From: Dehalococcoidia bacterium
GTDB taxonomy: Bacteria > Chloroflexota > Dehalococcoidia > Bin125
Direction of reading: 5' to 3'
Assembly (NCBI GenBank): GCA_965220315.1
Contig: CBDCPP010000002.1
Coordinates: 579,088-643,087, forward strand
Length of the DNA stretch: 64,000 nucleotides
In this document: positions 1 to 64,000 of the stretch, one piece after another
Position numbering within the stretch: position 1 is the stretch's first letter
Layout of the letters: each line of letters opens with the position of its first letter
Program-made: the position numbers and the translations under genes
Notes under the pieces: generated by a model
What the model saw: the letters and a program-made list of their open reading frames with translations, nothing else
Databases searched by the model: none
What the model was told of the DNA's origin: nothing

Positions 1-979
1 CCCCGAACCCGCCCACTTCGTCGTACAGCTTCCGGATCCGCCAAGCCACCTCCTCCGGACTCCCTACTAAGTACCGCGTGTCCACCATGTACTCCGCCGT
101 CACCGCGTCATCCGCCATCGCTGGATCGTGCTTCACGATCTCCAGAAAACCGTACTTCGCCAAAATCGGCCGGAAGTAGCCCAGGAAGTCTCGCGCCAGC
201 GTCCCCTGCAACGCCTCCGCCCGCGCCTCCTCCGATGTCGGCGCCACAAAAACCTCACGCGCGATTCGCCAATCTGCCCGGCTCACCGTCCGTCCACCGC
301 GCGCTGCTCCCTCCTCTACCGCCTCCCAGTGCGTCTTTAGCACCCAAGGCGGCACGTAATTGATGCTCATCGGGATCCAGCCGCGCTCTCCTGCTAGCTT
401 CAGCGTCTCCGATCTCGGCGTCAGTCCCGCCACGGCGATCGGCGGGTGCGGCTGTTGGTATGGCTTCAGGTGCACCCAAAACCCCAGATCCTCCTGCGGC
501 TCCGGCATCGTGAAGCGCCAGAACTTGTTCGCGTAGGTCCCCGGCGGCAGCCCCGCCCAGATCTTCAGCACCATCTCCAACGTCTCGAGCGTCAGGGACC
601 GATGCTCTCCCGCCTCGTCATCGACCCCGAACACGTCGAAGTCCAGCGGCGTCGCCCCCGATCCGATCCCCCAGCGGAACCGCCCCCGCGCTTGGTGATC
701 CAACTGTGCGATCCGGTGTGCGATGTGGAAGGGGTTGTGGTTTGGGAGGCAGGTCACCCCCGTCCCCAGCTTGATCTGCTCCGTCCGCGCTAGGGCCTCC
801 GCAATGAATAGCTCCGGCGCTGGGATGTTCTCCCAGGCGCTCGTGAAGTGCTCCCCGATCCACGCCTCGGTATAGCCCAGCTGATCCAGCAGCACGATCT
901 GGTCCATGTCGTGCCGGATCGTCTGTCCGAAATCTGCCTCCGGCGGATGCAGCGGCATCGCAAAGTAGCCAAGCTCCAT
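1..979 (-). CDS. LLM-class (luciferase-like) flavin/F420-dependent oxidoreductase; C-terminus runs off the window start
   Basis: The reverse-strand translation from the ATG at 977-979 reads MELGYFAMPLHPPEADFGQTIRHDMDQIVLLDQLGYTEAWIGEHFT and stays open to position 1, ending ...SPEEVAWRIRKLYDEVGGFG. This is the typical luciferase-like monooxygenase N-terminus. A GGGGAGGA ribosome-binding site lies upstream. It is missing from the ORF track because no stop falls inside the window. Confidence 0.7.
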   Translation of the reverse strand, partial: MELGYFAMPLHPPEADFGQTIRHDMDQIVLLDQLGYTEAWIGEHFTSAWENIPAPELFIAEALARTEQIKLGTGVTCLPNHNPFHIAHRIAQLDHQARGRFRWGIGSGATPLDFDVFGVDDEAGEHRSLTLETLEMVLKIWAGLPPGTYANKFWRFTMPEPQEDLGFWVHLKPYQQPHPPIAVAGLTPRSETLKLAGERGWIPMSINYVPPWVLKTHWEAVEEGAARGGRTVSRADWRIAREVFVAPTSEEARAEALQGTLARDFLGYFRPILAKYGFLEIVKHDPAMADDAVTAEYMVDTRYLVGSPEEVAWRIRKLYDEVGGFG

Positions 980-1128
980 CGCCGTTCCTCCCCATCCTGC
1001 GCGCCGCGTGAGTATGCCACAGTCCGCCTCCGCCGACACACGCCCCGCCGCGTTGTCGATCCCTGTTCCGCTCGCTAGCCTGCGATCGCTTGGGATACCG
1101 GCGAATATTCGGCGAGGAGGCCCCGCTC

Positions 1129-1590
1129 ATGCCCACACTCGAGGAACGCATCCTCCAACTCGAGGAGATCGAAGCGATTCGGCGGCTCAAGAACGTTTAC
1201 GCTGCTCATTGCGATAACAACTACGATCCTGACGCCCTCGCACCCATGTTCACCGAGGACGCCGTCTGGGAGATGGGTCCCCTCGGCCGCTTCGAAGGAC
1301 GGCAGCAGATCAAGAACTTCTTCACCGAAGTCTCCGGGAAATTCACCTTCGCTCTTCACTACATGTGTGGCCACATGATCGACTTCGTCTCCCCCACCGA
1401 AGCCACCGGCACTTGGTATATCTGGGAGACTGCCACCATCGACGGCGTCCCCATGTTCGTCGCTGCTACCTACGAGGACCGCTACGTCAAGCAGGACGGC
1501 GAATGGAAATTCGCCCGCGTCAAGGTCAACCCCGCCTTCATGACTCCTTACCATGATGGCTGGGTCAAAACTCAGTTCCCTCCCGACTAA
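1129..1590 (+). CDS. SnoaL-like / NTF2-fold small protein
   Basis: ORF 1090-1590. An internal ATG at 1129 is preceded by GAGGAGG. The roughly 150-aa protein has the composition typical of SnoaL/NTF2-like polyketide-cyclase-fold proteins (LEEIEAIRRL, WEMGPLGRFEGR). Assignment is by family resemblance only. Confidence 0.5.
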   Translation: MPTLEERILQLEEIEAIRRLKNVYAAHCDNNYDPDALAPMFTEDAVWEMGPLGRFEGRQQIKNFFTEVSGKFTFALHYMCGHMIDFVSPTEATGTWYIWETATIDGVPMFVAATYEDRYVKQDGEWKFARVKVNPAFMTPYHDGWVKTQFPPD

Positions 1591-1939
1591 GCTCCCTCTT
1601 ACCTGCTCCCCCAAGAGCTAAGCGCGTACTGGTACTCTTTCCTCACAGCAGGATCGAAGGAGAGATGGAAGAGAGGTGTGGCTCCGAGGATGACCCGCCC
1701 CCAAAAGAGTGGGATTATCTCAAGAAGGTTAAAAGGGGAGCAGCTGGGAACGGTTAGAGAGCCTGTGCCATGATGGGCCGTGGCGTCATTGTTAATCGGA
1801 TGCGCTGGTTCGCTGCAACGATCCTATGTGTTGTAAAGATGCCTATTTTTGTATGGCGTGCCGTGCAGTTTTGGCGATCTCTTAGCGCAGGGGATCAGCG
1901 ATGCCCGTTTCGGGGAAAGATTCCCTGAGGCGAGGGCCT

Positions 1940-2338
1940 GGGTAAACAGCGATATAATCCCCTTCTGTTTTCCGTCTTGGCGTTGTTTATCGCCAGCGTC
2001 GTCTCTTCGTCGGCGGATGCCCAGAGATACACTGGGCTGTTGAGCTTGCTGAGCGGCCTGCCGATCTGGCTGGCGGGACTGTTCGTCTCACAACCGGACG
2101 TGTGATCGCCCAAATACTCACGTACTTCCCTTTTACGGCGCCGCCGACGCTGATGATCAAGCTCGGCGCGGGGAGCGCTATGTCGGAGGGCGAGATCGCC
2201 CTCGCTTTGGGGATCGTCGCCGCAACGGCGGTGGTCTTGCTTTGGATTGCAGCCCGTGTATTCCGGGTCGGAATCCTACTCTCCGGTCAGCGGATCACCG
2301 GGCGCGATGTCTGGGCGGCGCTGTGGCACGCTAACTAG
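1940..2338 (+). pseudogene. possible frameshifted remnant of an ABC-2 type transporter permease (C-terminal part)
   Basis: Overlapping short ORFs in two frames (1849-2043, 2102-2338) encode hydrophobic permease-like segments (LLSLLSGLPIWLAGLF; GIVAATAVVLLWIAARVF). The region is AT-richer than its surroundings and no complete gene is present. Confidence 0.25.
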
Positions 2339-2421
2339 TATTTCGAGTGTTTTTCTGCACTGGCTGGCGGCGCGGCTCGCGTCTGTATCTCCGTGCGGCG
2401 CGACGGAAGAACGGCACTTGT

Positions 2422-3207
2422 CTAACCCAAACCCGGGGTCGGCAGGAATCCTCCATCCACCACGATCTCCTGCCCTGTCACGAACGTGGAAAGGTCACTC
2501 GCCAGCCACGCCGCCGTCCGCGCGATGTCCAGCGGTTCCCCCGCTCGCGGGATCGGTTGTGATTCGGCGAACAGCGCTACTTGCTCTGCCCGCGTCTCGG
2601 CCTGCAAACGCGGATCAGCCAGCGACTGCGGCGTCACGATCAGTCCCGGCTGGATCGCATTCACACGAATCTTGTGCTTTCCGTACTCCACCGCCGCCAC
2701 CCGTACCAGTCCTCCGATTCCCGCCTTGCTCGCCGCGTACGCCGCCGAAAGCGGCAACCCAAACTCCGCCGCGATCGAAGAGGTCGCGATGATCGATCCT
2801 CCGCCCCGCTCGATCATGTGCGGGATCGCCGTGCGCAGGCAGAGGAACGTACCCCGCAAGTTCGTCGCGATCGTCTTGTCGAACTCTTCCTCGCTACAGT
2901 CCGCCAGGCCGCCCGTTCGATAAAACACTCCAGCGTTGCTGAACATCACGTCCAGCCCGCCCCAGCGCTCCACCGCCGCTGTGATCAACGCCTGCACCGC
3001 TGGCGCCTGCGACACATCGGCGCGTTGGAACACCGCCTCCCCACCGTCTTCGCGCGCCGCCGCCGCGCTCGCCTCTCCTCCTCTCTCGTCTACATCCCCC
3101 ACCACCACCTTGGCCCCTTCCCGCGCGAACACCCGCACGCTCTCCGCGCCGATCCCGGAGGCCCCGCCCGTTATCACCGCCACTTTGCCGTCTAGCATGC
3201 CCATCAT
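2422..3207 (-). CDS. SDR-family short-chain dehydrogenase/reductase
   Basis: It has the N-terminal TGGASGIG Rossmann motif and the catalytic YAASK motif (SAAYAASKAGIGGL). It abuts the upstream SDR gene at 3207 with one shared base, consistent with an operon. Confidence 0.85.
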   Translation of the reverse strand: MMGMLDGKVAVITGGASGIGAESVRVFAREGAKVVVGDVDERGGEASAAAAREDGGEAVFQRADVSQAPAVQALITAAVERWGGLDVMFSNAGVFYRTGGLADCSEEEFDKTIATNLRGTFLCLRTAIPHMIERGGGSIIATSSIAAEFGLPLSAAYAASKAGIGGLVRVAAVEYGKHKIRVNAIQPGLIVTPQSLADPRLQAETRAEQVALFAESQPIPRAGEPLDIARTAAWLASDLSTFVTGQEIVVDGGFLPTPGLG

Positions 3208-4019
3208 TAGCGGCCCTCACCCGCTTTCGTCCGCCGCAGCGCTTCATCCACCTCCGGCGCACGAAAGCTGTTCAACAGGTACCCCCCGTCGACCATGATC
3301 GTCTCTCCCGTCATCCAGCTACTTTCGTCGGACGCCAAGAATACCGCCGCATTGGCAATATCCAGCGGCTCGCCCAGATGCCCCAACGGCACGTGCCGCT
3401 CGAAATGGTCGCGCACTTCGGGGATGCCCAGCAGACCGCTGGAGATCCGCGTCGGTACCGGCCCCGGCCCGATGCAATTGACCCGGATCCCATGCGACGC
3501 CAGCGCTACCGCCGCCGACTTGGTCAAATTCTTCACCCCCGCCTTGGCTGCGGTATAGGACGGCGCCAGCGGTGCCCCTACCTCACCCAATTGGCTGCCC
3601 GTGTTGATGATCTGGCCGCCCTCCCCTTGCGCGATCATCTGCCGCGCCGCGATCTGGTTGCAGATGAAGACCCCTCGCAGGTCGACGGCTTGTACGCGGT
3701 CCCACTCCTCATCCGTCAGATCCAAGAAGCCGGCGCGCTCCACGGTCCCTGCGTTCGCTACCATCGTCGTCAGCTTGCCGAATCGCTCGACTGCCGCCTC
3801 GACACCGGCCTGAATCTCCGTTCGCTTGCTGACGTCACAGTGCACCATCAGCGCCTCATGGCCACGCTCTCGTACTCGCTGCGCCGTCTCTGCCAGCCAG
3901 GTCATATCGATGTCCGCGATCGCCACCTCCGCCCCCTCTTCCGCGAACCGTTCTGCCATCGCCCGGCCAAAACCGCTGGCGGCACCCGTGATGAACGCTA
4001 CCTGTCCCTTGAGTCGCAC
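3207..4019 (-). CDS. SDR-family short-chain dehydrogenase/reductase
   Basis: It carries ITGAASGFG and YTAAKAG motifs. The start is a GTG at 4017-4019 with an AGGAGG ribosome-binding site. Confidence 0.85.
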   Translation of the reverse strand: MRLKGQVAFITGAASGFGRAMAERFAEEGAEVAIADIDMTWLAETAQRVRERGHEALMVHCDVSKRTEIQAGVEAAVERFGKLTTMVANAGTVERAGFLDLTDEEWDRVQAVDLRGVFICNQIAARQMIAQGEGGQIINTGSQLGEVGAPLAPSYTAAKAGVKNLTKSAAVALASHGIRVNCIGPGPVPTRISSGLLGIPEVRDHFERHVPLGHLGEPLDIANAAVFLASDESSWMTGETIMVDGGYLLNSFRAPEVDEALRRTKAGEGR

Positions 4020-4183
4020 AGTTCGCTCCTCCTGCCCGACGCTTCCATGCTTGACCCGCCGAGGCTAACGAGGCATCCGCGGCAGTCAAGCCGCAGCTAT
4101 TGTGTTGTGTGTTAGTACACGGCTTGTGTTGACACACGGCCGCAGCAAGCTAGATTTCCATTCGTCCCAGAGAGGAGGGGACC

Positions 4184-6241
4184 ATGGCTTTCCGAGTCGG
4201 TGTTGACGTGGGTGGAACCTTCACGGACCTTCTTCTCATTGACGAAGACGGCGGTGCCCGACACATCGCCAAAGTCCCCTCTACTCCTCCGGACCTCTCC
4301 GCTGGCGTCCTGCAAGGGCTGGAGAAAGTTTGCCAACAAGCCGGCATCGAGCCACAGGCGATCAGCCAAGTCATGCACGGCACCACCGTAGCCACCAACG
4401 CCATCCTCACCGGCAGCGGCGCTCGCGTTGGCCTCGTGACTACGCAGGGTTACGGACAGGTGCTGCAAGTGGCCCGCTCCTTCGTCCCCGGTGGTCTAGG
4501 TGCCTGGGTGATCTATAACAAGAGCGCCCCACTCGCCCCGCTCGAGTTGACGATCGAAGCTAAGGAACGCCTCAGCGCCCGCGGCGATGTCGTCGAACCC
4601 CTGGACGAAGACGACCTCCGCGCCAAGCTTCGCCAGCTCAGAACTCGTGGCGTTGAGGCGCTCACCGTCTCGCTGATCAATGCTTACGCCGACGGCCGAC
4701 ATGAGCGCCGTGTTCAGGCGATCGCCGAAGAGGAAATGCCCGGCGTGCCCGTCTCCCTTTCGTCCGAAGTGATCCCGGAAATGCAGGAGTACGAGCGCAC
4801 CATCACTACCGTCGCCAACTCTTACGTGCGCCCTACCGTAGCCAGCTATGTGACGGCGCTCCAAAGCGATCTTCGCGACCGGTTGAGCGACCACAACCTC
4901 CACCTGCTTCGCTCCGACGGTGGTCTCGCCTCGGCCGAAACCGCTCGTGCCACTCCTGTCAACCTGCTCATGAGTGGTCCGGCTGGTGGTGTCGCCGGCG
5001 CCATCTGGATCGCCCAACAGGCCGGTTACCACAATCTGCTAACTTTCGATATGGGCGGAACTTCTACCGATGTCTGCCTCGTGCAAGACGGCCGCGCCCG
5101 CACCCGCCGCGAAACCACCGTCGGCGACGTGACCGTGCGCGCCTCGTCCCTGGACGTGCGCACGGTTGGTGCAGGAGGCGGCTCCATCGCCCATGTTCCC
5201 GAACTCACCAAAGCCCTGCGCGTCGGGCCCCAGAGCGCTGGCGCCGATCCTGGTCCTGCCGCCTACAACAAGGGCGGCACCAACCCGACCGTCACCGACG
5301 CCAATGTCGTTCTCGGCTACCTCCCCGACACCGCTCGCCTCGGCGGCGAACTTGCCATCGATCGCGTAAAAGCTGCTACTGCTGTCGAGACCGTCGCAGA
5401 CGCTCTCGACCTCTCCCTGGAGCGTGCTGCGGCCGGCATCATTGATATCGTCAACGAGAACATGTTCGGCGCTCTCCGCCTGGTATCCGTCGAACAGGGC
5501 TACGACCCCCGCGACTTCGCCCTCGTCGCCTTCGGCGGCGCTGGACCCATGCATGCCAACGCGCTCGGCCGCCTCATGAATTCCTGGCCGGTGGTCATTC
5601 CGCCCGGACCGGGCGTGCTCTGTGCCTATGGCGACGCCACCACCCGCTTGCGCAACGAAGCTTCCCGCACGTTCATTCGGCGCTTTCCCGAAACGAGCTC
5701 CACTGAAGTGGGTGCCATCCTCAAGGAACTGCAAGAAACCGCTGCTGCGGCGCTCGACGCCGAAGGCGTCCCCCGATCCGACCAGGCCACCACCTGTCAG
5801 ATCGACCTCCGCTACCACGGCCAAGGCTTGCTCCTCACCGTCGACGTGGCGCTCGACGGCTTCACCAGCGGCGGCCTAGAAGCCGCTGGTGTTCAGTTCG
5901 ACCAGATGCACACGCAGCTCTTCACCTTCGCCCTCGACGCCGATAAAGAGGTGGTGAACCTACGTGCGGTCGTCCACGGTCAAGCCACCACCCTCGCTGC
6001 GGAGACGCTGGAATCGAGCGGTCCCGATCCGGCTGCCGCTGCCACCGGTACCCAAGCGATCTACGTGGACCAAGAGCAGCGTCAAGCCACCATTTACAAC
6101 CGTGCTGCCCTTCGCGCGGGGCACCGCATCCCCGGTCCCGCGATCGTGACAGAAATGGATGCCACCAGCCTCATTCTGCCCGGTCACACCGGCGAGATCG
6201 ACGCGCTGGGCAATATCCTCATCCGCCCCAACACGAGCTAG
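4184..6241 (+). CDS. hyuA: hydantoinase/oxoprolinase A family (HyuA; N-methylhydantoinase-A-like, ATP-dependent)
   Basis: The 685-aa protein starts MAFRVGVDVGGTFTDLLLIDEDGG, the canonical HyuA ATPase N-terminus. A GGAGG ribosome-binding site lies upstream. Confidence 0.9.
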   Translation: MAFRVGVDVGGTFTDLLLIDEDGGARHIAKVPSTPPDLSAGVLQGLEKVCQQAGIEPQAISQVMHGTTVATNAILTGSGARVGLVTTQGYGQVLQVARSFVPGGLGAWVIYNKSAPLAPLELTIEAKERLSARGDVVEPLDEDDLRAKLRQLRTRGVEALTVSLINAYADGRHERRVQAIAEEEMPGVPVSLSSEVIPEMQEYERTITTVANSYVRPTVASYVTALQSDLRDRLSDHNLHLLRSDGGLASAETARATPVNLLMSGPAGGVAGAIWIAQQAGYHNLLTFDMGGTSTDVCLVQDGRARTRRETTVGDVTVRASSLDVRTVGAGGGSIAHVPELTKALRVGPQSAGADPGPAAYNKGGTNPTVTDANVVLGYLPDTARLGGELAIDRVKAATAVETVADALDLSLERAAAGIIDIVNENMFGALRLVSVEQGYDPRDFALVAFGGAGPMHANALGRLMNSWPVVIPPGPGVLCAYGDATTRLRNEASRTFIRRFPETSSTEVGAILKELQETAAAALDAEGVPRSDQATTCQIDLRYHGQGLLLTVDVALDGFTSGGLEAAGVQFDQMHTQLFTFALDADKEVVNLRAVVHGQATTLAAETLESSGPDPAAAATGTQAIYVDQEQRQATIYNRAALRAGHRIPGPAIVTEMDATSLILPGHTGEIDALGNILIRPNTS

Positions 6242-6252
6242 AGAGGGCAGCG

Positions 6253-8145
6253 ATGCCGGCCACCTTTAATCAAACCAACACGACGCCCTTCCAGAAAGTC
6301 TCGGTGGACCCTGTCACCCTGGATATCATCGAGAACGCCCTGCGCAACGCCCGCTTTGAGATGGATGCCGTGCTCTTCCGCACCGCTATGTCTCCAGGCA
6401 TCCGCGAGCAGCATGACGAGTTTCCCATGATCGCCAACTTGGACGGCAAGATGGTCGTCGGCCAGTTCGGCTCCTTCATCCATGGTTTCCTCCAAGCCTA
6501 TGACGGCGTGATCGAAGAGGGAGACGTTTTCCTCACCTCGGATCCCTACAGCTGCGACGCTGCCATCAGCCACGGCAACGACTGGCTAGTCTTGATGCCC
6601 ATCCACAAAGACGGCCGCATGATCAGCTGGGTGGCGATGTTTGGGCACGTCACGGATGTCGGCGGCAAAGTGCCCGGTAGTCTCCCCACGGACGCCCGCC
6701 AGATCTTCGAAGAGGGCGTCATCATCCCGCCCGTCAAGATCTATAAGCGCGGCGTGCTACAGGAGGACATCCTCGATCTGATCCTGCGCAACTGCCGTCT
6801 CCCGCAGTGGAACCGCAGCGACCTCAACGCCATCCTCGCTGCCTGCCGCCTGGCAGGACGGCGCACGATCGAGCTCGCTGAGCGCTTTGGCGACGACGTT
6901 TACTACTCTGCTCTGGAGGAACTGCTGGATCGCAACCGTCGCGCTATGCGGGAGCTGATCCGCACCATCATCCCCGAAGAAAAGCGCACCTTTGAGGACT
7001 ACGTCTGCGACGACGGCTTGGGCATGGGTCCCTACAAGCTCCATTGCGCTATGTGGCGCGAGGGCGACAAAGTCATCTTCGACTTCGCAGAGACCGATCC
7101 GCAATCGATCGGCTCCATCAACTTCTATCTCAGCGAAGCCATGTTCAAGATGTTCTGCGGTGTCTTCATGATCATGGTCTTCGACCCGCAAATCCTCTTC
7201 AACGACGGCTTCTATGACCTTATGGAAGTACGCATTCCCAAAGGTTCCCTGCTCAAACCTCGCCGCCCCGCCGCGCTCTCCTGCCGCACCCATACCCTCG
7301 GCCGCGTGTTCGACATCATCAGCGGCCTCTTTGGACAAGGTGCCCCCGACCTGCTCTGTGCTGCCGGCTTCTCCGACAGTCCGCATTTCATGTACTCCGG
7401 CTATGACAAGAATGGTGAGTGGTACCAGCTCTACCAGATCGGCTTCGGTGGTATCCCTGGCCGCCCCATGGGTGACGGCCCCGACGGCCACTCGCTCTGG
7501 CCCTCCTTCACTAACGTTCCCAATGAGTTCCTGGAAAGCTACTTCCCTCTCCGCATCGACACCTATGAGACCGTGACCGACTCCGGCGGCCCTGGCTTGC
7601 ATCGGGGAGGGAACGGTATCTCCATCGGCTATCGTTTCCTTGAGGCTGGCGAAATCTCGATTCATGACGATCGCTGGCTCACCTACCCCTGGGGCGTCAA
7701 CGGGGGTTTCCCCGGTGGCCGTAGCACCAAGCTGCTCGTGCGCACCGACGGCTCCCGTGAGTACCTCCCCTCCAAGTGCGACCGCATCGTGGTTGAGGAA
7801 GGCGACATTCTCTACTTCAACACCTGGGGCGGTGGCGGTTGGGGCGACCCCCTCCAGCGCGCCGCCGCCCTCGTCGCCGCCGACGTTGCTGGCAACCTCG
7901 TCTCCGTCGAGGGCGCCAAGCGCTACGGCGTCGTGATTAACGGCGACGGCACCGTGGACCAAGCGGCTACCATCGCCCTTCGGGAAAAGATCGCGGCCGA
8001 GCGGTCCGCGCCTCAGCTATTCGACTTCGGCGGATCGATCGAAGAGCTCAAGGCCCGCTGCAAAGCGGAAACCATGCTAGACCCGCCCACAGAGCCGCAG
8101 CTTCCGCGCTGGCTCTCCGCCAGGCAGTCGGCTGGCGTCGGCTAG
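6253..8145 (+). CDS. hyuB: hydantoinase B/oxoprolinase family (HyuB)
   Basis: The 630-aa protein has conserved HyuB blocks (DPVTLDIIENALRNARFEMDAVLFRTAMSPGIRE ... SGGPGLHRGGNG). It lies 11 nt downstream of hyuA. Confidence 0.9.
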   Translation: MPATFNQTNTTPFQKVSVDPVTLDIIENALRNARFEMDAVLFRTAMSPGIREQHDEFPMIANLDGKMVVGQFGSFIHGFLQAYDGVIEEGDVFLTSDPYSCDAAISHGNDWLVLMPIHKDGRMISWVAMFGHVTDVGGKVPGSLPTDARQIFEEGVIIPPVKIYKRGVLQEDILDLILRNCRLPQWNRSDLNAILAACRLAGRRTIELAERFGDDVYYSALEELLDRNRRAMRELIRTIIPEEKRTFEDYVCDDGLGMGPYKLHCAMWREGDKVIFDFAETDPQSIGSINFYLSEAMFKMFCGVFMIMVFDPQILFNDGFYDLMEVRIPKGSLLKPRRPAALSCRTHTLGRVFDIISGLFGQGAPDLLCAAGFSDSPHFMYSGYDKNGEWYQLYQIGFGGIPGRPMGDGPDGHSLWPSFTNVPNEFLESYFPLRIDTYETVTDSGGPGLHRGGNGISIGYRFLEAGEISIHDDRWLTYPWGVNGGFPGGRSTKLLVRTDGSREYLPSKCDRIVVEEGDILYFNTWGGGGWGDPLQRAAALVAADVAGNLVSVEGAKRYGVVINGDGTVDQAATIALREKIAAERSAPQLFDFGGSIEELKARCKAETMLDPPTEPQLPRWLSARQSAGVG

Positions 8146-8171
8146 CCTGTAATCACGGCAGACGACGCATC

Positions 8172-8810
8172 ATGGCACAAGATCTCAACCAAGATTACGT
8201 CGGCGCTGGTTACAATCAGCGCCTCGGCTTCGGTGACCGCCCTGCCCTCCTCGTGGTCGATATGGTGGAGGCCTATTTCGATAAGACCTCGCCCCTCTAC
8301 GCTGGCGTCGAGGACGCTCTGGAGTCCGCCAAACGCGTGCTCGCGGCCGCGCGGCAGGTCGGCGTCTTCACCGCCTTCACCAATGTGCGTTATATGAAGG
8401 GCGCCCTCAATGGAGGCATCTTTGTCAAGAAAGTGCCGACGCTTCAAATCTTCGAAGAGGGATCAGCGCTGGGCGATTGGCCCGAGGGCCTCGATCCTCG
8501 CGACGACGAGCTCATCATCTCCAAGCAATATCCCAGCGCCTTCTTCGGCACCAGTTTGGCGGCCACCCTCACTTCGCTCGGCATCGACACGCTGATCATT
8601 GCCGGCCTCACTACCAGCGGCTGTATCCGCGCGACCTGCATCGATACCGTCTCCAGCGGCTTCCGCCCCATCATCGTGCGCGAGGCCGTCGGCGATCGCG
8701 ATGAGCGGCCCCACGAGGCCAACCTCTTCGATATGAACGCCAAATACGGAGATGTCGTCAGCGAAACCGAGGTGATCTCCTACCTGCAGGAGATCGGCGC
8801 CTCCTCCTAG
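8172..8810 (+). CDS. isochorismatase-family cysteine hydrolase (N-carbamoylsarcosine amidase / pyrazinamidase-like)
   Basis: The 212-aa protein shows isochorismatase-fold signatures (ALLVVDMVEAYFD, K in VFTAFTNVRY, GCIRATCIDTV). It is the third gene of the hyuAB cluster. Confidence 0.75.
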   Translation: MAQDLNQDYVGAGYNQRLGFGDRPALLVVDMVEAYFDKTSPLYAGVEDALESAKRVLAAARQVGVFTAFTNVRYMKGALNGGIFVKKVPTLQIFEEGSALGDWPEGLDPRDDELIISKQYPSAFFGTSLAATLTSLGIDTLIIAGLTTSGCIRATCIDTVSSGFRPIIVREAVGDRDERPHEANLFDMNAKYGDVVSETEVISYLQEIGASS

Positions 8811-9664
8811 CGCACTGTCTCCGCCGCCGCTTCCGCCGCTCGGTACCGCTCTACTCCGAGTACGCGCGCGATTGCTTCCACATCCGGCATCTTTCGCGCG
8901 GTCGCATCAATGCGACCGCGACGCGCCAGCTCCTCGTAGATGTCTCGGATCGCGCCGAACAACGCATGGATCGTATCGAGGGCGAGTATCAGTCGGTAGC
9001 CTAAAGCTGCCGCCTCTTCCGCTTGCAACAGCCCACTATTCAGCAGCCGCGGCAGATCCGGCGCCATCGCCGCCACCCGCTCGATGTCATCCCGTGTCTT
9101 GAGTCCGTCGACGAACACCAAGTCCGCTCCTGCTTCCGCGAAGGCGTGGATCCGCCGATCGACCTCGTCCCAACCATGCGGTGCCAGCGCGTCCGTCCTG
9201 GCGATCACCACCAGCGATCCGTCGTGGCGCGCGGCACATGCTGCCCGCACCTTCTGCACCGCTTCCTCGATCGGGATTACCTCCTTGCCGGTCATGAATC
9301 CGCAGCGCTTGGGCCAAACCTGATCCTCAATGTGCAGCGCCGCCACCCCTGCCGCCTCATAGCTTTCGATGGTCCGTGTGACGTTGGCCGCGTTGCCGTA
9401 GCCTGTATCCGCATCTGCGATCACGGGCACGTCGACTGCCGCCGCGATCCGCCGGGCGTTCGCCACCATTTCGCCCATCCCCAGTAGTCCGATGTCCGGC
9501 ACCCCGTGCGCCGCCGCCGTTCCGAATCCAGTCATGTAGACCGCCGCATGTCCGGCTGCAGCGGCATACGCGGCCTGCCCGCCGTCCCATACGAACGGCG
9601 CAACGACCGTCCCTTGATCCATGAGAGCCCGGAGTCGCGCTCCGGGTGACGCTGTTTCTGGCAT
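8807..9664 (-). CDS. isocitrate lyase / PEP mutase family protein (methylisocitrate lyase or carboxyvinyl-carboxyphosphonate phosphorylmutase-like)
   Basis: It carries the conserved TGFG, PVIADADTGYGN and ALHIEDQ motifs of the ICL/PEPM superfamily. The preferred start is the ATG at 9664 with an AAGAGGAG ribosome-binding site (ORF-track start 9682). Confidence 0.8.
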   Translation of the reverse strand: MPETASPGARLRALMDQGTVVAPFVWDGGQAAYAAAAGHAAVYMTGFGTAAAHGVPDIGLLGMGEMVANARRIAAAVDVPVIADADTGYGNAANVTRTIESYEAAGVAALHIEDQVWPKRCGFMTGKEVIPIEEAVQKVRAACAARHDGSLVVIARTDALAPHGWDEVDRRIHAFAEAGADLVFVDGLKTRDDIERVAAMAPDLPRLLNSGLLQAEEAAALGYRLILALDTIHALFGAIRDIYEELARRGRIDATARKMPDVEAIARVLGVERYRAAEAAAETVR

Positions 9665-9726
9665 ATCGTCTCCTCTTACCACTTGCGCTCCGCGGTATCG
9701 TAGCGGCCAGAGTTGGGAGGATAACG

Positions 9727-10665
9727 ATGGCGAAACCGGGCATCATGGTGGCCGCTCAGCCGGGGGAGCGCCGCGCCGCGATCGAACTTGCTCAGCAGCT
9801 CGATCATCAGGGGTTCGATCACATCCTTTGTCCCTATGACTGGGCGGTCCCCAAGGGGGACTGGGTCGGGGCCGTCTCGGAAGTCTATGACGCTCTCAGT
9901 CTCTGCTCTGCCATTCTCCAGGCTACCAACGAGATTACGGTTGGCAGCGGCATCAGCATTACCTACATGCGCCACCCCGCCGACTTGGCTGGCGCTGCTT
10001 CCTTCAACCATGAGATCAGTGGTGGCCGCTTCCGGCTCGGCCTCGGCACAGGCCATGCGGCGATCCTAAAGCCATTCGGGATCACCTGGGAAAAGCCTTT
10101 GGAGCATGTCCGCAGCTACGTCCAGCAGCTGCGTGCCGCAAGCCGCGGCCAGCCCTTGCCCCCAATATGGATCGCTGCCCTGCGGCGCAAGATGACCCGG
10201 CTTGCTGGTGAGGTCGCGGAAGGCGCCCTCGGCGCCAACATCCCGCTCTCCCACGTTGCGGCCCTGCAGCAAGAGATTCCCGAGGCGAAGCGAGCACAGT
10301 GTACCTTCGCCAACATCGCGCCGATCTGGATCACCGAAGACCGCGAGGAAGGCCTCGCCTTCGTCCGGCGCTTCCTCGCGCTCCACATGCCGCTCCCCAA
10401 CTACACTGCCTTTTTCACGGAAGCTGGCTATGGTGAGGAAGTTCGGCGTGCGCAGGCTGCGCTCGCCGTCGGCGACCACGCGGCTGTGGAAGCGGCCATC
10501 AGTGAGCGCATGGCGGAAGATATCGGGATCTTCGGTTCGCGCTCGCAGATGCGCGACAAGATCGAAGCTTGGCAAGCGGCGGGCGTCACTCTCACGGTCT
10601 CGACCCTCTGGGCCTCCGAGCACCAGCCTGCCGCCGTTGCCCGCGTTGCCGCTCTGCTCGCATAG
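9727..10665 (+). CDS. LLM-class (luciferase-like) F420/flavin-dependent oxidoreductase
   Basis: The internal ATG at 9727 of ORF 9646-10665 is preceded by GGGAGG. The protein MAKPGIMVAAQPGERRAAIELAQQLDHQGFDHIL has luciferase-like TIM-barrel family composition. Confidence 0.8.
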   Translation: MAKPGIMVAAQPGERRAAIELAQQLDHQGFDHILCPYDWAVPKGDWVGAVSEVYDALSLCSAILQATNEITVGSGISITYMRHPADLAGAASFNHEISGGRFRLGLGTGHAAILKPFGITWEKPLEHVRSYVQQLRAASRGQPLPPIWIAALRRKMTRLAGEVAEGALGANIPLSHVAALQQEIPEAKRAQCTFANIAPIWITEDREEGLAFVRRFLALHMPLPNYTAFFTEAGYGEEVRRAQAALAVGDHAAVEAAISERMAEDIGIFGSRSQMRDKIEAWQAAGVTLTVSTLWASEHQPAAVARVAALLA

Positions 10666-10717
10666 TGCGAACCCGCTAGTCTGCCACGTGTTGGGCGAAA
10701 CGAGGTTGAGCGAATCC

Positions 10718-12505
10718 ATGAGTGAGCGCGTCCCTCCGGCCATCGACCCTGTCTTTTATGAACTCGTCTCGACGGGCTTGCGCGCCGTCTGCAACGAGAT
10801 GGCTCTGCTCGTGGCGAAGAGCGCCTATTCCATCGCCGTGGCCGAAGGGCGTGACTTCGCCGGGGCCATCTACGATCGCCACGGTTTCTTGGTAGCGCAG
10901 GGGGAGACAGATCTCCCGGCCTTCGTCGGCATCACCATGGTGGCCGTACCCGAGGTGCTGCGCAGCATCGGCCTCGCTAATATGCAGCCCGACGACATCT
11001 ATATGATCAACGACCCCTACGTCGCCAGCACCCACTGCAATGACATCCACTTCGTCCGCCCCGTCTTCCACGAGGACCAGATCATCGCTTTCGTTTCCTC
11101 CACAGCGCACTGGTCGGATGTAGGCGGCGTCGCGCCTGGATCGATCAACGTCAGTGCCCGCTCCCACTACGAGGAAGGCGTGCGCATCCCAGCCATCACG
11201 ATCTGGCGCGAGGGGGAGCTCAACCACGATGTCGTTGCTCTCCTACTGCACAACATGCGTGAGTCCTGGGAACGCATGGGCGATCTCAACGCGCAGACCT
11301 CTGCAGTGCGGCTTGGCGACCGGCGCATCCGCGAACTCGCGGAAAAACACGGCCCCGCTGCCGTCCTGGCCGGCATGGCGGAGATTCAGAACCAGTCCGA
11401 GCGCATGATGCGAGAGAATCTTCGTGCTCTTCCAGACGGCGCCTACGAGGCGGAAGACTGGGTCGACGAAGATGTGGCAACCGGCAATCCTGTCGCCATA
11501 CGGCTGCGGCTCACCATCGACGGCGATCACGCCGATGTCGACCTTACCGCCAGCGATGGCGCCGCCGGTTCCGGCGTTAACTCCACGATTGCCGCCACGA
11601 CCTCCGCAGTCTTCATAGCGGTCGGATCGATCCTCCCCACTATGCCTATGAACGCCGGCATCTTGCGGGCGATGACGATCCGCACAACACCTGGCTCCAT
11701 CTGCCACGCGCAACCCCCCTCTGCGATCTCCGCTACCGCTGCAAGCAGCATGGAGGCAGTGATCGGTGCTGTCACCCTGGCGATGAGCGCGGCTTTGCCG
11801 GCGCGCGGCGCTGGCGTTGCATCGACGATCCTTAATACCACCTACCACGGCTGGGACACGCGCGATGGCTTCGCCACCACCTATATCTGCTATATCTGGT
11901 CACCCGGCGGCATGGGCGGTTCGCGATCTAACGACGGAGCGAACGTCGTTGGATCGCCCTACGCTTCCACGATCGTCAACGTCCCTGCCGAACTCCAAGA
12001 AAGACGCTTTCCCCTCCTCTATCAGCGTTACCAGCTCTTGCAGAACTCGGGCGGACCAGGCCGCTCGCGTGGTGGTATGGCCGTCCACCAACTCGTCACC
12101 TTCCCCTACGTGGCTGGCACTCTCTCCACCTTCGGCAACCGCGAGCGTTTCGGCCCTCCCGGCGTCTTCGGGGGTCACGTGGGACGGACAGCGGGCATGG
12201 CGCTGAATCCGGATACCGAGCGCGAGAAGTCCCTGCCTGTATTCTCGGTCCTAGTGCCCGTTGTAGTAGGGGACCTGCTCTCCTTCTGGTCCGCCGGCGG
12301 TGGTGGCTACGGCGAACCCCTAGAACGTGACCCGGAACGCGTGCTCAACGATGTGATCGACGAGTACGTCTCGATCGAGGGTGCGCGTGCGGACTATGGC
12401 GTCGTCGTGCGCGCGCTGGACCGCCGCTGCCTTTCCTATGAGATCGACGCCGGAGCGACCGCTGCTCTCCGCGCCGAGCTTCGGGCCGACCGCGCTGGCA
12501 GCTGA
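10718..12505 (+). CDS. hydantoinase B/oxoprolinase family protein (orphan HyuB-like paralog, 595 aa)
   Basis: The internal start MSERVPPAIDPVFYELVSTGLRAVCNEMALLVAKSAYS lies within ORF 10202-12505. The long N-terminal extension in the ORF track overlaps the upstream gene in another frame. HyuB blocks are present throughout (NDPYVASTHCNDIHF, GGPGRSRGGMAV). Confidence 0.85.
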   Translation: MSERVPPAIDPVFYELVSTGLRAVCNEMALLVAKSAYSIAVAEGRDFAGAIYDRHGFLVAQGETDLPAFVGITMVAVPEVLRSIGLANMQPDDIYMINDPYVASTHCNDIHFVRPVFHEDQIIAFVSSTAHWSDVGGVAPGSINVSARSHYEEGVRIPAITIWREGELNHDVVALLLHNMRESWERMGDLNAQTSAVRLGDRRIRELAEKHGPAAVLAGMAEIQNQSERMMRENLRALPDGAYEAEDWVDEDVATGNPVAIRLRLTIDGDHADVDLTASDGAAGSGVNSTIAATTSAVFIAVGSILPTMPMNAGILRAMTIRTTPGSICHAQPPSAISATAASSMEAVIGAVTLAMSAALPARGAGVASTILNTTYHGWDTRDGFATTYICYIWSPGGMGGSRSNDGANVVGSPYASTIVNVPAELQERRFPLLYQRYQLLQNSGGPGRSRGGMAVHQLVTFPYVAGTLSTFGNRERFGPPGVFGGHVGRTAGMALNPDTEREKSLPVFSVLVPVVVGDLLSFWSAGGGGYGEPLERDPERVLNDVIDEYVSIEGARADYGVVVRALDRRCLSYEIDAGATAALRAELRADRAGS

Positions 12506-12516
12506 GGAGGCTAGGC

Positions 12517-13317
12517 ATGCCGGAAACGATTACCTATGAGCGAGCCGACCGCGTCGCGCACATCATGCTCAACCGGCCGGAGCGCATGAACGCGATCTCG
12601 CCGCTATTGCAGCAGGAATTGGACCACGCTTTTGTGGAGGCAGAAACTGACGATGCTGTGAGCGTGATCTTGCTCAGTGGAGCAGGCCGGGGCTTTTGCG
12701 CTGGCTATGATCTCGCTGGTTCCGGCGACTCCGCCGAGATCCGCGGTGTCTCTGCCGACCGTGATCGCTTGGAGCGCATGATCGAGCGCTTCCTCCGCAT
12801 CTGGGAGACACGTATTCCAGTAATCGCCAAGGTGCATGGCGCCTGCCTGGCCGGTGGATCGATGCTGGCGGTTTCGAGCGATATCACGATCGCCGCCGAA
12901 GATGCCCGTGTAGGTACACCCCAGATCCCGCTTGGCGCGGGCTTCCTGGGACCGCTCTGGGCTTGGCATGTCGGTCCGAAGAAGGCCAAAGAGCTTATCT
13001 TCCCCACGGGCACGGTCATCTCTGGTGCGGAGGCGGCTCGAATCGGATTATTTAATGTTGCTGTGCCCGCTACGGAGTTGGATAGCTACGTCGAAGAGTA
13101 CGCACAGCGCGTCGCAAAGACACCCCGCGAGATTCTGGTGCTTGAGAAGCGCGCGATCAATCGCAGCCAGGAGATCCAGGGCTTCCGCGAGGCCTTCCTG
13201 CTCTCGGCGGAGTATGACGCGCTCGCCCACGCTACGGACGCCGTCCGCCAGACCAAGCAGCGAATACAGCAGGAAGGGCTCAAATCGGCCCTGGCTGCAT
13301 GGGCTAGCACTCAATAG
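12517..13317 (+). CDS. enoyl-CoA hydratase/isomerase (crotonase) family
   Basis: The 266-aa protein has a crotonase-fold N-terminus (RVAHIMLNRPERMNAIS, GAGRGFCAGYDL). Confidence 0.85.
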   Translation: MPETITYERADRVAHIMLNRPERMNAISPLLQQELDHAFVEAETDDAVSVILLSGAGRGFCAGYDLAGSGDSAEIRGVSADRDRLERMIERFLRIWETRIPVIAKVHGACLAGGSMLAVSSDITIAAEDARVGTPQIPLGAGFLGPLWAWHVGPKKAKELIFPTGTVISGAEAARIGLFNVAVPATELDSYVEEYAQRVAKTPREILVLEKRAINRSQEIQGFREAFLLSAEYDALAHATDAVRQTKQRIQQEGLKSALAAWASTQ

Positions 13318-13404
13318 CAGCCAGCCCCAGCGTTTCGCGGACGGCAGCCGTCCTGCTCGCTCTCCTCTGCGGCGCTCCGGACGAACTTATGCCCGCAGGC
13401 CGCC

Positions 13405-13428
13405 CCCAGCGCGCTTAAGCGCGCTGGG
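13405..13428. terminator. perfect 24-bp palindrome between convergent genes (putative bidirectional terminator hairpin, no U-tract)
   Basis: CCCAGCGCGCTTAAGCGCGCTGGG is exactly self-complementary. It overlaps the TAA stop of the minus-strand HyuB paralog and sits about 90 nt after the crotonase stop. Confidence 0.4.
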
Positions 13429-15202
13429 CACGCATCTCTTTGCGCAAAGCCTCGGTAGCGGCTGTGTCCACCGCATAGTCCAGCGTTCGCACATTGCGCT
13501 CGCTCATTACCACCCCATACTGATCTCGCGCATTCGCGATGCTAAGCAAGTCGTCCTGCACATCTCCAACCACATCCTCGATCGACCGATCGAGCGGATC
13601 TCCATACCCGCCTCCCCCTGCCGACCAGAAGTGCAGCGTCTCGCCAATACTCACCGGCACGTTCACCGCCACCAGTCCCACCCGCCGCTCATTCTCCGTT
13701 CTCTCGTTCATCACCAGGCCTGCTGTTGCTCCCCGCTCCCCATCGAAGCATCCCGGCGGCCCCACCTCGGCACGATTGCCGAAATTCGTCAACTGCCCCC
13801 CGGCGAAGGGGAACTCGCAAAGCTGGTCCAACCCCATCCCTCCCCGCCGCTTGCCCGGCCCGCCGGTGTTCGGCTTGATCTGATAGCGTCGCCAGAACAG
13901 CGGGTAGCGGCGTTCCTGCAGCTCGGCCGGGATATTCTGGATCGTGGCCGTGAACGCAGTCCCCACTACACTCGGGCCATCCTTGTATTTCGTCCCTCCC
14001 ATGCCTCCCACCGCCCATACGTACTCCAGGAACGGCTCGTCTCCGAACGTCTCGCGCTTGTCGATCCCGGTGAAGACGGTATTGAGGATTGTGGAGCAGG
14101 TGCCTGCGCCCCGTTCCGGCAGTGCCTGGCTCAATACCTGCACGCCGCAGCCCACCAGAATCTCCATGCTCGACGCCTGCAGCGACACCGCTGTCGGCGG
14201 CAGCGCATGGCAAATCGACCCCCGGCGCGTCTTGATTTCAACCGCGCGCATGACCCCTGCGTTCATCGGCATCGGCGGCAGGATCGCTCCCAATGAGTTG
14301 AACAAAGACGACGTGGTCGAGACGATCGTCGTGTTAATGCTGCCCGGCACCGTATCGTCACTGTCGGACATGTCGAAAGTCGCGTGGTCTCCTTCGATCG
14401 TAAGCGTGACCCGGAACGTGGCCGGATTTCCGCTCTCGAAAACCTGGTCGTTGTAGTCCTCGGTCTTGTATATGCCGTCCGGAATGGCGCGGAGCGCGGA
14501 GCGGATCATCCGTTCCGAGTAGTCCTGCAGCTCCTCCATGCAGTCCCACACCGTCTGTAGGCTGTGCTTACGGAACATCTCCTGTAAACGTGAATCCCCC
14601 GTGCGCAGCGCTGAGCATTGCGCGTTCAGATCGCCCATTCTTTCCCAGGAATCGCGCACGTTGGTCATCACCAGCGAAACCACATCCCGCTGCAGCTCGC
14701 CCTTGCGGTAGACGCGCACCGCCGGCAGCCGCACCCCCTCGTCGTAGTGGGTTACCGCACGGGAGTTCAGCGAACCCGGCACCGCTCCCCCCACGTCGCT
14801 CCAATGGGCGGTCGATTCCACGAACGCTGCCACTTGGCCTTCATAGAACACCGGCCGTACGAAGTGCATGTCGTTGCAGTGCGTGCTGGCGACATACGGG
14901 TCGTTGATCCAGTAGATGTCGTCTGGCTCCATGTTCTCGAGGCCGATCTGCTTCACGACCTCCTTGGTTGAGTACATGCTGAGCCCCACGAACGCGGGCA
15001 AGTCGTAGTCGCTCTGCGTTACCAGACTGCCTTTGGCATTACTGATCGTGCCGGCGAAGTCCTTGCCCTCGTTGATCGCCACCGAATACGCGGTCTTGGA
15101 GACGACCAGCGCCATCTCCGCGCAGGCTGCTTTCAGCGAATTGCGTACCAATTCGAAGGTGACTGGATCGACCCGCATCGTGGACTGGACGGCTTCACTC
15201 AT
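13415..15202 (-). CDS. hydantoinase B/oxoprolinase family protein (second orphan HyuB-like paralog, 595 aa)
   Basis: MSEAVQSTMRVDPVTFELVRNSLKAACAEMALVVSKTAYS is co-linear with the 10718-12505 paralog and the same length. An AAAGGA ribosome-binding site lies upstream. Confidence 0.85.
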   Translation of the reverse strand: MSEAVQSTMRVDPVTFELVRNSLKAACAEMALVVSKTAYSVAINEGKDFAGTISNAKGSLVTQSDYDLPAFVGLSMYSTKEVVKQIGLENMEPDDIYWINDPYVASTHCNDMHFVRPVFYEGQVAAFVESTAHWSDVGGAVPGSLNSRAVTHYDEGVRLPAVRVYRKGELQRDVVSLVMTNVRDSWERMGDLNAQCSALRTGDSRLQEMFRKHSLQTVWDCMEELQDYSERMIRSALRAIPDGIYKTEDYNDQVFESGNPATFRVTLTIEGDHATFDMSDSDDTVPGSINTTIVSTTSSLFNSLGAILPPMPMNAGVMRAVEIKTRRGSICHALPPTAVSLQASSMEILVGCGVQVLSQALPERGAGTCSTILNTVFTGIDKRETFGDEPFLEYVWAVGGMGGTKYKDGPSVVGTAFTATIQNIPAELQERRYPLFWRRYQIKPNTGGPGKRRGGMGLDQLCEFPFAGGQLTNFGNRAEVGPPGCFDGERGATAGLVMNERTENERRVGLVAVNVPVSIGETLHFWSAGGGGYGDPLDRSIEDVVGDVQDDLLSIANARDQYGVVMSERNVRTLDYAVDTAATEALRKEMRAQRA

Positions 15203-15424
15203 AGAATTGTCCTTTCGAACGTCGCTGGACCAAGCGCAAGTTTGCTCTTGCCGTTCGGGCAGCGGTTAAGCCTGGAATAGTTAAACAGGCAGCGCTCCAC
15301 CGAGCAACCCAGCGGCCCTTCTGGTGAGAGAACGGGTCGCTCTTAGAGGGAGAATACCGCACGATCGCCTTGCCATCTCCCACCAGACCGGCCACGCTTT
15401 GTCAATGAGTATCGCTGGCATCCC

Positions 15425-16279
15425 TTGCCCCAAGCGCGAGCGGCGGCAGGCTACCATGACACGGCATTAAAAGCGGCCTCTTCCGGGCACTTGGATCGGA
15501 GGGCCGGTATAGGCGGAATTCTCCGGGTCACGAATCTATTGAAGCGATTCGGCGGCAACCCGGCCGTCGACGGCGCTACTTTCGCGGTCGAAGAAGGGAC
15601 GATCACTGCGCTGATCGGCCCCAACGGAGCAGGTAAAACCACCTGCTTCAATTGCATCAGCGGCTTCCTCCGTCTCGACAGCGGTACGATCGAGTTTGCG
15701 GGAGAGCACATCGCCCGCTTATCTCCGCCTGCGATCGTGCGCCGTGGTCTGGTGCGGACCTTCCAAATCCCGCAAGAGTTGAGTTCGATGACCGTGCTGG
15801 AGAACTGCATGCTCGGTGTCGGCGCGCAGCGAGGTGAGCGGCCTTGGGAGCCGCTCTTCCGTCCGAAGCGGGTCGCCTGTGAGGAGCAAGCCCACGAGAC
15901 TCGTGCCCACGAAATGCTGCGTCTCATGACGCTCGACGAGTTGGCGTACGAGCGCGCCGGCAACCTTTCTGGCGGCCAGAAAAAACTGTTGGAGCTAGCG
16001 CGGGCGCTGATCGCCCGCCCCAAAATGGTCCTGCTCGACGAGCCGGCTGCCGGCGTCAACCCTACGCTCGCGCTGCAATTGGTCGATCACCTCCGCCGAC
16101 TACAACGAGAGCTGTCGGTGACGTTCTTGATCATTGAGCACAATATGGATGTGGTGATGCGGCTGGCGGACACGGTGGTGGTGATGTCTGCTGGGCGCGT
16201 GCTGACCGAGGGCGTGCCCAGCGCTGTGGTGGCTGATCCAGCGGTGCAAGATGCTTACCTCGGCAGTCAGTACCGATGA
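15425..16279 (+). CDS. HAAT-family ABC transporter ATP-binding protein (LivG/UrtD-like)
   Basis: It has a Walker A (GPNGAGKTT), an LSGGQ signature (LSGGQKKLLELARAL) and a Walker B (VLLDEPAAGV). The true start is probably internal, near ILRVTNLLKRFGG, and is not resolved. Confidence 0.8.
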   Translation: MPQARAAAGYHDTALKAASSGHLDRRAGIGGILRVTNLLKRFGGNPAVDGATFAVEEGTITALIGPNGAGKTTCFNCISGFLRLDSGTIEFAGEHIARLSPPAIVRRGLVRTFQIPQELSSMTVLENCMLGVGAQRGERPWEPLFRPKRVACEEQAHETRAHEMLRLMTLDELAYERAGNLSGGQKKLLELARALIARPKMVLLDEPAAGVNPTLALQLVDHLRRLQRELSVTFLIIEHNMDVVMRLADTVVVMSAGRVLTEGVPSAVVADPAVQDAYLGSQYR

Positions 16280-16995
16280 TGCTGTTGGAGGTACGCGGGA
16301 TCAGCGCTGGCTACGGCGGCGCCGAGATCATCCACGACGTCTCACTCCGCGTGGGCGAAGCGGAGATCGTCACCATCATCGGACCCAACGGCGCCGGCAA
16401 ATCGACCCTGCTCAAGACCATCTTTGGCCTGCTGCGCCCCTCCACGGGACGTATTGCCTTTCAGGGCAGCGATGTCACACGCGCCTCGGCGCCCAAAATG
16501 GTCGCGGCCGGCGCGGCGCTTGTGCCCCAGACGCACAACGTCTTCCCGTCCCTGAACGTACGCGAGAACCTCCAGTTGGGCGGCTATAGCCGTCGGCACG
16601 GGACGGCCGCGCGGCTCGCTGAGATCTTGTCCCTCTTTCCAGATCTCGAGCGCCGTCCTGCAGAGCGCGCTGGCAATCTCTCAGGCGGGCAGCGGCAGAT
16701 GCTCGCGATCGGGCGTGCCTTGATGCTGGATCCCGTCCTGCTCTGCCTGGACGAACCGACCGCGAGCCTTTCGCCGAGAATGCGCGGCCAAATCTTTGAG
16801 CGTATCCGCGTGATCAACGAGCAGGGCGTCGCGATTCTGATGGTGGAGCAGAACGCGAAGGAGGCGCTGCGCCTCTCCGATCGCGGCTTCGTGCTGGTGG
16901 CGGGACGCAATGCGCTGGAGCAGTCTGGAGAGAAGTTATTGGCGAACCCGGATGTGGCACGGCTCTTCTTGGGTCAAGCGACCGCATCCGCGTAG
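16276..16995 (+). CDS. HAAT-family ABC transporter ATP-binding protein (LivF/UrtE-like)
   Basis: The protein starts MMLLEVRGISAGYGG and carries GPNGAGKST, LSGGQRQMLAIGRAL and LLCLDEPTASL motifs. Its start overlaps the upstream stop by 4 nt. Confidence 0.85.
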   Translation: MMLLEVRGISAGYGGAEIIHDVSLRVGEAEIVTIIGPNGAGKSTLLKTIFGLLRPSTGRIAFQGSDVTRASAPKMVAAGAALVPQTHNVFPSLNVRENLQLGGYSRRHGTAARLAEILSLFPDLERRPAERAGNLSGGQRQMLAIGRALMLDPVLLCLDEPTASLSPRMRGQIFERIRVINEQGVAILMVEQNAKEALRLSDRGFVLVAGRNALEQSGEKLLANPDVARLFLGQATASA

Positions 16996-17091
16996 GAGCA
17001 CGCCACGGATATCGCACAGCTGGTCATCGTTGGCATTGTCTCCGGCTCGATCATCGGTCTGGGGGCGATCGGGCTGACTCTCAGCTACGGC

Positions 17092-17907
17092 GTGCTGAAG
17101 TTCGCCAACTTCGCCCACGGTGACCTGATGACGCTGGGGATGTTCCTGGCGTTCGCGGTGGTCGTCAATGCAGGACTCCACGGCGGGACGATCGGTCCGC
17201 TCTCCTTCGGCTGGGGGATGATCCCGGCTGCGCTGGTCGCCATGGCTGGGGTAGCGCTGACCGTATTGAGCTTGGATTGGCTGGTCTTTCGCCGCTTGCG
17301 CGCTCGCGGCGGCGGGTTCATCACGATGGCCGTCGCCAGCCTGGGGATCGGCATCGGCCTGCGCGCGATCGTGCAGATGATCTGGGGCCCCGCTGCCTTC
17401 CGTTACCAGTCCGGCATCAACGAAGCCACGACCATCTTCTGGGATCTCAAAGTCAAGCCGGACCAGTTCTTCATTTTCGGTCTCACCCTGCTGCTCGTGA
17501 TCGTCGTGTACCTGCTGTTGTATCGCACCAAGTTGGGCAAGGCGATGCGCGCTACCGCAGACAACCCCGACTTGGCCGAAGTCGCGGGGATCGAGACGGA
17601 GCAGATCCGTCGCTGGACCTGGGTGATCGCGGGCTGTCTCATCGCGGTAGCGGGAATCATGCTGGGGATCCAAGCGCAGCTGCGCTTCAGTGCCGGTTTT
17701 AACCTGATCCTGCCAATGTTCGCTGCGGTGATCCTGGGCGGGATCGGCAATCCCTGGGGAGCGCTCATGGGAGGCATGGTGGTTGGGATCTCGCAAGAGG
17801 TCTCGACTGAGTGGATCAACACGGGACTGAAGCCCGCCGTACCTTTCGTGATCCTGATCTTGATGTTGTTGCTGCGCCCGCGGGGGCTGTTCGGTTCGAC
17901 GATCTAG
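17092..17907 (+). CDS. HAAT-family ABC transporter permease (LivH/UrtB-like)
   Basis: It is hydrophobic multi-pass throughout. The LivH-like N-terminal sequence (TDIAQLVIVGIVSGSIIGLGAIGLTLSYGVLKFANFAHG) continues in frame upstream of the first GTG with no canonical start. The true start is therefore probably near 17005, just after an AGGAG site. Confidence 0.75.
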   Translation: MLKFANFAHGDLMTLGMFLAFAVVVNAGLHGGTIGPLSFGWGMIPAALVAMAGVALTVLSLDWLVFRRLRARGGGFITMAVASLGIGIGLRAIVQMIWGPAAFRYQSGINEATTIFWDLKVKPDQFFIFGLTLLLVIVVYLLLYRTKLGKAMRATADNPDLAEVAGIETEQIRRWTWVIAGCLIAVAGIMLGIQAQLRFSAGFNLILPMFAAVILGGIGNPWGALMGGMVVGISQEVSTEWINTGLKPAVPFVILILMLLLRPRGLFGSTI

Positions 17908-17915
17908 AGGACGCT

Positions 17916-19022
17916 GTGGACCTCTTCGGCATCGACCTGATCGTACTGGTGACTTTCGGCGGCGCCGTCAATTGGACGGTGGGCTTCCTTACGACGGTCG
18001 CCATCTTCGGCATCGTAGCGCTCGGGCTCAACCTCCAATGGGGCTACACGGGCGTCTTCAACTTCGGCGTCGTGGCGTTCTTCATGGTGGGCGCCTACAC
18101 CAGCGCCCTGTTGACTCTCCCCCATCCAGACACCGTCATCGTCACCGCGTCCGGCACCGAGGTGACGGGGATTCTCGACTACGCTGGCGGCTTCAGTTTG
18201 CCCGTTCCCATTGGCTGGTTGGCGGGCATGGGGGCGGCGGGGGCGCTAGCGCTGATCGTCGGCTTGCCGACGCTACGCCTCCGCCACGACTTCCTCGCGA
18301 TCGCGACGATCGGCATCGCGGCGATCCTGCGCAGTATCGCCAACTCGATCGAAGGATTGGTCAATCGCTCCAGCGGCCTGAGCGGGATCCCTCGCTTCTT
18401 GGATGAGCTTGCGAGCGGGGAAGACTACCGCTGGGTGCTCTTAGGAATCGCGCTGGTGACGCTGTTAGTCGTGTATCTGGCTCTGCAACGGACTACAGGC
18501 TCGCCTTGGGGTCGGGTGCTCCGCGCAATCCGTGAGAACGAGGACACTGCCAAAGCGGCGGGCAAGAACACGGTCAGCTTCCGGATGCAGAGTTTCGTGC
18601 TGGGCGGGATGATCATGGGTCTTGGCGGTGCGATCTTCGCGCACCGCTTCGGCGCCATCGCCCCAACCTCGTTCAGTGACCTGCTGGGTACTTTCCTCGT
18701 CTGGGCGATGCTGATGGTGGGGGGCAGCGGCAACAATCGCGGCGCGATCTTAGGCGCGCTTTTGGTGGGCTTCTTCTGGTTCGGGACGCCCTTGATCCAA
18801 GAGGACCTCCCGGGCTTTTTGGGCAACCGCGTCTTCATGATCCGGCAGCTGGTGATCGGATTGTTGATCGTCGCCTTCGTCGTCGCGCGGCCGCAGGGAA
18901 TCTTGCCCGAACAGCGGCGTGTCAGTCGCTTTGTCAGTGACCCGGACTCTGATGGAGGACGCTGGGCCAGCCTCCGTGCTCGCATCTCGAATCCCAGAGC
19001 CCGCCCCTCGCCAGAGGCGTGA
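17916..19022 (+). CDS. HAAT-family ABC transporter permease (LivM/UrtC-like)
   Basis: A GTG at 17916 follows a GAGG site; the ORF-track start at 17811 overlaps livH. The protein is a multi-pass membrane protein typical of LivM. Confidence 0.8.
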   Translation: MDLFGIDLIVLVTFGGAVNWTVGFLTTVAIFGIVALGLNLQWGYTGVFNFGVVAFFMVGAYTSALLTLPHPDTVIVTASGTEVTGILDYAGGFSLPVPIGWLAGMGAAGALALIVGLPTLRLRHDFLAIATIGIAAILRSIANSIEGLVNRSSGLSGIPRFLDELASGEDYRWVLLGIALVTLLVVYLALQRTTGSPWGRVLRAIRENEDTAKAAGKNTVSFRMQSFVLGGMIMGLGGAIFAHRFGAIAPTSFSDLLGTFLVWAMLMVGGSGNNRGAILGALLVGFFWFGTPLIQEDLPGFLGNRVFMIRQLVIGLLIVAFVVARPQGILPEQRRVSRFVSDPDSDGGRWASLRARISNPRARPSPEA

Positions 19023-19091
19023 CGATCCATGGAGCGGAATAAAGCGAGCGGCTCGAATGAGCCGCTCGCTTTGCGTTGCGCCTCGTGGTGG

Positions 19092-20453
19092 TCAGTTCGA
19101 CAGATCGAACGGAACCTCATCTAGGTCGACGATCGTGCCGTCCTGGTATTGCCAGATACCGATGAAGCCGGTGAGCACATCGCCGTTCGCGTCCCAGTCG
19201 ACGCTGGTGGCGGCGCCCTCGTAATTGACTGTGTTGCCGGCGCGCACGGCGGCGAGCGCGGCGGCAACGCCTTCGACGCCTGCCACTGCGATTTCGCCCC
19301 CGCCACCGCAGACCTGCCGCAACGCGTCGCGGATAGCTACGCCGTCGGTCGAACCGGCGGCTTCGGCGGCCAGTGCGAGGCAGATCGTGGCGTCATACGT
19401 CTCGGCGACGAAGGGTACCGTCGGGAGCGCGCCGTATTCGGCGATGTAGGAGGCTTCCCAAGCCTGGCTGCTTGTCGTGCCGGGGCCGCCGGTGGGCGCG
19501 GTCCCCTTGGAGCCGTCGAGGAACTCGGCCCCGATCGCGTCGATGAGTTCCTGGCTGCGGGTCCCGTCGACAAACAGGAACTGGTCGAACAGATCATTCT
19601 CCAGCGCCTCACGGACATAGACCATCGCTTCGGTTGGGAATCCGATTGCGACAAGCACGCGGGCGCCGTTCGCCGCGGCCGCTTGCAACTCCGCCAAGTA
19701 GGTCGCTTGTTCGCCCTCGTAGGATGCGACGGTTGCCCTGCCCGCAAAGGCGCCGACAAAGGACCCGGACAGCCCCTGGCCATAGGGATCGTTGACGAAC
19801 AGCACGCCGACGTTTTCGAAGCCTTCGTCCATCGCCAGCTGCGCTAGGACAGGCCCCTGGGCCGCGTCCGAGGTCGTGCTGCGGAAAAGGAAGCCGTTGT
19901 CGTTCACCAACGTGATCGCCGGCGCCGTAGCGGATGGCGAGATCGTGGGAATTCCGGCTGGGCCGGTGACGCTCTCGCCCACCGGCACGGTCACGTCACT
20001 GGCGAGCGGCCCCACGATGGCGTGGACGCCTTCGATATCAATAAGCCGGCGGGCTTCTTCGGCGCCTTGCACCGGATCCAACATGGTGTCGCCGATGGCC
20101 GCCAGTAGCACGTCCTGACCTAGGACGCCGCCAGCAGCGTTGATGTGTTTGATTGCCAGATCGGCGCCGGTCTTGATAGGTGGTCCGAACTCCGCGATTG
20201 GGCCCGAGAAATCCGCAAGAAAGCCGATGCGTAGCGGACCCTCGCTGGGCGGTGCTTCGTCTCCCGTGTCCACGGGCTGGTCGCTGGGTGCCTCGGATGC
20301 CGCAGGCATGGCCTCCTCGTCGTCGCCACAGGCCGCAGCGACCAACGCGACCATTGCTAGCGCCGCGATCAACAAGACGACGTGGAGGCTCAGGCCAGAC
20401 CGCCAGTCTCTCCACGCAGAGGTCTTCTTATAGAGGGATCCCTGGTCGCGCAT
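19092..20453 (-). CDS. ABC transporter substrate-binding lipoprotein (HAAT family, LivJ/UrtA/amide-binding type)
   Basis: The internal ATG at 20453 has an AAGGA ribosome-binding site. The protein MRDQ...LLIAALAMVALVAAACGDDEE has a lipobox (VAAC) followed by an acidic, proline-rich tether and then a periplasmic binding-protein fold (LRIGFLADFSGP...). Confidence 0.85.
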   Translation of the reverse strand: MRDQGSLYKKTSAWRDWRSGLSLHVVLLIAALAMVALVAAACGDDEEAMPAASEAPSDQPVDTGDEAPPSEGPLRIGFLADFSGPIAEFGPPIKTGADLAIKHINAAGGVLGQDVLLAAIGDTMLDPVQGAEEARRLIDIEGVHAIVGPLASDVTVPVGESVTGPAGIPTISPSATAPAITLVNDNGFLFRSTTSDAAQGPVLAQLAMDEGFENVGVLFVNDPYGQGLSGSFVGAFAGRATVASYEGEQATYLAELQAAAANGARVLVAIGFPTEAMVYVREALENDLFDQFLFVDGTRSQELIDAIGAEFLDGSKGTAPTGGPGTTSSQAWEASYIAEYGALPTVPFVAETYDATICLALAAEAAGSTDGVAIRDALRQVCGGGGEIAVAGVEGVAAALAAVRAGNTVNYEGAATSVDWDANGDVLTGFIGIWQYQDGTIVDLDEVPFDLSN

Positions 20454-20643
20454 CGCATCATCCTTTGGAAACGCCGCGCTCCGCGAAATATCTGGAACGC
20501 GAATCTCTGGGAAATGGAGGGAGCGCGCCCATTCCACTTGCACGCGCACCCTGTCAGAGGAGACTAGCACGGCGATTCCGTCGAGGGTGAGCCTGCGCGC
20601 GTGGGAGACTCGCTCTTGACCGATCGAGGGACGTAGGAGATCG

Positions 20644-21123
20644 ATGATGGAGAAACTGAGCGCCAAGGCTCAGCGCGTCCAGGATGTGATCGCCGCCGCC
20701 GGGCTGGTATTGGAAGTCCGCGAACTGCCGGCGAGTACCCGGACGGCCGCAGAGGCGGCGAGCGCGATCGGCTGCGAAGTGGCCCAGATCGCCAAATCGC
20801 TCGTCTTCCACCGCCGGGAATCGAACGCACCACTCTTAGTGATCGCGAGTGGGACCAATCGCGTCAACGGCGAGGCCGTTGCCGCTCTGATCGGGGAACG
20901 GATCACACTGGCTGCGGCGGAATTCGTGCAAGCAAGGACCGGGTTCGCCATCGGCGGCGTGCCCCCGATCGGACATGCGTCGTCTATGGATGTCTTAATC
21001 GACGAAGACCTCCGGCGATACGACGAAATCTGGGCGGCCGCTGGTACATCCCACGCCGTCTTCCGGCTCACACCTTCTGATCTTGAAGCGCTAACCAGTG
21101 GGCGCGTCGTGCGCGTGACCTAA
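20644..21123 (+). CDS. YbaK/EbsC-family aminoacyl-tRNA deacylase (ProX-like)
   Basis: The 159-aa protein has conserved K in KSLVF and a GG(V/I)PP block (FAIGGVPPIGH). Confidence 0.75.
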   Translation: MMEKLSAKAQRVQDVIAAAGLVLEVRELPASTRTAAEAASAIGCEVAQIAKSLVFHRRESNAPLLVIASGTNRVNGEAVAALIGERITLAAAEFVQARTGFAIGGVPPIGHASSMDVLIDEDLRRYDEIWAAAGTSHAVFRLTPSDLEALTSGRVVRVT

Positions 21124-21228
21124 ACTGCGTGACTCTTCGGGAGTTCAAGCGTGAGCGGACTTTCCGTCGCAGAGTGAGGGTGTAAGCCTGAGTTGCTCAC
21201 CGCCAAGAAAGAGAGAGGGAGCATCCGC

Positions 21229-22035
21229 ATGAGTGAAGAGCGCATCCTCATCCGCCGGGAAGGGCACTTGGCTTGGCTGATCTTCAACCGTCCCGAGCGC
21301 CTCAACGCGATGACCGTGGAGAGCTGGAGTCGCATGTGCGAACTCTTGGCCGAGGTGGACGCCGATCGCGATGTGCGCTGCGTAGTGCTCGCGGGCGAAG
21401 GCCGGGCATTTCTTGCCGGACATGATGTGGAGGAGATCCGCAGTCACAACGAAGGGATCGCATCGGGAACGCTGAGCGGCGCGCAGCTGCGACGGTGGCA
21501 GCAAACCTTGCAGGACAGCGCCCGCTGGCTGAGGCGGCTGCACTGCCCCGTGATCGCAGCCGTGCAGGGCTATGCGCTGGGCGCAGGCTGCGAAACCGTG
21601 GCGGCCTGCGATCTGGTGGTGGCGGGGCGCGACGCCCAGTTCGGATTTCCCGAGGTCAACATCGGCGTGACGATTACCAACGGTGGTACGTATTTCTTGC
21701 CGCGCCAGATCGGGCTGGCCAAGGCCCGCGAGCTGGCCTACACAGGAGAATTCATCGACGCTGAGGAAGCGCACCGCATAGGCCTCGTCAATCGAGTGGT
21801 GGAGCCCGGCACGGAGCGGGAGGAGGCTGGTCGTCTGGCGGCGCGGATCGCTAGCCGCGCCCCGCTGGCCGTGCAGCTCCACAAAACGATGCTCGATCGC
21901 GGCCTAGAAGCGTCGCTGGAGACTGCTCTCGATTTCGAAACCGAAGCGCTCGTACAAACCGCAATGACCCGAGACAATCTTGAGGGCGCGGCGGCATTCT
22001 TCGAGAAGCGCGCGCCGCGGTTCACCGGCCAGTAA
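21229..22035 (+). CDS. enoyl-CoA hydratase/isomerase (crotonase) family
   Basis: The internal ATG has a GAGAGGGAG ribosome-binding site. The protein MSEERILIRREGHLAWLIFNRPERLNAMT has a crotonase fold. Confidence 0.85.
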   Translation: MSEERILIRREGHLAWLIFNRPERLNAMTVESWSRMCELLAEVDADRDVRCVVLAGEGRAFLAGHDVEEIRSHNEGIASGTLSGAQLRRWQQTLQDSARWLRRLHCPVIAAVQGYALGAGCETVAACDLVVAGRDAQFGFPEVNIGVTITNGGTYFLPRQIGLAKARELAYTGEFIDAEEAHRIGLVNRVVEPGTEREEAGRLAARIASRAPLAVQLHKTMLDRGLEASLETALDFETEALVQTAMTRDNLEGAAAFFEKRAPRFTGQ

Positions 22036-22230
22036 ACCGCTAGGAAACCTATCGCGGGTGTCCAGGTGATGCTGCGGTCGGCGAGAGAGACCGCACGGCT
22101 GCGCTTGTTGCCTCCGCTTTCGCGTCAGCCACTGCGCGCCACCGGCCACTCCTTGCCGCGCGGCGCGCTCTCGTGCTCGAATTGCGCAAAGCTTGCCGGG
22201 TTTGGATGCCTGCGGAGAGAGAAGGATGAG

Positions 22231-22788
22231 ATGACACGAACAGTCGCGACACGCAGGCGAATCTCTCGCCGGTGGATGCTAGGGCTTGTCGGCCGTCTCG
22301 GGATCGGTGCCGTGGGGATTGCGCTGGTTGGCTGCGACGACGACGACGACACACCATCGCCGGCGCCGGTCGATGAGCAGCCTCTCGCGTAAGATCAGGC
22401 AGCGGCCACGCAGCAAGCGCCTATCCAGGAGCCAGCCCCGGCCGTCTCCGCGGATGGCAGCATCTAGGTGAGCCTCACGGAGTGGGAGATCATTCTGGAT
22501 GCAACGTCGGCACCCGCTGGGACAGTCACCTTCAACGTCGTGAACGATGGGAACCAACGGGGCGTCATGCATGAGCTCGCCGTGATTCGCACGGACATTG
22601 CTCCGGACGCCCTGCCCGTCTCCGGACCAGTGGTTGATGAATCCGGTCTGGATGTGTTGGGGTGGACAGGGTGCCTGGATCATGGAGAAACCGACCAACT
22701 GACACTGGAAATGACGCCCGGAGCCTACATCTTGCTCTGCAACTTCCGCCCCACTACAACCGAGGGCAGGTCTCGGGCTTCACGGTGA
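22231..22788 (+). pseudogene. cupredoxin-like secreted lipoprotein interrupted by two in-frame stops (TAA at 22390, TAG at 22465)
   Basis: A single frame encodes a Tat/lipoprotein signal (MTRTVATRRRISRRWMLGLVGRLGIGAVGIALVGC), a Pro-rich linker and a cupredoxin-like beta domain (VTFNVVNDGNQRGVMHELAVIRTD ... CNF). Two stop codons and the lack of a downstream ligand region break it up. Real pseudogene and sequence error cannot be distinguished here. Confidence 0.3.
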
Positions 22789-22789
22789 C

Positions 22790-24370
22790 CTAGTCGCGTC
22801 CGCTGCGCAAAGCGCGTCCCGGCAGGGCGCCGGTGTGCGTGCCGCGATCGATCACGACACGGCCGTTGACGATGACATAGTCGATCCCGGCCGGATATGC
22901 GCGCGGCATCTGGTGAGTTGCACGCGCCTCGACCGTCTCCGGGTCGAAAATCACGATGTCCGCCTTACAGCCGTCGCGCAAGAGACCGCGATCGCGGAGA
23001 CCCAGGCGCCGGGCGGGAGCGGAGGTCATCTTGCGGATCGCCTCCGGCAGGGAGAGATGGCCTTCCTCGCGCACGAAGCGGCCCAGAACTAGGGGGAAAC
23101 AGCCGTAGGTTCGGGGGCTGGGCCGGTCGCCGAAGACGATCGCATCGCTGGCGATCATCCCCTGCGGGTGGGCCACGAAGTGCGGGATCGTGGCTTCGGT
23201 CACCCACGCCCCGACCCAAGTCACGTGCAGCTCCTCCTCAAGGAGAAGGTCCAGCAGCGCATCCGCCGGCTCCTGCCGGCGCATCGCCGCGATCTCCGGG
23301 ACCAACCGCCCGTCATAGGGCGCGTTCTCCGGCCGGCGGAACGAGGTCAGCCAGCCCACCTCCCAGCGCAGCACCCGTTCCTTGCTGGTCAGCGCTTCCT
23401 TGATCCGCGCGCGGTCATTGGGATTGCGCAACGCTTCCATGAGGCGCTCGGGGCCGCCCTCTTTCGCCCAGTTCGGGAGCAAGATCGTGGCGGTCGTGGA
23501 AGAGTAAGGGTAGGTGTAGCAATCGAAAGTGACATCGCGTCCGTCAGTGCGAGCGGCATCGACGAGGTCCAGATACGCCTCGGCCGCGGCCGGACTGCCG
23601 AGCGGCTGATAGTAGTGCGTGAAGTGGACGGCTCCCCCGCTCATGCGCCCAATATCGAGCGCTTCTTCCCAAGGCTGGAGCGCTCCCTGGCGGCGAAGCT
23701 GCGAGCGAGTGTGCGTGTGGTAGAAGCCGTCGTGGCGAGCCGCCTCCGCCATCAAAGCCGCCAGCTCCTGGCTATCCGCGTACGAGCCCGGCGGATAGTC
23801 GAGCCCCGACGAGAGCGCCCAGGCGCCGTCCTCGATCGCTTCTCGCAATACGGCCCGCATCTCCGCGATCTCTCGCTCCGTTGCGGGCCGATCTTCCCAC
23901 CCGACCGCCCAGATTCGCAGCGGCGCGTTGCCCAGGATGAACGCCATATTGACCGCGACGGCGTTGTCGAGCTTGTGCAGGAGATCGGCCACGGTCAGCC
24001 AATCCGCCGGCGCCGGGGGGTAGCTGTTCAGACCGCAGTCCATCCAGATGAAGCGGTCGCGCTCCGCCGCGCTCTTGAACGGCGCGTGCGAGATCCCGTC
24101 GACCCCGATCAATTCGGTCGTGACGCCCTGGCGCACCTTGGGCTCATGTTCAGGGGCGCCGAGGATGGTCAGTCCGGCGTGGGAGTGGAGATCGATGAAG
24201 CCGGGGCAGACCACCAGGCCAGTCGCGTCGATCGTGCGCGCCGCCTGTAGCTCCGACGGGTCGCCGCGCTGCACGGCCAGCGTGTCGCCATCGACGATGA
24301 CGCTGCCGGCGAAGCTGGGTTCCCCGCTTCCGTCGATGATCGTGCCGTTGGTGATCAGCAGGTCGACCAT
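22790..24370 (-). CDS. N-acyl-D-amino-acid deacylase (D-aminoacylase) family amidohydrolase
   Basis: The internal ATG at 24370 has a GAGGGGA ribosome-binding site. The protein MVDLLITNGTIIDGSGEPSFAGSVIVDGDTLAVQ ... GFIDLHSH matches the metal-dependent amidohydrolase / D-aminoacylase N-terminal pattern. Confidence 0.8.
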   Translation of the reverse strand: MVDLLITNGTIIDGSGEPSFAGSVIVDGDTLAVQRGDPSELQAARTIDATGLVVCPGFIDLHSHAGLTILGAPEHEPKVRQGVTTELIGVDGISHAPFKSAAERDRFIWMDCGLNSYPPAPADWLTVADLLHKLDNAVAVNMAFILGNAPLRIWAVGWEDRPATEREIAEMRAVLREAIEDGAWALSSGLDYPPGSYADSQELAALMAEAARHDGFYHTHTRSQLRRQGALQPWEEALDIGRMSGGAVHFTHYYQPLGSPAAAEAYLDLVDAARTDGRDVTFDCYTYPYSSTTATILLPNWAKEGGPERLMEALRNPNDRARIKEALTSKERVLRWEVGWLTSFRRPENAPYDGRLVPEIAAMRRQEPADALLDLLLEEELHVTWVGAWVTEATIPHFVAHPQGMIASDAIVFGDRPSPRTYGCFPLVLGRFVREEGHLSLPEAIRKMTSAPARRLGLRDRGLLRDGCKADIVIFDPETVEARATHQMPRAYPAGIDYVIVNGRVVIDRGTHTGALPGRALRSGRD

Positions 24371-24515
24371 GGCCTCGTCCCCTCGGCCTCTCCCTCTGTC
24401 GGAGAAGGCTGCGCCAGCGACGCTCGCTGACTGTAGATCAGGAAGTTGCCGCGCGCGCGGGAGGAGTAGTCTGCGGAGACGCCCGGACCTCGTACCGCGT
24501 TGGATAGGAGCCGCG

Positions 24516-25490
24516 ATGGATGTCGACTTCAGCGACCACAACGGCAAGCTCGGACCTCCGGACGGCCGCGACTTCCCGCGCTTCATGGGGCCCACCACGT
24601 TTGCCCGGCTGCCGCGGATCGACCAGGTCACGAGCTGGGATATCGCCGTGGTCGGCGTGCCCTTCGATAGTGGGACGAGCTATCGGCCGGGCGCGCGGTT
24701 CGGGCCGCTCGGCATCCGCACGGGCTCGCGGCTGCTGCGGGCCTACCACCCGTCCCTCAAGGTCGAGCCCTTTCAGGGGCAGCAGGTGGTCGACGCCGGC
24801 GATATCGCCTGCAGCCCATACGTCATCGCGGACGCCCTCGAGCAGATCGAGGCCGCCGCGAGCGATCTGGTCGGCAAGGGCCGGCGGGTCGTCGCCCTGG
24901 GCGGCGATCATACGGTCGCGCTCCCGCTCTTGCGGACGGTCCACCGGGCGCACGGGCCGGTCGCCCTCGTCCATTTCGACGCACATCTCGATACCTGGGA
25001 CACCTACATGAAGGTGCCCTTCACGCATGGGACGCCGTTCCGCCGGGCTGCCGAAGAGGGATTGTTCGTCGTCGGCCAGTCGATCCACGTGGGGATCCGG
25101 GGGCCGCTCTACGGCGCCGAAGACCTGAGCGGGGACGCGGCGTTGGGCTTTTCAGTGCTGGGCAGCTGGGAGATCGAGGAGATCGGGATTGGCGGCGTGG
25201 TCGAGCGCGTGCGGCAGCGGGTCGGGGATCAGCCGGTGTACCTCTCGATCGACATCGACGTGCTAGACCCCGCCTTCGCTCCGGCGACGGGGACGCCCGA
25301 GATCGGCGGCTTTTCCACCAGGGAGCTGGCGGGAATCTTGCGGGGCTTCGCCGGGTTGGAGATCGTCGGCGCGGACGTCGTCGAAGTCGCGCCCGTGTAT
25401 GACCACGCGGAGGTGACCACGATCGCCGCAGCCAATCTCGTGTGGGAGATCCTGGGCCTGATGGCGCTCCGGCGTGCGGCGGTGCGGTAA
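24516..25490 (+). CDS. agmatinase/arginase-family ureohydrolase (agmatinase, guanidinobutyrase or related)
   Basis: An ATG at about 24515 is preceded by AGGAG. The protein shows conserved ureohydrolase blocks (GVPFDSGTSYRPGARFGP, GGDHTVALP, DAHLDT, SIDIDVLDPAFAPATGTPE). Confidence 0.85.
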   Translation: MDVDFSDHNGKLGPPDGRDFPRFMGPTTFARLPRIDQVTSWDIAVVGVPFDSGTSYRPGARFGPLGIRTGSRLLRAYHPSLKVEPFQGQQVVDAGDIACSPYVIADALEQIEAAASDLVGKGRRVVALGGDHTVALPLLRTVHRAHGPVALVHFDAHLDTWDTYMKVPFTHGTPFRRAAEEGLFVVGQSIHVGIRGPLYGAEDLSGDAALGFSVLGSWEIEEIGIGGVVERVRQRVGDQPVYLSIDIDVLDPAFAPATGTPEIGGFSTRELAGILRGFAGLEIVGADVVEVAPVYDHAEVTTIAAANLVWEILGLMALRRAAVR

Positions 25491-25501
25491 TCGGGAGACA
25501 C

Positions 25502-25560
25502 TACTATTGAAGGCACGGAGGGGTGGCAGAGCGGATGATTGCGGCGGTCTTGAAAACCGC
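25502..25560 (+). repeat. direct repeat: upstream region plus 5' half of tRNA-Ser through the anticodon stem-loop (att-like partial copy A)
   Basis: TACTATTGAAGGCACGGAGGGGTGGCAGAGCGGATGATTGCGGCGGTCTTGAAAACCGC matches 27023-27085 (upstream sequence plus tRNA positions 1-43) with a few mismatches. It then diverges abruptly. Confidence 0.7.
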
Positions 25561-25565
25561 AGTAA

Positions 25566-26936
25566 TCACGATCCATGAGCGGCCACACTTGCCGACTGTT
25601 CACGAAGGCTCGCAAAGTCATCGGCTGTGACGCGCTGCTCTGCGCTCGCCATGTCATCCTGGAACTTCACACCTTCGCCTTCCAGCACCTCGCGTGGATC
25701 GCGAACGTCCTCCGGGTCGGTCCATCGGAAGTCGTGGGCTATCTTGCCATCGCTGGTCAGTGCGCGGTACGCGGCTGGGCACTTCCAGCACTGTGTCACA
25801 TGCCGGCCCACGGCTCGGGCAGAGCTGCCAATCACCTCTGCCAGATCCTCGTAGGTAGTCCACTTTCCCGGATGAACGAGTGCTAGCAGACGATGGATTT
25901 CGGACCAGTCCCGTCCGAAGCCTGCCAGCTCGGCAAGGCTCGATCCATCCTCTGTGATCCATAGTCGTGGCCCTTGCAACTTTGATCGGTACTTCTCACC
26001 AGATGCTTCGCTAATGATGTGCCTGGCGAGGCCTGTGGGACTCCAAAAAGTACCATCGGGTTTCCACACCAACGGCCTACGGGGCCTGTTCCGCCAAGCA
26101 GCACATCCTCGATGACGATCGGTGCCGATCCATTCCTGCACTACGTCACGCACCGGCAACGGGAGTGCTGTCCATCTAAGCTCCAGTCGTTCACTATCCG
26201 GAAGCGTCCGCTCAGCGATGAGCGTAGTCACCGCGTTAGCCTCCCGCCGTCCCTGAGAACGCTCGACCGCCGCTCGTTGTTCGGCTCGTCCTGGTGTCAC
26301 GGTGAACTCTTCGACATCACTCACCGGCCACACCGATGTGACAATTAGGATCAGGTCGCGCTCTGTGCGATGGGCGCTGAACTCGATCAATTCGACATCC
26401 ACACCCATTTCGGTGAGCCACACCGCGCTGGCAGTGACTTGCGGACCGAAGGCCGTTGCTAGCAATATGATTCGGGGCCGCCGGAGTAGGTCTTGTTCGA
26501 GTGCACCACCAACGTGTTCTTCCAGCAACACTTGGGCGTCGTCGGCAGCTATCGCTGTTCCCCCCACCTTGGCGAGGTAAGTCGCGTGGCTTTCAGCAAG
26601 TTGCTCAGGAGTGAAACGTGAGGCGAACGCAGCGTACTTGATCGCCTGCATCTCAGTTGCATCGGGTGCCCGGCCGCGCTTCAATTCAGCAACTACCAGT
26701 CGGCCATCCGCGTCGATCCCTAACAAGTCGAGGCGGTCTGAAGCGGTGCCTACCCGACTCTGCCAGCCGCTGAACTCAAAGGTAACGATGCGGATGTCAG
26801 GCCCCAAGATTTCAGGATTCGTGCGAACCCACTCCTGCAAGTCAGCTCGCTCACGAAGGCTGGCTTCCGCGAGGCTGATCGGTTGGGCTCGCTGAGCCTC
26901 GCCCTTACCGACTGCGAATACGAGCTCTTCTGCCAT
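25566..26936 (-). CDS. fusion protein: N-terminal NucS/RecB-like PD-(D/E)xK nuclease domain + C-terminal MGMT-type DNA-binding domain lacking the catalytic Cys (ATL-like)
   Basis: The N-terminus has a DLLGIDADGRLVVAELKRGRAPDATEMQAIKYAAFA motif (D...ELK...Q..Y, as in NucS/DUF91 nucleases). The C-terminus has WTTYEDLAEVIGSSARAVGRHV...PAAYRALTSDGKIA...EVLEGEGV, the MGMT DNA-binding-domain pattern with PAAYR in place of PCHR. It is the sole gene between tRNA-repeat copies A and B. Domain calls are by motif only. Confidence 0.55.
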   Translation of the reverse strand: MAEELVFAVGKGEAQRAQPISLAEASLRERADLQEWVRTNPEILGPDIRIVTFEFSGWQSRVGTASDRLDLLGIDADGRLVVAELKRGRAPDATEMQAIKYAAFASRFTPEQLAESHATYLAKVGGTAIAADDAQVLLEEHVGGALEQDLLRRPRIILLATAFGPQVTASAVWLTEMGVDVELIEFSAHRTERDLILIVTSVWPVSDVEEFTVTPGRAEQRAAVERSQGRREANAVTTLIAERTLPDSERLELRWTALPLPVRDVVQEWIGTDRHRGCAAWRNRPRRPLVWKPDGTFWSPTGLARHIISEASGEKYRSKLQGPRLWITEDGSSLAELAGFGRDWSEIHRLLALVHPGKWTTYEDLAEVIGSSARAVGRHVTQCWKCPAAYRALTSDGKIAHDFRWTDPEDVRDPREVLEGEGVKFQDDMASAEQRVTADDFASLREQSASVAAHGS

Positions 26937-27040
26937 CGCAATCCCTCCTAGCGAGCGAGGTCATCTTCGTAGCGGCGTCTGATCAGGATCGCCAGGTTCA
27001 CAATACGACGCTCATGCGGGTACTACTATTGAGAAGGTGC

Positions 27041-27130
27041 GGAGGGGTGGCAGAGTGGATGATTGCGGCGGTCTTGAAAACCGCTAGGCGCCTCGGCGTC
27101 TCGGGGGTTCGAATCCCTCCCCCTCCGCCA
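27041..27130 (+). tRNA. tRNA-Ser (anticodon TGA), class II with long variable arm, encoded CCA
   Basis: A cloverleaf can be drawn by hand: acceptor GGAGGGG/CCCCTCC, U8, a 3-bp D stem, anticodon stem GCGGT/ACCGC with loop CTTGAAA (U33, anticodon UGA), an 18-nt variable arm, T arm GGGGG-TTCGAAT-CCCTC, discriminator G and CCA. Confidence 0.85.
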
Positions 27131-27636
27131 GTGCATAGGATTTCGTCGCGCTTATGGATAAGGCTATACCGGACCGAGATGAGACAGCCGATCCTGCCGA
27201 CATTTACGCATTCACCGCAGCCTTTCGTTGGTTGAAGCTTGAGGATCGAGTGGCCCTGAAAACGTGGTGATCAGCGCAATGCCAGATGGCACCCTTTAGG
27301 GTCTTCCTCGCGATCTGCCAATCCGCTGCCGTCATCCTCCTTGATGCGGTCAGCGCAGCCCCGCACAGGCGCGATCGAAGCCCCGGCTGAGAGAAATGAG
27401 ACCGTGGAGGGCTACCGAAGTCTTGAAAGAGAGGGTTGCCGGAGCTGACGTAGAGCAGGGTGTATCGTTAGGGTTGACACCACCTGTTGAGACGCCCATG
27501 GGCAGGGTAGAAGGTGCGATGCCCAATTACTGTGGTGGTCTCGAATATGGTGGACCAAGCCGTTGGCGAAATCGGGTGGGCCAGCCGATTGCCCTGGCAA
27601 TGATGGCTTCCCTGCCGCGAGCAATCCTCTGAAAGG

Positions 27637-28275
27637 ATGATGAAGATGGTTGATGAACGAGAGATCGGGAATCGGGTCAAAGGCAGTGTCATCGGGCTGC
27701 TCAAAGGCACGGGAGAGGTCGCTGCAACCGCTGTGGGTGAAGTCGCCAACCTCACCCGAACGACAGTCAAGGAAACTGGCGAGACAGGCGGCGCAGCCGC
27801 CAACCTAGCGGTGGGAGCCGTCAAGGGAGCCATTGACGCCGTTGGCGACATCGGCGGCGAAGCGGCACAGACCGCGGCCACGACCCTCACCGCGACGGTC
27901 GACGCGGCGACGCAAGTCGGAAGCTCCGTCGGAAACGCCGCCAAGGGAGCGGTGATCGGCGCCGTGGAAGGCTCCTCCGAGGTCGGGGCGGAGTCGGTGG
28001 AGGCGATCGGCAAGACCAGCCGGGCGGCCGTTAGTGAAGCGGCGATGATCGGTGCTGACGTCACGACTGCGGCCGTTGGAGCCGTTGAGGGCGCTATTGA
28101 GGCCGCCAAGAAGACGGGGATCGGTGTGGAGGACGCCGCGGCGGCGGCGGCAACCGGCGCCATTGAGGGCGCGGGCGAGGTCAGCGAAGCGGCTGCCGTA
28201 CGAGTGCGGCGTTCTGTGGAAGGGGTGATTCAAGGAGTGCAGGTGGTCGCCAAGACGGCGAGTGGGAAGAGCTAA
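27637..28275 (+). CDS. Ala/Gly/Val-rich repeat protein (LEA-like / amphipathic 11-mer repeats), function unknown
   Basis: The 212-aa ORF contains many GAV(I/E)GA(V/I)(E/D)A-type repeats. It is the only ORF between tRNA copies B and C. The gene call rests on repeat periodicity alone. Confidence 0.45.
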   Translation: MMKMVDEREIGNRVKGSVIGLLKGTGEVAATAVGEVANLTRTTVKETGETGGAAANLAVGAVKGAIDAVGDIGGEAAQTAATTLTATVDAATQVGSSVGNAAKGAVIGAVEGSSEVGAESVEAIGKTSRAAVSEAAMIGADVTTAAVGAVEGAIEAAKKTGIGVEDAAAAAATGAIEGAGEVSEAAAVRVRRSVEGVIQGVQVVAKTASGKS

Positions 28276-28590
28276 GCGGGTAGCGCTGAGGGCCTTGCGT
28301 CGCTAGTCGACAGTGAGGGGCCTCAGCCGTACCGAGGGCGCGAGGTTCAGCCCGCCTACGCGAGTAGCGTTCCTTGGCGAGCCGCTTCGCGGGGTTCGAT
28401 CAGTTTGGCACCGACTCCGCATGGGCTGAGCTGGTATGTGGTCCTCTTTAGCTATATCGACGGCTGTCACCCATTTGTCACCTAACTCGTCGACAGGAAG
28501 TATTGAAGGCAGGGACTTGTAGCACCGTTCCCTCGAGAAACGTGGGCGGAAGCGGAATCGTTGACACGCGCCGCCACCCAACAGATCCGC

Positions 28591-28657
28591 TGCGGCGGTC
28601 TTGAAAACCGCTAGACGCCTGAGTGTCTCGGGGGTTCGAATCCTTCCCCCTCCGCCA
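28591..28657 (+). repeat. direct repeat: 3' portion of tRNA-Ser from the anticodon stem to CCA (att-like partial copy C)
   Basis: TGCGGCGGTCTTGAAAACCGCTAGACGCCTGAGTGTCTCGGGGGTTCGAATCCTTCCCCCTCCGCCA matches tRNA positions 26-90 with about 6 mismatches. The 5' half is replaced by unrelated sequence, although TATTGAAGGCA from the tRNA upstream region persists at about 28512. Confidence 0.7.
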
Positions 28658-28845
28658 CACCAATGCAAGAAAACACTTATTTTATAGGGATAGTGACCAA
28701 TCTACGGTAAGTCATTATCACTTAGTATATCCCGCACGATTTGGCAGCCAGTGCGCCTCCTGGTTCTGGGCGACCGCAGCGCGCAGGTAAACGACGCCAC
28801 GCACAAAAGTGCTTGTTTGCTCGGGAACATCGGCCCACCGGCGGA

Positions 28846-29415
28846 TTAGATGAACATCTGCGGGAGCATGTCCCAACTCAGGATCCGGGCCACATCCCCG
28901 GAGAGCTTGGGGTCTGCGCTTTCCCCCGGCACATCCCAGAAGACGGTGCCGGGGTCCCCGTCGCCGATATCGGCCAGCAGCAACGCCAGCGCCTCGCTGC
29001 GGCGCTCGGGGGCGATCTCGAAGTAGTCACAGAGACTCGTCAGCGGGATCCCGAGCCGCGAGCGGCCGTTCACCCGCACCCGCACCCCCTCGAGGTTGCC
29101 GTGCTTCACATGCCAGGAGATGCTCTGCGGCGTCATGTCGACGAGGCGCGCCACCTGATCGCGGGAGATCACCACCTTCTGCTCGGGGGAGCTACCGGTG
29201 GAGGCGATCACCACCTCCTGCTCGGGGGAGTGGAAGGTGGGGGAGATGCGCGCGTCCGGCCGCGAGCCGTTCCACTTTTGGTTCGCAAGGAGTACCAGCA
29301 ACATGTTATCGCCCACGATGGCCGCGATCGCTTCCGCGGGGACGTGGTGCTCCAACGCGAGCGTCACCAGCCGCTCGATCTTTTCCTGCAGTCCTTCGTC
29401 TTCGGTATCGGCCAT
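28846..29415 (-). CDS. excisionase-family (MerR-like) HTH DNA-binding protein
   Basis: The C-terminal VISRDQVARLVDMTPQSISWHVKHGNLEGVRVRVNGRSRLGIPLTSLCDYF matches excisionase / HTH_17 domains. It sits next to the att-like tRNA fragment and downstream of the terminase genes. The start is taken as the internal ATG (ORF-track start 29469). Confidence 0.5.
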   Translation of the reverse strand: MADTEDEGLQEKIERLVTLALEHHVPAEAIAAIVGDNMLLVLLANQKWNGSRPDARISPTFHSPEQEVVIASTGSSPEQKVVISRDQVARLVDMTPQSISWHVKHGNLEGVRVRVNGRSRLGIPLTSLCDYFEIAPERRSEALALLLADIGDGDPGTVFWDVPGESADPKLSGDVARILSWDMLPQMFI

Positions 29416-29646
29416 CGTCCTCGCCCTGCCTGCCCTGGCTCGCCAACCACAAAAAAGCGATCCTCGCAATACCCTAGCGTAGTGGCCATGACAAATGGGC
29501 CGTGACGGGCTTTTATGGAATAAGCGCCTCAGCGCCCTCAGAATCGGGCTGGCGAGCCTGAACGGCCGCTGACGCCCCCCCCAAAAAAAGGCGGGGAATG
29601 CGGTCCTTGGGGCCGTCCGCCGTCGCCAACGCCCACTGACCGCATC

Positions 29647-31299
29647 CTAGACGGCCTCCGTGGCCAAGGGGTGGCCGTCGAGCGTTCCCACATGCACCCC
29701 GGGCGACGTCTCCATCTTGCGCAAAAAGGCCAGCACGTAGCGCCGCGTGTCCATGGCGTCGCCGTGCTGGTCGACGGTGCGGTTGGCGACGTACTTATCG
29801 CCCGTATTGGGGTTGCGCTGCAGGCGGCGCTTGTAGACGACGAACTCATGGCGCGAGTGCCGGCAGCGGCGGTCGATCGTGAACTTGTTGGCCTTGAGCT
29901 TCTCCGTCAGCAGCGTCCAGAGGGAGCGGTCGTTGTCGACCTTGCGCTCCACGTAGATCCCGTGCGGCGCCAGCTTCTGGGCGAGGGAGTAATTCATGGC
30001 CCCTTCGGAGGGATCGGGGCAGACGGCGAAGACGGGCGCGATGGCGTGCAGCTGCAGGACATAGGCCACGATCTCATCCAGGCCCACGGCATCCTTGCGA
30101 TAGAGCTCCCCGAATTGATGCAGGTGCCCGGTGCCGGAGACGCCATAGGGACAGACGGCCGTGGGGTCGCCGCCGCCGGCGCCGTAATCGATGCCGAAGA
30201 GCCGGATGCGGGCCTGCGACCAGCGGAAGGGCGGGTCGTGGGGATCGGTCGCCATGGTGCCGTCGACGTACTCCGGGTACCAAAGGGTGTTGTTCCCGCC
30301 CACGAAGGCATCGACAGCCGTCTTGGGGAACTCCTGCAGGAACTCGTACTCGGCCCCGATGTAGCCCTTCTTGCGGCCCTCCCACCAATCCCAGTTGATG
30401 GCGAAGCCGAGGCAGCCATGTTCCTCGTAGCCGGGCGCGACGCAGGGCCGGTCCTCCCAGGTTTCCATCGACCCATCCCCGCGGCGCCGCAGCCCGCCGC
30501 AGTCGGCGTGGGGCTGCAGGTGGATCCCGATCCACTTCCCCGCCTCGCGGTCATAGCGCCGCGGCCGCACCCACCAGGGGTACATGATGCCGTGCGTGCC
30601 GGGGATGAGGCCGTAGCGCGCCGCCCAGTAGCGGTTGGCGAAGAAATCGCCGATGTCGGTGATCTGCTCGGCGTTCTCGGGGATCTGCCCGCCGCTCGAG
30701 GTCGACACCTGAAAGAGCTGCTCGGCCTGGGGCTCGACGGCGGCGTAGGTTTCCTTGGCGTAGTTGTGCTTGGCGGCCTCATCCCAGAGCGCGATCTTGG
30801 TGGTATCGCCGCGGCCGGCGTCCTCGGTCGAGGGAAAGACATTGATTTCGCCGCCGCCCTTGATGTTGAGATCGAGCTGGGTGGGCGGCCGCTGCGGGGC
30901 CACCTGGATGTGCCCGGGCAGGTGGTCGTACATGTAGCGCTGCTTGCCATAGAGCTTCTTCGCCTCGCGCTCATTCTGCGAGAACTCCTGGTAGATCGCG
31001 CCCGGCTGGCCGTAGAGCACGTTCCAGAGAATGTAGCCGCCGATGTACCAGGACACGCCGATCTGCCGCCCCTTGAGGATGACGGCGCTGTGGCCGGCCG
31101 TCAGGATCTGGGGCAGCGTCCAGCCGGTGGGTTCGAAGATGGGATTGTCGAAGAAGGCCCAGTCCTCCATGAGCTGGGGCCCGGCCTCGCCCAGGATCTG
31201 CAGATGGTGCCGGAAAGCGCCGAAGGACCGCCGTGCGAAGGCCCGTTCGATGTCCTCGCCCGCCGCCAGGGCGACCTGGTCAACCAGCTTCCTTGCCAT
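29647..31299 (-). CDS. phage terminase large subunit (TerL; ATPase + nuclease)
   Basis: The ATG at 31299 has a GGAAGGA ribosome-binding site. The protein MARKLVDQV... has a Walker A-like ILKGRQIGVSW and a C-terminal nuclease region with conserved acidic residues. Length (about 550 aa) and architecture fit TerL. Confidence 0.75.
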   Translation of the reverse strand: MARKLVDQVALAAGEDIERAFARRSFGAFRHHLQILGEAGPQLMEDWAFFDNPIFEPTGWTLPQILTAGHSAVILKGRQIGVSWYIGGYILWNVLYGQPGAIYQEFSQNEREAKKLYGKQRYMYDHLPGHIQVAPQRPPTQLDLNIKGGGEINVFPSTEDAGRGDTTKIALWDEAAKHNYAKETYAAVEPQAEQLFQVSTSSGGQIPENAEQITDIGDFFANRYWAARYGLIPGTHGIMYPWWVRPRRYDREAGKWIGIHLQPHADCGGLRRRGDGSMETWEDRPCVAPGYEEHGCLGFAINWDWWEGRKKGYIGAEYEFLQEFPKTAVDAFVGGNNTLWYPEYVDGTMATDPHDPPFRWSQARIRLFGIDYGAGGGDPTAVCPYGVSGTGHLHQFGELYRKDAVGLDEIVAYVLQLHAIAPVFAVCPDPSEGAMNYSLAQKLAPHGIYVERKVDNDRSLWTLLTEKLKANKFTIDRRCRHSRHEFVVYKRRLQRNPNTGDKYVANRTVDQHGDAMDTRRYVLAFLRKMETSPGVHVGTLDGHPLATEAV

Positions 31300-31861
31300 C
31301 GTGTGTTTCCTTCCAGGCGGCCCATTCCTTATCCAGCGCCATCGTCTCCTTGGCCACCGCGCGCCAGCGCTCCTCCAGATGCTTGGGACAGGTCGCGAAA
31401 TCCCGCGTCGGCGCTCCGCCCGCGCCCACGACGGGCAACGCGGCCGCTTCCTCATCGAGCTCTTTCCGCTTGTCGATCAGGATCGCCAGGCTCGTGCTCA
31501 TGCTCTTCACCTCGAGCGCGGTGATGTCGTCCCGGGCCTCCCACCGCTCGAGCTGCCGCTCGATCAATCCCACTTCCCGCCACAGGATGTCCGCGATCTT
31601 TGACCGCAGCCGATCGCGCAACTCGTGGACCGCCCGTTTCCCACCCCGGCGCAGATCCGGCGGCGGCCGCACATCCTTCCGCTTCGCCCGCGGCTTCTCG
31701 CCCCGACGCTTCCGCGCCAGCGCGATGATGTGCCGGACTTGTTCGTAGCTCAGCCCCACCGCGTCCGCGATCGCCTGGTACGTCACCCGTTGGCCCGGCG
31801 GAGCGAACCACATCGCCTCCACCTGCTCCCGGTCCGCAGGCGTCACTTGTCGCTCGGGCAT
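31280..31861 (-). CDS. putative terminase small subunit / HTH DNA-binding protein
   Basis: The 193-aa protein has a sigma-70 region-4-like HTH (RVTYQAIADAVGLSYEQVRHIIALARKR) followed by a charged coiled region. It lies immediately upstream of terL and overlaps it by about 20 nt. Confidence 0.5.
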   Translation of the reverse strand: MPERQVTPADREQVEAMWFAPPGQRVTYQAIADAVGLSYEQVRHIIALARKRRGEKPRAKRKDVRPPPDLRRGGKRAVHELRDRLRSKIADILWREVGLIERQLERWEARDDITALEVKSMSTSLAILIDKRKELDEEAAALPVVGAGGAPTRDFATCPKHLEERWRAVAKETMALDKEWAAWKETHDGKEAG

Positions 31862-31891
31862 CCGCCCTTTCGGTACTTAGCTACACACTGT

Positions 31892-32000
31892 GCTGGCAGT
31901 CTAGCTAATCCGGAGTTCCCAATGGATCTTCAGACGATCAGTTGCGCCCCAGCCCACGATTGCGGCCGGCCGTGGAGGAAGTCCTCCCGCGCACGCTGGT
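31892..32000. repeat. about 110-bp imperfect direct repeat, copy 1 (duplicated gene 3' end + downstream regulatory region, immediately upstream of terS)
   Basis: GCTGGCAGTCTAGCTAATCCGGAGTTCCCAATGGATCTTCAGACGATCAGTTGCGCCCCAGCCCACGATTGCGGCCGGCCGTGGAGGAAGTCCTCCCG closely matches 32411-32530. Confidence 0.7.
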
Positions 32001-32056
32001 CATCGTGCTGCAGGGTATGCGCTGATCGGTGCCGTGTCGTTCTCCTTCGGGCTGCA

Positions 32057-32365
32057 TCAAAAATCAGTAATGTCGACGTGCTTCGTGGGTCGATACGATG
32101 CATCGGCATCCGCGATCGACTGGCAGTACTCGCACTCGGTTCCTTCGAGGACGGCCCGGACGATGATTTGGTGGTCGGGGCCAACCCCTTCCCAGGTGTG
32201 ACCGATCGCTGGATAGTCACGGCTCGGAGACAGGCCAAATTGATCCTCGGTGGACAGGGGCACAATTCCCCCTGCTCGCTCGGGTCCAGCAATCCGACCA
32301 AGCACCATGTGATAGTGGGACACGCCCGGCACGTAGGTGACAGCTACGGTCACTGCCTCGGTCAT
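32057..32365 (-). CDS. hypothetical small protein (102 aa), phage-associated
   Basis: MTEAVTVAVTYVPGVSHYHMVLGRIAGPERAGG... has an AGGAGG ribosome-binding site and balanced composition. A duplicated C-terminal module from the 32449 gene family is appended downstream in another frame. Confidence 0.4.
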   Translation of the reverse strand: MTEAVTVAVTYVPGVSHYHMVLGRIAGPERAGGIVPLSTEDQFGLSPSRDYPAIGHTWEGVGPDHQIIVRAVLEGTECEYCQSIADADASYRPTKHVDITDF

Positions 32366-32410
32366 AGCGGGCCTCCTAGTTGTTCTTGAGGTAGCCGGAC
32401 GTCTCAATGC

Positions 32411-32530
32411 GCTGGCAGTTTAGCTGATCCGGGTTCCCCAATGAATCTTCAGACGATCAGTTCCGCCCCGGCCCAGGCTTGCAGCCGGCCGTGGAGGAAG
32501 TCCTCCCGTGCGCGGTCCTCGTCGTAGGGC
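32411..32530. repeat. about 110-bp imperfect direct repeat, copy 2
   Basis: It closely matches 31892-32000. It comprises the last ~22 codons of the 32449-32703 ORF (DRAREDFLHGRLQAWAGAELIV, stop) plus about 45 nt of downstream non-coding sequence. Confidence 0.7.
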
Positions 32531-32703
32531 AGGGTGTGCGTCGAGACCCGCACGCGCTGCCCGCGGGGATAGTCGACGTAGAAGCTCGAGAGCCGCCCGT
32601 GCCAATCCCGGCTGCACTTGATCCGCCGCGCGTCATTGACGTCCTTGCGCACGGCCCGCAGGGCCCGCATGAGGTTCACCGCGGGATCCACGCCCGCGGT
32701 CAC
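32449..32703 (-). CDS. hypothetical small protein (84 aa), phage-associated
   Basis: MTAGVDPAVNLMRALRAVRKDVNDARRIKCSRDWHGRLSSFYVDYPRGQRVRVSTHTLPYDEDRAREDFLHGRLQAWAGAELIV. Its C-terminus and 3' flank are duplicated at 31892-32000. Confidence 0.4.
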   Translation of the reverse strand: MTAGVDPAVNLMRALRAVRKDVNDARRIKCSRDWHGRLSSFYVDYPRGQRVRVSTHTLPYDEDRAREDFLHGRLQAWAGAELIV

Positions 32704-32851
32704 GCGGAGCAGAGGGGGCAGCAGGCGCTGATCATGGGGGCATGGTAGCGAGGAAACAAGCGCATGCGCGAGGATCAGAGAGGAATCTCGTGATCCCGAA
32801 GTGCCCGATGGTCTACGCTGTAGAAAGTGACGCGTAGCGCGCTGGTATCAG

Positions 32852-33220
32852 TTAAGGGGTGGCAGGTGGATCGTCCTCTTCGTCGGAGTCTGAGCCCGCC
32901 CCGGGGAAGCCTTGCTCGCGCAAGCGTTGCCCGAGATCCTGGTAGTGCGCGCGAATGCGAAGACCAGCCTCCAGCGAGACTTGCAAGCTCCGAATTCCGG
33001 TCCGCGTTCGCGCGGTCGTTTCATCGTCTCCTGACAGGTCAGATAGTGCCTCTTCAACAGCTGCATCAAAGCGGTCCAGAAACGCTTGCAGATCTAGTGG
33101 CTGCAATGGATCAAGACCTTCGACGACAGCTGCGACAAAGATCCCCACGCTCTCAACCTGCAGGTCCTCCGGCTTAAAGTTACCGAGGTCCCAGTCCGAC
33201 CCCTGTCCTTCCTCGCTCAT
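32852..33220 (-). CDS. hypothetical acidic protein
   Basis: The internal start gives MSEEGQGSDWDLGNFKPEDLQVESVGIFVAAVVEGL... within ORF 32852-33364. Composition is acidic and there is no recognisable domain. Confidence 0.35.
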   Translation of the reverse strand: MSEEGQGSDWDLGNFKPEDLQVESVGIFVAAVVEGLDPLQPLDLQAFLDRFDAAVEEALSDLSGDDETTARTRTGIRSLQVSLEAGLRIRAHYQDLGQRLREQGFPGAGSDSDEEDDPPATP

Positions 33221-33231
33221 GGGGCCTCCGT

Positions 33232-33789
33232 TCACCGCGCACAGGCGGGCAACGGCTTCCCGACGCGCGCCTGTGCGAAGCAGGCCCCCGTCCTCTGTTG
33301 AGAATCCGCGATGACGTCGGGGAGCTCCCGGTTGTCGGTAAACGCGGTGATCGGTTCCTTCCATTCGGCCGTGCCGCCCTGCGGGGTCACGTAGCGCAGG
33401 ACATAGATCAGCTCGAACCAGTTGTATCCGTCGTCGCCATCGTCGACTCGTCTCTCGACGACGACCCAGTCGTGGGACGGCGGCTCGGCCTGCTCCAGGC
33501 GCCGCGTGGCGACCCGTGCGCTGGCGGCATCGCTCCGGGCCGCGCTGATCTCGCTCCGGAGATCGTCGATCACGGCCTGCATGGTGGCGACGTCCGCCTG
33601 GATCCCGCTGGGATCGTAGCGCTCGAGGGCTTCCACAGCCGTGAGGCGCGTCTCGACGCTTTGGATCCGAGTCCCGATGTCAACGCGGCGCTCCTGCGCA
33701 AAGCGATACGTCAAGAAGATCGCGGCCACCAGAGCCCCGACCACGACCACGCCGACGAGCGGGACCAGGAACGGACGCCACCGACGCAT
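33232..33789 (-). CDS. membrane-anchored hypothetical protein (single N-terminal TM helix)
   Basis: MRRWRPFLVPLVGVVVVGALVAAIFLTY gives an N-in TM anchor. It is followed by a coiled, charged ectodomain. Confidence 0.45.
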   Translation of the reverse strand: MRRWRPFLVPLVGVVVVGALVAAIFLTYRFAQERRVDIGTRIQSVETRLTAVEALERYDPSGIQADVATMQAVIDDLRSEISAARSDAASARVATRRLEQAEPPSHDWVVVERRVDDGDDGYNWFELIYVLRYVTPQGGTAEWKEPITAFTDNRELPDVIADSQQRTGACFAQARVGKPLPACAR

Positions 33790-34038
33790 AGGTGCTCCCT
33801 TGCAACATGAGCGGAACTCGTTGCCACACCAGTCCTGCGAACGGAGCTACAAGGGAGCGTGGAGGCTCCGCTCGGTTCCATTCGCAGGGTGTGGCGGCAG
33901 GGACGCTACGGGATAAGTGAGGTGCCGTCTAGGCCCAGACGGTTTCAACGTAACCCGCGCCAGTGCTAGGCTCACGCGGGCCCGCGACCCTGGATGCCAG
34001 CGCCCGCGTAGCAGCCCCCTCTCAGAAAAGAGACGAGT

Positions 34039-34471
34039 AGTGAAACTTCGATTTATCTGGTTAGCCGAGAAGATCGAACCCCGACCCGATGGGAAGATCA
34101 ACATGACAGGGGTCTTCAATACGCTAAAGTTTTCAGCGTTTCCCGCGACTTATCCCCAGATTGATTGTCTACTCGAATTGTCTGTGCCACTGGAAGAACT
34201 AGAGGAAAGGAAGACGGATCATCAGATCCGTCTCACTCTGACCAACCCCGCCGGTCAAGTGGTCCAGCAGACACCGGACGACGTCGGCTGGTTTCAACTC
34301 CCCAGCCGTGCGGAAGGGCCTACGCCAAGACCCGGGGTGTTCGTGGTTCCGGCAGCACTACAACTACAGTTTCGGAACCTTCGCTTCGATCGCCCTGGGG
34401 ACTTCGCCCTGCGCGTAGATCTCGACAACACAAAGCTCTGGGAGACACCGGTTCTGATTGAACAGGCGTAA
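34039..34471 (+). CDS. hypothetical protein
   Basis: A GTG at about 34039 follows a GAGACGAG site. The 144-aa product is VKLRFIWLAEKIEPRPDGKINMTGVFNTLKF..., with no family recognised. Confidence 0.4.
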
Positions 34472-34534
34472 AGGCAAACGCCGCGTAGATTATGGGCGGG
34501 GGGGCTGCTGCGTCCACAGAGGCCTCTCTTCGGC

Positions 34535-34774
34535 TCACCCGGCCCCGGGTGACAACACCCGCTGGCCCGAGTATCCTACCCAGGCCGCCGCCACCTCGCG
34601 TGCTCGAAGAAGGCCCCGCCCCCAGCGGGGTCGTTTGCATTCTACCACCTTGATCGCCCGCCGCGCATTCCCGGCGTACTTCTTGCAAGTGGCCGAACAA
34701 TACTTCTTCAGTCGCCAACCCTGAAACAGACCACCGCATTGCTTGCAGCTCTGCGTCACTTCTCGCTCGGCCAT
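34535..34774 (-). CDS. small zinc-ribbon protein (CxxC ... CxxxC)
   Basis: MAEREVTQSCKQCGGLFQGWRLKKYCSATCKKYAGN has two Cys pairs. It is convergent with the upstream gene. Confidence 0.35.
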   Translation of the reverse strand: MAEREVTQSCKQCGGLFQGWRLKKYCSATCKKYAGNARRAIKVVECKRPRWGRGLLRAREVAAAWVGYSGQRVLSPGAG

Positions 34775-34823
34775 GCCCTTAGCTTAGCCCAGCCCCCCAA
34801 GACCTCCATAAGCTCCAGGGATG

Positions 34824-34842
34824 GGGGGGGGGGGGGGGGGGG
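34824..34842. repeat. G19 homopolymer tract
   Basis: AGGGATG followed by 19 consecutive G, then ATTTTGGG. It lies in a 1.3 kb stretch (34780-36140) with no convincing ORF. Confidence 0.9.
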
Positions 34843-35093
34843 ATTTTGGGCAGAGGATCCCCGATCGGATCCGGAAAAACCACCCGATATGGGATCTGTA
34901 TCGAGAAGATGCTCCGCTCTTGTTAGGAGAAAGTTCGGCCTGCCGGCTGGCTGGCGAGGACGAGTCGGTCCCGGCAGGCCTCCTTTTGGGGTGAGGACAG
35001 ACGAACGGAGCCATTCGTGCTCTCTGGCCTACCCCACCAGAGAAGAGCCACTAGCCGAAGGGGCGACCACAGTAGCAGTTGGGTAGTCCCATT

Positions 35094-35167
35094 CCCTATC
35101 GGCTCCCTATCCCATCCCTATCCAAATCCCAACCCCCCCCCCAGGGTTATATGTCCCACTCCCTATC
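35094..35167. promoter_or_regulatory. iteron-like array: four CCCTATC repeats (three at exact 11-bp spacing, the fourth about four helical turns away) flanking a C10 tract (35133-35142)
   Basis: CCCTATC occurs at 35094, 35105, 35116 and 35161. The 11-bp phasing places the sites on one DNA face. A TGTGTACACA palindrome lies at 35288-35297 and AT-rich sequence lies downstream. Confidence 0.45.
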
Positions 35168-36214
35168 CCATGCCCTGGTCGCAGACGCAGAGAGGGCCTG
35201 CGGCGACGACTCCAAACGTACGGTCAATGCGGAAGAGCCCGGCCCATGGTCCATGGTGGGCCATCGGATCTCTTAAGACCCTACAGTGTGTACACATTGA
35301 GTACTTAATAAGGAAAGGATGGGCCGGGATGGACCATGGGCCACCGAGACACTCCCGGTTCCGGCCGCGGCCACACGCCGCATCGATCGCGGCGGTCGCC
35401 GCGCCGGGAGAAGGGATGCGCCGCCGCGCGTTCGTCGGGAAGGCCCGCTAGCGACCCGGGCGATCCCGCCGCCCACGCCGCCGCGCAGGGAGCAGTGGCC
35501 GCGCTGCGCGCGACTGTCTCTTTCGCCCCCGTTCCCGCCGAGCACGCCGCTCGCTGAACCGCCACGGCGCTGACCTAAGCACGGCCGGGGAGCGCCGCAA
35601 CACCTGGAACGGGGGCAGGCGCGGCCTGGGGCGTGAGGCCCTCCATCCGCGGCCGCGATCGCCGCGCGCCACGCGATCCGCCCGCGCCGGCCGCCGCGCC
35701 TGCCCCCTGTCGGTTCAGCGTGGCAGGCCCAGCGCCGCATCAAGGGGCGAGCAGGCAGCCCGCTCAAAAATCGGCGCGAAGAACGCACGGTAGGCCTGCC
35801 CCCTGGACGCGGCGCATCTGGGAGGCGGCGGCGGTGGCCATGCCTCCTGCTATGGGTTTGCGCTCCATGTGCACCCTGCGCAGCCCGCTCCGCGACAACC
35901 CATCTCCGAACGCGACAGCCCCTCGCCCAGCGCAGGCGCAAGCATGTTCGGCTGCGCTGGAGGACCAGCGCTGCCGATGCTCGCCTGCACGTCCTGGTCA
36001 AGGGTGCGGCTACGCCCACGCCGGAGGACCGGCGCGCCCTTGACCAGGACGGGACGGAAACCTGCCTGCCTGGTTGCCCGATCGTATACCCCGGCCTCAA
36101 GAGTGAAGGCTACGCCCAGGCCGGAGGACCGGCCTGCTCTTGACCCCGGAGTCATGGGGACAAGCGACCAGGCCGGCGACGGGAGCCGGAGGGATAAGGG
36201 AAAGGGACCCAACC

Positions 36215-37351
36215 ATGACCGACCGCCAACACCACGAGGACGACTGCAGCGAATGCGGAGGCACCGGCATCGCACAAGAGGCCGCCATCCCAGTGCCCGG
36301 ACCCGATGGCTACTGCCAGCCCCGCCAGGGCACTGGCCAGACCAGGGAGGACCCAGTGACCACGACCGACGACACGCCAACCATCAACCTCCACCGCGAC
36401 TGCTGCCCCGACGCAGCCATCGAGAACGACCCACCCGATCCGGACACGCACCTGGCCTACGAGGTCGACCCGCCTGAGGTCCAAGCCACGGGAATCATCC
36501 TCAAGTTCGACACCGATGGGACCTACCAACGCATCGAGCAGACGGGCCCCCTTGGCCTCGAGCTGATGCAAAAGCTCGTCGACGGCTACATCGAGCGCGT
36601 CATCACCCCCAGCTTCGACCTTTGGGTGAACGAAGAGGGGCTCATGCGCGACGACTTCGAGCCTAACATCGGGGCCAGCTACCTACTCGGCAAGCACGGC
36701 GCCCCCAACACCATCATCCTCGGACCCGCCTTCATCGCCGCCAGCAACGACGATGGAGAGAGCGTGCCCGCACCCACCGAGGTGATCGACATCTGCCTCG
36801 CCAGCCTCCACCAACTCGGCTACACGCAGGGAACGGAGAGCGCTGGCTGCGACGAGTGCGGCGGACTCTGCGACAACGACCACCGGCCCATCGCAGGAGG
36901 GAGCGGTGCATCCCCCGAAGGCACGGCCACCGTCGCCATATCAGCCGAGGTCCTCATCGTCGTCCCGCTCGAGCGCGGCGAACGCGCTGCCCTCGCCCTC
37001 AACAACAACGCTGGCAGCGACGCCTGGTCCCGCGTCGTCGAGAACGCCTACACCCGTCTCTCCATACAGATCGACGGCGTCCACCAGCCCGCCGAAGACG
37101 TTGCCTGGGGCCAGCCCTTTGTTGTAGCAAGCCCGCCACCCATCGCCGGAGGCGCGGCCATCACACTCCCCTCCAACGTCACGATGGACCAGGTCCTGGC
37201 CCTGGTCGAGGCCGACGACAACCTGGGGCTCTGCACCCACTGCGGCGCCGAGGCCAGCGGCATCGAGCCGGACGCCAACGCCTACGCCTGCGAGGACTGC
37301 GGCCGCAGCGCCGTCACCGGCGCCGAAGGCCTGCTGCTGGCCCTGGTCTAG
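36215..37351 (+). CDS. DUF3846-like phage/plasmid protein with two Cys-rich zinc-ribbon ends; contains two copies of the PIAGG linker motif
   Basis: The internal ATG at 36215 follows AAGGGAAAGGGA. The protein has an LKFDTDGTYQRIEQTGPLGLELMQKLVDGYIERV ... DLWVNEEGL (DUF3846-like) core. The motifs HRPIAGGSGAS (36886) and PPIAGGAAI (37141) precede C-terminal modules. The DUF assignment is from memory of the family, not a search. Confidence 0.55.
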   Translation: MTDRQHHEDDCSECGGTGIAQEAAIPVPGPDGYCQPRQGTGQTREDPVTTTDDTPTINLHRDCCPDAAIENDPPDPDTHLAYEVDPPEVQATGIILKFDTDGTYQRIEQTGPLGLELMQKLVDGYIERVITPSFDLWVNEEGLMRDDFEPNIGASYLLGKHGAPNTIILGPAFIAASNDDGESVPAPTEVIDICLASLHQLGYTQGTESAGCDECGGLCDNDHRPIAGGSGASPEGTATVAISAEVLIVVPLERGERAALALNNNAGSDAWSRVVENAYTRLSIQIDGVHQPAEDVAWGQPFVVASPPPIAGGAAITLPSNVTMDQVLALVEADDNLGLCTHCGAEASGIEPDANAYACEDCGRSAVTGAEGLLLALV

Positions 37352-37598
37352 CCGTGCGCACCTGCGACCACTGCCAGGCAGTGATGCGGGGCGCGCGCCG
37401 CCGCTACGGCTGCGACTACTGCCGCGCTCAGCTCTGCAGTAAATGCTACGACGCCCACCGCTTCACCCCCAGCCATCGCCCGCGTCCCTGTCCGCAGGCG
37501 GCGCGGGCCCAGCCCGCGTAGCCCCTTCCATCCACCCAGCACGCACAGAACAGCCCCGGCGCCGGCCGGGGCTGTTGCGTTAAGCGAAGGACACTCCC

Positions 37599-40500
37599 AT
37601 GACCACGATCACACGACTCGACACCCCCTGGGGACCCGCGCAGACCATCACCGAGCTCGCGCCCGGTGTCCGCATCGTCACCACCGCCAGCCACGGCGGC
37701 CTCCAGATCGAGGAGCCGCAATGGCTGGAGCTGCCCGCCGCCGTGCGGCGCACGTTCACCCGGCTGCACCCCAAGGGCTGGGCCGAGGAGGACTGCGAGA
37801 TGGCGATCGCCCTGGTCCTGCTGGGCCTGGCCGAGCACCCCTACTTCGGCGGCCCCGACTCCAAGGTCCGCCGCGCGGCGATCGGCATCGCCAACTTCTT
37901 CGAGACCTACCACCCCTGCCGGGAGCCCCTCGCGGCCTTCAAGCCCATCGCCGGGGGCAGCGGCGCCGAGGCGTGCGCGCACCGGCACGTGCTCTCCCTC
38001 CGGTGTCCCGACTGCGGGCAGACCATGCACCGCACGATCGCCGAGGTCGTCCGCTGCCACCCCTGCCGGCAAGCCGATGGTCTCGGCCACGCCCGCGTGA
38101 CGCAGGTCGAGCGCACCGAGGAAGCCTGGGACGAGCAGCTCCGCCAGCAAGCCAGCGCGCCCGTCCTGGCGGTCGCCCGCGAGCACTACGCCTCCCCCGC
38201 CCAGACGCCCTATCACTGCGAGGAGCTGGCCGCGCGGGAGCAGGAGCTCTACCACTGCACGACCCGCGAGCTCGAGCAGATCTGCCTCGACCTGGACATC
38301 CCGATCCGGACGCCCGAGGGCTGGAGCATCCCCACCGAGCCCGCCTACGTCGCCCACAACGAACAGCGCATCCACCTCGCCCAGGCGAGGGAGCGCGCCT
38401 ACCTCGAGTACTACAAGACCACCGTCGGCGGCCCGCCGATCGCCGGAGGGAGCGGAGAGATCGACACCATGCGTATCACATTCACCCCCAGTTGCAGCTG
38501 CGGCGCGACATCGCCCGGCTTCGACCGCCAAGACGAGGCCCGGCTGTGGGCCCTCCACCACATCGAGGAGCGGCACCTGAACGACCCCGAGCCCGAGCCC
38601 TTGCACGAATACCAGATCCACGTCCGCGAGACCGTGATCATGGACCGCTGCTACGGAGTCCGCGCCGCCAACGAAGAGCAGGCCAAGGACAACAACCAAG
38701 CCGACTGGGAGTGGCTCAACGAATCCGAAGTCGACACCACCGCCACCCAAGTCACCGAAGTGCGGCACCTGAGCGGAGCCGGCTGCGCAGGGTGCACCGC
38801 CGAGCAGAAGCCCATAGCGGGAGGCAGCGGCGAAGAGCAACCGATAGTCCCATGCGTCGCCCCCACCGACAGCGACGACGAGACCGAGCTACTCCACGAG
38901 TTCACGGTCGACGCCAACGACACCATCATCAGCGACCGCGTCTACAGCGTCTTCGCCCACAGCGAGGACGACATTCGGCAAGAGCTCGGCGAGTGGGATT
39001 GCTCGAGCCAAGGCGACGAGACGCTCCTCTCCCGCGAGCTGACCAGCATCGACCATTACCCCCCAGGCTGCCGCGCCTGCCAGGAAGCGCAGATGCTGCA
39101 GCCCATCGGGGGCGGCGCCGTCCGCAACCCCAAGCTCAAGTGGACCGCGCGCGGCCGCGGCGGCAGCCGGGAGTTCCGCGCCCTGCCCTACGTCATCTTC
39201 CACCCCTATGACGAGTCCCGCATGGGCGCCGGCGGCGGGGGCGGCATCCCCGTCTCCGACCAGTGGCGGCTCCACGTCGAGGGCGAGCCCGTTCGCTACT
39301 CGCGCAAGGATGGCTGGAGCGGGAAGAGTGAGACCCTCGGCACCTTCACCATGCTAGCCGCGGCCAAGGCCCGGGCCCAGGCCCACGCCGACGCCCGCTC
39401 CATCGAGCACCAGCAGCTCAACGAACAGCTCGGCCTCAAGCCCATCGCGGGAGGGAGCAGCGAAGGGGACTCCCCCTTCGTCCAGTGCTGGCCCATCGCC
39501 GAGTACTTCGCTGCCCTCCCCGAGGAGGCATTGCGGCAGCAGATAGGAACCTACAGCCCCGGCAAGAACTTCAAGCCGTGCTGCGTCGGCGCCCACCTGG
39601 CGTTCTTCCTCGGGACGGAGCTCCTCACGCGCAATCTGCTCGCCCCCTACCACGACTTCCTCGATGGCGAGAAGGCCCTTGCTGAGCAGCTCAACCTCGA
39701 CCCGCACACCGTCAGCACCCTGCTCTACGCAGCCGGAGCCGACACCAACCCCTTCGGCTATCGCCAGTGGCCCGTGCCGCCGGCGCAGGTGTTCACCAAC
39801 CTCCTGACGATCGAGAAGATCCCGCGATCACACGAAGCGGGACCCATGCACTCCGCCGCCATCGATGCGTACAAGCAGAGCCAAGCGCTCAAACCGATCG
39901 CGGGCGGGAGTGGGGAAGAGGAACCCATCCCCGGCTGCGAATGGTGCGATCCCGATCCGGATCCGGATAGCCCGAATCCACCCGACGCCATCGCCTCCGG
40001 CGCACAGCGCCTCGAAGAAGCAAAGAACGCCCTCTCGGACGTCTTCCACGTCATGGACGAGCACGCCCTCGACAACAAGCGCGAACCATGGCTGCACCAG
40101 CTATGGGACGCCCGTCAAACCATCGACTGCATCCAAGAGAACGCACCGGGCTGGGAGGAGCCGACCATCAAGCCCATCGCGGGAGGGAGCGGCGAGGAGG
40201 AACCCCCGCGGCTCACCACCCGCGAGCGCAAGGAGCGCCGCCTCAAGCGACGCCTGGACTGGGCCGAGAGCCGCGAGCACAAAGCCGAGCAGACCCGCAA
40301 GGCGGCCGATGCCGCCGTCGCCGGGATCCCATTCGGTCAACCCATCCTCGTGGGACACCACAGCGAGAAGCGCCACCGCCGCGCCATCGACCGGCACGAC
40401 CGCAACTTCTTGAAGACGGGCGAGCACTTGCACATGGCGGACCGCCACCGCCGCCGGGCGGCCGGGATTCAGGAGCAGCTGAACCGCTCCATCTACTCGG

Positions 40501-40847
40501 ACGACGACGACGCGATCCCCGCCTTGCAGCAGCGCATCGCCGAGCTCGAGGCCCGGCGCACGCGCATGAAGGCCATCAACCAGTGGCTGACCAAGCACGG
40601 CGGGATCCCCCGGCGGCGGGTGCCGCGCGGCTCGGAGCGGGCCCTGTTCGAGAAGGCCGGCGAGGCGATCAAGCGCTGCCACGCCGAGCTGACGCTGACC
40701 CAGAAGGAGGGCCAAGAGATCGTCCAAGCGCTCCAGTTCAACGGCGTGCTCGGCTACCCCAGCTACGCCCTCTCCAACCTATCCGCCAACATCCGCCGCC
40801 AAGTCAAGCGGCTCGAGCGGCTGCAGAAGGAGGCCCCCGATGCCTAG
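37599..40847 (+). CDS. 1082-aa multi-module protein: seven unrelated small modules (zinc ribbons, DUF3560-like C-terminal module, etc.) joined by a recurring KPIAGGSGEE linker
   Basis: A GAAGGA site precedes the ATG at 37599. Linker instances lie at 37941, 38434, 38808, 39108 (degenerate), 39438, 39891 and 40170. The last module (about 210 aa, ...GQPILVGHHSEKRHRRAIDRHDRNFLKTGEHLHMADRHRRRAAG...) resembles DUF3560. Confidence 0.65.
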   Translation: MTTITRLDTPWGPAQTITELAPGVRIVTTASHGGLQIEEPQWLELPAAVRRTFTRLHPKGWAEEDCEMAIALVLLGLAEHPYFGGPDSKVRRAAIGIANFFETYHPCREPLAAFKPIAGGSGAEACAHRHVLSLRCPDCGQTMHRTIAEVVRCHPCRQADGLGHARVTQVERTEEAWDEQLRQQASAPVLAVAREHYASPAQTPYHCEELAAREQELYHCTTRELEQICLDLDIPIRTPEGWSIPTEPAYVAHNEQRIHLAQARERAYLEYYKTTVGGPPIAGGSGEIDTMRITFTPSCSCGATSPGFDRQDEARLWALHHIEERHLNDPEPEPLHEYQIHVRETVIMDRCYGVRAANEEQAKDNNQADWEWLNESEVDTTATQVTEVRHLSGAGCAGCTAEQKPIAGGSGEEQPIVPCVAPTDSDDETELLHEFTVDANDTIISDRVYSVFAHSEDDIRQELGEWDCSSQGDETLLSRELTSIDHYPPGCRACQEAQMLQPIGGGAVRNPKLKWTARGRGGSREFRALPYVIFHPYDESRMGAGGGGGIPVSDQWRLHVEGEPVRYSRKDGWSGKSETLGTFTMLAAAKARAQAHADARSIEHQQLNEQLGLKPIAGGSSEGDSPFVQCWPIAEYFAALPEEALRQQIGTYSPGKNFKPCCVGAHLAFFLGTELLTRNLLAPYHDFLDGEKALAEQLNLDPHTVSTLLYAAGADTNPFGYRQWPVPPAQVFTNLLTIEKIPRSHEAGPMHSAAIDAYKQSQALKPIAGGSGEEEPIPGCEWCDPDPDPDSPNPPDAIASGAQRLEEAKNALSDVFHVMDEHALDNKREPWLHQLWDARQTIDCIQENAPGWEEPTIKPIAGGSGEEEPPRLTTRERKERRLKRRLDWAESREHKAEQTRKAADAAVAGIPFGQPILVGHHSEKRHRRAIDRHDRNFLKTGEHLHMADRHRRRAAGIQEQLNRSIYSDDDDAIPALQQRIAELEARRTRMKAINQWLTKHGGIPRRRVPRGSERALFEKAGEAIKRCHAELTLTQKEGQEIVQALQFNGVLGYPSYALSNLSANIRRQVKRLERLQKEAPDA

Positions 40848-41256
40848 CACGATCGATTGGGCCGAGCGCTCCCCCAGCGGCGGCCGCTTCGGCCGTCTCA
40901 AGGACGGGCTCTCGATTGCCTGCGCCCTGCCCGCTTGCGCAAGCCAGTGGGGGACGGGCGAGATCGACCCCGAAGGGAAGCACCAGAAGATCGCCCTGCT
41001 GTGGCAGCAGCCGGACGGCTCCATCGTCCACTCCCGCTGCGCGCCAGAGGAGGAGAAGAGTCGCTACGCATTTCAGTTGGACGACGCAACCCCCGGCAAG
41101 GAACCGGAGTTCTCCAACCGCACGGGCAAGCTATGGACGGGCCTGCAGCACGGCAGCAGCGGCCCCTGGCTCTTCCACGGCGCACGCTACTTCCAAGGCC
41201 AGGCCCGCTACGACCCGATCCTCTGGCGACGCGCCGACCAACAGCAGCTCCTGTAG
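40840..41256 (+). CDS. hypothetical protein (138 aa)
   Basis: MPSTIDWAERSPSGGRFGRLKDGLSIACALPACASQWGTGEIDPEGKHQ... has balanced composition. Its start overlaps the end of the modular gene. Confidence 0.4.
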   Translation: MPSTIDWAERSPSGGRFGRLKDGLSIACALPACASQWGTGEIDPEGKHQKIALLWQQPDGSIVHSRCAPEEEKSRYAFQLDDATPGKEPEFSNRTGKLWTGLQHGSSGPWLFHGARYFQGQARYDPILWRRADQQQLL

Positions 41257-41296
41257 AAAGGACCAGCCTCTGACCCCAACCCAGATCGCCGCCTGG

Positions 41297-41650
41297 ATGC
41301 AGCGACCTGCCACCCTCACCCCACACGCAAAGATGCTCCTGGCGCTGCATCGCAACAGCCCAGGAGCGTGGCATCAAGGAAGGACAATCCCGATGCCCAA
41401 TCAGCCTAGCATCCCCTACGAACCACGCACCTGCCCCGGCACGACCGAACACACCTGCGGGGAGATCCTCGCCGGCGAGAACCGCCGTCAGATCCGCTGC
41501 CTCCAATGCAGCCGCGACTACAACAACGAGCGCCGCCGCGCCAAGAACGCCGGTGTTCCCTTCGGGATCCCCAAGAACCAGCTCGAGCTCCCCATCCCCT
41601 GGCGTGGCCACGTCATCGACACCGACCCCGCCGAGCAAAGGACATTCTGA
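41297..41650 (+). CDS. hypothetical zinc-ribbon protein (117 aa)
   Basis: The ATG at 41297 gives MQRPATLTPHAKMLLALHRNSPGAW ... CPGTTEHTCGE ... CLQCSRDYNNERRRAKN. It is the 3' part of the long ORF-track frame 40088-41650, whose 5' part is an antisense artefact. Confidence 0.35.
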   Translation: MQRPATLTPHAKMLLALHRNSPGAWHQGRTIPMPNQPSIPYEPRTCPGTTEHTCGEILAGENRRQIRCLQCSRDYNNERRRAKNAGVPFGIPKNQLELPIPWRGHVIDTDPAEQRTF

Positions 41651-42178
41651 TGAACAACCGCAGCACCCACGCCACTACCAGGACCCGAGGACCGCCAAGC
41701 TCCCTCTCCCTCCCTCGATAAGAAACAAAGCCCAGCCCTACCCGCGCCCAGCCAACTTAAGACCGTGGGCCTCGCACCCCGGCCGCGATTCCCCGGGGAA
41801 ATCCCCCAGGGGCAGACGGTTTCGCGCGCGGAGGGCCCGCTCAGGGGGGCGGTTTCGGGCGATCGGGCCCCGATCACGCCGCCGGCGCCCGCCGCGGGCA
41901 TCCACAGCAGGGGCCTTGTGGGACACGCGATCGAGGGCGTGGGGGCCCGCCAGCCACCGCTGAGCGGCTCCTGGAGGGAAATTCGGGGGTTCGAGGCTGG
42001 AGGAGCGGCCGATATCCGCCTTTCCGACCGGCGGATGTGCGTGCGCCTCAGGCCCAGTGTCAAGTAGCTTTACACGTGATCCATGCCGCCGCGTGTGGCG
42101 AAATCGAACGGGCGCCCTGCGATCGAGGTTGCCAGCAGGAAAGCCTTCCGTACCATGTTTCCTGAAAACGGAGAGCCG

Positions 42179-45100
42179 ATGCCGGGTACCACTGCACAAG
42201 AAACCATCGCCGCGGCGCTCGACACCCTAGCCGAGAAAGGCCCGCACGCCACGGACGGCAAGTGGCTCGAAGACCTCACGGTGGCCGTCGCCCCGTACCT
42301 CAAAGAATGGGACGTCGCCTGCTGCTACGCCTGGTCCGACTGGCCCGAGCGGGAGACCCACTTTCCGGGCACCACGAACCAAGATCCCGGCATCGATGCC
42401 GTGGCGATCCGCCGCAGCGACGGCGCGCACATTGCCATCCAGTGCAAAGCCCGCCAGCTGGACGCGCACGGCCGGGGCGCTCCCATCGCCAAGGGGGAAA
42501 CGGCCGACTTCGCCAGCGCATCCGCCGGCTCGTTTTGGGCGGAGCGCTGGCTGGTCACCAACGGCGACAATCCCTTGAACGCAGGGGCTCGGCAGGTCCT
42601 CTCCATGGCGGACACGCCCATCAAGTGGATCAATCTCACCACTGATCTGGAACAGCAGCCCGCCGGCGGCCCCGCAGAGGAGTGCCCGCACTGTCAGCCG
42701 CACCCGGCCGGGGAGTCCCCACGCCAGACCAAATCCTGCATGCAGAACGAAGCCGTGACCCGCAGCGTCCGCCTGCTCAAGGAGCACGAGGACTCGGCGA
42801 GCGGCGGCTGCCCGGTCGGCCAAGCGCGGGGCAGGCTCATCCTGCCCTGCGGCACGGGCAAGACCCGCATCTCCCTGCGCATCATCGAGGCGCTCACGCC
42901 GCGCGGCGGCCTCTCCATCGTTCTCTGCCCCTCCATCGCCCTGGTCGCCCAGATCCGGCGCGAGTACCTGCAGCACACCACCAAGACCGTCCGCGCCCTC
43001 GCGGTCTGCTCCGACAAGACCGCCGGCTACGACCCCAGGAAGGAAGGCACCAGGAACACCGCCAAGGATCCCACCGTCGACAACAGCAACGTCAGCGCCG
43101 CCGAGGTCAAGGGCAAGGTCACCACGGACGCTGGCGAGATTGCCCGCTGGGTGCGCGAAGGCACGGACACCGAGGCGGTCAACGTCATCTTCGGCACCTA
43201 CCAGAGCGGCCTCAGGGTTTCGGAAGCGCTGTGCCAAACCGGAGCCACCGCCGCGGTGCTTGTCGCAGACGAAGCCCACAGGACGGCCGGCCTGCGCCGC
43301 AAAAGGAAGGCGAAGACTGGCCAGGCCTCGGAGGACGAGCAGCGGATCCGGGACTTCACCCTCTGCCACGACAACACGGCATTCCCGGCGACCTACCGGG
43401 TTTACCAGACTGCCACTCCCCGCATCTACACCGAGGCCGCTCCTCGCGGCGACAGCGACTGGCTGGTCCGCTCCATGGACGACGAGACCGTCTTCGGGGT
43501 GGATCTCTACCGCAAGAGCTACGTGGAAGCCGTGAGCAACGGTTGGCTGGCCGACTACCGCATCATCGCCTTGGGGGTCAACGACCCCGCCGCCTACGAG
43601 GCGGCCAACGCCCTGGCGCAGAAAACCGCCGGTGCCGGGAAACAGGCTCTGACAACGACCCACTTCCTGCGTGGTCTCGCCCTCGCCCTGGTCGTGGGCG
43701 GGGCCACCCAGGACGAGGAAAGCGGGGCGATCGCCATCAAGTCCTGCATCGCTTTCATGAACACCGTCGCTCGATCCGACAAAATGGCCGAGGCGCTGCA
43801 GAGCGCGCCAGTGCGCGACTGGCTCCGACAATGGCTCCACGACAACAGAAACGGCCAGCCGGCCGCCAGCTACACCCTGGAGCACCTAGACGCGACGAGC
43901 AACGTGAGCTCCCGGGAGAGCGCCAAGCTGCGGCTCGCCCAGGCCAGCGAAGAGAAGCCCCACGGCGTCATCAATGTGGGCATCTTCGGGGAGGGCACCG
44001 ACTCGCCTTCCCTCAGCGCCGTGGCTTTCCTCGAACCCAGAAAAAGCCCCATCGACGTGGTCCAGGCGGTGGGCCGGGCGATGCGCACCGCCCCCGGCAA
44101 GGAGTACGGCTACATCATCTGCCCCGTCCTCATCCCCCTGGCCGGCGACCCGGAGCAGTGGCTCAGCAGCAGCGGGCCGGATGACGGATGGCAGGAGCTC
44201 GGTCAGATCCTCCGCGCCCTGCGCGCCCACGACTCACGCATCGAGGAGGAGTTGGCGGAGCTGCTGCACCTATACGTTCCCACCCCGCCCAAAACACAAC
44301 GCACCCTCGTCGCCCTCGCCAGCGGAATGCAGAAGCGCATCCGGTACGTGGTGCACGACGGCGCGCCGGGCGAAGCGCAGGCCGCGGTGGAGCGGGTTCT
44401 GGACGGGGCAAGCACGATCGCAAAGGAGTTCCAACCCATCCGTGCACTCGCGGCGGCCGCCCCGGCGGCGCCCCAAGACAGTGCACCGTTGCAATATTCG
44501 CCGCCGGGTGAGCACGGTGGCCCGCTGGCGCCGGGGCACCAGATCGCGGAACGTCCCGAGCCCGTGCAGATCGTCACCGGGAAGCGGAACCAAGACGGGA
44601 GCGTCGAGCTGCGCCTGGCCGGCGTCAGCCGCGCCAAGCCCCGGGCGGACGGCAACCTGGGCCCTGTGGACATCGGCAAGACGAAGGCGAAAGCCAAAGC
44701 CATGATCAACAATGGCGCGGGCTCCCGCCTCCCCGCAGGGAAGCAAAAGGCGGCCCGCCGCACCCGGGAGGAGATCGCCGAGCAAACCGCCCTGCGGCTG
44801 CTCGATCTGAGCGGTCTGGGCGAGCACGGCAACGCGATCACGGTCAACCTGCTGTCGCGCTCCGGCCTCAGCGACAACCGGATCCTCCGGGATCTGAACC
44901 TCCTGGAAGCCGGCGTCAGCGAAGCGGCTCATCACCTCCGCAGTGACGGGCTCGCCACGGCGCTGGACGCGTACTTCGGGCTGGACAATCTCGAGCCGTC
45001 CGCCCGCACACAGCAGGCCGACGGCTGCACGATCGCGGCCCTGCTCATGATGAACGCCGCGATGCTGCACCAGCGCATCCACAGCGGCGGCTGGCTGTCG

Positions 45101-47440
45101 GGCATCAGCGACCTGGCGACCCTCAAGAACGACACCAACGTCGTCCAGCGCACGATCCGGGAATGGGGTCGCATCATGTGGCACGACTTCCGGCCCGTGT
45201 TGGAACCGGCGCTCAAGGCCATCTATGCCATGGAGGAGACCGGCAAGAAAGCCGGGCTGGAGCGGGCGCTGCACCATCTCGCGGCCGAAGCCGAGCGCAT
45301 CGCCGAGGTCTACGCCGACATGGGGGCGGATCACGCCGGCCCCCTCTTCAACAAGGTCATGGGCAACCAGGCCAGCGACGGCGCCTACTTCACCCGGCCC
45401 GTGGCCGCCTCGATCGCCGCCCGTCTCGCCCTGGACGCCTGTGGCGAGGCGGATTGGTCCGCCGCCCGAACCTGGCAGGACCACAAGATCGTGGACCTCG
45501 CCTGCGGCAGCGGCACCCTGCTCGCTGCCATGCTCACCGACATGAAACGGCGCGCCAGAGAGCGCGGGGCCAGCAAGAACCAGCTCGCCGATCTGCAGAA
45601 GCTGGCCGTCGAGGACACGATCACGGGGCTGGATATCAACCCGATCTCGCTCCAGCTGGCGGCAGCGCAGCTGACCGCAGGGAACCAAGAGATCCGCTAC
45701 CGCCGGATGGGGTTGCACTGCATGCCCTACGGCCCACGCCGGGATGATTCAACCCGGGCTTCCACCGGCACGCTGGAACTGTTGGAGCAGAAGGCCATCA
45801 TCCCGAGAGCGCATGAATTGGACCTCGCCGGCGACAGCGAAATCGCGGCGCGGGCCACCTGGGATCCCGCTGACGACGCCGAATTAGAGGATGCCGTTGC
45901 CGCCGCCATGGATGCCCGCATCGTCATCATGAACCCCCCCTTCACCAACCGGGCCAAGATGGGCGCGAAGTTTCCCAAGGCAACGCAGGACCAGATCCGC
46001 TCCCGGACCGACGCCCTCGAGGGACTGCTCGTGGGCGCGGACCCGAGCCTGACGGGATTCGCGGATAAAAACTCGCTCAGGCCGCTCTTTGTGGCCCTGG
46101 CGGATCGTGTGCAAACGCGGCCCGATGGGGTGGTGGCGATGATCAACCCGACCATCGCGCTGTCAGCCACGTCGGGGCTAGAGGAACGGCAGATCCTGGC
46201 CCAGCGGTTCCACATCCACACAGTGCTGACCTGCCACCAGCCCGGCAACATCAACATGAGCCAGAACACCAGCATCAACGAGAGCATCGTGGTGATGCGC
46301 CGCCACGAGGCCGGCCCCAAGCCTCCCACGCGCTTCGTCCACCTGGACAGGTTCCCAGCTGACGAGAGCCAGGTGGAGGATCTATACCGCCACCTTCAGT
46401 CATGTCCTCAAGGGCAGATGTCGAACGGCTGGGGAGAGGTCTCTGAGTGGCCCGCCGACCGTATGGAGGAGGGCGACTGGTCGCCGGCCATCTGGAGGTC
46501 GCCGGAACTGGCTGAAACGGCGCGGAAGTATGCAAATAGCCCGTACTTAACCGAAATAGGAATCCCGGACCGCACAGCTCACGCTTCAAGCCAAAGGCTA
46601 TACGAGAACTTCGAAAAATCACCAATGGATCACCCAGGAATGATACCCGTGATTGGGTCGAAAGGGGCCGGAGGGCAGAAAACCATCAGGGCTACACCAG
46701 ATGAGAACTGGATCCCGAGACAAGGACGAGAATCTCAAGCAGAGCACTATGGTAAATGGCACTCACACCTCCTCGTCACCGCCGGACAAGCAACAAACAC
46801 AGCACGCTTGACCGCAGTCGCCAGCGAAACCAAATACATTGGAGGAGGATGGTTCCCTGTTACAGGAACACAATTGGACGAATCGAAAGCCATTGCTGTC
46901 TTCCTGAACTCTACCGCCGGGCGACTGCAATTCATGCGAAGTCCCGGAAGAAAACTAGAATTCCCGAAGTACCAACCGGATGTGATCAACACCCTCCGCA
47001 TCCCCGAGGTCAGAGACGCCCGTATCCGCAAAATCCTCGCCGACTGCTGGGAGCGCACCAAGGAGATGGAAGTGCCGCAGTTTCGCGACGGGGAGTGCGA
47101 GGTTCGCGTCCTCTGGGACAATGCCGTCGCCGAGGCCATGAATTGGAACGTCGAAGACCTGGCCCACTCCCGCCAGATGCTTCACAACGAGCCGCACGTC
47201 CGCGGGCTCGGCTACAACGAGTATGGCGACGCGCTTGAGGACGGCGATGATACCGATCCACTCCCCGGCGTCGCGGTTGAAGTAGCGATCGCGCCAAAGC
47301 ACGATCTGGAACAGGCCTACTTCTGGACCCCCGAGTGGCAAGAGGCCGAAGCGAAAGCCGATCGGGACTTCGCCAACGAGGACTACTACGAAACGGGCGA
47401 CGTCGAGGACCTCATTCGCTGGCTGAACGATGGAGAATAA
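42179..47440 (+). CDS. single-polypeptide Type ISP-like restriction-modification enzyme: Mrr-family nuclease + SF2 helicase-like ATPase + gamma-class N6-adenine methyltransferase + C-terminal target recognition domain
   Basis: The N-terminus has DPGIDAVAIRRSDGAHIAIQCK (Mrr catalytic-domain motif). Helicase motifs follow: I (LPCGTGKTRISL), II (VLVADEAHRTAG) and VI (QAVGRAMR). The methyltransferase has motif I (VDLACGSGTLL) and motif IV (IMNPPFTNR). About 500 aa remain at the C-terminus. The probable start is the ATG at 42179 with a GGAGAG ribosome-binding site (ORF-track start 42083). Confidence 0.75.
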   Translation: MPGTTAQETIAAALDTLAEKGPHATDGKWLEDLTVAVAPYLKEWDVACCYAWSDWPERETHFPGTTNQDPGIDAVAIRRSDGAHIAIQCKARQLDAHGRGAPIAKGETADFASASAGSFWAERWLVTNGDNPLNAGARQVLSMADTPIKWINLTTDLEQQPAGGPAEECPHCQPHPAGESPRQTKSCMQNEAVTRSVRLLKEHEDSASGGCPVGQARGRLILPCGTGKTRISLRIIEALTPRGGLSIVLCPSIALVAQIRREYLQHTTKTVRALAVCSDKTAGYDPRKEGTRNTAKDPTVDNSNVSAAEVKGKVTTDAGEIARWVREGTDTEAVNVIFGTYQSGLRVSEALCQTGATAAVLVADEAHRTAGLRRKRKAKTGQASEDEQRIRDFTLCHDNTAFPATYRVYQTATPRIYTEAAPRGDSDWLVRSMDDETVFGVDLYRKSYVEAVSNGWLADYRIIALGVNDPAAYEAANALAQKTAGAGKQALTTTHFLRGLALALVVGGATQDEESGAIAIKSCIAFMNTVARSDKMAEALQSAPVRDWLRQWLHDNRNGQPAASYTLEHLDATSNVSSRESAKLRLAQASEEKPHGVINVGIFGEGTDSPSLSAVAFLEPRKSPIDVVQAVGRAMRTAPGKEYGYIICPVLIPLAGDPEQWLSSSGPDDGWQELGQILRALRAHDSRIEEELAELLHLYVPTPPKTQRTLVALASGMQKRIRYVVHDGAPGEAQAAVERVLDGASTIAKEFQPIRALAAAAPAAPQDSAPLQYSPPGEHGGPLAPGHQIAERPEPVQIVTGKRNQDGSVELRLAGVSRAKPRADGNLGPVDIGKTKAKAKAMINNGAGSRLPAGKQKAARRTREEIAEQTALRLLDLSGLGEHGNAITVNLLSRSGLSDNRILRDLNLLEAGVSEAAHHLRSDGLATALDAYFGLDNLEPSARTQQADGCTIAALLMMNAAMLHQRIHSGGWLSGISDLATLKNDTNVVQRTIREWGRIMWHDFRPVLEPALKAIYAMEETGKKAGLERALHHLAAEAERIAEVYADMGADHAGPLFNKVMGNQASDGAYFTRPVAASIAARLALDACGEADWSAARTWQDHKIVDLACGSGTLLAAMLTDMKRRARERGASKNQLADLQKLAVEDTITGLDINPISLQLAAAQLTAGNQEIRYRRMGLHCMPYGPRRDDSTRASTGTLELLEQKAIIPRAHELDLAGDSEIAARATWDPADDAELEDAVAAAMDARIVIMNPPFTNRAKMGAKFPKATQDQIRSRTDALEGLLVGADPSLTGFADKNSLRPLFVALADRVQTRPDGVVAMINPTIALSATSGLEERQILAQRFHIHTVLTCHQPGNINMSQNTSINESIVVMRRHEAGPKPPTRFVHLDRFPADESQVEDLYRHLQSCPQGQMSNGWGEVSEWPADRMEEGDWSPAIWRSPELAETARKYANSPYLTEIGIPDRTAHASSQRLYENFEKSPMDHPGMIPVIGSKGAGGQKTIRATPDENWIPRQGRESQAEHYGKWHSHLLVTAGQATNTARLTAVASETKYIGGGWFPVTGTQLDESKAIAVFLNSTAGRLQFMRSPGRKLEFPKYQPDVINTLRIPEVRDARIRKILADCWERTKEMEVPQFRDGECEVRVLWDNAVAEAMNWNVEDLAHSRQMLHNEPHVRGLGYNEYGDALEDGDDTDPLPGVAVEVAIAPKHDLEQAYFWTPEWQEAEAKADRDFANEDYYETGDVEDLIRWLNDGE

Positions 47441-47696
47441 GCTGCGGGCCTCGCGGCGCTTTCAACAGAGCTACCGTAAGAAGACCCCCGAACAGCAGCA
47501 GGCGATCGCGGCGGCGTTGACCCGCATGCAGACATCCATCGATCACGCCTCCCTCCGCGTCCGCAAGATCCAGGGGCACGACAATATCTGGGAGGCGCGT
47601 GCCGGCTTGTCGCTCCGCATCACCTTCACCCGCGACGACGGGGGCCTCTACCTGCGCACGAACTGCAGTCACGACCAGGTCTACCGCAGCCCCTAA
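47430..47696 (+). CDS. RelE/ParE (HigB-like) family toxin
   Basis: The 88-aa protein has a C-terminal ...RKIQGHDNIWEARAGLSLRITFTRDDGGLYLRTNCSHDQVY matching the RelE/ParE fold pattern (G.DN.WE.R...RI.F........L....H.EVY). Its start overlaps the RM gene stop by 11 nt. Confidence 0.5.
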   Translation: MENKLRASRRFQQSYRKKTPEQQQAIAAALTRMQTSIDHASLRVRKIQGHDNIWEARAGLSLRITFTRDDGGLYLRTNCSHDQVYRSP

Positions 47697-47749
47697 CGAG
47701 CCGACTCGGTGGCCTCCATCCCAGCCTGATTAATCGGAGACGGCATGCC

Positions 47750-48079
47750 ATGGACCTCAAAACACGGACCGTCCGTGAAAAGCTCATCTGGGTCGCCGAG
47801 CACAAGGAGACGATCGCGTACTCCGACGTGGCGCGCATCGCCGATCTGCCCGTGCGCGACCGCGGCCTGTTTCAGATCCTGGACGACATCAGCACCCACG
47901 AGCACAAGGCTGGCAGGCCGCTGCTAACGGCGGTCGTGGTCCGCAAGGGGGACGGCATGCCCGGCGCGGGCTTCTTCAAGTTGGCAACGCGGTTGGGGCA
48001 CCATCGCGCTGGCGCGTACAGAACGCGGTTCTGGGACAGAAAGCTATACTGGACACGGGACCGGGTCTACGCGCGGTAG
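47750..48079 (+). CDS. hypothetical protein, possible HTH partner of the RelE-like gene
   Basis: MDLKTRTVREKLIWVAEHKETIAYSDVARIADLPVRDRGLFQIL has a possible HTH (TIAYSDVARIADL). It lies 54 nt downstream of the toxin-like gene in a lower-GC islet. Confidence 0.35.
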   Translation: MDLKTRTVREKLIWVAEHKETIAYSDVARIADLPVRDRGLFQILDDISTHEHKAGRPLLTAVVVRKGDGMPGAGFFKLATRLGHHRAGAYRTRFWDRKLYWTRDRVYAR

Positions 48080-48424
48080 GCCAGCGTCTGACTTTGTTGA
48101 CATGAGGCGCCCATGTACCGTGCGGCCTGTGATCACGCCTAGTGTAAAGCTTCTTAACAGCGGCCCATGCCCTATAATCGAATAGTCGCGCGCGATTAAA
48201 GAGCATCCCCGCCGCGCAACTCGAGAAGAGGGCTTGGTGAGCGCCCCCAACCCTCCGCGACCGGCAGGGAACCCTGCCCCAAAAAAGGCGGGGCCGCAGG
48301 GCCCTACGCAGGATGATTGGGCTGAGCGTATTCAGATCGCCAAGACCGCTCGCGAGCAAGGCCGGAAGGCGCGCGAAGGAATACCACCTTCCCGCCCTGG
48401 CCCTCGGATTCCACTATCGAAGTC

Positions 48425-49276
48425 ATGACTGAGCCAGGGCACGATCGCAGCCCACTCTACGAAGCCCACAACGCGCAACGGTATGAGCGGCAGACGCTAA
48501 TTCGCGCTTACCAAGACGCCTACTCCTGCCGGCTCGTTGTGCTATTGGGGTTCTTGTTCCCCAATAGCGTGACTCTTTTTGAAGACACGCTCTATGACGC
48601 CACCCCGCAGGAGGACTTGCACATCATGTTGCAGACCCCTGGCGGAGATGGAGAAACGGCACTTCGGCTTCTGCGCCAGGCGCAATCGCGGTGCAAGAGG
48701 CTGACTGTCATGATTCCCGATCAGGCCAAGAGCGCCGGAACGCTCTTCGTTCTTGGCGCGGACGAGATCTATATGGGGCCAACGAGTGATCTTGGCCCAA
48801 TCGACCCGCAATTCCGAATGTCTGACAACTCCGTCGTGCCAGCCCGAGCGATCATTGCGGCAGTCAGAGATGCAGAGGAACGGGTCCAGAAAAGCCCCGA
48901 TACGTATGCGCTTCACGCATCGCTGTTGAGCAACATCACATCCATGCAGGTACAGCAGGCAAAAGACGCGATCGCCCGCACTGGCGATCAGCTGAAAGAG
49001 GCCCTTGCCTGCGCCGGGGGAAGAGACGAAGGCCAACTTGAAAAGCTCGCAAGCGATCTGCAAGAGCCGCTAGTGGAATCTCCGCAGAGCCATGGAACCA
49101 CGATATCGGCCGCGGATGCCAAAAAGTTAGGCCTCCCCGTTCGGATAGCAGACCCACTGGAACCACAGTGGCAAGACGCTTGGCGGATGTGGGCGAAATA
49201 CGCGGCGGCCGGTGCTGGGTATGGCGGGATGTCGGTGTACGAGGGGCAAAAGGCCTCACACTTAATCCCTGCATAG
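48425..49276 (+). CDS. SDH-family (serine dehydrogenase proteinase, ClpP/crotonase fold) serine peptidase
   Basis: LHIMLQTPGGDGETALRLLRQAQSRCKRLTVMIPDQAKSAGTLFVLGADEIYMGPTSDLGPIDPQ matches the ClpP-like fold with its nucleophile Ser in the AKSAG context. Confidence 0.55.
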   Translation: MTEPGHDRSPLYEAHNAQRYERQTLIRAYQDAYSCRLVVLLGFLFPNSVTLFEDTLYDATPQEDLHIMLQTPGGDGETALRLLRQAQSRCKRLTVMIPDQAKSAGTLFVLGADEIYMGPTSDLGPIDPQFRMSDNSVVPARAIIAAVRDAEERVQKSPDTYALHASLLSNITSMQVQQAKDAIARTGDQLKEALACAGGRDEGQLEKLASDLQEPLVESPQSHGTTISAADAKKLGLPVRIADPLEPQWQDAWRMWAKYAAAGAGYGGMSVYEGQKASHLIPA

Positions 49277-49429
49277 GCATCGTGGAAGTCTGCGCAGCCC
49301 GCGACGACGAAGTCGCCACGCGTGCCGACCTGACGGCGCTGGAGCTACGGCTGACCCTCTGGATGGGCTTCGGCTTCGCGCTCACGCTGGGCATCCTCAT
49401 CCCCCTCGTCGCGCTGACGTGAAGCACCC

Positions 49430-50100
49430 GTGCCAGAGATCGCTCCGTCGTTTGCTGTGTGGTGTTTGAATGCGGAGCTGAAACGGCAGGGCCTCCCGAA
49501 GCGAACAGGATGGCCGTGGGCCCGACAATTGGCGGTTCCGTACACAAAGCTGCACGCCACGCTCCGCTCCCTCTTTCTCGAGGCCATCGTTCTTGGGGCT
49601 CGTGATCCTGCTTTGGGAGTGAGCCTGATCTGTGAAGAGTGGGAAGCAATCATCGACAGTCCGATGCGTGTGACAGATCCCGATAAAAGCATCGCGGTGC
49701 TGGAGGAGATGTTCTCTGAGATGGTCCTTAACGATCTCACTGCGTGGTCGACAAGTTATGCAATCGCCAAAGTGTTGCGTGAAGCGGTAGATCGGCCCCT
49801 CGCAGCAAACGACTCCCCCTCCCTCCGCTGTACCAGTTGTTCCACCAGCATGGAGAAAGGATTCCCTGGCGCGAAGTTGAGACCACATTGGTGCGGAATT
49901 GGGTGAGCGCGCAGTTCGCGGCCGCCCTCTGGCATGGGATGAAACGATCAGACGATCACGAGATCACTTCGATGGCGGCGCCGATTCTCGGCCGAGAAGT
50001 TAGGCTCTTCGACGCAGTTCATCCAACGAAGCACGCCCCAGACGACCAGCTTGTCGCAGCGATACAGCAGCGTGGAATCAGCATGGAGAAGTTTTGGTAG
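49430..50100 (+). CDS. hypothetical protein, apparently split by a +1 frameshift near 49840-49906
   Basis: Two overlapping ORFs (49430-49906 and 49837-50100, the latter with a TTG start) have protein-like composition. The overlap falls in a CCCCCTCCCTCC run. Confidence 0.3.
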
Positions 50101-50412
50101 GTCCACGTCTCGGTCCGCACGATACAGATGCGCAGTACCTCAATGGATAGACGCAACGCTAACTGCCTCCCGTGTACCCGCTCCTCTTTTCCCACGGCGC
50201 GATCATGTCCGCTAAGGGCCGCTATCGGTCAAGCAGGGCGTTGCCGGGACGGCCCCGAGGGACAGCCCCGATTGACAGCACGGATGGACAGCAAAGACAC
50301 TAGACGCACGTGGAGCCGGTCGGGTTGTCAGCCCGCAAGCGCTCGGCAAGGTAGCGGCCTATCCGAGCGCGCCCGGCCCCGCGGCATCGTACCGCACGCC
50401 CCCGCTGTGCCC

Positions 50413-51077
50413 CTATCGGGTCGGGTCGGCACTCAGTTCAATAGCACAGGTTAGGCTCGTCTCGATCATCCAGCGCTCGCCTTGGGCGGGCGACGGAGCC
50501 CCGTCGGAGAACGCGGCGACGAAGTCCGCGAAGGGCACGTGGCGTTCGAACCAGAAAAGCACGCAGACGCAGGCCTCCGGCGTGGCATCCTCGCGACACC
50601 CCGTCAGGAAGGGCTCGACGATGAACGCAGGATACGGCGCGGCCACGAACTCCAGATCCGGCTCGGCGTTCAGCTCGGCAGCACAATGCACCGTGGCCTC
50701 GGCGGCCCAATCCAAACCCCGGTCGCTGGAAATCAGATCGGGCAACGCGTCATCCAAGTCTGCGGCGGGAACGTTCTGCGCGAACCAGTCAAAGGCACAG
50801 GCGCAGAACGCAGCCGGGCTGGCGCGTCGCTGGCCAGGCCACGATGATCGGACAACTGTTCCTCCCATTCGTCCACGGTCGGGAGATCATCGAGGGTCGC
50901 GGTCACCGGCTCGCGCGGCCGCGGTGCGGGCTTGGGCGGGGCGCCGGTGTCGACGACTCGGACGCGGTCACGGTCGTGCGGGCGAAGTCTTGGCCGCCGT
51001 CGTCCGAGCGGGCCGACACGATGTAGAACACGGCCACACCAATGATGATGCCAGCCCACACCCACAGCGCGCGCATT
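50413..51077 (-). pseudogene. membrane-anchored protein with an internally duplicated Cys-rich domain, broken across three frames
   Basis: The ATG at 51077 encodes a TM helix (MRALWVWAGIIIGVAVFYIVSAR). A Pro-rich linker (APPKPAPRPREP) follows in a second frame. A tandem domain (AFCACAFDWFAQNVPAADLDD... / EACVCVLFWFERHVPFADFVAAF...) follows in a third. Both frame switches fall in GC homopolymer-rich runs. Confidence 0.3.
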
Positions 51078-51282
51078 ACTTTTCGGTCGTCCGTCTCTCC
51101 GAATGACGTTCCGTGACCGATGTCCTCCTAGAAGACGTCAGGATCAGATCATTTGATTGCAATGGGGGGAACTCCAGGGAAATACCCACCGTGGGTTCGC
51201 GCCGGGATCTGCCTCGGCACGACCTCCGATCGTGGGTCCCGGTCGGCGCCCGCAGTGAGTCGTCGGTTGGTGGCAAGCTCCC

Positions 51283-54200
51283 TTAGCCGCCGACCGTCTG
51301 GGCACGCGGCGCCACCACCCAGAGCACGTCCCCGGGTGCGATGGCGAAGCCCCCGCGCCCCAGGGCGGGGAGGTAGGCACGGTCCCAGGCCCGGGTGGCG
51401 CGGGTGTACTGCCAGACGACCGTCACGTCCGTCCCGTCGAACAGATCGGCCGCCCGCGTGGCCGCCCCCGGCGGCACGACCACCAGGTCGCCGCCCGCCC
51501 GCAGATCCAGGGTGATGGGGTCGGCGACGGGCGCAGTTGGGGGCGGTGTCCCCGCCACGGGCAGCGTCTGGGCCACCGATGCCACGACCCAGAGCACGTC
51601 GCCGCCCGCGATGGGAAAGCCGCCGCGGCCCAAGGCGGGCAGGTAGGAGCGGTCCCAAGCCCGCGTGGCTCGGTTGTACTGCCAGGCGATCGTCACGTCC
51701 GTCCCGTCGAACAGATCGGCCGCCGTGGTGGCCGCCCCCACCGGCACGGGGACGAGGTCGCCGCCCGCGCGCAGATCGAGGGTGAGGCCGGGCGGCGCTG
51801 CGGCGACCGCCCCGTCGCCGAGCCGCACCCGGTAGGTCTTCGTGCGCTGGCCGTCGGCCGCGGTCACGGTGACGGTGATCGCGGCGAGCCCGGCCAGGGT
51901 GATCTGGTGGCCGTTCGTCTCGTCGCCGTCCGCGTCGGGCGGGGCGATCGCGATGGCCGTCCGGCGCTGCAGCGCCGCTGCCGTGACCGTAGTCTCCGCC
52001 ACGCCCTCGGCGATGACGCCCTCGTAGCCGGTCTGGCTCGGGTCGAACGCCCCGATGGCGATGCCGCTAAGGGTGAGCGCCGCCAGCCGGGCGTCGCCAG
52101 CGTCGGGCATGTTGTAGGTGTAGACGCGGTCGTCGCTGGCGTCCACCACGTACATCACGTCGCCGTCGGACCAGATGCCGCGGGGGCTGTTGTTGCTGGC
52201 GCTGCTGAGATGGGTGAAGTCCTCCTCGCGAACGCGCTCGAGTTCGTCGGCCTCGTCCTCTGCTCCCTGCTCGTCTGCCGGAACGGGCAGGCGGTAAGCA
52301 AAGAGGCGCCTGGGGCTGGCACCGGCGTCGGAGATCCAGACGGTCACCCGGTCCGACCAGATGCCCTGGGGGTCGCTGTTGCGGGCGGCGAGGGGGTAGG
52401 CGGCCAGTAGGGCGCCGCTCGCCAGGGCGTAGACGAAGACGCGGGTGGCACGATCGTCGAGCACCCAGATCAGGGTTGCGTCGGCCCAGAGGCCGCGGGG
52501 GTCGCCGTTGCGGGCGTCGAGCGCGATGTCGCGGTCCTCGAGCCGCTCGCCGGTGGCGAGGTCGTAGGCGAAGAGCTTGTCCTGGCCGCTGTCGGAAACC
52601 CAGATGGTCGTGCCGTCGGCCCAGATCCCGCGGGGGGCGCGGTTCTTCTCGTCGAGCGGGAACTCCCGCTCCTTGAGGCGGTCGCCGGTCTGCAGGGCGT
52701 AGGCGTAGACCCCGTCGCCGGCGCCGTCGGGGTTGTCGGCCACCCAGAGGGTCGTGCCGTCGGCCCAGGCGCCGGTGGGCGCGGCATTGCCGCCGTCGAG
52801 CGCGGCGAGGTCATGCTTCACGGTCCACTCGAAGTCGCGATCGCTGGGCGACGGGCCGTCGCCACCCCCGCCCCCGCCGCCGCCACCGCCACCCGTCGTC
52901 GGCGTCGCGGCAGTAGTGGGCGGGTAGGCGCGGAATATGGTCACGTGGTAATCCCGGGTGCTGTAGCCGTCCTTCGCCCTGACCTTCCAGTTGACGAAGT
53001 TACGGCCGGACTTCATCAGGGGTACTCGGATGCTGTGGGTGTGTGGGTCGACGTCCATGGTGTCCCCGAGCGTTTCGAATGTGGCGTCCGGGTCTTTCAG
53101 CGTGAAGGTGACGGTGACCTCCGTGACTGCATAGTCGACTTCCGCCTGGTAAGACGTGGCGCCCGGCTCCGTGAAGGCGGGGTCCAAGGTGCCGCTGCTC
53201 AGCGTCAGCGCGCTCAGCCCCGTTTCGCCCGGGAGCAGGCACGCGGTGTTGGCCCCGGTGAAGAAGCGCAGGCCGGCGTTGGTGAGCTTGGCGCGGAGGG
53301 CGGCCTCGGTCGGGTCCGTGGTGAAGGTGTTGCCCGAGATGTCGAGGAAGGTGAGGGACGTGGCGAACGGGTCGAACCGGGTCAGGTCCAGGGCGGTCAG
53401 GGCGTTGCAGGAGAGGTCGAGCTGAACCAGGCCGGTCAGCCCGTCGAAGATGTCCGCGGGCAGGGCCGTGATGTCGTTGTCGGTCAAGTAGAGAGAGGAA
53501 AAGCCGGCGCCCAGCGGGTCGAACAGGTCGGCCTCCAGCGTTGTGAGGTTGTTGTTCGACAGGAAGAGCCATGACAGGCCGTCCAGCCCCTCGAAGATGT
53601 CCTCGTGCAGGGACGTGAGGCCGTTGTCGTGCAGGGAGAGACCCGTCAGGCTGTCGAGCGGGTCGAAAATGTCCTCGTGCAGCGTCGTGAGGTCGTTGTT
53701 CCCCAGGATGAGCGTTTTCAGGCCGGTGAGTCCGTCGAAGATGTCCTCGTGCAGGGACGTGAGGCCGTTGTCGCTCAGTGGGAGATACGTCAGGCTGTCG
53801 TCCAACGGGTCGAACAGGTCGGTCTCCAGTGTGGTGAGGCTGTTCCGTTGCAGCCAGAGCTCCTTGAGGTTGACCAACCCGTCGAAGACGTCCTCCGGGA
53901 GCGTCGCGAGACTGTTGTCGTTCAGGGTGAGTCTCTCCAGGCCGGTGAGTCCGTCGAAGATGTCCGCGTCCAGGGTCGTGAGGCTGTTGCCGTACAGGTG
54001 GAGCTCCTTCAGGCTGTCGTCCAACGGGTCGAAGAGCCCGGCGGGCAGCGACGTGAGGCCGCTATCGAAGATCAAGAGCTCCTGGAGGTTGACCAACCCG
54101 TCGAAGACGCCGGCGGGGAGCGTCGTGAGGGTGCTGTTGCCGGTCAGCCCGAGCACAGTCAGGCCGGTAAGTCCGTCGAAGATGTCGGCGTCCAGGGTCG

Positions 54201-64000: not shown

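Follow-up and report, generated by a model that had tools for sequence, protein, structure and literature searches.

Two unrelated insertion events of very different age probably account for three tRNA-Ser(TGA) pieces at a bacterial integration hotspot

How did an intact tRNA-Ser(TGA) gene come to stand between two partial copies of itself in a Dehalococcoidia genome? The locus lies in a 64,000-nucleotide stretch of DNA (GCA_965220315.1 CBDCPP010000002.1:579088-643087), which we refer to as the window. A preliminary description had explained it by serial insertion of two equivalent 1.47-kb cassettes, bounded by the three pieces (here copies A, B, and C). Our analysis favors another answer, to which we assign a probability of roughly 0.68: the three pieces go back to two events, unrelated to each other and far apart in age, at a two-sided hotspot tRNA. 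The features on which this reading rests are listed in Table 1.

Table 1 Features of the tRNA-Ser(TGA) locus and the adjoining island
Feature	Position in window	Strand	Basis
Arginase-family gene; its window-specific insertion (24370-25494) separates Amidohydro_3 from copy A	24516-25490	+	Pfam Arginase 3.4e-92
Copy A: native 5' tRNA part (17 nt upstream with TACTAT -10-like box, positions 1-44), apparently displaced by the ORF456 insert	25500-25560	+	Repeats; flank comparison with outgroup L211
ORF456, only gene of the insert: predicted N-terminal PD-(D/E)XK NucS-like nuclease and C-terminal ATL DNA-binding domain	25566-26936	-	PADLOC, NCBIfam, PDB, Pfam
Divergent intergenic region carried by the insert, including the insert-borne tRNA upstream copy (27023-27040)	26937-27040		Four-genome alignment; B upstream flank p 0.23-0.77
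Copy B: working tRNA-Ser(TGA); 5' part (to about position 44) apparently insert-derived, 3' part and 3' flank native	27041-27130	+	ARAGORN, Rfam, GATTTCGTCGCG
Variable spacer 3' of the tRNA, 506 nt here	27131-27636		Genome comparison
Ala/Gly/Val-rich repeat protein gene, backbone common to relatives	27637-28275	+	85-87% nucleotide identity to L083, L084, and L085, same position, no copy C there
End of backbone homology, GCTAGTCGACAG	28302-28313	+	Orthologous to CTCGTCGACAGG in the relatives' Ala-rich/luciferase spacer
172-nt segment, then exact second 12-mer CTCGTCGACAGG (28486-28497)	28314-28497	+	Sequence inspection
Pre-C region: 28501-28524 resembles native tRNA upstream sequence and positions 1-12, then 66-nt unrelated filler	28501-28590	+	Repeat search, Smith-Waterman
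Copy C: tRNA-Ser(TGA)-derived (positions 24-90), putative tRNA-proximal attachment end of the right-hand island	28591-28657	+	Repeats, L214 homology
Island part collinear with L214	28658-40847		tblastx/blastn, Pfam, PHROGs
ORF207 (island)	28846-29469	-	L214 collinearity region
Terminase-large-subunit-like gene (island)	29647-31299	-	phrog_2 3.9e-15
DUF3846 protein (island)	36140-37351	+	Pfam
DUF7007/DUF3560 protein (island)	37599-40847	+	Pfam
1785-aa Mrr-helicase-methyltransferase fusion (type IIG/ISP-like restriction enzyme)	42083-47440	+	Pfam Mrr_cat_2, ResIII, Helicase_C, N6_Mtase; PADLOC REase_MTase_IIG 4e-91

Across the 64-kb window, ARAGORN called a single tRNA gene, copy B, which scored 55.7 bits against Rfam (threshold 29). 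The 21-mer TGCGGCGGTCTTGAAAACCGC within it occurs exactly three times, always on the plus strand (starts 25540, 27064, and 28591, spaced 1524 and 1527 nt apart), and had no match in 100 dinucleotide-preserving shuffles. This bears out the view that one intact gene is accompanied by a 5' and a 3' partial copy. In copy A, linear tRNA positions 1-44, 43 of which are identical to B, are preceded by 17 upstream nt that include a 2-nt indel; this copy was correctly recognized as the upstream region plus the 5' part of the gene, but ends at position 44 rather than 43. Copy C matches the gene through position 90, as described, with 62 of 67 identities (93%), but does not start exactly at the anticodon stem: it begins 4 nt earlier and so contains the D stem's 3' strand together with the base that follows. 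A lies upstream as a 5' fragment and C downstream as a 3' fragment, both in direct orientation, which is the geometry expected of integration scars. The repeat shared by A and B reaches 17-20 nt into the promoter-proximal upstream sequence, as it also would after a plain segmental duplication.

The intervals are indeed nearly equal, 1462 nt for A-to-B (25561-27022) and 1460 nt for B-to-C (27131-28590), with one convincing ORF each (456 and 212 aa), and Pfam and PHROGs searches upheld the absence of an integrase domain from all large ORFs of the window. Two separate integrase-less cassettes, A-to-B and then B-to-C, mobilized in trans at the same 21-nt core, would account for these numbers; fragment geometry and orientation are correct for both intervals, and the end of A and the start of C delimit the same core. 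However, that core is common to tRNA-Ser(TGA) genes of many phyla (>120 metagenome matches, almost all to intact tRNAs), so its identity shows tRNA-Ser ancestry and not a common recombinase. Homologues of the A-to-B gene, ORF456, that lie elsewhere are not tRNA-associated, and the comparison with other genomes showed that the two intervals are not equivalent.

In three sequenced relatives of the Chloroflexota clade (L083, L084, and L085), A, ORF456, B, and the Ala-rich gene follow one another in the window's order and with the same junctions (GC|RGTAATC), A-ORF456-B being 89-92% identical in nucleotide sequence, and protein matching placed this unit in about three further contigs. A third copy of the core is absent from all three relatives. 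The preliminary description had named an ancient fixed arrangement as grounds against its own model; the three relatives bear this out in part, for A-ORF456-B but not for C. The Ala-rich protein, which matched no family or structure in Pfam, PADLOC, NCBIfam, or the PDB, occupies the same place in these relatives although they have no copy C, and the convergent stop codons of its gene and the luciferase gene are only 40 nt apart there. The proposal of an integration hotspot held up well: content on both sides of the tRNA varies among five genomes between the conserved Amidohydro_3 and luciferase-type genes. On the left, the arginase-family gene of the window (best genome matches 58-66% identical and taxonomically scattered) is absent from all three relatives, in which about 70 nt separate Amidohydro_3 from A. 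On the right, the spacer 3' of the tRNA shrinks to about 190 nt in L083 and L084 and reaches about 2.5 kb in L085, where it holds a PDC-M38/AbiL-like two-gene cassette.

A candidate for the unoccupied locus that the preliminary description had asked for came from the outgroup L211. There, one uninterrupted tRNA-Ser(TGA) lies between the same frame genes (Amidohydro_3, 84% aa identity to the window; luciferase ortholog, 76%), with neither copy A nor ORF456. The upstream flank of A, as seen in the relatives, is orthologous to the upstream flank of the L211 tRNA (p<=0.006), whereas that of B is unrelated to it (p 0.23-0.77). On the 3' side, GATTTCGTCGCG stands at the same offset from the tRNA in the window (copy B) and in L211 (p=0.002), and the first ~20 nt 3' of B are orthologous to the native flank of L211. 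Since A has kept the native 5' flank and B the native 3' flank, B is the rebuilt host gene. The A-to-B interval is absent from L211 and present in three sequenced relatives, but the same comparison does not recover B-to-C as an insert: with a native 3' flank next to B, and the Ala-rich gene in relatives that lack C, this interval is not an element. By gene order, the Ala-rich gene is ordinary shared backbone 3' of the tRNA rather than cargo bounded by C. A B-to-C cassette is largely refuted by the relatives' Ala-rich gene, and we regard serial insertion of two such cassettes, which would also have to explain why the 3' flank of B is native and that of C is island DNA homologous to L214, as highly improbable.

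These flanks also bear on a single composite element of about 3 kb that carried its own tRNA-Ser (copy B) and split the native gene, without rebuilding it, into A (1-44) and C (24-90). The two fragments complement each other, with an overlap of exactly the 21-nt core, and the phenomenon is known in mycobacteriophages (PMC10865867). Yet it is the 3' flank of B, not of C, that is orthologous to the native one; copies A and B, but not C, occur in the relatives; and the 3' flank of C is island DNA. This candidate was refuted by these three observations, and we consider it barely credible.

Judging by the three relatives, the A-ORF456-B arrangement is an inherited one; it would go back to a single early insertion belonging to the rare 5'-fragment class. 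Copy A could also have arisen without site-specific recombination, by tandem or segmental duplication of the tRNA and its promoter followed by replacement of the upstream copy's 3' part by an incoming gene. The repeat does extend into 17-20 nt of upstream sequence with a -10-like box, and the insert is a single gene accompanied by no integrase or other mobility gene. However, A stops precisely where the anticodon stem closes on its 3' side, the classic boundary of anticodon-centered att identity blocks (PMC4383910). Moreover, beyond position -20 the flank of B is unrelated to the native sequence while that of A is native, the pattern of a foreign-DNA insertion with a tRNA-like att segment, and the codon composition of ORF456 is foreign as well (GC3 0.61, compared with 0.77-0.89 in neighboring genes). 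We therefore hold a duplication to be quite unlikely.

The N-terminal part of ORF456 matched PADLOC PDC-S11 at 1e-47 over aa 6-238, covering only profile positions 3-230 of 347, and was also matched partially by NCBIfam NucS (1.4e-7) and weakly by EndoMS/NucS structures in the PDB. Its C-terminal domain matched Pfam DNA_binding_1 (28.2 bits, cutoff 27). The translation contains the motifs IDADGRLVVAELK and CPAAYRAL (CPAAHRVL in close homologues); the latter lacks the PCHR catalytic cysteine, as do ATLs, which have an MGMT-type DNA-binding domain without that residue, and homologues carry the JGI name Atl1. Distant homologues (58-74%) lie away from tRNAs, one of them between a type I restriction-modification system and a reverse transcriptase. 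These domain matches suggest ORF456 as a candidate anti-phage gene. Its stop codon is 5 nt from the core and the insert is free of pseudogene debris, so a minimal cassette fits at least as well as the decay of a larger element.

One could go further and regard A-ORF456-B as a minimal integrase-less cassette that targets the 5' half of the tRNA and is gained and lost through a recombinase acting in trans, its patchy distribution reflecting ongoing mobility and A being kept as a working site rather than by gene conversion alone. Such a unit would consist of one defense gene and an att segment of about 63 nt with the tRNA promoter and 5' half, and A would serve as attL or else, driven by the tRNA promoter, act on the nuclease gene as an antisense or 3'-end element. 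We give this only a slim chance. As for signs of movement, A-ORF456-B has one site and one cargo, with identical junctions in all sequenced carriers, and none of our results speaks for mobilization in trans.

Among four genomes, the tRNA part of A varies in just 1 of its 44 columns, compared with 27% of ORF456 third codon positions and 19-29% of the non-coding flanks (binomial P 2e-5 to 1e-3). The sole variable column, a D-loop C to A change, is shared by the window's copies A and B, and L211 keeps C; gene conversion apparently keeps the tRNA part of A matching B. Close homologues of ORF456 are found on contigs of 974178, 808483, 53032, 35846, 27085, 13980, and 13455 bp. Eight longer contigs (113 kb to 2.56 Mb) have the neighboring luciferase gene at 94% aa identity or more and no ORF456 homologue on record, an absence that is read from contig-length matching in a protein database rather than from the loci themselves. 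In the luciferase tree, carriers are intermixed with non-carriers, and its deepest split is also that of the ORF456 tree. By this indirect evidence, many close relatives lack the islet, which suggests repeated loss; the overall distribution fits vertical descent with losses.

Copy C would have a different history. As the preliminary description had it, C adjoins a mobile-element region; its 3' flank is collinear with an island in L214, whose corresponding end directly follows the 3' end of an intact, likewise oriented tRNA-Ser(GGA), and the DNA homology between window and L214 begins in the T arm (28627) and runs on into the island. This collinearity points to copy C belonging to the right-hand island as a putative tRNA-derived attachment segment. 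In both cases the island adjoins tRNA-Ser sequence, and the family would be one that targets tRNA-Ser genes (two cases). The earlier label of a prophage-like region, by contrast, did not survive the domain searches: apart from a terL-like gene, no portal, capsid, tail, lysis, or integrase gene was found right of C, where the other ORFs are of the plasmid type (DUF3846/DUF3560/DUF7007) or matched nothing. These searches covered the part of the island within the window; its far end, where an integrase and a second tRNA fragment would be expected, lies outside, and that of the L214 island beyond the 10-kb flank. The terL-like gene itself fell below the Pfam Terminase_6N cutoff (21.5 of 22 bits), and its cluster comprises this genome only, with one homologue, in L214 (76% nucleotide, 66% aa identity). 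The type IIG fusion is probably island cargo; its GC3 of 0.83-0.90 is like that of the right-hand region in general (0.84-0.91).

Between the backbone and the island, a 12-mer is repeated at 28302-28313 and 28486-28497. The pre-C region beyond it contains the exact 11-mer TATTGAAGGCA, part of a 15-nt local match to A that has a single mismatch (19/24 ungapped), a likeness that exceeds shuffled sequence (Smith-Waterman, p~0.003). It forms no functional tRNA: ARAGORN made no call, and the only Rfam match is to tRNA-Sec at 30 bits (threshold 47) with a mispaired acceptor stem. Copy C could, alternatively, be the native 3' fragment, displaced by an older integration that brought the spacer and the Ala-rich gene; the relatives would later have deleted C, and the island would have entered C, not B. 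In favor of such accretion, tDNA fragments, which retain both T arm and 3' end, can be secondary targets, and tandem arrays are documented (125 in Islander; PMC4383910). C also has the clade-typical variable-arm base (TAGACGCC) of the relatives' tRNAs, and the B-to-C spacing would gain a historical cause. We nevertheless consider accretion unlikely: the immediate 3' flank of B is native, so the 3' half of B was not supplied by an element; C is absent from all three relatives, whose stop codons 40 nt apart would demand a very neat deletion; and backbone homology stops 278 nt before C, which lies inside the non-homologous DNA rather than at its edge.

Taken together, we propose two events. In the first and older one, a 1.46-kb segment would have entered the native tRNA gene in the region of the anticodon arm, bringing ORF456, its promoter region, and its own tRNA copy from about -20 to +44. 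The latter would have become the 5' part of B, while the native 5' half was pushed 1.5 kb upstream as A. Judging from the geometry, the agent was most likely a tyrosine integrase acting at an anticodon-centered core, whose gene has since disappeared or never formed part of the segment. From then on, the arrangement would have been inherited vertically through lineages now about 10-12% apart in DNA, with gene conversion keeping the tRNA part of A like B and with repeated losses, for which A-with-B recombination, restoring one intact tRNA, would be the simplest route. The second event, recent and strain-specific, would be the arrival of a mobile island of at least 12 kb, probably 20-35 kb, to the right of the Ala-rich gene, with copy C as the attachment segment at its end.

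CIMEs (cis-mobilizable elements) are att-flanked remnants of integrative elements without recombination genes, described in Streptococcus. A-ORF456-B resembles them in its att-like direct repeats and lack of an integrase, and could in principle be excised by a related integrase or accrete with an incoming element; it differs in that its distribution fits vertical descent with losses, and no parent element or cognate integrase is known. As for its cargo, the N-terminal 230 residues of ORF456 match the profiles of PDC-S11, although only about two thirds of the profile is covered and the ATL fusion is absent from it; PDC systems are unvalidated "guilt by embedding" predictions (PMC10855318). The C-terminal domain resembles the MGMT/ATL DNA-binding domain of ATL/Atl1 proteins. 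tRNA-dependent lysogeny (Guerrero-Bustamante and Hatfull 2024, PMC10865867) is similar in that it brings together a tRNA gene and partial copies with, close to an integrated element, a further complete copy of that isotype. There, however, the host tRNA is not rebuilt but complemented by an element-encoded one, whereas here, with the native 5' flank at A and the native 3' flank at B, the working tRNA was restored where insert and host DNA join and is no substitute encoded by an element.

A further comparison is with the tDNA-integrated genomic islands cataloged by Islander and their decayed remnants. Unlike in those islands, neither interval contains a tyrosine integrase, both lie below the 2-kb minimum of the 2-200 kb range, and B-to-C, whose gene is found in relatives without C, is not an island on comparative grounds. 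A-to-B would belong to the rare 5'-fragment type (159 of 3919 islands, against 3760 others), while anticodon-centered sites are common (2083/3919; PMC4383910). The likeness is in the architecture: an intact tRNA with directly oriented cognate fragments on the plus strand, a 5' one upstream (A, -17 to +44) and a 3' one downstream (C, 24-90), an identity block with an anticodon-arm boundary, cargo of foreign composition, and content that varies among relatives. The locus is of a known kind, and displays the ordinary wear of a tRNA integration hotspot.

Three pieces of tRNA-Ser(TGA) lie within about 3 kb of each other: a 5′ fragment (A), an intact gene (B) and a 3′ fragment (C). The preliminary description read them as the borders of two integrase-less cassettes of about 1.47 kb, inserted serially at one core beside a prophage-like region. 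ARAGORN, Rfam and an exact count of the core bear out the three-copy pattern, with coordinates correct to within a few bases. ARAGORN finds B as the sole tRNA gene in the 64-kb window, and it scores 55.7 bits in Rfam against a threshold of 29 bits. The 21-mer TGCGGCGGTCTTGAAAACCGC, which covers the D stem's 3′ strand, one further base and the complete anticodon stem-loop, occurs exactly three times in the window, on the forward strand at 25540, 27064 and 28591, where shuffles predict none. The A/B and B/C inserts measure 1462 and 1460 nt and hold one ORF each. Domain and profile searches detected no integrase domain in any sizeable ORF of the window, as had been stated from the sequence. The fragment-tRNA-fragment pattern is thus real and marks a genuine hotspot, but as a composite of an old islet, a backbone gene and the attachment end of a recent island.

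Features of the tRNA-Ser(TGA) locus and its surroundings (window positions)
Feature	Position	Strand	Remarks
Amidohydro_3 gene	22790-24370	-	among metabolic genes left of A
Arginase-family gene	24516-25490	+	ends 10 nt before A
Copy A	25500-25560	+	tRNA positions 1-44 (43/44 identical to B), preceded by 17 upstream nt
ORF456	25566-26936	-	between A and B; stop codon 5 nt from A
Copy B, intact tRNA-Ser(TGA)	27041-27130	+	
Spacer	between B and Ala-rich gene		506 nt
Ala-rich gene	27637-28275	+	between B and C
Copy C	28591-28657	+	tRNA positions 24-90; 62/67 identity
Terminase-large-subunit-like protein	right of C		phrog_2, 3.9e-15; Pfam below cutoff
DUF3846 protein	right of C		
DUF7007/DUF3560 protein	right of C		1082 aa; kind found on conjugative plasmids
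Mrr-nuclease/SF2-helicase/N6-methyltransferase fusion	42083-47440		single polypeptide, 1785 aa; PADLOC type IIG, 4e-91
RelE-like toxin ORF	47430-47696		after Mrr fusion
SDH/ClpP-like protease	48425-49276		after Mrr fusion
Surface protein with LRR, PKD/Big_9 and cadherin-like repeats	51283-60141		2952 aa; very high GC3
Clostripain-family (C11) peptidase	61384-63825		813 aa; very high GC3; adjoins the repeat protein

The shared anticodon-arm segment had been taken as the likely recombination core. Its sequence is indeed exact in all three copies, but it is also kept in the tRNA-Ser(TGA) genes of many phyla, so its identity in A, B and C shows descent from tRNA-Ser and is no evidence for a single recombinase. 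A metagenome scan with the core returned more than 120 matches, nearly all of them intact tRNA-Ser genes from unrelated bacteria, and the core is therefore not diagnostic; the scan yielded no close relative and no half copy. We found no mechanism that would produce the near-equal intervals, and we regard their similarity as probably a coincidence, because relatives lack C. Measured from start to start, the spacings are 1524 nt (A/B) and 1527 nt (B/C), and A to B spans 1525-1526 nt in the relatives. Rfam also reported sub-threshold matches to sX4, a proteobacterial sRNA family, around C (28532-28698) and B (27028-27186), at 33-38 bits against 70. The sX4 model evidently contains a tRNA-derived part, a reminder that attachment scars made of tRNA fragments can receive an sRNA annotation. 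A scan of 25300-28900 for consensus promoters and terminators found nothing.

Comparison with relatives separates the components of the locus. Close homologues of ORF456 (86-90% amino acid identity) lie on three metagenome contigs, L083, L084 and L085, all of which carry copy A with the same junction (GC/RGTAATC, the slash marking the join), followed in the same order by ORF456, the intact tRNA-Ser(TGA) and the Ala-rich gene. Nucleotide identity to the window is 89-92% across A-ORF456-B and 85-87% in the Ala-rich gene. In none of the three does the core recur a third time or the T arm a second; of the copies in the window, A and B thus recur in these relatives and C does not. On their contigs a convergent luciferase-type gene lies 40 nt past the Ala-rich gene and further backbone genes follow, none of which is found inside the window, where homology with the relatives stops at 28313. 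This conserved order marks the Ala-rich gene as a backbone gene. Its product, a 212-aa Ala/Gly/Val-rich repeat protein, has no family or structure match, and a cluster look-up did not find the exact sequences.

A more distant genome, L211, was used as outgroup (84% amino acid identity in Amidohydro_3, and 76% between its luciferase and the window's ortholog). It retains the frame of Amidohydro_3, tRNA-Ser(TGA) and luciferase with a single uninterrupted tRNA, preceded by a DUF4440 gene and followed by ECH, LytB and FA_desaturase genes, and it lacks A, ORF456 and the Ala-rich gene. L085 has an additional 2.5-kb insertion beginning about 20 nt after the tRNA (L085 locus coordinates 6721-8779), which encodes the candidate defence pair PDC-M38A/B (an AbiL-like ATPase and DUF3226; 3.6e-84 and 6.9e-31) and 89 aa similar to the terminal part of a DNA-adenine methylase; this insertion has no tRNA fragment at its borders. 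These comparisons reveal that the segment from Amidohydro_3 to luciferase varies on both sides of the tRNA, as expected of the hotspot originally proposed, and several of its variable pieces are candidate defence genes. Variation may extend to the sampled population itself: one short-read (Logan) contig of the same strain, L081, ends at 27127, the 3′ end of B, yet B and C have no 31-mer in common, and strains in the sample may therefore differ directly downstream of the tRNA.

Further variation lies to the left, where the arginase-family gene is a window-specific insertion (24370-25494) between Amidohydro_3 and A, absent from L083, L084 and L085. A protein search of genome contigs recovered homologues only 58-66% identical, from scattered phyla, and none of the loci found carried the 21-nt core. 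On its right this insertion ends at ~25495, ~22 nt before the tRNA begins; the A/B repeat (-17 to -20) and a tRNA-like segment before C (-12, at 28501) have their left edges at nearly the same point.

Right of C, composition shifts (GC3 0.84-0.91) and a different set of genes begins. The label "prophage-like" is overstated, since genes for portal, capsid or tail could not be recognised there. Among ~5.8 billion protein clusters the terminase-like protein has a single homologue (66% amino acid identity), and scans of viral contigs found no relative of it; a phage contig with its own tRNA-Ser that emerged from these scans was set aside as irrelevant to the locus. The one related island, in genome L214 (ENA ERZ25068511, ctg60984, 615 kb), is collinear with that of the window through ORF210, terL (76% nucleotide identity), DUF3846 (81%) and DUF3560. 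There, the same island end adjoins an intact tRNA-Ser(GGA) at its 3′ end, oriented as C is. The two loci share DNA homology that starts in the T arm (window 28627), continues past CCGCCA and enters the island (CACaAAT..AAGA..CTT.TTTT.TAGGG); the flank of B is unrelated. This continuity argues that C is the tRNA-derived attachment segment of an island family that uses tRNA-Ser genes, and that it belongs to the strain-specific right-hand island. The reading as two equivalent cassettes therefore gives way to the composite, the gene between B and C being backbone and C an island end. The island family itself is little known, with two members among those clusters; in it, a terminase-like gene occurs alongside DUF3560 and DUF3846 proteins of plasmid type. 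L214 has a second serine tRNA gene, tRNA-Ser(CGA), at 17681-17771, 4.6 kb from the island-bearing one.

Classical integration into B would place the island directly after B, whereas it follows the Ala-rich gene. C is not completed to a tRNA by the DNA on its left, where Rfam gives only a sub-threshold tRNA-Sec match (30 bits against 47) with a mispaired acceptor stem. The segment 28501-28524 resembles the native upstream region plus tRNA positions 1-12 (p about 0.003); compared with A, it holds an exact 11-mer inside a 15-nt local match with one mismatch, and 19/24 positions agree over the ungapped repeat. It is followed by 66 nt of unrelated filler. The backbone ends at 28313 within GCTAGTCGACAG, the ortholog of the 12-mer CTCGTCGACAGG. 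This 12-mer includes a SalI palindrome and, in the relatives, belongs natively to the spacer between the Ala-rich and luciferase genes. A second, exact copy of this 12-mer lies 172 nt on (28486-28497), directly before the tRNA-upstream-like segment, so that the copies at 28302-28313 and 28486-28497 bracket an unassigned segment immediately to the left of the C region. The doubling could stem from duplication of the target or mark a second att site. One possible reading takes the C region as an undamaged attP-like region whose island arrived by another route, at the 12-mer. Others are a duplicate of the tRNA that carries a damaged attL, and integration of the island into an older leftover tRNA fragment. 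An assembly chimera is unlikely, because the join of backbone and foreign DNA (28313/28314), seen in one assembly, lies outside any repeat. Two apparent tRNA relics did not stand up against background: a degenerate anticodon arm in the spacer that separates B from the Ala-rich gene (relatives, GCGGTCTGGAA; window 27404-27428, GTCTTGAAA; p 0.15-0.43 against shuffles) and a T-arm-like TCGCGGGGTTCGA at about 28386 (p 0.2).

The islet between A and B has a different character. The N-terminal 230 residues of ORF456 match PADLOC PDC-S11 profiles (1e-47) and, weakly, the NucS/EndoMS catalytic region, and a D...ExK motif can be read in them (IDADGRLVVAELK). At the C-terminus, Pfam recognises a DNA-binding domain of MGMT type (28.2 bits, cutoff 27); it lacks the PCHR cysteine (CPAAYRAL in the window, CPAAHRVL in close homologues) and is thus an ATL domain. 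PDC systems are unvalidated predictions from genomic embedding (PMC10855318). A defence role for the nuclease-ATL family is supported by the contig L086 (ENA ctg279146, 7.1 kb), where a 74%-identical homologue sits between type I restriction-modification genes (Methylase_S, N6_Mtase) and a 594-aa reverse transcriptase (RVT_1). GC3 of ORF456 is 0.61, against 0.77-0.89 in its neighbours. None of the distant homologues (58-74%) adjoins a tRNA, indicating that the gene also travels by other routes.

Several observations bear on the age of this islet. Aligned across the four genomes, 27% of third codon positions in ORF456 are variable, as are 19% of the intergenic columns that separate ORF456 from B, 29% of the 17 upstream bases of A and 53% of columns immediately past B; in the tRNA part of A only 1 of 44 columns varies (binomial P 2e-5 to 1e-3). 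That sole substitution, of a D-loop C by A, is found in both A and B of the window, while all copies in the relatives and the outgroup have C. Gene conversion best explains how the half gene tracks the working one; selection on A itself could also have kept its sequence. Close ORF456 homologues occur on contigs of 974178, 808483, 53032, 35846, 27085, 13980 and 13455 bp. The window genome's luciferase ortholog, P0248, lies on the same 974-kb contig and belongs to a cluster of 23 members, 15 of them listed. Eight of these 15, on longer contigs (113 kb to 2.56 Mb: 1418708, 2562480, 1500973, 454611, 452329, 341129, 164802 and 113254 bp), have no ORF456 homologue on record, among them the window genome's three closest relatives (98-99% luciferase identity). 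Carriers and apparent non-carriers are interleaved in the luciferase tree, and this tree and that of ORF456 agree on the deepest split, between the window and all other carriers. On this indirect evidence, the simplest reading would be a single insertion before the lineages diverged, followed by several losses, for which recombination between A and B offers an obvious route because one intact tRNA would remain. The islet is old and vertically inherited, and has probably been lost repeatedly. That it constitutes a minimal integrase-less cassette with a functional half-tRNA we consider very improbable.

The native flanks of the tRNA could be traced through the outgroup. In the relatives, the 100 nt upstream of A align with the 100 nt upstream of the L211 tRNA (GCGAGATGACTCTAGCCGAGGCGT; p 0.000-0.006), and those upstream of B do not align significantly (p 0.23-0.77). 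Downstream of B, the window and L211 share GATTTCGTCGCG at equal offset (p 0.002). The native 5′ flank therefore stays with A and the native 3′ flank with B, so the foreign DNA comprises ORF456, its promoter region and a second tRNA copy from about -20 to +44. A borderline alignment of the L211 3′ flank with DNA 72 nt after C (p 0.05) was treated as chance, as that DNA aligns with the L214 island. A cassette bounded by B and C is excluded by these flanks, and the Ala-rich gene occurs in relatives that lack C.

A tRNA gene flanked by its own fragments is a textbook mark of integrated elements, and in kind the locus is unsurprising. It illustrates that one neat fragment-tRNA-fragment pattern can join scars of different age and owner, which only comparison of relatives can separate. 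The single-gene candidate defence islet, seemingly lost repeatedly, offers a simple natural system for studying how defence genes come and go where no integrase is resident. Judged by its flanks, A-ORF456-B has the "5′-fragment" configuration, known but rare among islands (159 versus 3760 in Islander), and anticodon-centred sites are common (2083/3919; PMC4383910); here the rare configuration is documented in Chloroflexota, with a half-tRNA kept identical to the working gene. The arrangement differs from tRNA-dependent lysogeny (PMC10865867), in which the element carries its own tRNA: with a native 5′ flank at A and a native 3′ flank at B, a single element of that type, splitting the host gene into A and C, is excluded.

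What the first reader, a model, noticed from the sequence alone, without database searches (positions are those of the whole stretch)
25566..26936. Single-gene cargo islet encoding a NucS/RecB-like nuclease fused to a non-catalytic MGMT/ATL-like alkylguanine-binding domain
The 456-aa protein combines an N-terminal PD-(D/E)xK nuclease motif of the NucS/DUF91 type (DLLGIDADGRLVVAELKRGRAPDATEMQAIKY) with a C-terminal MGMT-type DNA-binding domain. In that domain the PCHR cysteine is replaced (PAAYR), as in the alkyltransferase-like damage sensors.

This nuclease–sensor combination is not one I recognise. A sensor domain that binds O6-alkylguanine-like or other modified guanines, coupled to a nuclease, would suit either a damage-directed endonuclease or a defense nuclease aimed at modified (for example deazaguanine or alkylated) phage DNA.

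It is the only gene in a 1.47 kb insert bounded by partial tRNA-Ser repeats, so it was mobilised.
Basis: partly seen in the sequence, partly recalled or inferred. Interest (0 to 1): 0.7.

Follow-up and report, generated by a model that had tools for sequence, protein, structure and literature searches.

The report
Nuclease fused to two DNA-sensor domains
A small acquired gene next to a tRNA-Ser gene encodes a DNA-cutting enzyme fused to two DNA-reading domains, one a non-catalytic "damaged-guanine flipper"; it is probably an anti-phage nuclease, and no member of its family has been tested in any paper I could read.

Summary
ORF 25566-26936(-) encodes a 456-aa protein with a NucS-like PD-(D/E)xK nuclease. 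Its catalytic residues D70, E84-x-K86 and Q97..Y101 are invariant in 40 homologs. The C-terminal MGMT-fold domain has Ala389 where the acceptor cysteine should be. Its best solved relatives are the alkyltransferase-like proteins Atl1 and vpAtl.

The protein is less unprecedented than implied:
- The nuclease part matches PADLOC phage-defence candidate PDC-S11 (E=1e-47).
- Several hundred ~450-aa proteins with the same fusion exist in Chloroflexota and Actinomycetota, annotated "MGMT family protein" or "Atl1".
- I found no characterised member.

The islet claim is supported. A 1,524-bp cassette lies between the intact tRNA-Ser and a displaced copy of its leader plus 5' half. It has low GC3 (0.61 against 0.72-0.90 in neighbours). 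More distant relatives (L086, L087) have the unoccupied site. The insertion is old: three related MAGs share it, and dN/dS is about 0.25. It carries no integrase.

Best reading: a stand-alone, sensor-coupled (Type IV-like) defence nuclease. The function is inferred, not shown.

The parts
25566..26936 (-). 456-aa gene: NucS-like nuclease, RAMA-like domain and ATL-like domain
   Evidence: ORF. 455 homologs, with the full-length fusion conserved. dN/dS about 0.25 against orthologs in L002, L003 and L006. AF2 model has mean pLDDT 86.
26322..26864 (-). PD-(D/E)xK nuclease domain of NucS/DUF91 type (aa ~25-205)
26634..26738 (-). Catalytic core motif, aa 67-101: D70, E84-L-K86, Q97-x3-Y101
   Evidence: D70, E84, K86 and Q97 are invariant and Y101 is conserved in at least 90% of the 40 homologs. 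The stretch aligns to the EndoMS and NucS catalytic region.
26214..26294 (-). Long linker helix (aa 215-241) after a disordered stretch (aa 207-221)
   Evidence: AF2 secondary structure and pLDDT profile.
25917..26204 (-). RAMA-like DNA-binding domain (aa ~245-340), assigned by fold only
25662..25904 (-). Alkyltransferase-like (ATL) MGMT-fold domain (aa ~345-425). It keeps Y362, R374 and R391 and has Ala389 in place of the PCHR cysteine.
25572..25625 (-). C-terminal helix (aa 438-455), poorly conserved
   Evidence: AF2 model and alignment A1.
25499..25560 (+). Displaced copy of the tRNA-Ser leader (with a -10-like TACTAT) plus the tRNA 5' half. The tRNA part is 25517-25560 and ends at the 3' side of the anticodon stem. 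This is the left boundary of the cassette.
   Evidence: Repeat D2/D3. Alignment of all copies. Conserved in L002, L003 and L006.
27041..27130 (+). Intact tRNA-Ser(TGA). Its leader plus 5' half (27019-27084) is the right-hand repeat copy.
   Evidence: ARAGORN. Rfam tRNA 55.7 bits. Repeats.
25561..27018 (.). Unique part of the inserted cassette. Repeat spacing is 1,524 bp. GC is 0.60 against 0.65 for the window, and gene GC3 is 0.61.
   Evidence: Composition. Absent at the orthologous site in L086 and L087, which have a single intact tRNA-Ser 554 nt from the amidohydrolase gene.

Best explanation
The gene encodes a stand-alone, three-module DNA endonuclease.

Modules:
- An N-terminal NucS/DUF91-type PD-(D/E)xK nuclease (shown by sequence and fold).
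- A RAMA-like domain, which in solved RAMA structures grips the DNA backbone without sequence specificity (fold shown; role inferred).
- A C-terminal alkyltransferase-like (ATL) domain. It keeps the base-flipping Tyr and Arg finger and the PCHR arginine but has no acceptor cysteine (shown).

Proposed mechanism, all inferred: RAMA and ATL load the enzyme on duplex DNA. The ATL module flips a guanine-type base into its pocket. Stable capture of an abnormal (alkylated or hypermodified) base licenses the tethered nuclease to cut nearby. This is the logic of Type IV modification-dependent restriction enzymes, here aimed at foreign (phage) DNA rather than at repair.

How the gene arrived (shown): it came as a 1.5-kb single-gene cassette inserted at the anticodon-loop region of tRNA-Ser(TGA). 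The cassette brought its own leader plus tRNA 5' half, so the tRNA stayed intact and the host's original 5' half was displaced. It has no integrase, so it is either a remnant or was moved in trans.
For: Architecture:
- Catalytic residues are invariant.
- ATL: Atl1 and vpAtl are the best PDB relatives over the whole domain, and Ala389 replaces the cysteine.

Lean towards defence:
- PADLOC candidate PDC-S11, E=1e-47.
- Sporadic distribution: 234 loci among representatives of 185,579 species.
- No conserved partner gene. A minority of neighbours are strong defence matches (SoFic x3, Zorya II, DrmD, type I and III R-M, dGTPase), and two are integrases.
- In Chloroflexota the gene's GC3 is far below its neighbours, for example 0.60 against 0.85 and 0.75 against 0.94.
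- Nuclease-domain relatives occur on 353 plasmids.
- RAMA domains are typically fused to restriction nucleases and methylases (PMC4738411).
- Sensor modules are shuffled around one nuclease: nuclease+RAMA-like in 73 of 150 representatives, with ATL added in 16, nuclease+ATL in 2, plus a canonical Pfam RAMA or DUF4268 in place of ATL.
- In related MAG L003 an AAA_15 ATPase + DUF3226 pair (not confirmed as a defence system) is inserted at the same tRNA.

Gene is functional: dN/dS is 0.24-0.28, with all three domains constrained.

Cassette: repeats, empty site in L086/L087, shared arrangement in L002, L003 and L006.
Against: - No biochemical or phage-challenge data exist for any member in any paper I could read. 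One preprint that mentions PDC-S11 six times could not be opened. The other literature on PDC-S11 is correlational.
- Most neighbours of the 33 full-length loci are ordinary metabolic genes.
- The Arg finger is Gln in most actinobacterial members, so base flipping may not be universal in the family.
- The ATL domain is dispensable in close relatives: P0028 is 70% identical and 346 aa, without it.
- MPND and CcrM RAMA domains showed no base or 6mA specificity in structures (PMC9963953).
- The short form in Acidimicrobiaceae has native GC3 and looks vertically inherited.
- Only 2 phage records carry relatives.
Confidence: 0.5

Rival explanations
1. Alkylation-damage repair endonuclease. The ATL module finds O6-alkylguanine in the host's own DNA and the fused nuclease incises next to it. 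This would short-circuit the usual hand-off from ATL to nucleotide excision repair.
For: - The ATL domain keeps Y362, R374 and R391, and is closest to Atl1 and vpAtl, which bind O6-alkylguanine (ATL function is from established knowledge).
- NucS itself is a repair nuclease.
- Most neighbours are housekeeping or metabolic genes.
- MGMT domains are known to be fused to other repair enzymes, such as Ada and the AGT-EndoV fusion of Ferroplasma (my own knowledge, not tested here).
Against: - The distribution is very sporadic, with foreign GC3 in Chloroflexota.
- The gene arrived on a tRNA-linked cassette.
- The nuclease module is catalogued as defence-island-associated PDC-S11 and is plasmid-borne.
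- The ATL module is swapped for RAMA or DUF4268, or simply absent, in close relatives. That pattern is atypical for a dedicated repair enzyme.
Confidence: 0.2
2. Defence or conflict nuclease in which RAMA-like and ATL-like domains are only generic DNA anchors. The trigger would be something else, such as free DNA ends, branched or mismatched structures as for Shedu or NucS, or over-replication of foreign DNA.
For: - Solved RAMA domains contact only the backbone (PMC9963953).
- The Arg finger is not conserved across the family.
- The ATL domain is dispensable in close relatives.
- The nuclease fold resembles SduA and HamA, which act without modified-base sensing.
Against: Tyr362 and Arg391 are invariant, and the whole ATL fold, including its C-terminal LExEGV segment, is retained under purifying selection (omega 0.29-0.51). 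The same ATL module has been fused to this nuclease in at least two arrangements, with and without RAMA.
Confidence: 0.2
3. Decaying remnant of a larger integrated element, with a gene that no longer does anything useful.
For: There is no integrase or other mobility gene in the cassette.
Against: - The ORF is full-length in four diverged genomes, with dN/dS about 0.25 and dS 0.14-0.30.
- Catalytic residues are invariant.
- Hundreds of intact homologs exist.
Confidence: 0.03

Closest known systems
PADLOC phage-defence candidate PDC-S11 (single-gene candidate; profiles of 347-379 positions)
   Same: Aa 6-238 match five PDC-S11 profiles, the best at E=1e-47. The most common family architecture, nuclease plus RAMA-like at about 340-365 aa, fits the profile length.
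   Different: Only profile positions 3-230 of 347 are matched. The window protein carries an extra C-terminal ATL domain. PDC-S11 is itself only a candidate: I found correlational mentions but no experiment.
NucS/EndoMS mismatch endonuclease (PDB 2vld, 5gke)
   Different: - It lacks the NucS N-terminal domain; matches start at NucS residue ~130.
- It scores 30.8 bits against the 216-bit equivalog cut-off.
- It has a ~40-aa helical insert and two extra DNA-binding domains.
Alkyltransferase-like proteins (S. pombe Atl1, PDB 3gva; V. parahaemolyticus vpAtl, 2kim/2kif; E. coli YbaZ)
   Same: - MGMT C-terminal fold without the acceptor cysteine.
- Tyr, Arg finger and PCHR arginine are kept in the window protein.
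   Different: - ATLs are small stand-alone proteins that hand lesions to NER (established knowledge). Here the domain is the C-terminal module of a nuclease.
- Ala replaces the cysteine, rather than Trp.
- There is a family-specific conserved set H348, H379, C383, C386.
- The Arg finger is Gln in many members.
RAMA-domain fusions to restriction nucleases and N6-adenine methylases (Iyer, Zhang & Aravind 2016, PMC4738411; structures of MPND 7YDT and CcrM 6PBD)
   Different: The window's domain does not match the Pfam RAMA HMM. hhalign to P0224's canonical RAMA is insignificant (probability 0.8%). The assignment therefore rests on fold plus a faint motif resemblance.
Type IV modification-dependent restriction enzymes built as sensor domain plus PD-(D/E)xK nuclease (MspJI, AspBHI, DpnI and winged-helix fusions, PMC11037411)
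   Different: The sensor here would be an ATL domain, which to my knowledge has not been reported in a Type IV enzyme. Modification dependence is untested.
Shedu SduA (DUF4263 nuclease; PDB 8ps4, 8ps5)
   Different: No PADLOC Shedu profile matched. The N- and C-terminal modules are different.
tRNA-linked genomic islets and integrase-less 'cis-mobilisable' elements (CIME)
   Same: A cassette bounded by direct repeats derived from a tRNA gene and centred on the anticodon stem-loop, with foreign composition and an empty site in relatives.
   Different: - The duplicated part is the 5' half plus leader, not the usual 3' part.
- The cassette is only 1.5 kb and holds one gene.
- No integrase was found in the cassette or among the window ORFs I scanned.

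Membership tests
NucS/EndoMS | RecB-like PD-(D/E)xK nuclease domain with D...ExK and QxxxY | tested here: met
NucS/EndoMS | N-terminal NucS dimerisation/DNA-binding domain, and whole-protein equivalog score | tested here: not met
   The match covers only NucS residues ~129-195. Score is 30.8 bits against the 216-bit cut-off.
NucS/EndoMS | Mismatch-specific double-strand cleavage | not testable with these tools
   Needs biochemistry.
MGMT/AGT (EC 2.1.1.63) | DNA_binding_1 (C-terminal) domain | tested here: met
MGMT/AGT (EC 2.1.1.63) | PCHR active-site cysteine (alkyl acceptor) | tested here: not met
   The aligned position is Ala389 (A388-A389-Y390-R391). It is a small residue or Pro across the family.
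MGMT/AGT (EC 2.1.1.63) | N-terminal MGMT domain | tested here: not met
   No such Pfam match. The N-terminus is a nuclease.
Alkyltransferase-like (ATL) | MGMT C-terminal fold lacking the cysteine but keeping Tyr (Atl1 Y25), Arg finger (R39) and the PCHR arginine | tested here: met
Alkyltransferase-like (ATL) | Small stand-alone protein that recruits NER | tested here: not met
   The domain is aa ~345-425 of a 456-aa nuclease fusion.
Alkyltransferase-like (ATL) | Binds O6-alkylguanine in DNA by nucleotide flipping | not testable with these tools
   Needs binding assays.
RAMA domain (PF18755) | RAMA fold | tested here: met
RAMA domain (PF18755) | Match to the Pfam RAMA profile | tested here: not met
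   No hit at E<=10 for seven family members' middle domains. hhalign to a canonical RAMA gives probability 0.8%.
PADLOC PDC-S11 | Match to PDC-S11 profiles | tested here: met
   Best E=1e-47, aa 6-238 against profile positions 3-230 of 347. The match is partial at the C-terminal end.
PADLOC PDC-S11 | Demonstrated anti-phage activity | not tested
   Only correlational mentions were found. One preprint that mentions PDC-S11 six times could not be opened.
Type IV modification-dependent restriction enzyme | Modified-base sensor fused to a nuclease, with no cognate methylase | tested here: inconclusive
   The architecture fits and no conserved neighbouring methylase was seen. That the ATL or RAMA-like domains read a modification is inference.
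Type IV modification-dependent restriction enzyme | Cleavage depends on a DNA modification | not testable with these tools
   Needs biochemistry or phage assays.
tRNA-linked genomic islet | Direct repeats derived from the tRNA gene flank the insert | tested here: met
   25499-25560 and 27019-27084.
tRNA-linked genomic islet | Unoccupied site in related genomes | tested here: met
   L086 and L087 have a single intact tRNA-Ser next to the orthologous amidohydrolase gene, with no nuclease and no duplicated half.
tRNA-linked genomic islet | Integrase within or next to the element | tested here: not met
   The nuclease gene is the only gene in the cassette. There is no Phage_integrase hit among the 20 window ORFs scanned.

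The most novel reading that the evidence does not exclude
The ATL domain, so far known only as a stand-alone sensor of O6-alkylguanine damage feeding NER, has here been recruited as the specificity module of a restriction-type nuclease. It would recognise a flipped, naturally hypermodified purine in phage DNA, for example 7-deazaguanine derivatives, 2-aminoadenine or another O6/N2/C7-substituted guanine. That would make this a new class of Type IV restriction enzyme, and the first link between the MGMT/ATL fold and antiviral immunity.
Probability: 0.25. Interest if true: 0.8.

Novelty: new variant of a known kind. Interest (0 to 1): 0.55.

Why it matters
If the ATL module really licenses the nuclease, two things follow.

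First, a DNA-repair damage sensor fold would have been co-opted for self/non-self discrimination. That would add a guanine-adduct or hypermodified-purine reader to the known sensors of modification-dependent restriction (SRA, EVE, winged helix, RAMA).

Second, it would give a function to several hundred proteins now annotated "MGMT family protein" or "Atl1", and to the ATL-bearing branch of the PDC-S11 candidate family.

Such an enzyme could also serve as a reagent for mapping alkylated or modified guanines.

The islet itself is a clean small example of a single defence-type gene captured at the 5' side of a tRNA gene. The cassette supplies its own tRNA leader and 5' half, which is the reverse of the usual 3'-end arrangement.

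Tried and rejected
- Sequence-level RAMA assignment: the Pfam RAMA HMM gave no hit for the middle domain of seven members at E<=10. hhalign against the canonical RAMA of P0224 was insignificant. Only the fold assignment stands.
- PHROGs: nothing meaningful.
- Literature: searches for ATL+nuclease+phage defence, NucS+MGMT+defence, "MGMT family protein" and ATL+restriction endonuclease+fused found no description of this fusion. A 2026 preprint that mentions PDC-S11 six times could not be opened under three identifier forms.
- tRNA linkage as a family trait: rejected. Among 80 genome loci, only the close relative L006 has a tRNA-Ser next to the gene.
- Conserved operon partner: rejected. No family occurs in more than 7 of 124 neighbouring genes.
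- Integrase that could move the cassette: none among 20 ORFs scanned in 27.6-63.8 kb.
- Consensus promoter and terminator scan of 25400-27250: no sites. The -10-like leader is therefore an observation only.
- Rfam: only the tRNA passes threshold in 25300-28900.
- "Second insert" 27131-28590: not a simple element. Its 212-aa gene is 91% identical to the gene that follows the tRNA in L002. The 3' tRNA fragment at 28591-28657 lies inside window-specific DNA. Its origin is unresolved.
- Pseudogene or remnant reading: rejected by dN/dS.
Full report
**1. Observation**

Both quoted sequence features are present.
- Pfam places an MGMT C-terminal domain (PF01035) at aa 346-423, just above its curated cut-off (28.2 bits against 27, E=1.7e-6).
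- NucS-type matches at aa ~29-102 are weak by sequence: Pfam NucS_C E=0.036, NCBIfam NucS E=1.4e-7 but 30.8 bits against a 216-bit cut-off, and PDB EndoMS E=0.048.

A single intact tRNA-Ser(TGA) lies at 27041-27130. A copy of its leader plus 5' half lies at 25499-25560, five bases beyond the gene's stop codon.

**2. Anatomy of the protein**

I aligned 40 full-length homologs at 45-90% identity (A1). Invariant or nearly invariant residues are:
- D67-R-L-D70, E84-L-K86-R87 and Q97-A-x-K-Y101. This is the PD-(D/E)xK triad plus the RecB-type QxxxY motif.
- In the C-terminal domain, Y362 and R391.

An AlphaFold2 model built on that alignment is confident (mean pLDDT 86). Its pTM is low (0.49), as expected for domains on flexible linkers; aa 207-221 are disordered.

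- The alkyl-acceptor cysteine is alanine.
- The Tyr (Atl1 Y25 = Y362) and the Arg finger (Atl1 R39 = R374) are present in the window protein.
- In most actinobacterial members the Arg finger is Gln.

- 7YDT is the RAMA domain of MPND, and the matched part of CcrM is its RAMA domain. Both contact the DNA backbone without base specificity (PMC9963953).
- RAMA was defined as a domain fused to restriction nucleases and N6-adenine methylases (PMC4738411).
- The assignment is by fold only. The Pfam RAMA HMM does not match, and hhalign to a canonical RAMA is insignificant, although a DG-x3-PT...G-x2-W-x5-G-x-L-x2-LA motif lines up by eye.

The architecture is therefore:
- NucS-like nuclease, aa ~25-205
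- linker helix
- RAMA-like domain, aa ~245-340
- ATL-like domain, aa ~345-425
- C-terminal helix

**3. The family**

The nuclease part matches five profiles of the PADLOC phage-defence candidate PDC-S11, the best at E=1e-47 over aa 6-238. I found no experiment on PDC-S11, only correlations with phage resistance in P. aeruginosa and haloarchaea. One preprint that mentions it could not be opened.

The word-indexed search found 455 homologs. Of the best 120, 108 carry both the RAMA-like and ATL-like domains. Sources name them "MGMT family protein" or "alkylated DNA nucleotide flippase Atl1".

An exhaustive search with aa 1-345 found 2,903 cluster representatives at E<=1e-3, and 177 at E<=1e-30. 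Among the best 150:
- 73 are nuclease + RAMA-like (about 340-365 aa, the length of the PDC-S11 profiles).
- 16 add the ATL domain.
- 2 have nuclease + ATL without RAMA, for example P0142.
- P0135 has two RAMA-like domains.
- P0224 has a canonical Pfam RAMA (E=1.4e-11) exactly where the window protein has ATL.
- P0126 has DUF4268 there.

A 346-aa protein that is 70% identical to the query lacks ATL altogether (P0028). The ATL domain is thus one of several interchangeable C-terminal modules on a conserved nuclease(+RAMA) chassis.

**4. Distribution and context**

In one-genome-per-species GTDB contigs, 234 loci encode relatives. The best 80 are Chloroflexota (Dehalococcoidia, Tepidiformaceae) and Actinomycetota.
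- A tRNA is adjacent only in the closest relative.
- There is no conserved partner gene. Among the 124 nearest genes at 33 full-length loci, the commonest families are metabolic (short-chain dehydrogenases, acyl-CoA dehydrogenases, ABC permeases).
- A minority of neighbours are strong defence matches: SoFic x3, Zorya II ZacA/B, DrmD, type I R-M, type III methylase, dGTPase, mads and BrxH. Two are integrases.
- In Chloroflexota the gene's GC3 is far below that of its neighbours, and it is often the lowest in the locus (0.60 against 0.85, 0.75 against 0.94, 0.73 against 0.95).
- The short form in Acidimicrobiaceae has native GC3.
- Nuclease-domain relatives occur on 353 plasmid records, none with the full fusion, and on only 2 phage records.

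**5. The islet**

Three related MAG contigs (L002, L003, L006; 88-92% nucleotide identity, syntenic) show the same arrangement: amidohydrolase, displaced 5' tRNA half, nuclease gene, intact tRNA-Ser.

Two more distant relatives (L086, L087) have an amidohydrolase 84% identical in protein, with EamA and luciferase-like genes on the other side as in L002. They have one intact tRNA-Ser 554 nt from the amidohydrolase gene, no nuclease gene and no duplicated half. That is the unoccupied site.

Features of the duplicated segment:
- It ends precisely at the 3' side of the anticodon stem in every copy.
- It includes about 18 nt of leader with a -10-like hexamer (TACTAT, TACGAT or TACAAT).
- The cassette therefore supplies a leader plus 5' half, which keeps the tRNA intact.
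- The displaced host half now points antisense into the 3' end of the nuclease gene.

The cassette has GC 0.60 against 0.65 for the window. It contains no integrase.

Orthologs in the four genomes have dS 0.14-0.30 and dN/dS 0.24-0.28. By domain, omega is 0.16-0.29 for the nuclease, 0.21-0.37 for RAMA-like and 0.29-0.51 for ATL. The insertion is old and the gene is maintained by selection.

"Mobilised" is therefore right in the sense of "acquired as a discrete cassette at a tRNA gene". It is not right in the sense of recent or autonomous movement.

The same tRNA is a hotspot on its 3' side too:
- L003 has an AAA_15/AAA_21 ATPase + DUF3226 pair there.
- The window has, beyond a conserved 212-aa gene, a block of at least 35 kb specific to the window. 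It starts near 28313 and carries a 3' tRNA-Ser fragment at 28591-28657.

**6. Mechanism**

Shown:
- An intact PD-(D/E)xK active site.
- A RAMA fold.
- An ATL-type domain without the acceptor cysteine but with the flipping residues.
- Purifying selection on all three domains.
- Accessory, horizontally moving gene behaviour.
- Membership of a catalogued defence-candidate family.

Inferred: the two C-terminal modules bind duplex DNA. The ATL module probes bases by flipping, as Atl1 does (established knowledge). Capture of an abnormal guanine-type base licenses cleavage by the tethered nuclease. This is the Type IV restriction logic.

I put about 0.5 on "defence nuclease with sensor modules", and about 0.25 on the specific claim that ATL reads a phage DNA hypermodification.

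Rivals:
- A damage-directed repair endonuclease (0.2).
- A defence nuclease whose C-terminal domains are only generic anchors (0.2).
- A decaying remnant, which effectively excludes.

**7. Comparison and novelty**

The protein is not a NucS ortholog: it has no N-terminal NucS domain and scores far below the cut-off. It is not an MGMT: it has no cysteine and no N-terminal MGMT domain. Nor is it a canonical ATL, because it is not stand-alone.

It belongs to the PDC-S11 nuclease family. It has the general "REase + RAMA" architecture described in 2016.

What I could not find described anywhere is the ATL domain as a module of such a nuclease. I rate it a new variant of a known kind. It is interesting mainly because it makes a testable link between the MGMT/ATL fold and immunity. 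Against that, there is no functional evidence, and the ATL module is optional within the family.

Noticed in passing
window 28591-28657 (context 28313-28740): A second tRNA-Ser scar: the 3' part of the tRNA, from the anticodon stem to the 3' end, 93% identical to the intact gene. It lies about 280 nt inside DNA that has no counterpart in the related MAGs and is followed by an AT-rich stretch. It shares the 21-nt anticodon stem-loop with the 5' scar at 25540-25560. Why it is separated from the intact tRNA by a conserved 212-aa gene is unexplained.
   Followed up: partly
window 28313-64000: Window-specific block of at least 35 kb that looks like a mosaic mobile element. It holds a terminase-like gene (29647-31455), DUF3846 (36140-37351), a DUF7007+DUF3560 protein (37599-40847), an SDH-type protease (48425-49276), DUF6941 (33917-34471) and a clostripain-family peptidase (61384-63825). 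No integrase was found among the ORFs scanned.
   Followed up: partly
window 42083-47440 (+): A 1,785-aa single polypeptide combining an Mrr-type restriction nuclease, a ResIII/helicase and an N6-adenine methylase. It looks like a Type ISP/IIG-like restriction-modification or related defence enzyme inside the same island.
   Followed up: no
window 51283-60141 (-): A 2,952-aa protein made of LRR, PKD, bacterial Ig and cadherin-like repeats. It is presumably a giant surface adhesin.
   Followed up: no
window ~24370-25494 (+): An arginase-family gene lies between the amidohydrolase gene and the displaced tRNA half. It is absent at this position in the three closest relatives (L002, L003, L006), so it is a second single-gene difference right next to the islet.
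   Followed up: partly
L003 6994-8779: In a related MAG, an AAA_15/AAA_21 ATPase plus DUF3226 gene pair (a possible defence pair, not checked) is inserted immediately 3' of the same tRNA-Ser. The locus appears to collect accessory genes on both sides of the tRNA.
   Followed up: no
window 27637-28275 (+): A 212-aa Ala/Gly/Val-rich protein with no Pfam match. It is 91% identical in L002 and always lies next to this tRNA in the close relatives. Function unknown.
   Followed up: partly
window 25777-25895 (-), aa 348-386 of the protein: H348, H379, C383 and C386 are invariant or nearly so in the ATL-like domain and have no counterpart in Atl1 or vpAtl. They may form a family-specific zinc site next to the base-binding pocket. 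I could not measure distances in the model.
   Followed up: no
window 25499-25570: The displaced tRNA 5' half keeps a -10-like leader (TACTAT) and is oriented antisense to the nuclease gene, ending 5 nt from its stop codon. It could drive an antisense transcript over the gene's 3' end. The consensus promoter scan found nothing.
   Followed up: partly
L047-L078 (Acidimicrobiaceae MAGs): The short form (nuclease + RAMA-like, about 340 aa) is present in many Acidimicrobiaceae species with the same GC3 as its neighbours. In that family it looks long-resident rather than recently transferred.
   Followed up: no

What the first reader, a model, noticed from the sequence alone, without database searches (positions are those of the whole stretch)
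34780..36140. 1.3 kb ORF-free stretch with G19 and C10 homopolymers and a helically phased CCCTATC array
There is no credible ORF; only Arg-rich GC-frame artefacts occur. It contains a 19-nt poly-G (34824-34842) and a 10-nt poly-C (35133-35142). Four CCCTATC motifs are present, three at exact 11-bp spacing, which places them on one DNA face. A TGTGTACACA palindrome and an AT-rich patch at 35280-35310 follow.

This combination is typical of origins, partition sites or packaging (pac/cos) regions of mobile elements and phages. G/C homopolymers of this length are also hypermutable and can form G-quadruplexes.

The region sits between convergent or terminal small genes and the modular-protein operon.
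Basis: seen in the sequence. Interest (0 to 1): 0.55.

Follow-up and report, generated by a model that had tools for sequence, protein, structure and literature searches.

The report
Two-part non-coding control region of island

Summary
The features are real. There is a G20 tract (34823-34842, not G19), a C10 tract, three CCCTATC at 11-bp spacing plus a fourth, and TGTGTACACA. There is no credible ORF between 34775 and 36214. The stretch is a divergent intergenic region of an island next to tRNA-Ser, and it has two parts.

Part A (34775-35232) holds G20, C10 and the array. It is only 47% identical to the one usable relative (L004). That relative has an interrupted polypurine tract and other short repeats there, but keeps a + strand terminator-like hairpin. 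Part A does not fold better than shuffles.

Part B (35233-36214) is 97.5% identical to L004 over its first 600 bp. It has higher GC than the island (0.71-0.77 against 0.66) and folds far better than shuffles (z -7 to -9; 18 other segments of the window give +0.5 to -3.5). It starts with a 102-bp palindrome and ends with two tandem Y-shaped hairpins that show compensatory changes. It abuts the ribosome-binding site of a DUF3846/DUF7007-DUF3560/methylase-helicase operon.

My best reading is a structured cis-regulatory leader that works like pLS20 EGeRS1, without sequence homology (confidence 0.4). No evidence supports an origin, partition site or packaging site. The mechanism and the active strand are unresolved.

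The parts
34535..34774 (-). Left flanking gene: a 79-aa Zn-ribbon ORF (CxxC...YCSxxC) whose ATG lies 49 bp from the G20 tract. It defines the left edge of the intergenic region.
   Evidence: ORF list and translation. The N-terminal ~45 aa match a repeated Zn-ribbon motif in 15 proteins of a 1.8-billion-protein library (best E 2.7e-8). The gene caller on Logan contig L033 did not call it, so it is probable, not certain.
34823..34842 (.). G20 homopolymer (C20 on the - strand), part of a canonical G4 motif at 34818-34850.
   Evidence: Identical in Logan contig L033. L004 has the interrupted polypurine tract GGGAAGGGGTGGGGGAGAAAAAAAGAGAGGGAGAAGGGA at the equivalent place.
34937..34990 (+). Terminator-like hairpin (17-bp GC stem, -35 kcal/mol) followed by CTCCTTTTGGGG.
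   Evidence: Fold. L004 has a hairpin with an entirely different stem sequence at the same place, followed by the conserved tail CTCTTTTGGGGTCAGGGACAG. The terminator scan flags it in L004.
35087..35167 (+). C-rich short-repeat array: CCCTATC at 35094, 35105 and 35116 (11-bp phase) and at 35161, flanking the C10 tract. It includes a canonical G4 motif on the - strand at 35155-35175.
   Evidence: Not conserved in L004, which has TCCCTTAG x2 and ACGTCA x2 at the equivalent distance from the boundary.
35133..35142 (.). C10 homopolymer. It forms a 21-nt, 81% complementary inverted repeat with the 3' end of G20 (GGGGGGGGGGGGGGATTTTGG / CCAAATCCCAACCCCCCCCCC).
   Evidence: A run of this length is expected by chance about 0.4 times per window.
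35233..35233 (.). Sharp homology boundary. To its left identity to L004 is 47%; from here rightwards it is 97.5-100%.
   Evidence: Logan contig L033 ends at 35262, which is 35233 + 29. That is consistent with a k=31 assembly-graph branch (k assumed) if a second left flank joins here in sample ERR13605531 (inference).
35241..35342 (.). 102-bp imperfect palindrome (outer arms are 14 bp perfect) centred on TGTGTACACA, with an AT-rich centre. It forms a hairpin of -53 kcal/mol.
   Evidence: z -4.2. The only substitutions against L004 in the first 360 bp of Part B cluster at 35304-35318, in its inner part.
35359..35829 (.). GC-rich core (77% GC) made of nested and long-range helices: 35359-35409, 35436-35468, 35483-35526, 35546-35563 with 35709-35728, 35611-35625 with 35693-35707 (15 bp perfect), and 35732-35747 with 35800-35815.
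   Evidence: L004 is 100% identical over 35319-35592. The same helices appear in an independent fold of L004.
35842..35896 (-). Inverted copy (~83%) of an internal coding segment of the downstream modular gene (38773-38826, encoding ...CAGCTAEQKPIAGGSG). It lies in the 52-nt insertion relative to L004.
35932..35988 (+). Hairpin with a 7-bp apical stem and an AGGA loop (35961-35964). GGAGGA resembles a ribosome-binding site.
   Evidence: z -5.0. Identical in L004.
35990..36051 (+). Y-shaped hairpin module A. The outer stem is GTCCTGGTCAAGGGTG / CGCCCTTGACCAGGAC. It contains two mini-hairpins, GGC-NNN-GCC and GCCGG-AGGA-CCGGC.
   Evidence: z -7.6. Three pairs carry compensatory double changes against L004.
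36082..36159 (+). Y-shaped hairpin module B, a tandem copy of A 100 nt downstream. It is enclosed by a further helix, 36068-36077 with 36164-36173.
   Evidence: repeat family D1; five or more compensated pairs. The covariance model finds only these two copies per element.
36181..36217 (+). Purine-rich ribosome-binding region (GGGAGCCGGAGGGATAAGGGAAAGGG) and the ATG of the DUF3846 gene at 36215. This is the first gene of the rightward operon.
   Evidence: (gene call at the same start).

Best explanation
The 1.44-kb stretch is the divergent, non-coding control region of an integrated mobile island. It has two parts.

Part B (35233-36214) is a long, GC-rich, hairpin-dense cis-regulatory leader directly in front of the ribosome-binding site of an establishment or anti-restriction-like operon (DUF3846, DUF7007/DUF3560, Mrr-helicase-methylase). 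I infer that it works like the EGeRS1 sequences of pLS20-family plasmids. Folded as a single strand (the + strand transcript is my preferred guess), it insulates the operon from read-through and keeps it silent until a specific signal arrives. The two Y-shaped modules and the three GGAGGA/AGGA-loop hairpins next to the start codon are the likely effector part.

Part A (34775-35232) is a rapidly evolving spacer. It carries the start region of the leftward genes, a slippage-expanded polypurine/G tract, a + strand terminator-like hairpin that would stop a short rightward transcript, and a short phased C-rich repeat array. The array may be the variant-specific binding site of a regulator.

Shown: the anatomy, the conservation pattern, the exceptional folding, the compensatory changes in modules A and B, and the gene context. 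Inferred: transcription, the active strand, the read-through block, and any role of G20 or the array.
For: - Non-coding: no Pfam hits, and indels of 1, 2, 1 and 52 nt against L004.
- Two-part conservation against L004: 47% in Part A; 97.5% over 35233-35840, with 274 nt at 100%; 83% over 35926-36214. The adjacent DUF3846 gene is only 75% identical at the nucleotide level.
- Folding of Part B: z -6.9 (+ strand RNA), -7.9 (- strand RNA) and -7.8 (- strand DNA). My own run gave z -8.9, against +0.5 to -3.5 for 18 other 982-nt segments of the same window. The L004 copy gives z -6.7 with the same main helices. Part A gives z -1 to -2.
- Covariation in 35926-36214: 10 pairs changed on both sides, 4 kept through wobble, none broken in the consensus structure. 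Slid controls give 0-3.
- GC content: 0.71 for Part B (0.77 core) against 0.657 for the island.
- No sigma-70-like promoter is predicted in the region in either element.
- Gene context: DUF3560 matches 299 plasmids, 166 of them conjugative. Some matches are annotated as ArdC-domain proteins, and one lies beside acrF3 anti-CRISPR genes.
- Published analogue: EGeRS1 is 400-750 bp, GC-richer than its plasmid and dense in inverted repeats. It sits immediately upstream of the RBS of ardC and other establishment operons, has no constitutive promoter and blocks read-through in one orientation only (PMC8708921). I measured pLS20 EGeRS1-B with the same tools: GC 0.51 against 0.377, z -8.4.
- Terminator-like hairpin in Part A: it is kept in L004 with a completely different stem but the same T-tract tail.
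Against: - Only one relative covers the region, so covariation rests on two sequences.
- With the window-only MFE as an unbiased structure, substitutions are not depleted in paired positions. Many predicted pairs are 'broken': about 10 in 35233-35840 with none compensated, and 11-13 in 35926-36214 against 9 compensated. Some are restored in L004 by register shifts. Solid covariation is therefore limited to modules A and B.
- The near-identity of 35233-35840 may reflect recent recombination between co-occurring elements rather than selection.
- Both strands fold equally well, and compensatory changes equally preserve DNA palindromes. RNA, ssDNA and duplex protein sites cannot be told apart.
- There is no sequence similarity to EGeRS1 and only one copy in the window, whereas pLS20 has five.
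- No ArdC, relaxase or T4SS gene is in the window, so the 'establishment' label rests on domain association only.
- The ribosome-binding site itself is not sequestered in the predicted structure.
Confidence: 0.4

Rival explanations
1. Part B acts in single-stranded DNA, as a single-strand promoter or priming site of the Frpo/ssi type. When the element enters a new cell as ssDNA, the hairpins would mimic duplex DNA. They would then drive early transcription of the anti-restriction operon, or prime complementary-strand synthesis.
For: - The - strand, which is the template for the operon, folds as DNA with z -7.8.
- The operon carries domains typical of conjugative-plasmid establishment and anti-defence regions.
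- Frpo-type promoters precede such genes (PMC11541004).
- TTGAC(C/A) is conserved in the 3' arm of both Y-modules in both elements.
- No duplex sigma-70 promoter is predicted.
Against: - No -10-like hexamer lies 16-18 nt after the TTGACC boxes (read directly).
- The region is three times longer than Frpo (about 330 nt) and is multi-branched rather than one long hairpin.
- The window holds no relaxase, oriT or T4SS gene, and it does hold a terminase gene, which points to dsDNA packaging.
- There are no nucleotide matches in the plasmid collection, which should include Frpo-bearing F-like plasmids; I made no direct comparison with the known Frpo/ssi sequences.
- The authors of the EGeRS1 study rejected this mechanism for the closest analogue.
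Confidence: 0.15
2. The region has no dedicated function beyond spacing and termination. It would be a recombination-homogenised, GC-rich palindromic spacer between two divergently transcribed modules. The hairpins would be insulating terminators or REP-like by-products. G20 and the 11-bp array would be products of replication slippage.
For: - The identity profile is a step function (47% to 100% at 35233), which is typical of a recombination junction.
- The Logan contig ends exactly 29 nt beyond that junction, as expected if a second sequence joins there in the same sample (inference).
- Substitutions are not depleted in paired positions of the single-sequence MFE.
- An inverted scrap of a downstream gene sits inside the region.
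- G20 replaces an interrupted polypurine tract in L004.
Against: - Nine to ten fully compensated pairs, with the Y-shaped architecture kept in four module copies.
- A folding z-score far outside the range of 18 control segments.
- The same quantitative signature as the experimentally active EGeRS1-B.
- The position flush against the ribosome-binding site of a long operon.
Confidence: 0.2
3. This is an iteron-type replication origin. The phased CCCTATC repeats would bind a variant-specific initiator, and the AT-rich centre of the adjacent 102-bp palindrome would be the unwinding element. G20, when transcribed, could stabilise an R-loop primer.
For: - Three exactly phased repeats plus a fourth.
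- The repeats differ between relatives, as iterons do when the initiator differs.
- An AT-rich palindromic centre lies 120-190 bp away.
- Short phased iterons are known from satellite origins (my own knowledge of the P4 and SaPI origins, not checked here).
Against: - Pfam, PHROGs and NCBIfam recognise no Rep, primase or initiator among the neighbours.
- The repeats have only a 7-bp core and only four copies.
- The AT-rich patch is about 30 nt long.
- Part A shows no other conserved origin feature. The conserved part is GC-rich, the opposite of a typical origin.
Confidence: 0.1
4. This is a packaging (pac/cos) site or a partition site for the island.
For: A terminase large subunit (PHROG 2, E 3.9e-15) and a TerS-like HTH protein lie 3-5 kb to the left in the leftward gene string. 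The symmetric TGTGTACACA could in principle be a nicking site.
Against: - The distance to the TerS-like gene start (31861) is 3.4 kb.
- L004 keeps the palindrome and all of Part B. At the syntenic position it has a single 291-aa HTH gene instead of the terminase module.
- No ParA, ParB or ParR-like gene was found.
Confidence: 0.05
5. The region encodes one or more free-standing non-coding RNAs. One would be a short + strand sRNA running from the G tract to the terminator-like hairpin (about 34843-34990). Another, or the alternative, would be a large structured RNA covering Part B.
For: - The terminator-like hairpin is conserved in position, with a changed stem.
- Small conserved blocks lie between the G tract and the hairpin.
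- Part B folds exceptionally well and has no ORF.
Against: - No Rfam family matches, even at E up to 10.
- No promoter is predicted.
- The sRNA candidate folds only marginally better than shuffles (z -1.8).
- Part B runs straight into a ribosome-binding site, which fits a leader better than a separate gene.
Confidence: 0.1

Closest known systems
EGeRS1, the establishment gene regulatory sequences of pLS20-family conjugative plasmids of Bacillus (Val-Calvo et al. 2021, PMC8708921)
   Same: [quoted passage not shown]
- GC content clearly above that of the element.
- Many nested inverted repeats, with very stable predicted folds. Measured with the same tool, pLS20 EGeRS1-B gives z -8.4 and this region gives -6.9 to -8.9.
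- No recognisable vegetative promoter.
- Near-identical copies shared between different contexts.
- A divergent gene a few hundred bp upstream.
   Different: - No nucleotide similarity.
- About 980 bp rather than 400-750 bp.
- One copy in this 64-kb window rather than four or five per plasmid.
- The host is a high-GC unknown bacterium and the element is integrated next to a tRNA and carries a terminase.
- The most conserved part here is the 5' 600 bp, whereas in EGeRS1 it is the 3' 325 nt.
- The read-through block has not been tested here.
Frpo/ssi single-strand promoters of F and ColIb-P9 leading regions (Masai & Arai 1997; Samuel et al. 2024, PMC11541004)
   Same: A hairpin-forming non-coding sequence upstream of anti-defence or establishment genes. 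The folded strand could be the template strand of the operon.
   Different: - Frpo is one ~330-nt hairpin with -35 and -10 boxes in the stem. Here there are many helices over ~1 kb and no -10 box.
- No oriT or relaxase is in view.
- No nucleotide matches in the plasmid collection (not compared directly with Frpo/ssi sequences).
Phase-variable homopolymeric tracts of contingency loci (for example the poly-G/poly-C promoter tracts of Neisseria and Bordetella; from my own knowledge)
   Same: A long G/C homopolymer lies just upstream (49 bp) of a gene start, in a divergent promoter region. A tract of 20 nt is expected to slip readily.
   Different: No length variation was observed: the independent assembly also has G20. 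The relative has an interrupted polypurine tract instead. The promoter has not been mapped.
Iteron arrays of plasmid and phage-satellite origins, and 11-bp ParR centromere repeats (parC of R1; from my own knowledge)
   Same: Short direct repeats with an exact 11-bp (one helical turn) phase, differing between related elements.
   Different: There are only 3 + 1 copies with a 7-bp core. No Rep or ParR/ParM partner gene was recognised. An unrelated scan shows that the same phased motif occurs as a simple tandem repeat in 28 viral contigs.

Membership tests
EGeRS1 (pLS20-family establishment gene regulatory sequences) | Nucleotide similarity to the EGeRS1 copies of pLS20 or pBS72 | tested here: not met
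   blastn (word 11) of 34400-36400 against the plasmid collection, which holds pLS20 NC_015148, gave no match. A direct blastn (word 7) against pLS20 also gave no match.
EGeRS1 (pLS20-family establishment gene regulatory sequences) | Lies immediately upstream of the RBS of an establishment or anti-restriction operon | tested here: inconclusive
   It ends at the RBS/ATG of the DUF3846 gene. The operon carries DUF3560, DUF7007 and an Mrr/helicase/N6-MTase giant protein. DUF3560 occurs mostly on conjugative plasmids, sometimes annotated with an ArdC domain or next to acr genes. No ArdC itself was found and no functional data exist.
EGeRS1 (pLS20-family establishment gene regulatory sequences) | GC content well above the element mean, with dense inverted repeats that give very stable folds | tested here: met
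   GC is 0.713 (core 0.771) against 0.657 for the island. Fold z-scores are -6.9 to -8.9. pLS20 EGeRS1-B has GC 0.51 against 0.377 and z -8.4.
EGeRS1 (pLS20-family establishment gene regulatory sequences) | Several near-identical copies in front of different operons of one element | tested here: not met
   There is a single copy in the 64-kb window. The leader of the next large gene (41655-42082) is not structured (z +0.4). A copy 97.5% identical over its first 600 bp, with a different left flank, exists in L004, and by inference in sample ERR13605531.
EGeRS1 (pLS20-family establishment gene regulatory sequences) | No constitutive promoter, and an orientation-dependent block of read-through transcription | not testable with these tools
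   Only a consensus scan was possible. It predicts no sigma-70-like promoter in the region in the window or in L004.
Frpo/ssi single-strand promoter | A long hairpin carrying -35 and -10 hexamers at promoter spacing in its stem | tested here: not met
   TTGACC lies in the 3' arm of modules A and B, but no -10-like hexamer follows 16-18 nt downstream (read). The promoter scan is negative.
Frpo/ssi single-strand promoter | Lies in the leading region next to oriT, with the genes templated by the transferred strand | not testable with these tools
   No relaxase, oriT or T4SS gene was recognised in the window.
Iteron-type replication origin | Phased direct repeats plus an adjacent cognate initiator gene | tested here: not met
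   The repeats are present. No Rep, primase or initiator was recognised among the neighbours by Pfam, PHROGs or NCBIfam.
Phage pac/cos site | Adjacent to the small-terminase gene and co-inherited with the terminase | tested here: not met
   The TerS-like gene starts 3.4 kb away. L004 keeps Part B while having a single 291-aa HTH gene in place of window 29470-34780, which includes TerL.
Phase-variable homopolymeric switch | Tract length differs between reads, clones or strains | tested here: inconclusive
   G20 is identical in the Logan contig, possibly from the same sample. The relative L004 has an interrupted purine tract instead. Read-level data were not available.
Any Rfam RNA family | A covariance-model match | tested here: not met
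   No match at gathering score anywhere in the window except the tRNA. In 34300-36400 only chance-level matches (E 0.2 or higher) appear, all to unrelated miRNA, lncRNA and sRNA models.

The most novel reading that the evidence does not exclude
Part B would be a previously undescribed class of about 1-kb structured cis-regulatory element, the high-GC counterpart of the mechanistically unsolved EGeRS1. It would gate the early anti-defence or establishment operon of integrative elements. Its tandem Y-shaped modules would present GGAGGA/AGGA loops as the sensor or effector, for example for a CsrA-like protein, for ribosomes, or for an element-encoded antiterminator. The neighbouring G20 tract would act as a slippage-driven switch for the divergent promoter.
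Probability: 0.2. Interest if true: 0.65.

Novelty: new variant of a known kind. Interest (0 to 1): 0.42.

Why it matters
How mobile elements switch on anti-restriction and establishment genes quickly but only briefly is understood for very few systems: Frpo in F-like plasmids and repressor circuits in some others. The EGeRS1 type has been described only in Bacillus plasmids, and its mechanism is unknown.

A second, sequence-unrelated example in a high-GC integrated element would suggest that long, GC-rich hairpin leaders are a convergent solution. It would also offer compact conserved modules, the two Y-shaped hairpins with GGA loops, to test.

For the scan itself, the result is a caution. 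The eye-catching homopolymers and the phased motif sit in the least conserved part. The GC-rich stretch dismissed as ORF artefacts carries the signal.

Tried and rejected
- Rfam at gathering score and at E up to 10: nothing relevant.
- blastn of the region against the phage and plasmid collections: no match.
- Protein-anchored searches for relatives. The viral-contig scans and the metagenome-contig scan found nothing.
- DNA-pattern scans for the palindrome centre, its arm and the Y-module in viral and metagenome contigs: nothing.
- The phased CCCTATC pattern hit 28 viral contigs. None shares any other similarity with the window; they are simple tandem repeats.
- A concatenate of the region's spurious ORFs used as a protein query, to fish for contigs where gene callers had called them: nothing, probably swamped by low-complexity words.
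- Homology searches with the flanking proteins gave only three relatives. One of them (P0003, on a 1.5-Mb NCBI contig) could not be located.
- Coding hypotheses rejected. The 275-aa - strand ORF and the others have no family hits and are broken by indels in L004. The ATG-G20 57-aa ORF has only a marginal match to the L004 frame (E 0.011 for one comparison).
- About-100-nt periodicity of Part B: not supported.
- Strand assignment from G-U pairs: undecided.
- Fold z-scores in 250-nt windows were unremarkable, because the windows cut the long-range helices. The signal appears at full length.
- A second structured leader before the 1785-aa gene: rejected (z +0.4).
- Extra copies of the Y-module: none.
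- Host taxonomy could not be determined. The sample accessions are not in the paper library.
Full report
**1. The observation.**
- The poly-G tract is 20 nt long (34823-34842), one more than reported.
- C10 is at 35133-35142.
- CCCTATC is at 35094, 35105, 35116 and 35161.
- TGTGTACACA is at 35287-35296.

A first-order Markov model of the window expects 1.7e-6 G/C runs of 20 or more, but 0.38 runs of 10 or more. G20 is therefore far beyond chance and C10 is not; a G10 also occurs at 60627. The heptamer alone is not enriched (6 seen, 4.4 expected). The triple 11-bp-phased arrangement never appears in shuffles, and TRF reports it as an 11-bp tandem repeat.

An independent assembly, Logan contig L033, is 100% identical to window 27103-35262 and has the same G20 and C10. 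This argues against an assembler artefact. It may come from the same sample, so a sequencing artefact is not excluded.

**2. Coding potential and neighbours.** The stretch has no credible gene.
- Its ORFs are Arg/Pro/Ala-rich and hit no Pfam family.
- Indels of 1, 2, 1 and 52 nt relative to the homologous contig L004 break every frame.
- Gene callers call nothing conserved there.

To the left, on the - strand, lies a 79-aa Zn-ribbon ORF (34535-34774). Its N-terminal motif has weak but real homologues (best E 2.7e-8 in a 1.8-billion-protein library). Further left are small genes, a TerS-like HTH protein and a terminase large subunit (PHROG 2, E 3.9e-15).

To the right, on the + strand from 36215, lies an operon for three proteins:
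- a DUF3846 protein;
- a 1082-aa DUF7007/DUF3560 modular protein;
- a 1785-aa Mrr-nuclease/helicase/N6-methylase protein.

The region is therefore a 1.44-kb divergent intergenic region, not a convergent one. The island lies next to a tRNA-Ser (27041-27130) that has partial duplicate copies on both sides. DUF3560 matches 299 plasmids, 166 of them conjugative. Some matches are annotated as ArdC-domain proteins, and one lies beside acrF3 anti-CRISPR genes. The operon therefore looks like an establishment or anti-restriction operon. That label rests on domain association only.

**3. Relatives.** The element family is rare.
- Three protein searches gave only three related proteins.
- Scans of viral and metagenome contigs found nothing. 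The single genome-contig scan found only an unrelated locus.
- One relative, L004 (9.1 kb, ENA), covers the region.

Against L004 the region splits sharply at 35233:

| Segment | Identity to L004 |
|---|---|
| 34780-35232 | 47% |
| 35233-35840 | 97.5% (100% over 35319-35592) |
| 35926-36214 | 83% |
| DUF3846 gene | about 75% |
| Rest of the operon | about 93% |

Logan contig L033 stops at 35262, which is 29 nt past the boundary. If Logan's assembly graph uses k=31 (my assumption), this is where a contig would end if a second sequence with a different left flank joins at 35233 in that sample (inference).

L004 lacks the window's 29470-34780 segment, which includes the terminase. It has one 291-aa HTH gene there instead, but it keeps a homologue of the 207-aa gene beyond.

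It is homologous to L004 only in layout.
- Where the window has G20, L004 has the interrupted polypurine tract GGGAAGGGGTGGGGGAGAAAAAAAGAGAGGGAGAAGGGA.
- Both elements then have a strong hairpin with unrelated stem sequences, followed by the same tail CT(C)YTTTTGGGGT(G/C)AGGRACAG. This is the signature of a + strand intrinsic terminator or attenuator.
- Both then have short C-rich direct repeats 60-140 bp before the boundary. The repeats differ: CCCTATC in the window, TCCCTTAG and ACGTCA in L004.

Part A does not fold better than shuffles (z -1.95 and -1.0). Three of the window's five canonical G4 motifs lie in this intergenic region. G20 is therefore best read as a slippage-expanded version of an ancestral purine tract. 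The array is a variant-specific repeat, possibly a protein-binding site.

**5. Part B (35233-36214).** It begins with a 102-bp imperfect palindrome whose exact centre is TGTGTACACA (-53 kcal/mol, z -4.2). It continues as a 77%-GC core of nested and long-range helices.

It ends with one hairpin and two tandem Y-shaped modules spaced 100 nt apart.
- Each module has an outer stem built around GTCAAGGG/CCCTTGAC.
- Each holds a GGC-NNN-GCC mini-hairpin.
- Each holds a mini-hairpin whose loop is AGGA. GGAGGA resembles a ribosome-binding site.
- Directly after the modules comes the purine-rich ribosome-binding region of the DUF3846 gene.

Folding statistics:

| Sequence folded | z-score |
|---|---|
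| Part B, + strand RNA | -6.9 |
| Part B, - strand RNA | -7.9 |
| Part B, - strand DNA | -7.8 |
| Part B, my own shuffles | -8.9 |
| 18 other 982-nt segments of the window | +0.5 to -3.5 |
| L004 copy | -6.7, same main helices |

**6. How strong is the structural evidence?** In 35926-36214 the two-sequence consensus structure has 91 pairs. Ten are changed on both sides, four are kept through wobble and none is broken. Slid controls give 0-3.

That structure was derived from the same two sequences, so I ran an unbiased check with the window-only MFE.
- Substitutions are not depleted in paired positions.
- In 35926-36214 there are 9 compensated pairs, 2 kept through a one-sided change and 11-13 'broken'.
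- In 35233-35840 there are no compensated pairs and about 10 'broken'.

Some of the 'broken' pairs are restored in L004 by register shifts: the inner helix of the palindrome and the 35751-35799 helix. Solid covariation is limited to the two Y-modules.

The near-identity of the first 600 bp may be a recent recombination tract rather than selection. The folded strand cannot be assigned: the - strand gives 87 pairs with 11 compensated, and G-U counts follow base composition. Compensatory changes would equally preserve duplex palindromes.

**7. What it most likely is.** The closest described thing is EGeRS1 of the pLS20 plasmid family (PMC8708921). EGeRS1 has these properties:
- 400-750 bp long;
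- GC-richer than the plasmid and dense in inverted repeats;
- directly upstream of the RBS of ardC and other establishment operons;
- near-identical copies in front of several operons;
- no constitutive promoter;
- an orientation-dependent block of read-through;
- an unknown mechanism, which its authors argue is not a single-strand promoter.

I measured pLS20 EGeRS1-B with the same tools: GC 0.51 against 0.377, z -8.4, five copies. Part B shows the same signature: GC 0.71-0.77 against 0.657, z -7 to -9, a position flush against the RBS, and no predicted promoter. It has no sequence similarity to EGeRS1 and only one copy in the window. It works like EGeRS1, if the inference holds, but it is not a member of that family.

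My committed model is this. Part B is a structured leader that insulates and gates the anti-restriction-like operon. Part A is the variable divergent promoter and attenuator spacer. My confidence is 0.4.

**8. Rivals.**
- **Frpo/ssi-like single-strand promoter or priming site (0.15).** It fits the gene context and the DNA fold. It lacks a -10 box and any sign of conjugative transfer, and the structure is too long and too branched.
- **Functionless recombination-homogenised spacer (0.2).** It fits the step-like identity profile and the result. It does not fit the compensated Y-modules or the extreme fold score.
- **Iteron origin (0.1).** No initiator gene is present.
- **pac/cos or partition site (0.05).** It conflicts with the 3.4-kb distance to the TerS-like gene and with L004 keeping Part B without the terminase module.
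- **Free-standing RNAs (0.1).** No Rfam family matches and no promoter is predicted.

**9. Verdict.** The origin, partition and packaging reading is not supported. The homopolymers and the phased motif are real but lie in the non-conserved half.

The notable result is an unannotated, exceptionally structured ~1-kb leader that parallels a little-known class of plasmid regulatory sequences. The evidence is limited by having one relative and no expression data. I therefore rate interest as moderate (0.42).

Noticed in passing
window 25516-25560, 27041-27130, 28591-28657: The tRNA-Ser(TGA) gene has a 45-nt copy of its 5' half (98% identical) 1.5 kb upstream and a 67-nt copy of its 3' part (92.5%) 1.5 kb downstream. 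Each copy brackets a single gene: a 456-aa NucS-like/DNA_binding_1 protein on the - strand, and a 209-aa protein on the + strand. This looks like the scars of successive integrations at this tRNA. No recognisable integrase is in the window.
   Followed up: partly
window 36215-40847 (for example 38809-38832); L003, L004, P0003: The DUF3846 and DUF7007/DUF3560 proteins are chains of modules joined by a repeated linker, (K/P)PIAGGSGEE, with at least 7 copies. Relatives differ by whole-module insertions, deletions and fusions at these linkers. For example, P0003 fuses DUF3846 to DUF7007, and L004 splits the 1082-aa protein in two. The linker may be a recombination hotspot or a protease site. A ClpP-like SDH-type serine protease gene is at 48425-49276.
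   Followed up: partly
window 35842-35896 versus 38773-38826: A ~55-nt piece of the intergenic region is an inverted ~83% copy of a coding segment (linker plus flank) of the downstream modular gene. It sits inside the 52-nt insertion relative to L004. It is either a recombination scar or a potential long-range pairing partner within the same transcript.
   Followed up: partly
window 29470-34780 versus L004 845-2257: The terminase module and five small genes of the window are replaced in the relative by one 291-aa protein with a Sigma70_r4-like HTH. The genes on both sides stay homologous. This is a clean module swap in a mosaic element.
   Followed up: partly
loci L005-L032 (IMG/VR contigs): Arrays of CCCTATC at exact 11-bp spacing, mostly as GATACCCTATC tandem repeats of 3-6 units, occur in 28 otherwise unrelated viral contigs. 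This may be a recurrent phage repeat motif worth a separate look.
   Followed up: no
window 31886-32021 and 32405-32540: A 136-bp direct repeat (83% identical) lies among the small leftward genes upstream of the TerS-like gene.
   Followed up: no
window 41655-42082: A second ~430-bp non-coding, GC-rich stretch precedes the 1785-aa nuclease/helicase/methylase gene. It is not unusually structured (z +0.4). It contains a 12-nt match to the tRNA-Ser T-arm (41983-41994, TCGGGGGTTCGA).
   Followed up: partly
window 42083-47440: A 1785-aa protein combines Mrr-type nuclease, ResIII/SF2 helicase and N6-adenine methylase domains. From memory, not checked, this resembles the giant methylase-helicase antirestriction proteins of phage P1 (DarB) and of conjugative plasmids.
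   Followed up: no
window 60627-60636 and 29575-29582: Further homopolymers are present: G10 just upstream of or within the 5' region near the giant 2952-aa LRR/PKD/cadherin surface protein gene (51283-60141, - strand), and C8 between the 207-aa gene and the terminase large-subunit (TerL) gene.
   Followed up: no

Follow-up and report, generated by a model that had tools for sequence, protein, structure and literature searches.

Polyvalent proteins of phages and conjugative elements are very long proteins built from 2-15 unrelated small domains that also occur alone, with variable, mosaic architectures and a context of anti-restriction and establishment genes (SSB, ArdC, methylases), and they have been proposed to be delivered with the DNA and processed into units (PMC5512222). 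However, no defined cut site is known for them. A comparable in-frame concatenation of independent proteins occurs in the viral polyproteins cut by papain-like or adenain-type cysteine proteases, whose sites carry a hydrophobic residue at P4 and Gly-Gly at P2-P1, as in adenovirus ((M/I/L)XGG|X), coronavirus PLpro (LXGG|) and African swine fever virus pS273R (GG|X). Similar residues precede the cut in double-glycine leader peptides, which are processed by C39 peptidase-ABC exporters. Short repeated linkers that are more conserved than expected are also known from tandem C2H2 zinc fingers, in which TGEKP joins homologous domains and takes part in their common DNA-binding function. Further, the N-terminal Prp cleavage motif (F|A) shared by ribosomal protein L27 and the scaffold and capsid proteins of staphylococcal phage 80alpha is a precedent for mobile-element proteins that carry a short conserved motif cut by a host protease.

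Here we describe a mobile element of a Dehalococcoidia bacterium (Chloroflexota; GCA_965220315.1, contig CBDCPP010000002.1), in which a dozen small proteins that are separate genes elsewhere are strung into long polypeptides joined by one almost invariant 12-residue junction, L-x-P-I-A-G-G-S-G-E-E-E-P. As in the polyvalent proteins, many unrelated domains lie in one polypeptide, with eight segments in the longer ORF and up to 14 in relatives, whereas the characteristic polyvalent domain set (MPTase, ArdC-N, SNF2/helicase, methylases, LPD families) was not found inside these proteins. Pfam scans of the 13 junction proteins gave only DUF3846, DUF7007, DUF6197, DUF3560 and a weak DUF7848. The published description of polyvalent proteins contains no conserved junction, none of these domains and no Chloroflexota member, while here a single junction marks nearly every domain boundary. 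The suggestion in the preliminary description that no named system corresponds is too strong, as polyvalent proteins are the closest known kind. Compared with the eukaryotic viruses, which encode their own protease, no such protease fold was found here in cis or nearby, and cleavage remains an inference. The residues L(-7), I(-4), G(-2) and G(-1) relative to the putative cut match the double-glycine leader consensus, but such leaders are single, N-terminal and helical and occur on small exported peptides, whereas the present motif is internal, repeated, contains Pro at -5 and joins folded, cytoplasmic-type domains. In contrast to TGEKP, the modules joined here are unrelated, and the Prp motif differs in sequence, occurs as a single copy and is N-terminal only.

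Two adjacent ORFs and their nine junctions

The window, i.e. the whole 64-kb stretch of DNA analysed (positions 579,088 to 643,087 of the contig), contains two adjacent plus-strand ORFs with nine in-frame PI[AG]GG junctions, and the initial observation of two proteins built from small modules joined by a recurring element is confirmed. The degenerate DNA pattern CCNATHGSNGGNGG has 11 matches in the window against 0.57 +/- 0.82 in 100 shuffles, and nine of the 11 are these sites. The Pro codons lie at 36887 and 37139 in the first ORF and at 37944, 38436, 38811, 39102, 39441, 39894 and 40173 in the second; the positions given earlier were those of the preceding codon and were off by a few bases in four cases. 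Two copies are degenerate (PPIAGGAAIT and QPIGGGAV), in line with the degeneracy noted earlier, and the codon differences between copies are as reported there.

ORF A (36215-37351, 378 aa from the ATG at 36215, with the frame open from a TTG at 36140) comprises a CxxCxGxG zinc-finger N-terminus with DUF3846 (4.7e-12; 46.4 bits against a gathering cut-off of 27.5), junction 1 (36884-36916, R-PIAGGSGASPE, score 26.8 with a position-specific scoring matrix, PSSM), module J, the degenerate junction 2 (37136-37168, P-PIAGGAAITL, PSSM 14.5) and the Cys4 module O. Relative P0013 (P numbers denote related proteins recovered in the searches) starts at the equivalent Met. A 55-aa Cys-rich ORF (37354-37521, +), which was not in the preliminary description, starts 2 nt after the stop of ORF A and is homologous to a junction-flanked module of P0010 (42% identity over 38 aa, Cys pattern kept), so that here the module is a free-standing gene. 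In most relatives, DUF3846 and DUF3560 are the two ends of one protein.

ORF B (37599-40847, +, 1082 aa) is cut by seven junctions into eight segments and not seven as first proposed, and two of the eight are composites that have lost an internal junction. Segment 1 (37599-37937, aa 1-113) is a DUF7007 module (3.7e-15; 56.9 bits against a cut-off of 27), which is junction-linked in P0013 and adds to the domains first proposed. Junction 3 (37941-37973, K-PIAGGSGAEAC) is followed by segment 2 (37959-38429, aa 121-277), a composite of a zinc ribbon, the tail of an E module and a K module, in which a junction and the Cys-rich part of E, present in P0011, were deleted. Junction 4 (38433-38465, P-PIAGGSGEIDT) leads into segment 3 (38451-38804, aa 285-402), a DUF7848-like part with an A-type core, and junction 5 (38808-38840, K-PIAGGSGEEQP) into segment 4 (38826-39095), module A, which is present in every family member. 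The degenerate junction 6 (39099-39131, Q-PIGGGAVRNP) separates it from segment 5 (39117-39434), module D, which always follows A; the A-D junction is degenerate in all relatives and is the one junction whose neighbours never vary. After junction 7 (39438-39470, K-PIAGGSSEGDS), segment 6 (39456-39887) is the universal module B, predicted to be helical, with an invariant CCxGxH. Junction 8 (39891-39923, K-PIAGGSGEEEP, PSSM 37.5) precedes segment 7 (39909-40166), the acidic module L, shared only with P0001. Junction 9 (40170-40202, K-PIAGGSGEEEP) precedes segment 8 (40188-40847), the DUF3560 module with the HHSEKRHRR motif (9.8e-29; 100.4 bits against a cut-off of 27.2), which is C-terminal in every full-length relative.

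Distribution, modularity and conservation of the junction

An exhaustive search of 1.84 billion proteins with a 30-column junction profile returned only 13 proteins at E < 1e-3, one of them a false positive. The 12 others are modular proteins of integrated mobile elements, and their only taxonomic label is Chloroflexota. Whether the motif is a generic linker of the organism had been set as a test beforehand, and it is not, as no junction was found in the flanks of five homologous loci, nor in 528 kb around 80 ordinary DUF3560 genes. A DNA-pattern scan of GTDB genomes gave 66 hits, of which only the known Chloroflexota metagenome-assembled genome is real, while about 35 Streptomyces hits represent one conserved out-of-frame site. 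A word-index protein search with a 40-residue junction alignment returned nothing usable, a sequence search of the PDB with ORF B and P0003 gave no hit, and a literature search for the motif found nothing.

Cutting nine proteins at 76 junctions gives 85 segments in about 22 module families with variable order and copy number, including the tandem duplicates A-A, G-G, E-E and B-B. DUF3846, DUF7007, DUF6197 and DUF3560 match nearly the full length of their profiles, which are families of small proteins. Free-standing DUF3560 genes start MTRRERLERK exactly where the module starts after the junction, and module B exists as a free-standing 159-aa phage gene (P0017) that also begins at the module start. 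All five junctions in the AlphaFold model fall in 10-residue blocks of mean pLDDT 26-33 without secondary structure and are thus predicted to be disordered, whereas modules B and DUF3560 reach pLDDT 85-94.

The conservation resides in the peptide and not in the DNA. Ser is encoded by AGY in 36 copies and by TCN in nine, with one TGC intermediate, and Gly, Pro and Ala third positions vary like background. With junctions defined in one sequence only, pN/pS is 0.15-0.41 against 0.48-0.99 for the rest of the gene (2-5 times lower), while pS is equal or higher. The motif also occurs in a 53% GC element with different codons. P, I, G and G are invariant in the 57 strong copies, although these were selected by the pattern PI[AG]GG and are invariant by construction; about 80% of all junctions identified by the PSSM carry that exact core. 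Leu is found at -2 from Pro in 25 of 57 copies, and the conserved N-terminal leader of relatives ends in a junction-like PVAG/PFAG.

The junctions are also the joints for in-frame module gain and loss. All four large indels between P0002 and P0003, two 82%-identical relatives, and three between P0005 and P0008 begin and end inside junctions.

A candidate processing site and alternative readings

The interpretation offered in the preliminary description is partly supported, in that the concatenation of independent modules and the selection on the peptide hold, as does the recombination half of the proposed hinge and recombination site, whereas protease processing remains the best inference but only an inference, and the Shine-Dalgarno reading is not supported. 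We tentatively view ORF A, the small ORF and ORF B as the polyvalent protein of an integrated mobile element about 22 kb long, a string of small, independently folding proteins that elsewhere are separate early or establishment genes. The analysis itself shows that the junction is disordered in the model, sits exactly at the ends of the free-standing homologues, is under stronger purifying selection on the peptide than the modules it joins, with no constraint on synonymous sites, and is the place where modules are inserted, deleted and duplicated in frame. It is inferred, in contrast, that the junction is kept because a site-specific endopeptidase from the host, a helper phage or a variable element gene recognises it in trans, most likely cutting after Gly-Gly (P4 Ile, P7 Leu, P1' Ser) and releasing the modules after synthesis or after transfer into a new cell. 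Because every junction encodes the same peptide in a GC3-biased genome, junctions share up to 23 identical bases, which in this view lets unequal recombination reshuffle the string as a by-product. The resulting L-x-P-I-A-G-G|S matches the (M/I/L)-X-G-G|X sites of adenain, the LXGG sites of papain-like viral proteases and the -7/-4/-2/-1 pattern of double-glycine leaders. However, nothing computational here can show cleavage, no protease conserved with the polyprotein was found, bacteria do not need polyproteins for co-expression, and some modules have lost their junction and remain fused, so cleavage at every joint is not essential.

A possible but less favoured alternative is an uncleaved standard hinge, i.e. 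a flexible, soluble spacer (Pro caps, GGSG, acidic tail) that lets unrelated modules fold and act independently on one chain, for example for co-delivery, and that persists because every newly recombined module brings it along, with nothing recognising it in trans. The predicted disorder, the resemblance of a Pro- and Gly-rich acidic peptide to engineered GGS linkers, the recombination at junctions, the lack of a conserved protease and the tolerance of fused modules agree with this reading. Yet passive linkers are normally the least conserved parts of proteins, whereas here the core is kept in about 80% of 76 junctions across proteins that are only 34-68% identical, with low pN/pS, free synonymous sites and Ser kept through both codon classes, and copying by recombination cannot explain this because the DNA of junctions within one gene is as diverged as the rest. 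It is unlikely that the junction is instead a repeated docking motif, a short linear motif bound by an oligomeric partner, such as the inside of a procapsid or portal, or a transfer machine, with the whole string loaded and delivered with the DNA. In IMG/VR, the pattern PIAGG[ST]GE[DE] hits six contigs, and in five of them (four independent) it lies at the N-terminus of a scaffolding protein, followed by an acidic run, in the gene order TerL-portal-MuF-scaffold-capsid and with no head protease between portal and capsid in the two loci scanned; the window element has terminase-like genes, but no capsid genes were seen. However, the number of viral hits is what chance gives (about 10 expected by our estimate from amino-acid frequencies), the scaffold hits are mutually homologous and count as one event, a scaffold relative lacks the motif, tblastn of scaffold N-termini found no cultured phage with it, and those phages are unrelated to this element. 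The scaffold family that carries PIAGGSGED in four viral contigs (DUF4355/Gp46) is the one concerned in Prp cleavage, and the link to the present junction is a lead and not a result.

Selection on the nucleotide sequence, whether as a Shine-Dalgarno-like GGAGG/GAGGAGG element causing pausing or internal initiation or as a DNA site for recombination, is very unlikely and largely refuted. GGA GGN encodes Gly-Gly in seven of nine window copies although GC3 is 0.9, junctions share up to 23 identical bases and indels map to junctions, but GGA at the first Gly is found in only 4/40 copies in relatives, equal to the 10% background, so the GGAGG bias is confined to this window. Further, synonymous divergence in junctions is as high as or higher than elsewhere, Ser uses non-interconvertible codon classes, and no ATG, GTG or TTG follows at initiation distance. 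A recent accident, in which one junction was copied with tandem module duplications in a single lineage and has no function, could be suggested by the duplicated modules and the very small family, but it is refuted by the joining of unrelated modules, by the sharing of the junction among proteins down to 34% identity and elements of 53-70% GC, and by the purifying selection.

At its most speculative, and doubtfully, a bacterial mobile element may use the polyprotein strategy of eukaryotic viruses, in which up to about 14 small anti-host or establishment proteins would be made, and perhaps delivered, as one chain and released by a still unidentified endopeptidase at a dedicated PIAGG|SGEE site. 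The enzyme may be a host enzyme hijacked by several phage groups, as the same motif on some scaffolding proteins hints, and the site would also serve as a universal in-frame recombination joint, making the gene a natural 'plug-and-play' cassette array at the protein level. Because the candidate site is sharply defined and present 8-14 times per protein, the processing hypothesis for polyvalent proteins becomes directly testable. The family also shows, with breakpoints resolved to a few residues, how a standard junction lets evolution add, drop and duplicate whole modules in frame, and the junctions delimit about 22 small domains of unknown function far more precisely than homology can. If a dedicated protease exists, its 8-residue site and the enzyme would be a new orthogonal tool.

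Neighbouring genes of the element

The element carries terminase-like genes, a Type IIG-like restriction-modification gene and a tRNA-Ser att-like repeat, with SSB, DprA-like or ArdC genes, and integrases, in related elements. Pfam, NCBIfam, PADLOC and PHROGs scans of the neighbours and of all 13 junction proteins found no peptidase module and no protease conserved across the loci, and no Peptidase_C39 hit was obtained in the window element or in ten related loci. The only protease gene inside the element encodes a ClpP-like SDH-type serine proteinase (48425-49276, +), a weak candidate for a processing enzyme because it is present in only two of six loci. It was seen in the window element and in the related loci L005/L006 only (L numbers denote related loci). 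Other loci carry an ArdC gene with the MPTase (metallopeptidase) domain of Pfam (L162) and an ArdC-N protein with an HExxH motif (L165), both as separate genes, or an M78 protease (L164), and none was seen in L001-L004. A clostripain gene (61384-63825) lies outside the element, is absent from the other loci and has the wrong specificity, as clostripain cleaves after Arg.

Two modules were considered as hidden proteases. Module B, with its invariant CCxGxH and Gln, gave a good model (pLDDT 88, pTM 0.84) that matches no protease fold, and a search of BFVD (predicted viral protein structures) returned no match with E < 0.001, so that at least one of the domains has no known fold match. DUF3560, as a C-terminal peptidase analogous to the MPTase, is modelled as long helices with no PDB match and no zincin motif, which leaves the idea unsupported but not excluded.

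Immediately downstream, a 138-aa protein (40840-41256, +), whose start overlaps the stop of ORF B, is conserved in five of six loci (138-150 aa), and its invariant C28, C33, H64 and C67 suggest a CCHC zinc-binding protein rather than a protease. A conserved 207-aa protein is a helix-turn-helix protein. Between the 55-aa ORF and ORF B, an 11-bp perfect G+C hairpin (37550-37575, +; -36.1 kcal/mol for 37520-37600, z = -4.6) is a possible terminator or attenuator.

The junction-bearing ORFs and their relatives

The window has about 65% G+C, and the region from 36 to 48 kb has its own base-skew signature. ORF B (37599-40847, + strand, 1082 aa; GC3 0.90) and ORF A (open from 36140, with a probable ATG start at 36215, to 37351) are the only credible genes on these coordinates. 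A six-frame scan found PI[AG]GG nine times in these two ORFs, always in frame, and only twice elsewhere in 64 kb, and the degenerate DNA pattern had 11 matches against 0.57 expected. The copies read [KRPQ]-P-I-A-G-G-S-G-E-E-E-P, with two degenerate versions, and they differ at synonymous sites exactly as the preliminary description had claimed, so its observation held. Pfam gives DUF3846 in ORF A, and DUF7007 (N-terminus) and DUF3560 (C-terminus) in ORF B. Immediately upstream of ORF A lie two 38-nt direct repeats (36008-36045 and 36108-36145; 89% identical, 100 nt apart, each ending in TTGACC), which are possible operator or promoter repeats.

A word-index search found seven relatives of 695-1720 aa, one of which is named 'Chloroflexi/Chloroflexota bacterium', and each carries 5-13 copies of the junction. 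In five of them DUF3846 is the N-terminal module and DUF3560 the C-terminal module of a single protein, and the two ORFs of the window therefore correspond to one ancestral gene. Between them lies a 55-aa Cys-rich ORF (37354-37521, +), which starts 2 nt after the stop of ORF A and resembles a junction-flanked module of the junction protein P0010. It is followed by a perfect 11-bp G+C hairpin (37550-37575; -36 kcal/mol, z -4.6) just before ORF B, and the two large ORFs may therefore be separate transcription or translation units. In another genome the string also appears split in two ORFs, P0013 and P0007, both on a contig of 1,527,706 bases. P0013 is DUF3846-DUF6197-DUF7007 and ends in a broken junction (AAQPIDPRT...), while P0007 starts with a junction-like LLGGGSIA, which suggests a frameshift inside a junction.

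A 30-column profile of the junction was run with HMMER against all 1.84 billion representative proteins and returned only 13 proteins at E < 1e-3, of which 12 are of this kind and one (P0009) is an Ig-repeat false positive. Each cluster holds one or two sequences. The junction is thus not a generic linker but a signature of a very small family. It is also absent from the 20-kb flanks of five homologous loci and from 528 kb around 80 ordinary DUF3560 genes from metagenomes. The DNA pattern for the junction additionally hits one site conserved across many Streptomyces genomes (about 35 loci, within L013-L075). In the matching frame, however, the translation is Arg-rich nonsense, so this is a conserved sequence read out of frame and is unrelated to the finding.

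Modules, structure and selection at the junction

A position matrix from 57 strong copies gives L(-2) x P I A G G S G E E E/P. Because these copies were picked with the pattern PI[AG]GG, P, I, G and G are invariant in them by construction; about 80% of the 76 junctions found by the matrix carry that exact core, and L occurs in 25 of the 57. Cutting nine proteins at their 76 junctions gives 85 segments of 41-267 aa, which fall into about 22 families. Family F (DUF3846) is always first and family C (DUF3560) always last, whereas A and B, both of unknown function, are present in every full-length protein, and D, also of unknown function, always follows A. Family G (DUF6197) is variable, and E and H-V, of unknown function, come and go. 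Tandem duplicates (A-A, G-G, E-E and B-B) occur. Several modules are whole free-standing proteins elsewhere. The DUF6197 module covers positions 5-108 of a 111-position profile, and free-standing DUF3560 genes start MTRRERLERK... where the module reads ...GGSGEEEPPRLTTRERKERR. Similarly, a 159-aa free-standing B homologue (54% identical) sits among small genes next to a terminase and portal in a phage-like contig, without any junction.

An AlphaFold model of ORF B residues 397-1082, built from a seven-sequence alignment, has a mean pLDDT of only 61, but its confidence pattern is clear. All five junctions fall in 10-residue blocks of mean pLDDT 26-33 with no secondary structure, whereas DUF3560 is modelled as a bundle of long helices at pLDDT 85-94.

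Codon tables were built from 49 junctions in six genes. Ser is AGC/AGT in 36 copies and TCC/TCG in nine, with one TGC (Cys), and the third positions of Pro, Ala and both Gly vary at least as much as in the rest of the genes. In this window alone the first Gly of the junction is GGA in 7 of 9 copies (36887-40186), giving GGAGG (GGA GGN), whereas relatives use GGA in 4 of 40, the 10% background frequency. This lineage-specific bias is unexplained and could reflect recent conversion among copies or local selection. A non-circular test, in which junctions were defined in one gene only and each was compared with its partner gene, gave a synonymous divergence of 0.31-0.54 in junction codons against 0.24-0.45 elsewhere, and pN/pS of 0.15-0.41 against 0.48-0.99. 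The motif also occurs, with other codons, in an element of 53% G+C. The constraint is therefore on the peptide and is stronger than on the domains, and the nucleotide-level readings, namely Shine-Dalgarno-like pausing, internal starts and a selected DNA site, fail.

Recombination at junctions and context of the element

The junction proteins P0002 and P0003 are 82% identical where they align and differ by four indels of 89, 120, 69 and 62 residues, every one of which begins and ends inside a junction. Three indels between P0005 and P0008 do the same. Within the window, junctions share up to 23 identical bases. The residues after GGS travel with the downstream module and those before PIAGG with the upstream one, and crossovers therefore fall in the core. 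Junction-to-junction recombination is thus the way modules are gained, lost and duplicated. Not all change goes this way, however, because comparison with P0011 shows that ORF B lost a junction plus half an E module through an 'ER' microhomology.

The host genes at 17.8-24.6 kb are 85-94% identical to those flanking the P0004 locus, but the element sits at another site. tRNA-Ser(TGA) (27041-27130) is followed by a 93%-identical 67-nt copy of its 3' part (28591-28657), and the two bracket a 1.5-kb insert encoding a 212-aa Ala/Gly/Val-rich repetitive protein (27637-28275). The polyprotein element starts right after the second copy, and no third copy was found up to 51.5 kb. The element runs from about 28.7 to about 51 kb and carries a conserved HTH protein, TerL-like and TerS-like genes, ORF A, the small ORF and ORF B. 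The start of a conserved CCHC-type 138-aa gene (40840-41256, +) overlaps the stop codon of ORF B; it is conserved downstream of the polyprotein in 5 of 6 loci, with invariant C28, C33, H64 and C67, several Trp and a C-terminal QQxLL, and has no family match. Further downstream is a 1785-aa fusion of Mrr-like nuclease, ResIII/helicase and N6-methylase (42083-47440, +; PADLOC Type IIG RM, 4e-91) with about 500 unannotated C-terminal residues, and a 30%-identical counterpart with ISP-type domains is found in the related locus L001. A ClpP-like SDH-type serine proteinase (48425-49276, +; PF01972, 4e-12; NF047768) sits in a lower-GC patch at the right end of the element, where it escaped a gene filter based on GC3. 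Its homologue occupies the same relative place in L005/L006 but not in L001-L004.

Related loci carry SSB, DprA-like genes, RM systems and a serine or tyrosine integrase. Two of them, L162 and L165, which are elements carrying the shorter junction proteins P0012 and P0014, also encode separate ArdC-type proteins, that is, ArdC-N with Pfam's MPTase domain in L162 and ArdC-N with an HExxH motif in L165; L165 in addition has a 555-aa DUF6197 protein with a degenerate junction, AVIAGGSG (14454-15386 in L162; 6436-8061 and 4302-5969 in L165). No capsid genes were seen, and relatives are in chromosomal contigs of up to 2.3 Mb. Outside the element, a 2952-aa surface-type protein (51283-60141, -) has 12 PKD/Big_9 repeats, cadherin-like domains and 11 matches to the LRR_8 leucine-rich-repeat profile, and is followed by a clostripain-family (C11) peptidase (61384-63825, -). 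Long antisense ORFs with GC3 of about 0.9 overlap the giant gene.

Possible mechanisms and comparison with polyvalent proteins

The system works like a polyvalent protein and, if cut, would work like a viral polyprotein. By domain content, however, it is not a member of the described polyvalent set (PMC5512222), and neither that paper nor a full-text literature search for the motif mentions such a junction. What is already known is thus the general kind of protein, and what is new is this family with its conserved junction. We consider the modularity, the selection at the peptide level and the role of junctions as recombination joints to be robustly shown by the present analysis, while cleavage remains an inference from sequence. 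The interpretation in the preliminary description is supported in part.

The junction is predicted to be exposed and disordered, is more conserved than the domains it joins and is independent of what flanks it. In this view, it would have to be recognised by something in trans, for which the simplest candidate is a site-specific endopeptidase. The sequence L-x-P-I-A-G-G|S has the P4-hydrophobic, P2/P1 Gly-Gly signature of adenain sites, papain-like viral polyprotein sites and double-glycine leader sites. Polyvalent proteins have been proposed to need exactly such processing (PMC5512222). Further hints are that the one junction with constant neighbours (A-D) has decayed, and that the conserved N-terminal leader of relatives ends in a junction-like PVAG. 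However, no protease travels with the gene. The SDH-type enzyme is in two of six loci, ArdC-type genes are in two others and M78 is in one, and no module looks like a peptidase, so that a host or helper enzyme would have to be invoked.

We therefore hold cleavage only tentatively, as the most likely of the alternatives but short of an even chance, while a purely structural hinge is less likely though still possible, and a repeated docking motif is doubtful. The docking idea rests on one curious lead, in that five of six hits to PIAGG[ST]GE[DE] in IMG/VR lie at the N-terminus of scaffolding proteins. The hit count is nevertheless at chance level, the hits are one homologous group and a relative lacks the motif. 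The scaffolding proteins (Phage_scaffold/DUF4355) are encoded on uncultivated phage contigs (L008, 8732-8757; L010, 4685-4710, identical to L007; L011, 2671-2696; L012, 853-878) and carry [Y/W/L]-PIAGGSGED near the N-terminus, which could be a shared host-protease or docking motif, or coincidence. In each, the motif is followed by a long acidic run, and in L010 and L011, the loci scanned with Pfam, the gene order is TerL-portal-(MuF)-scaffold-capsid with no head protease between them.
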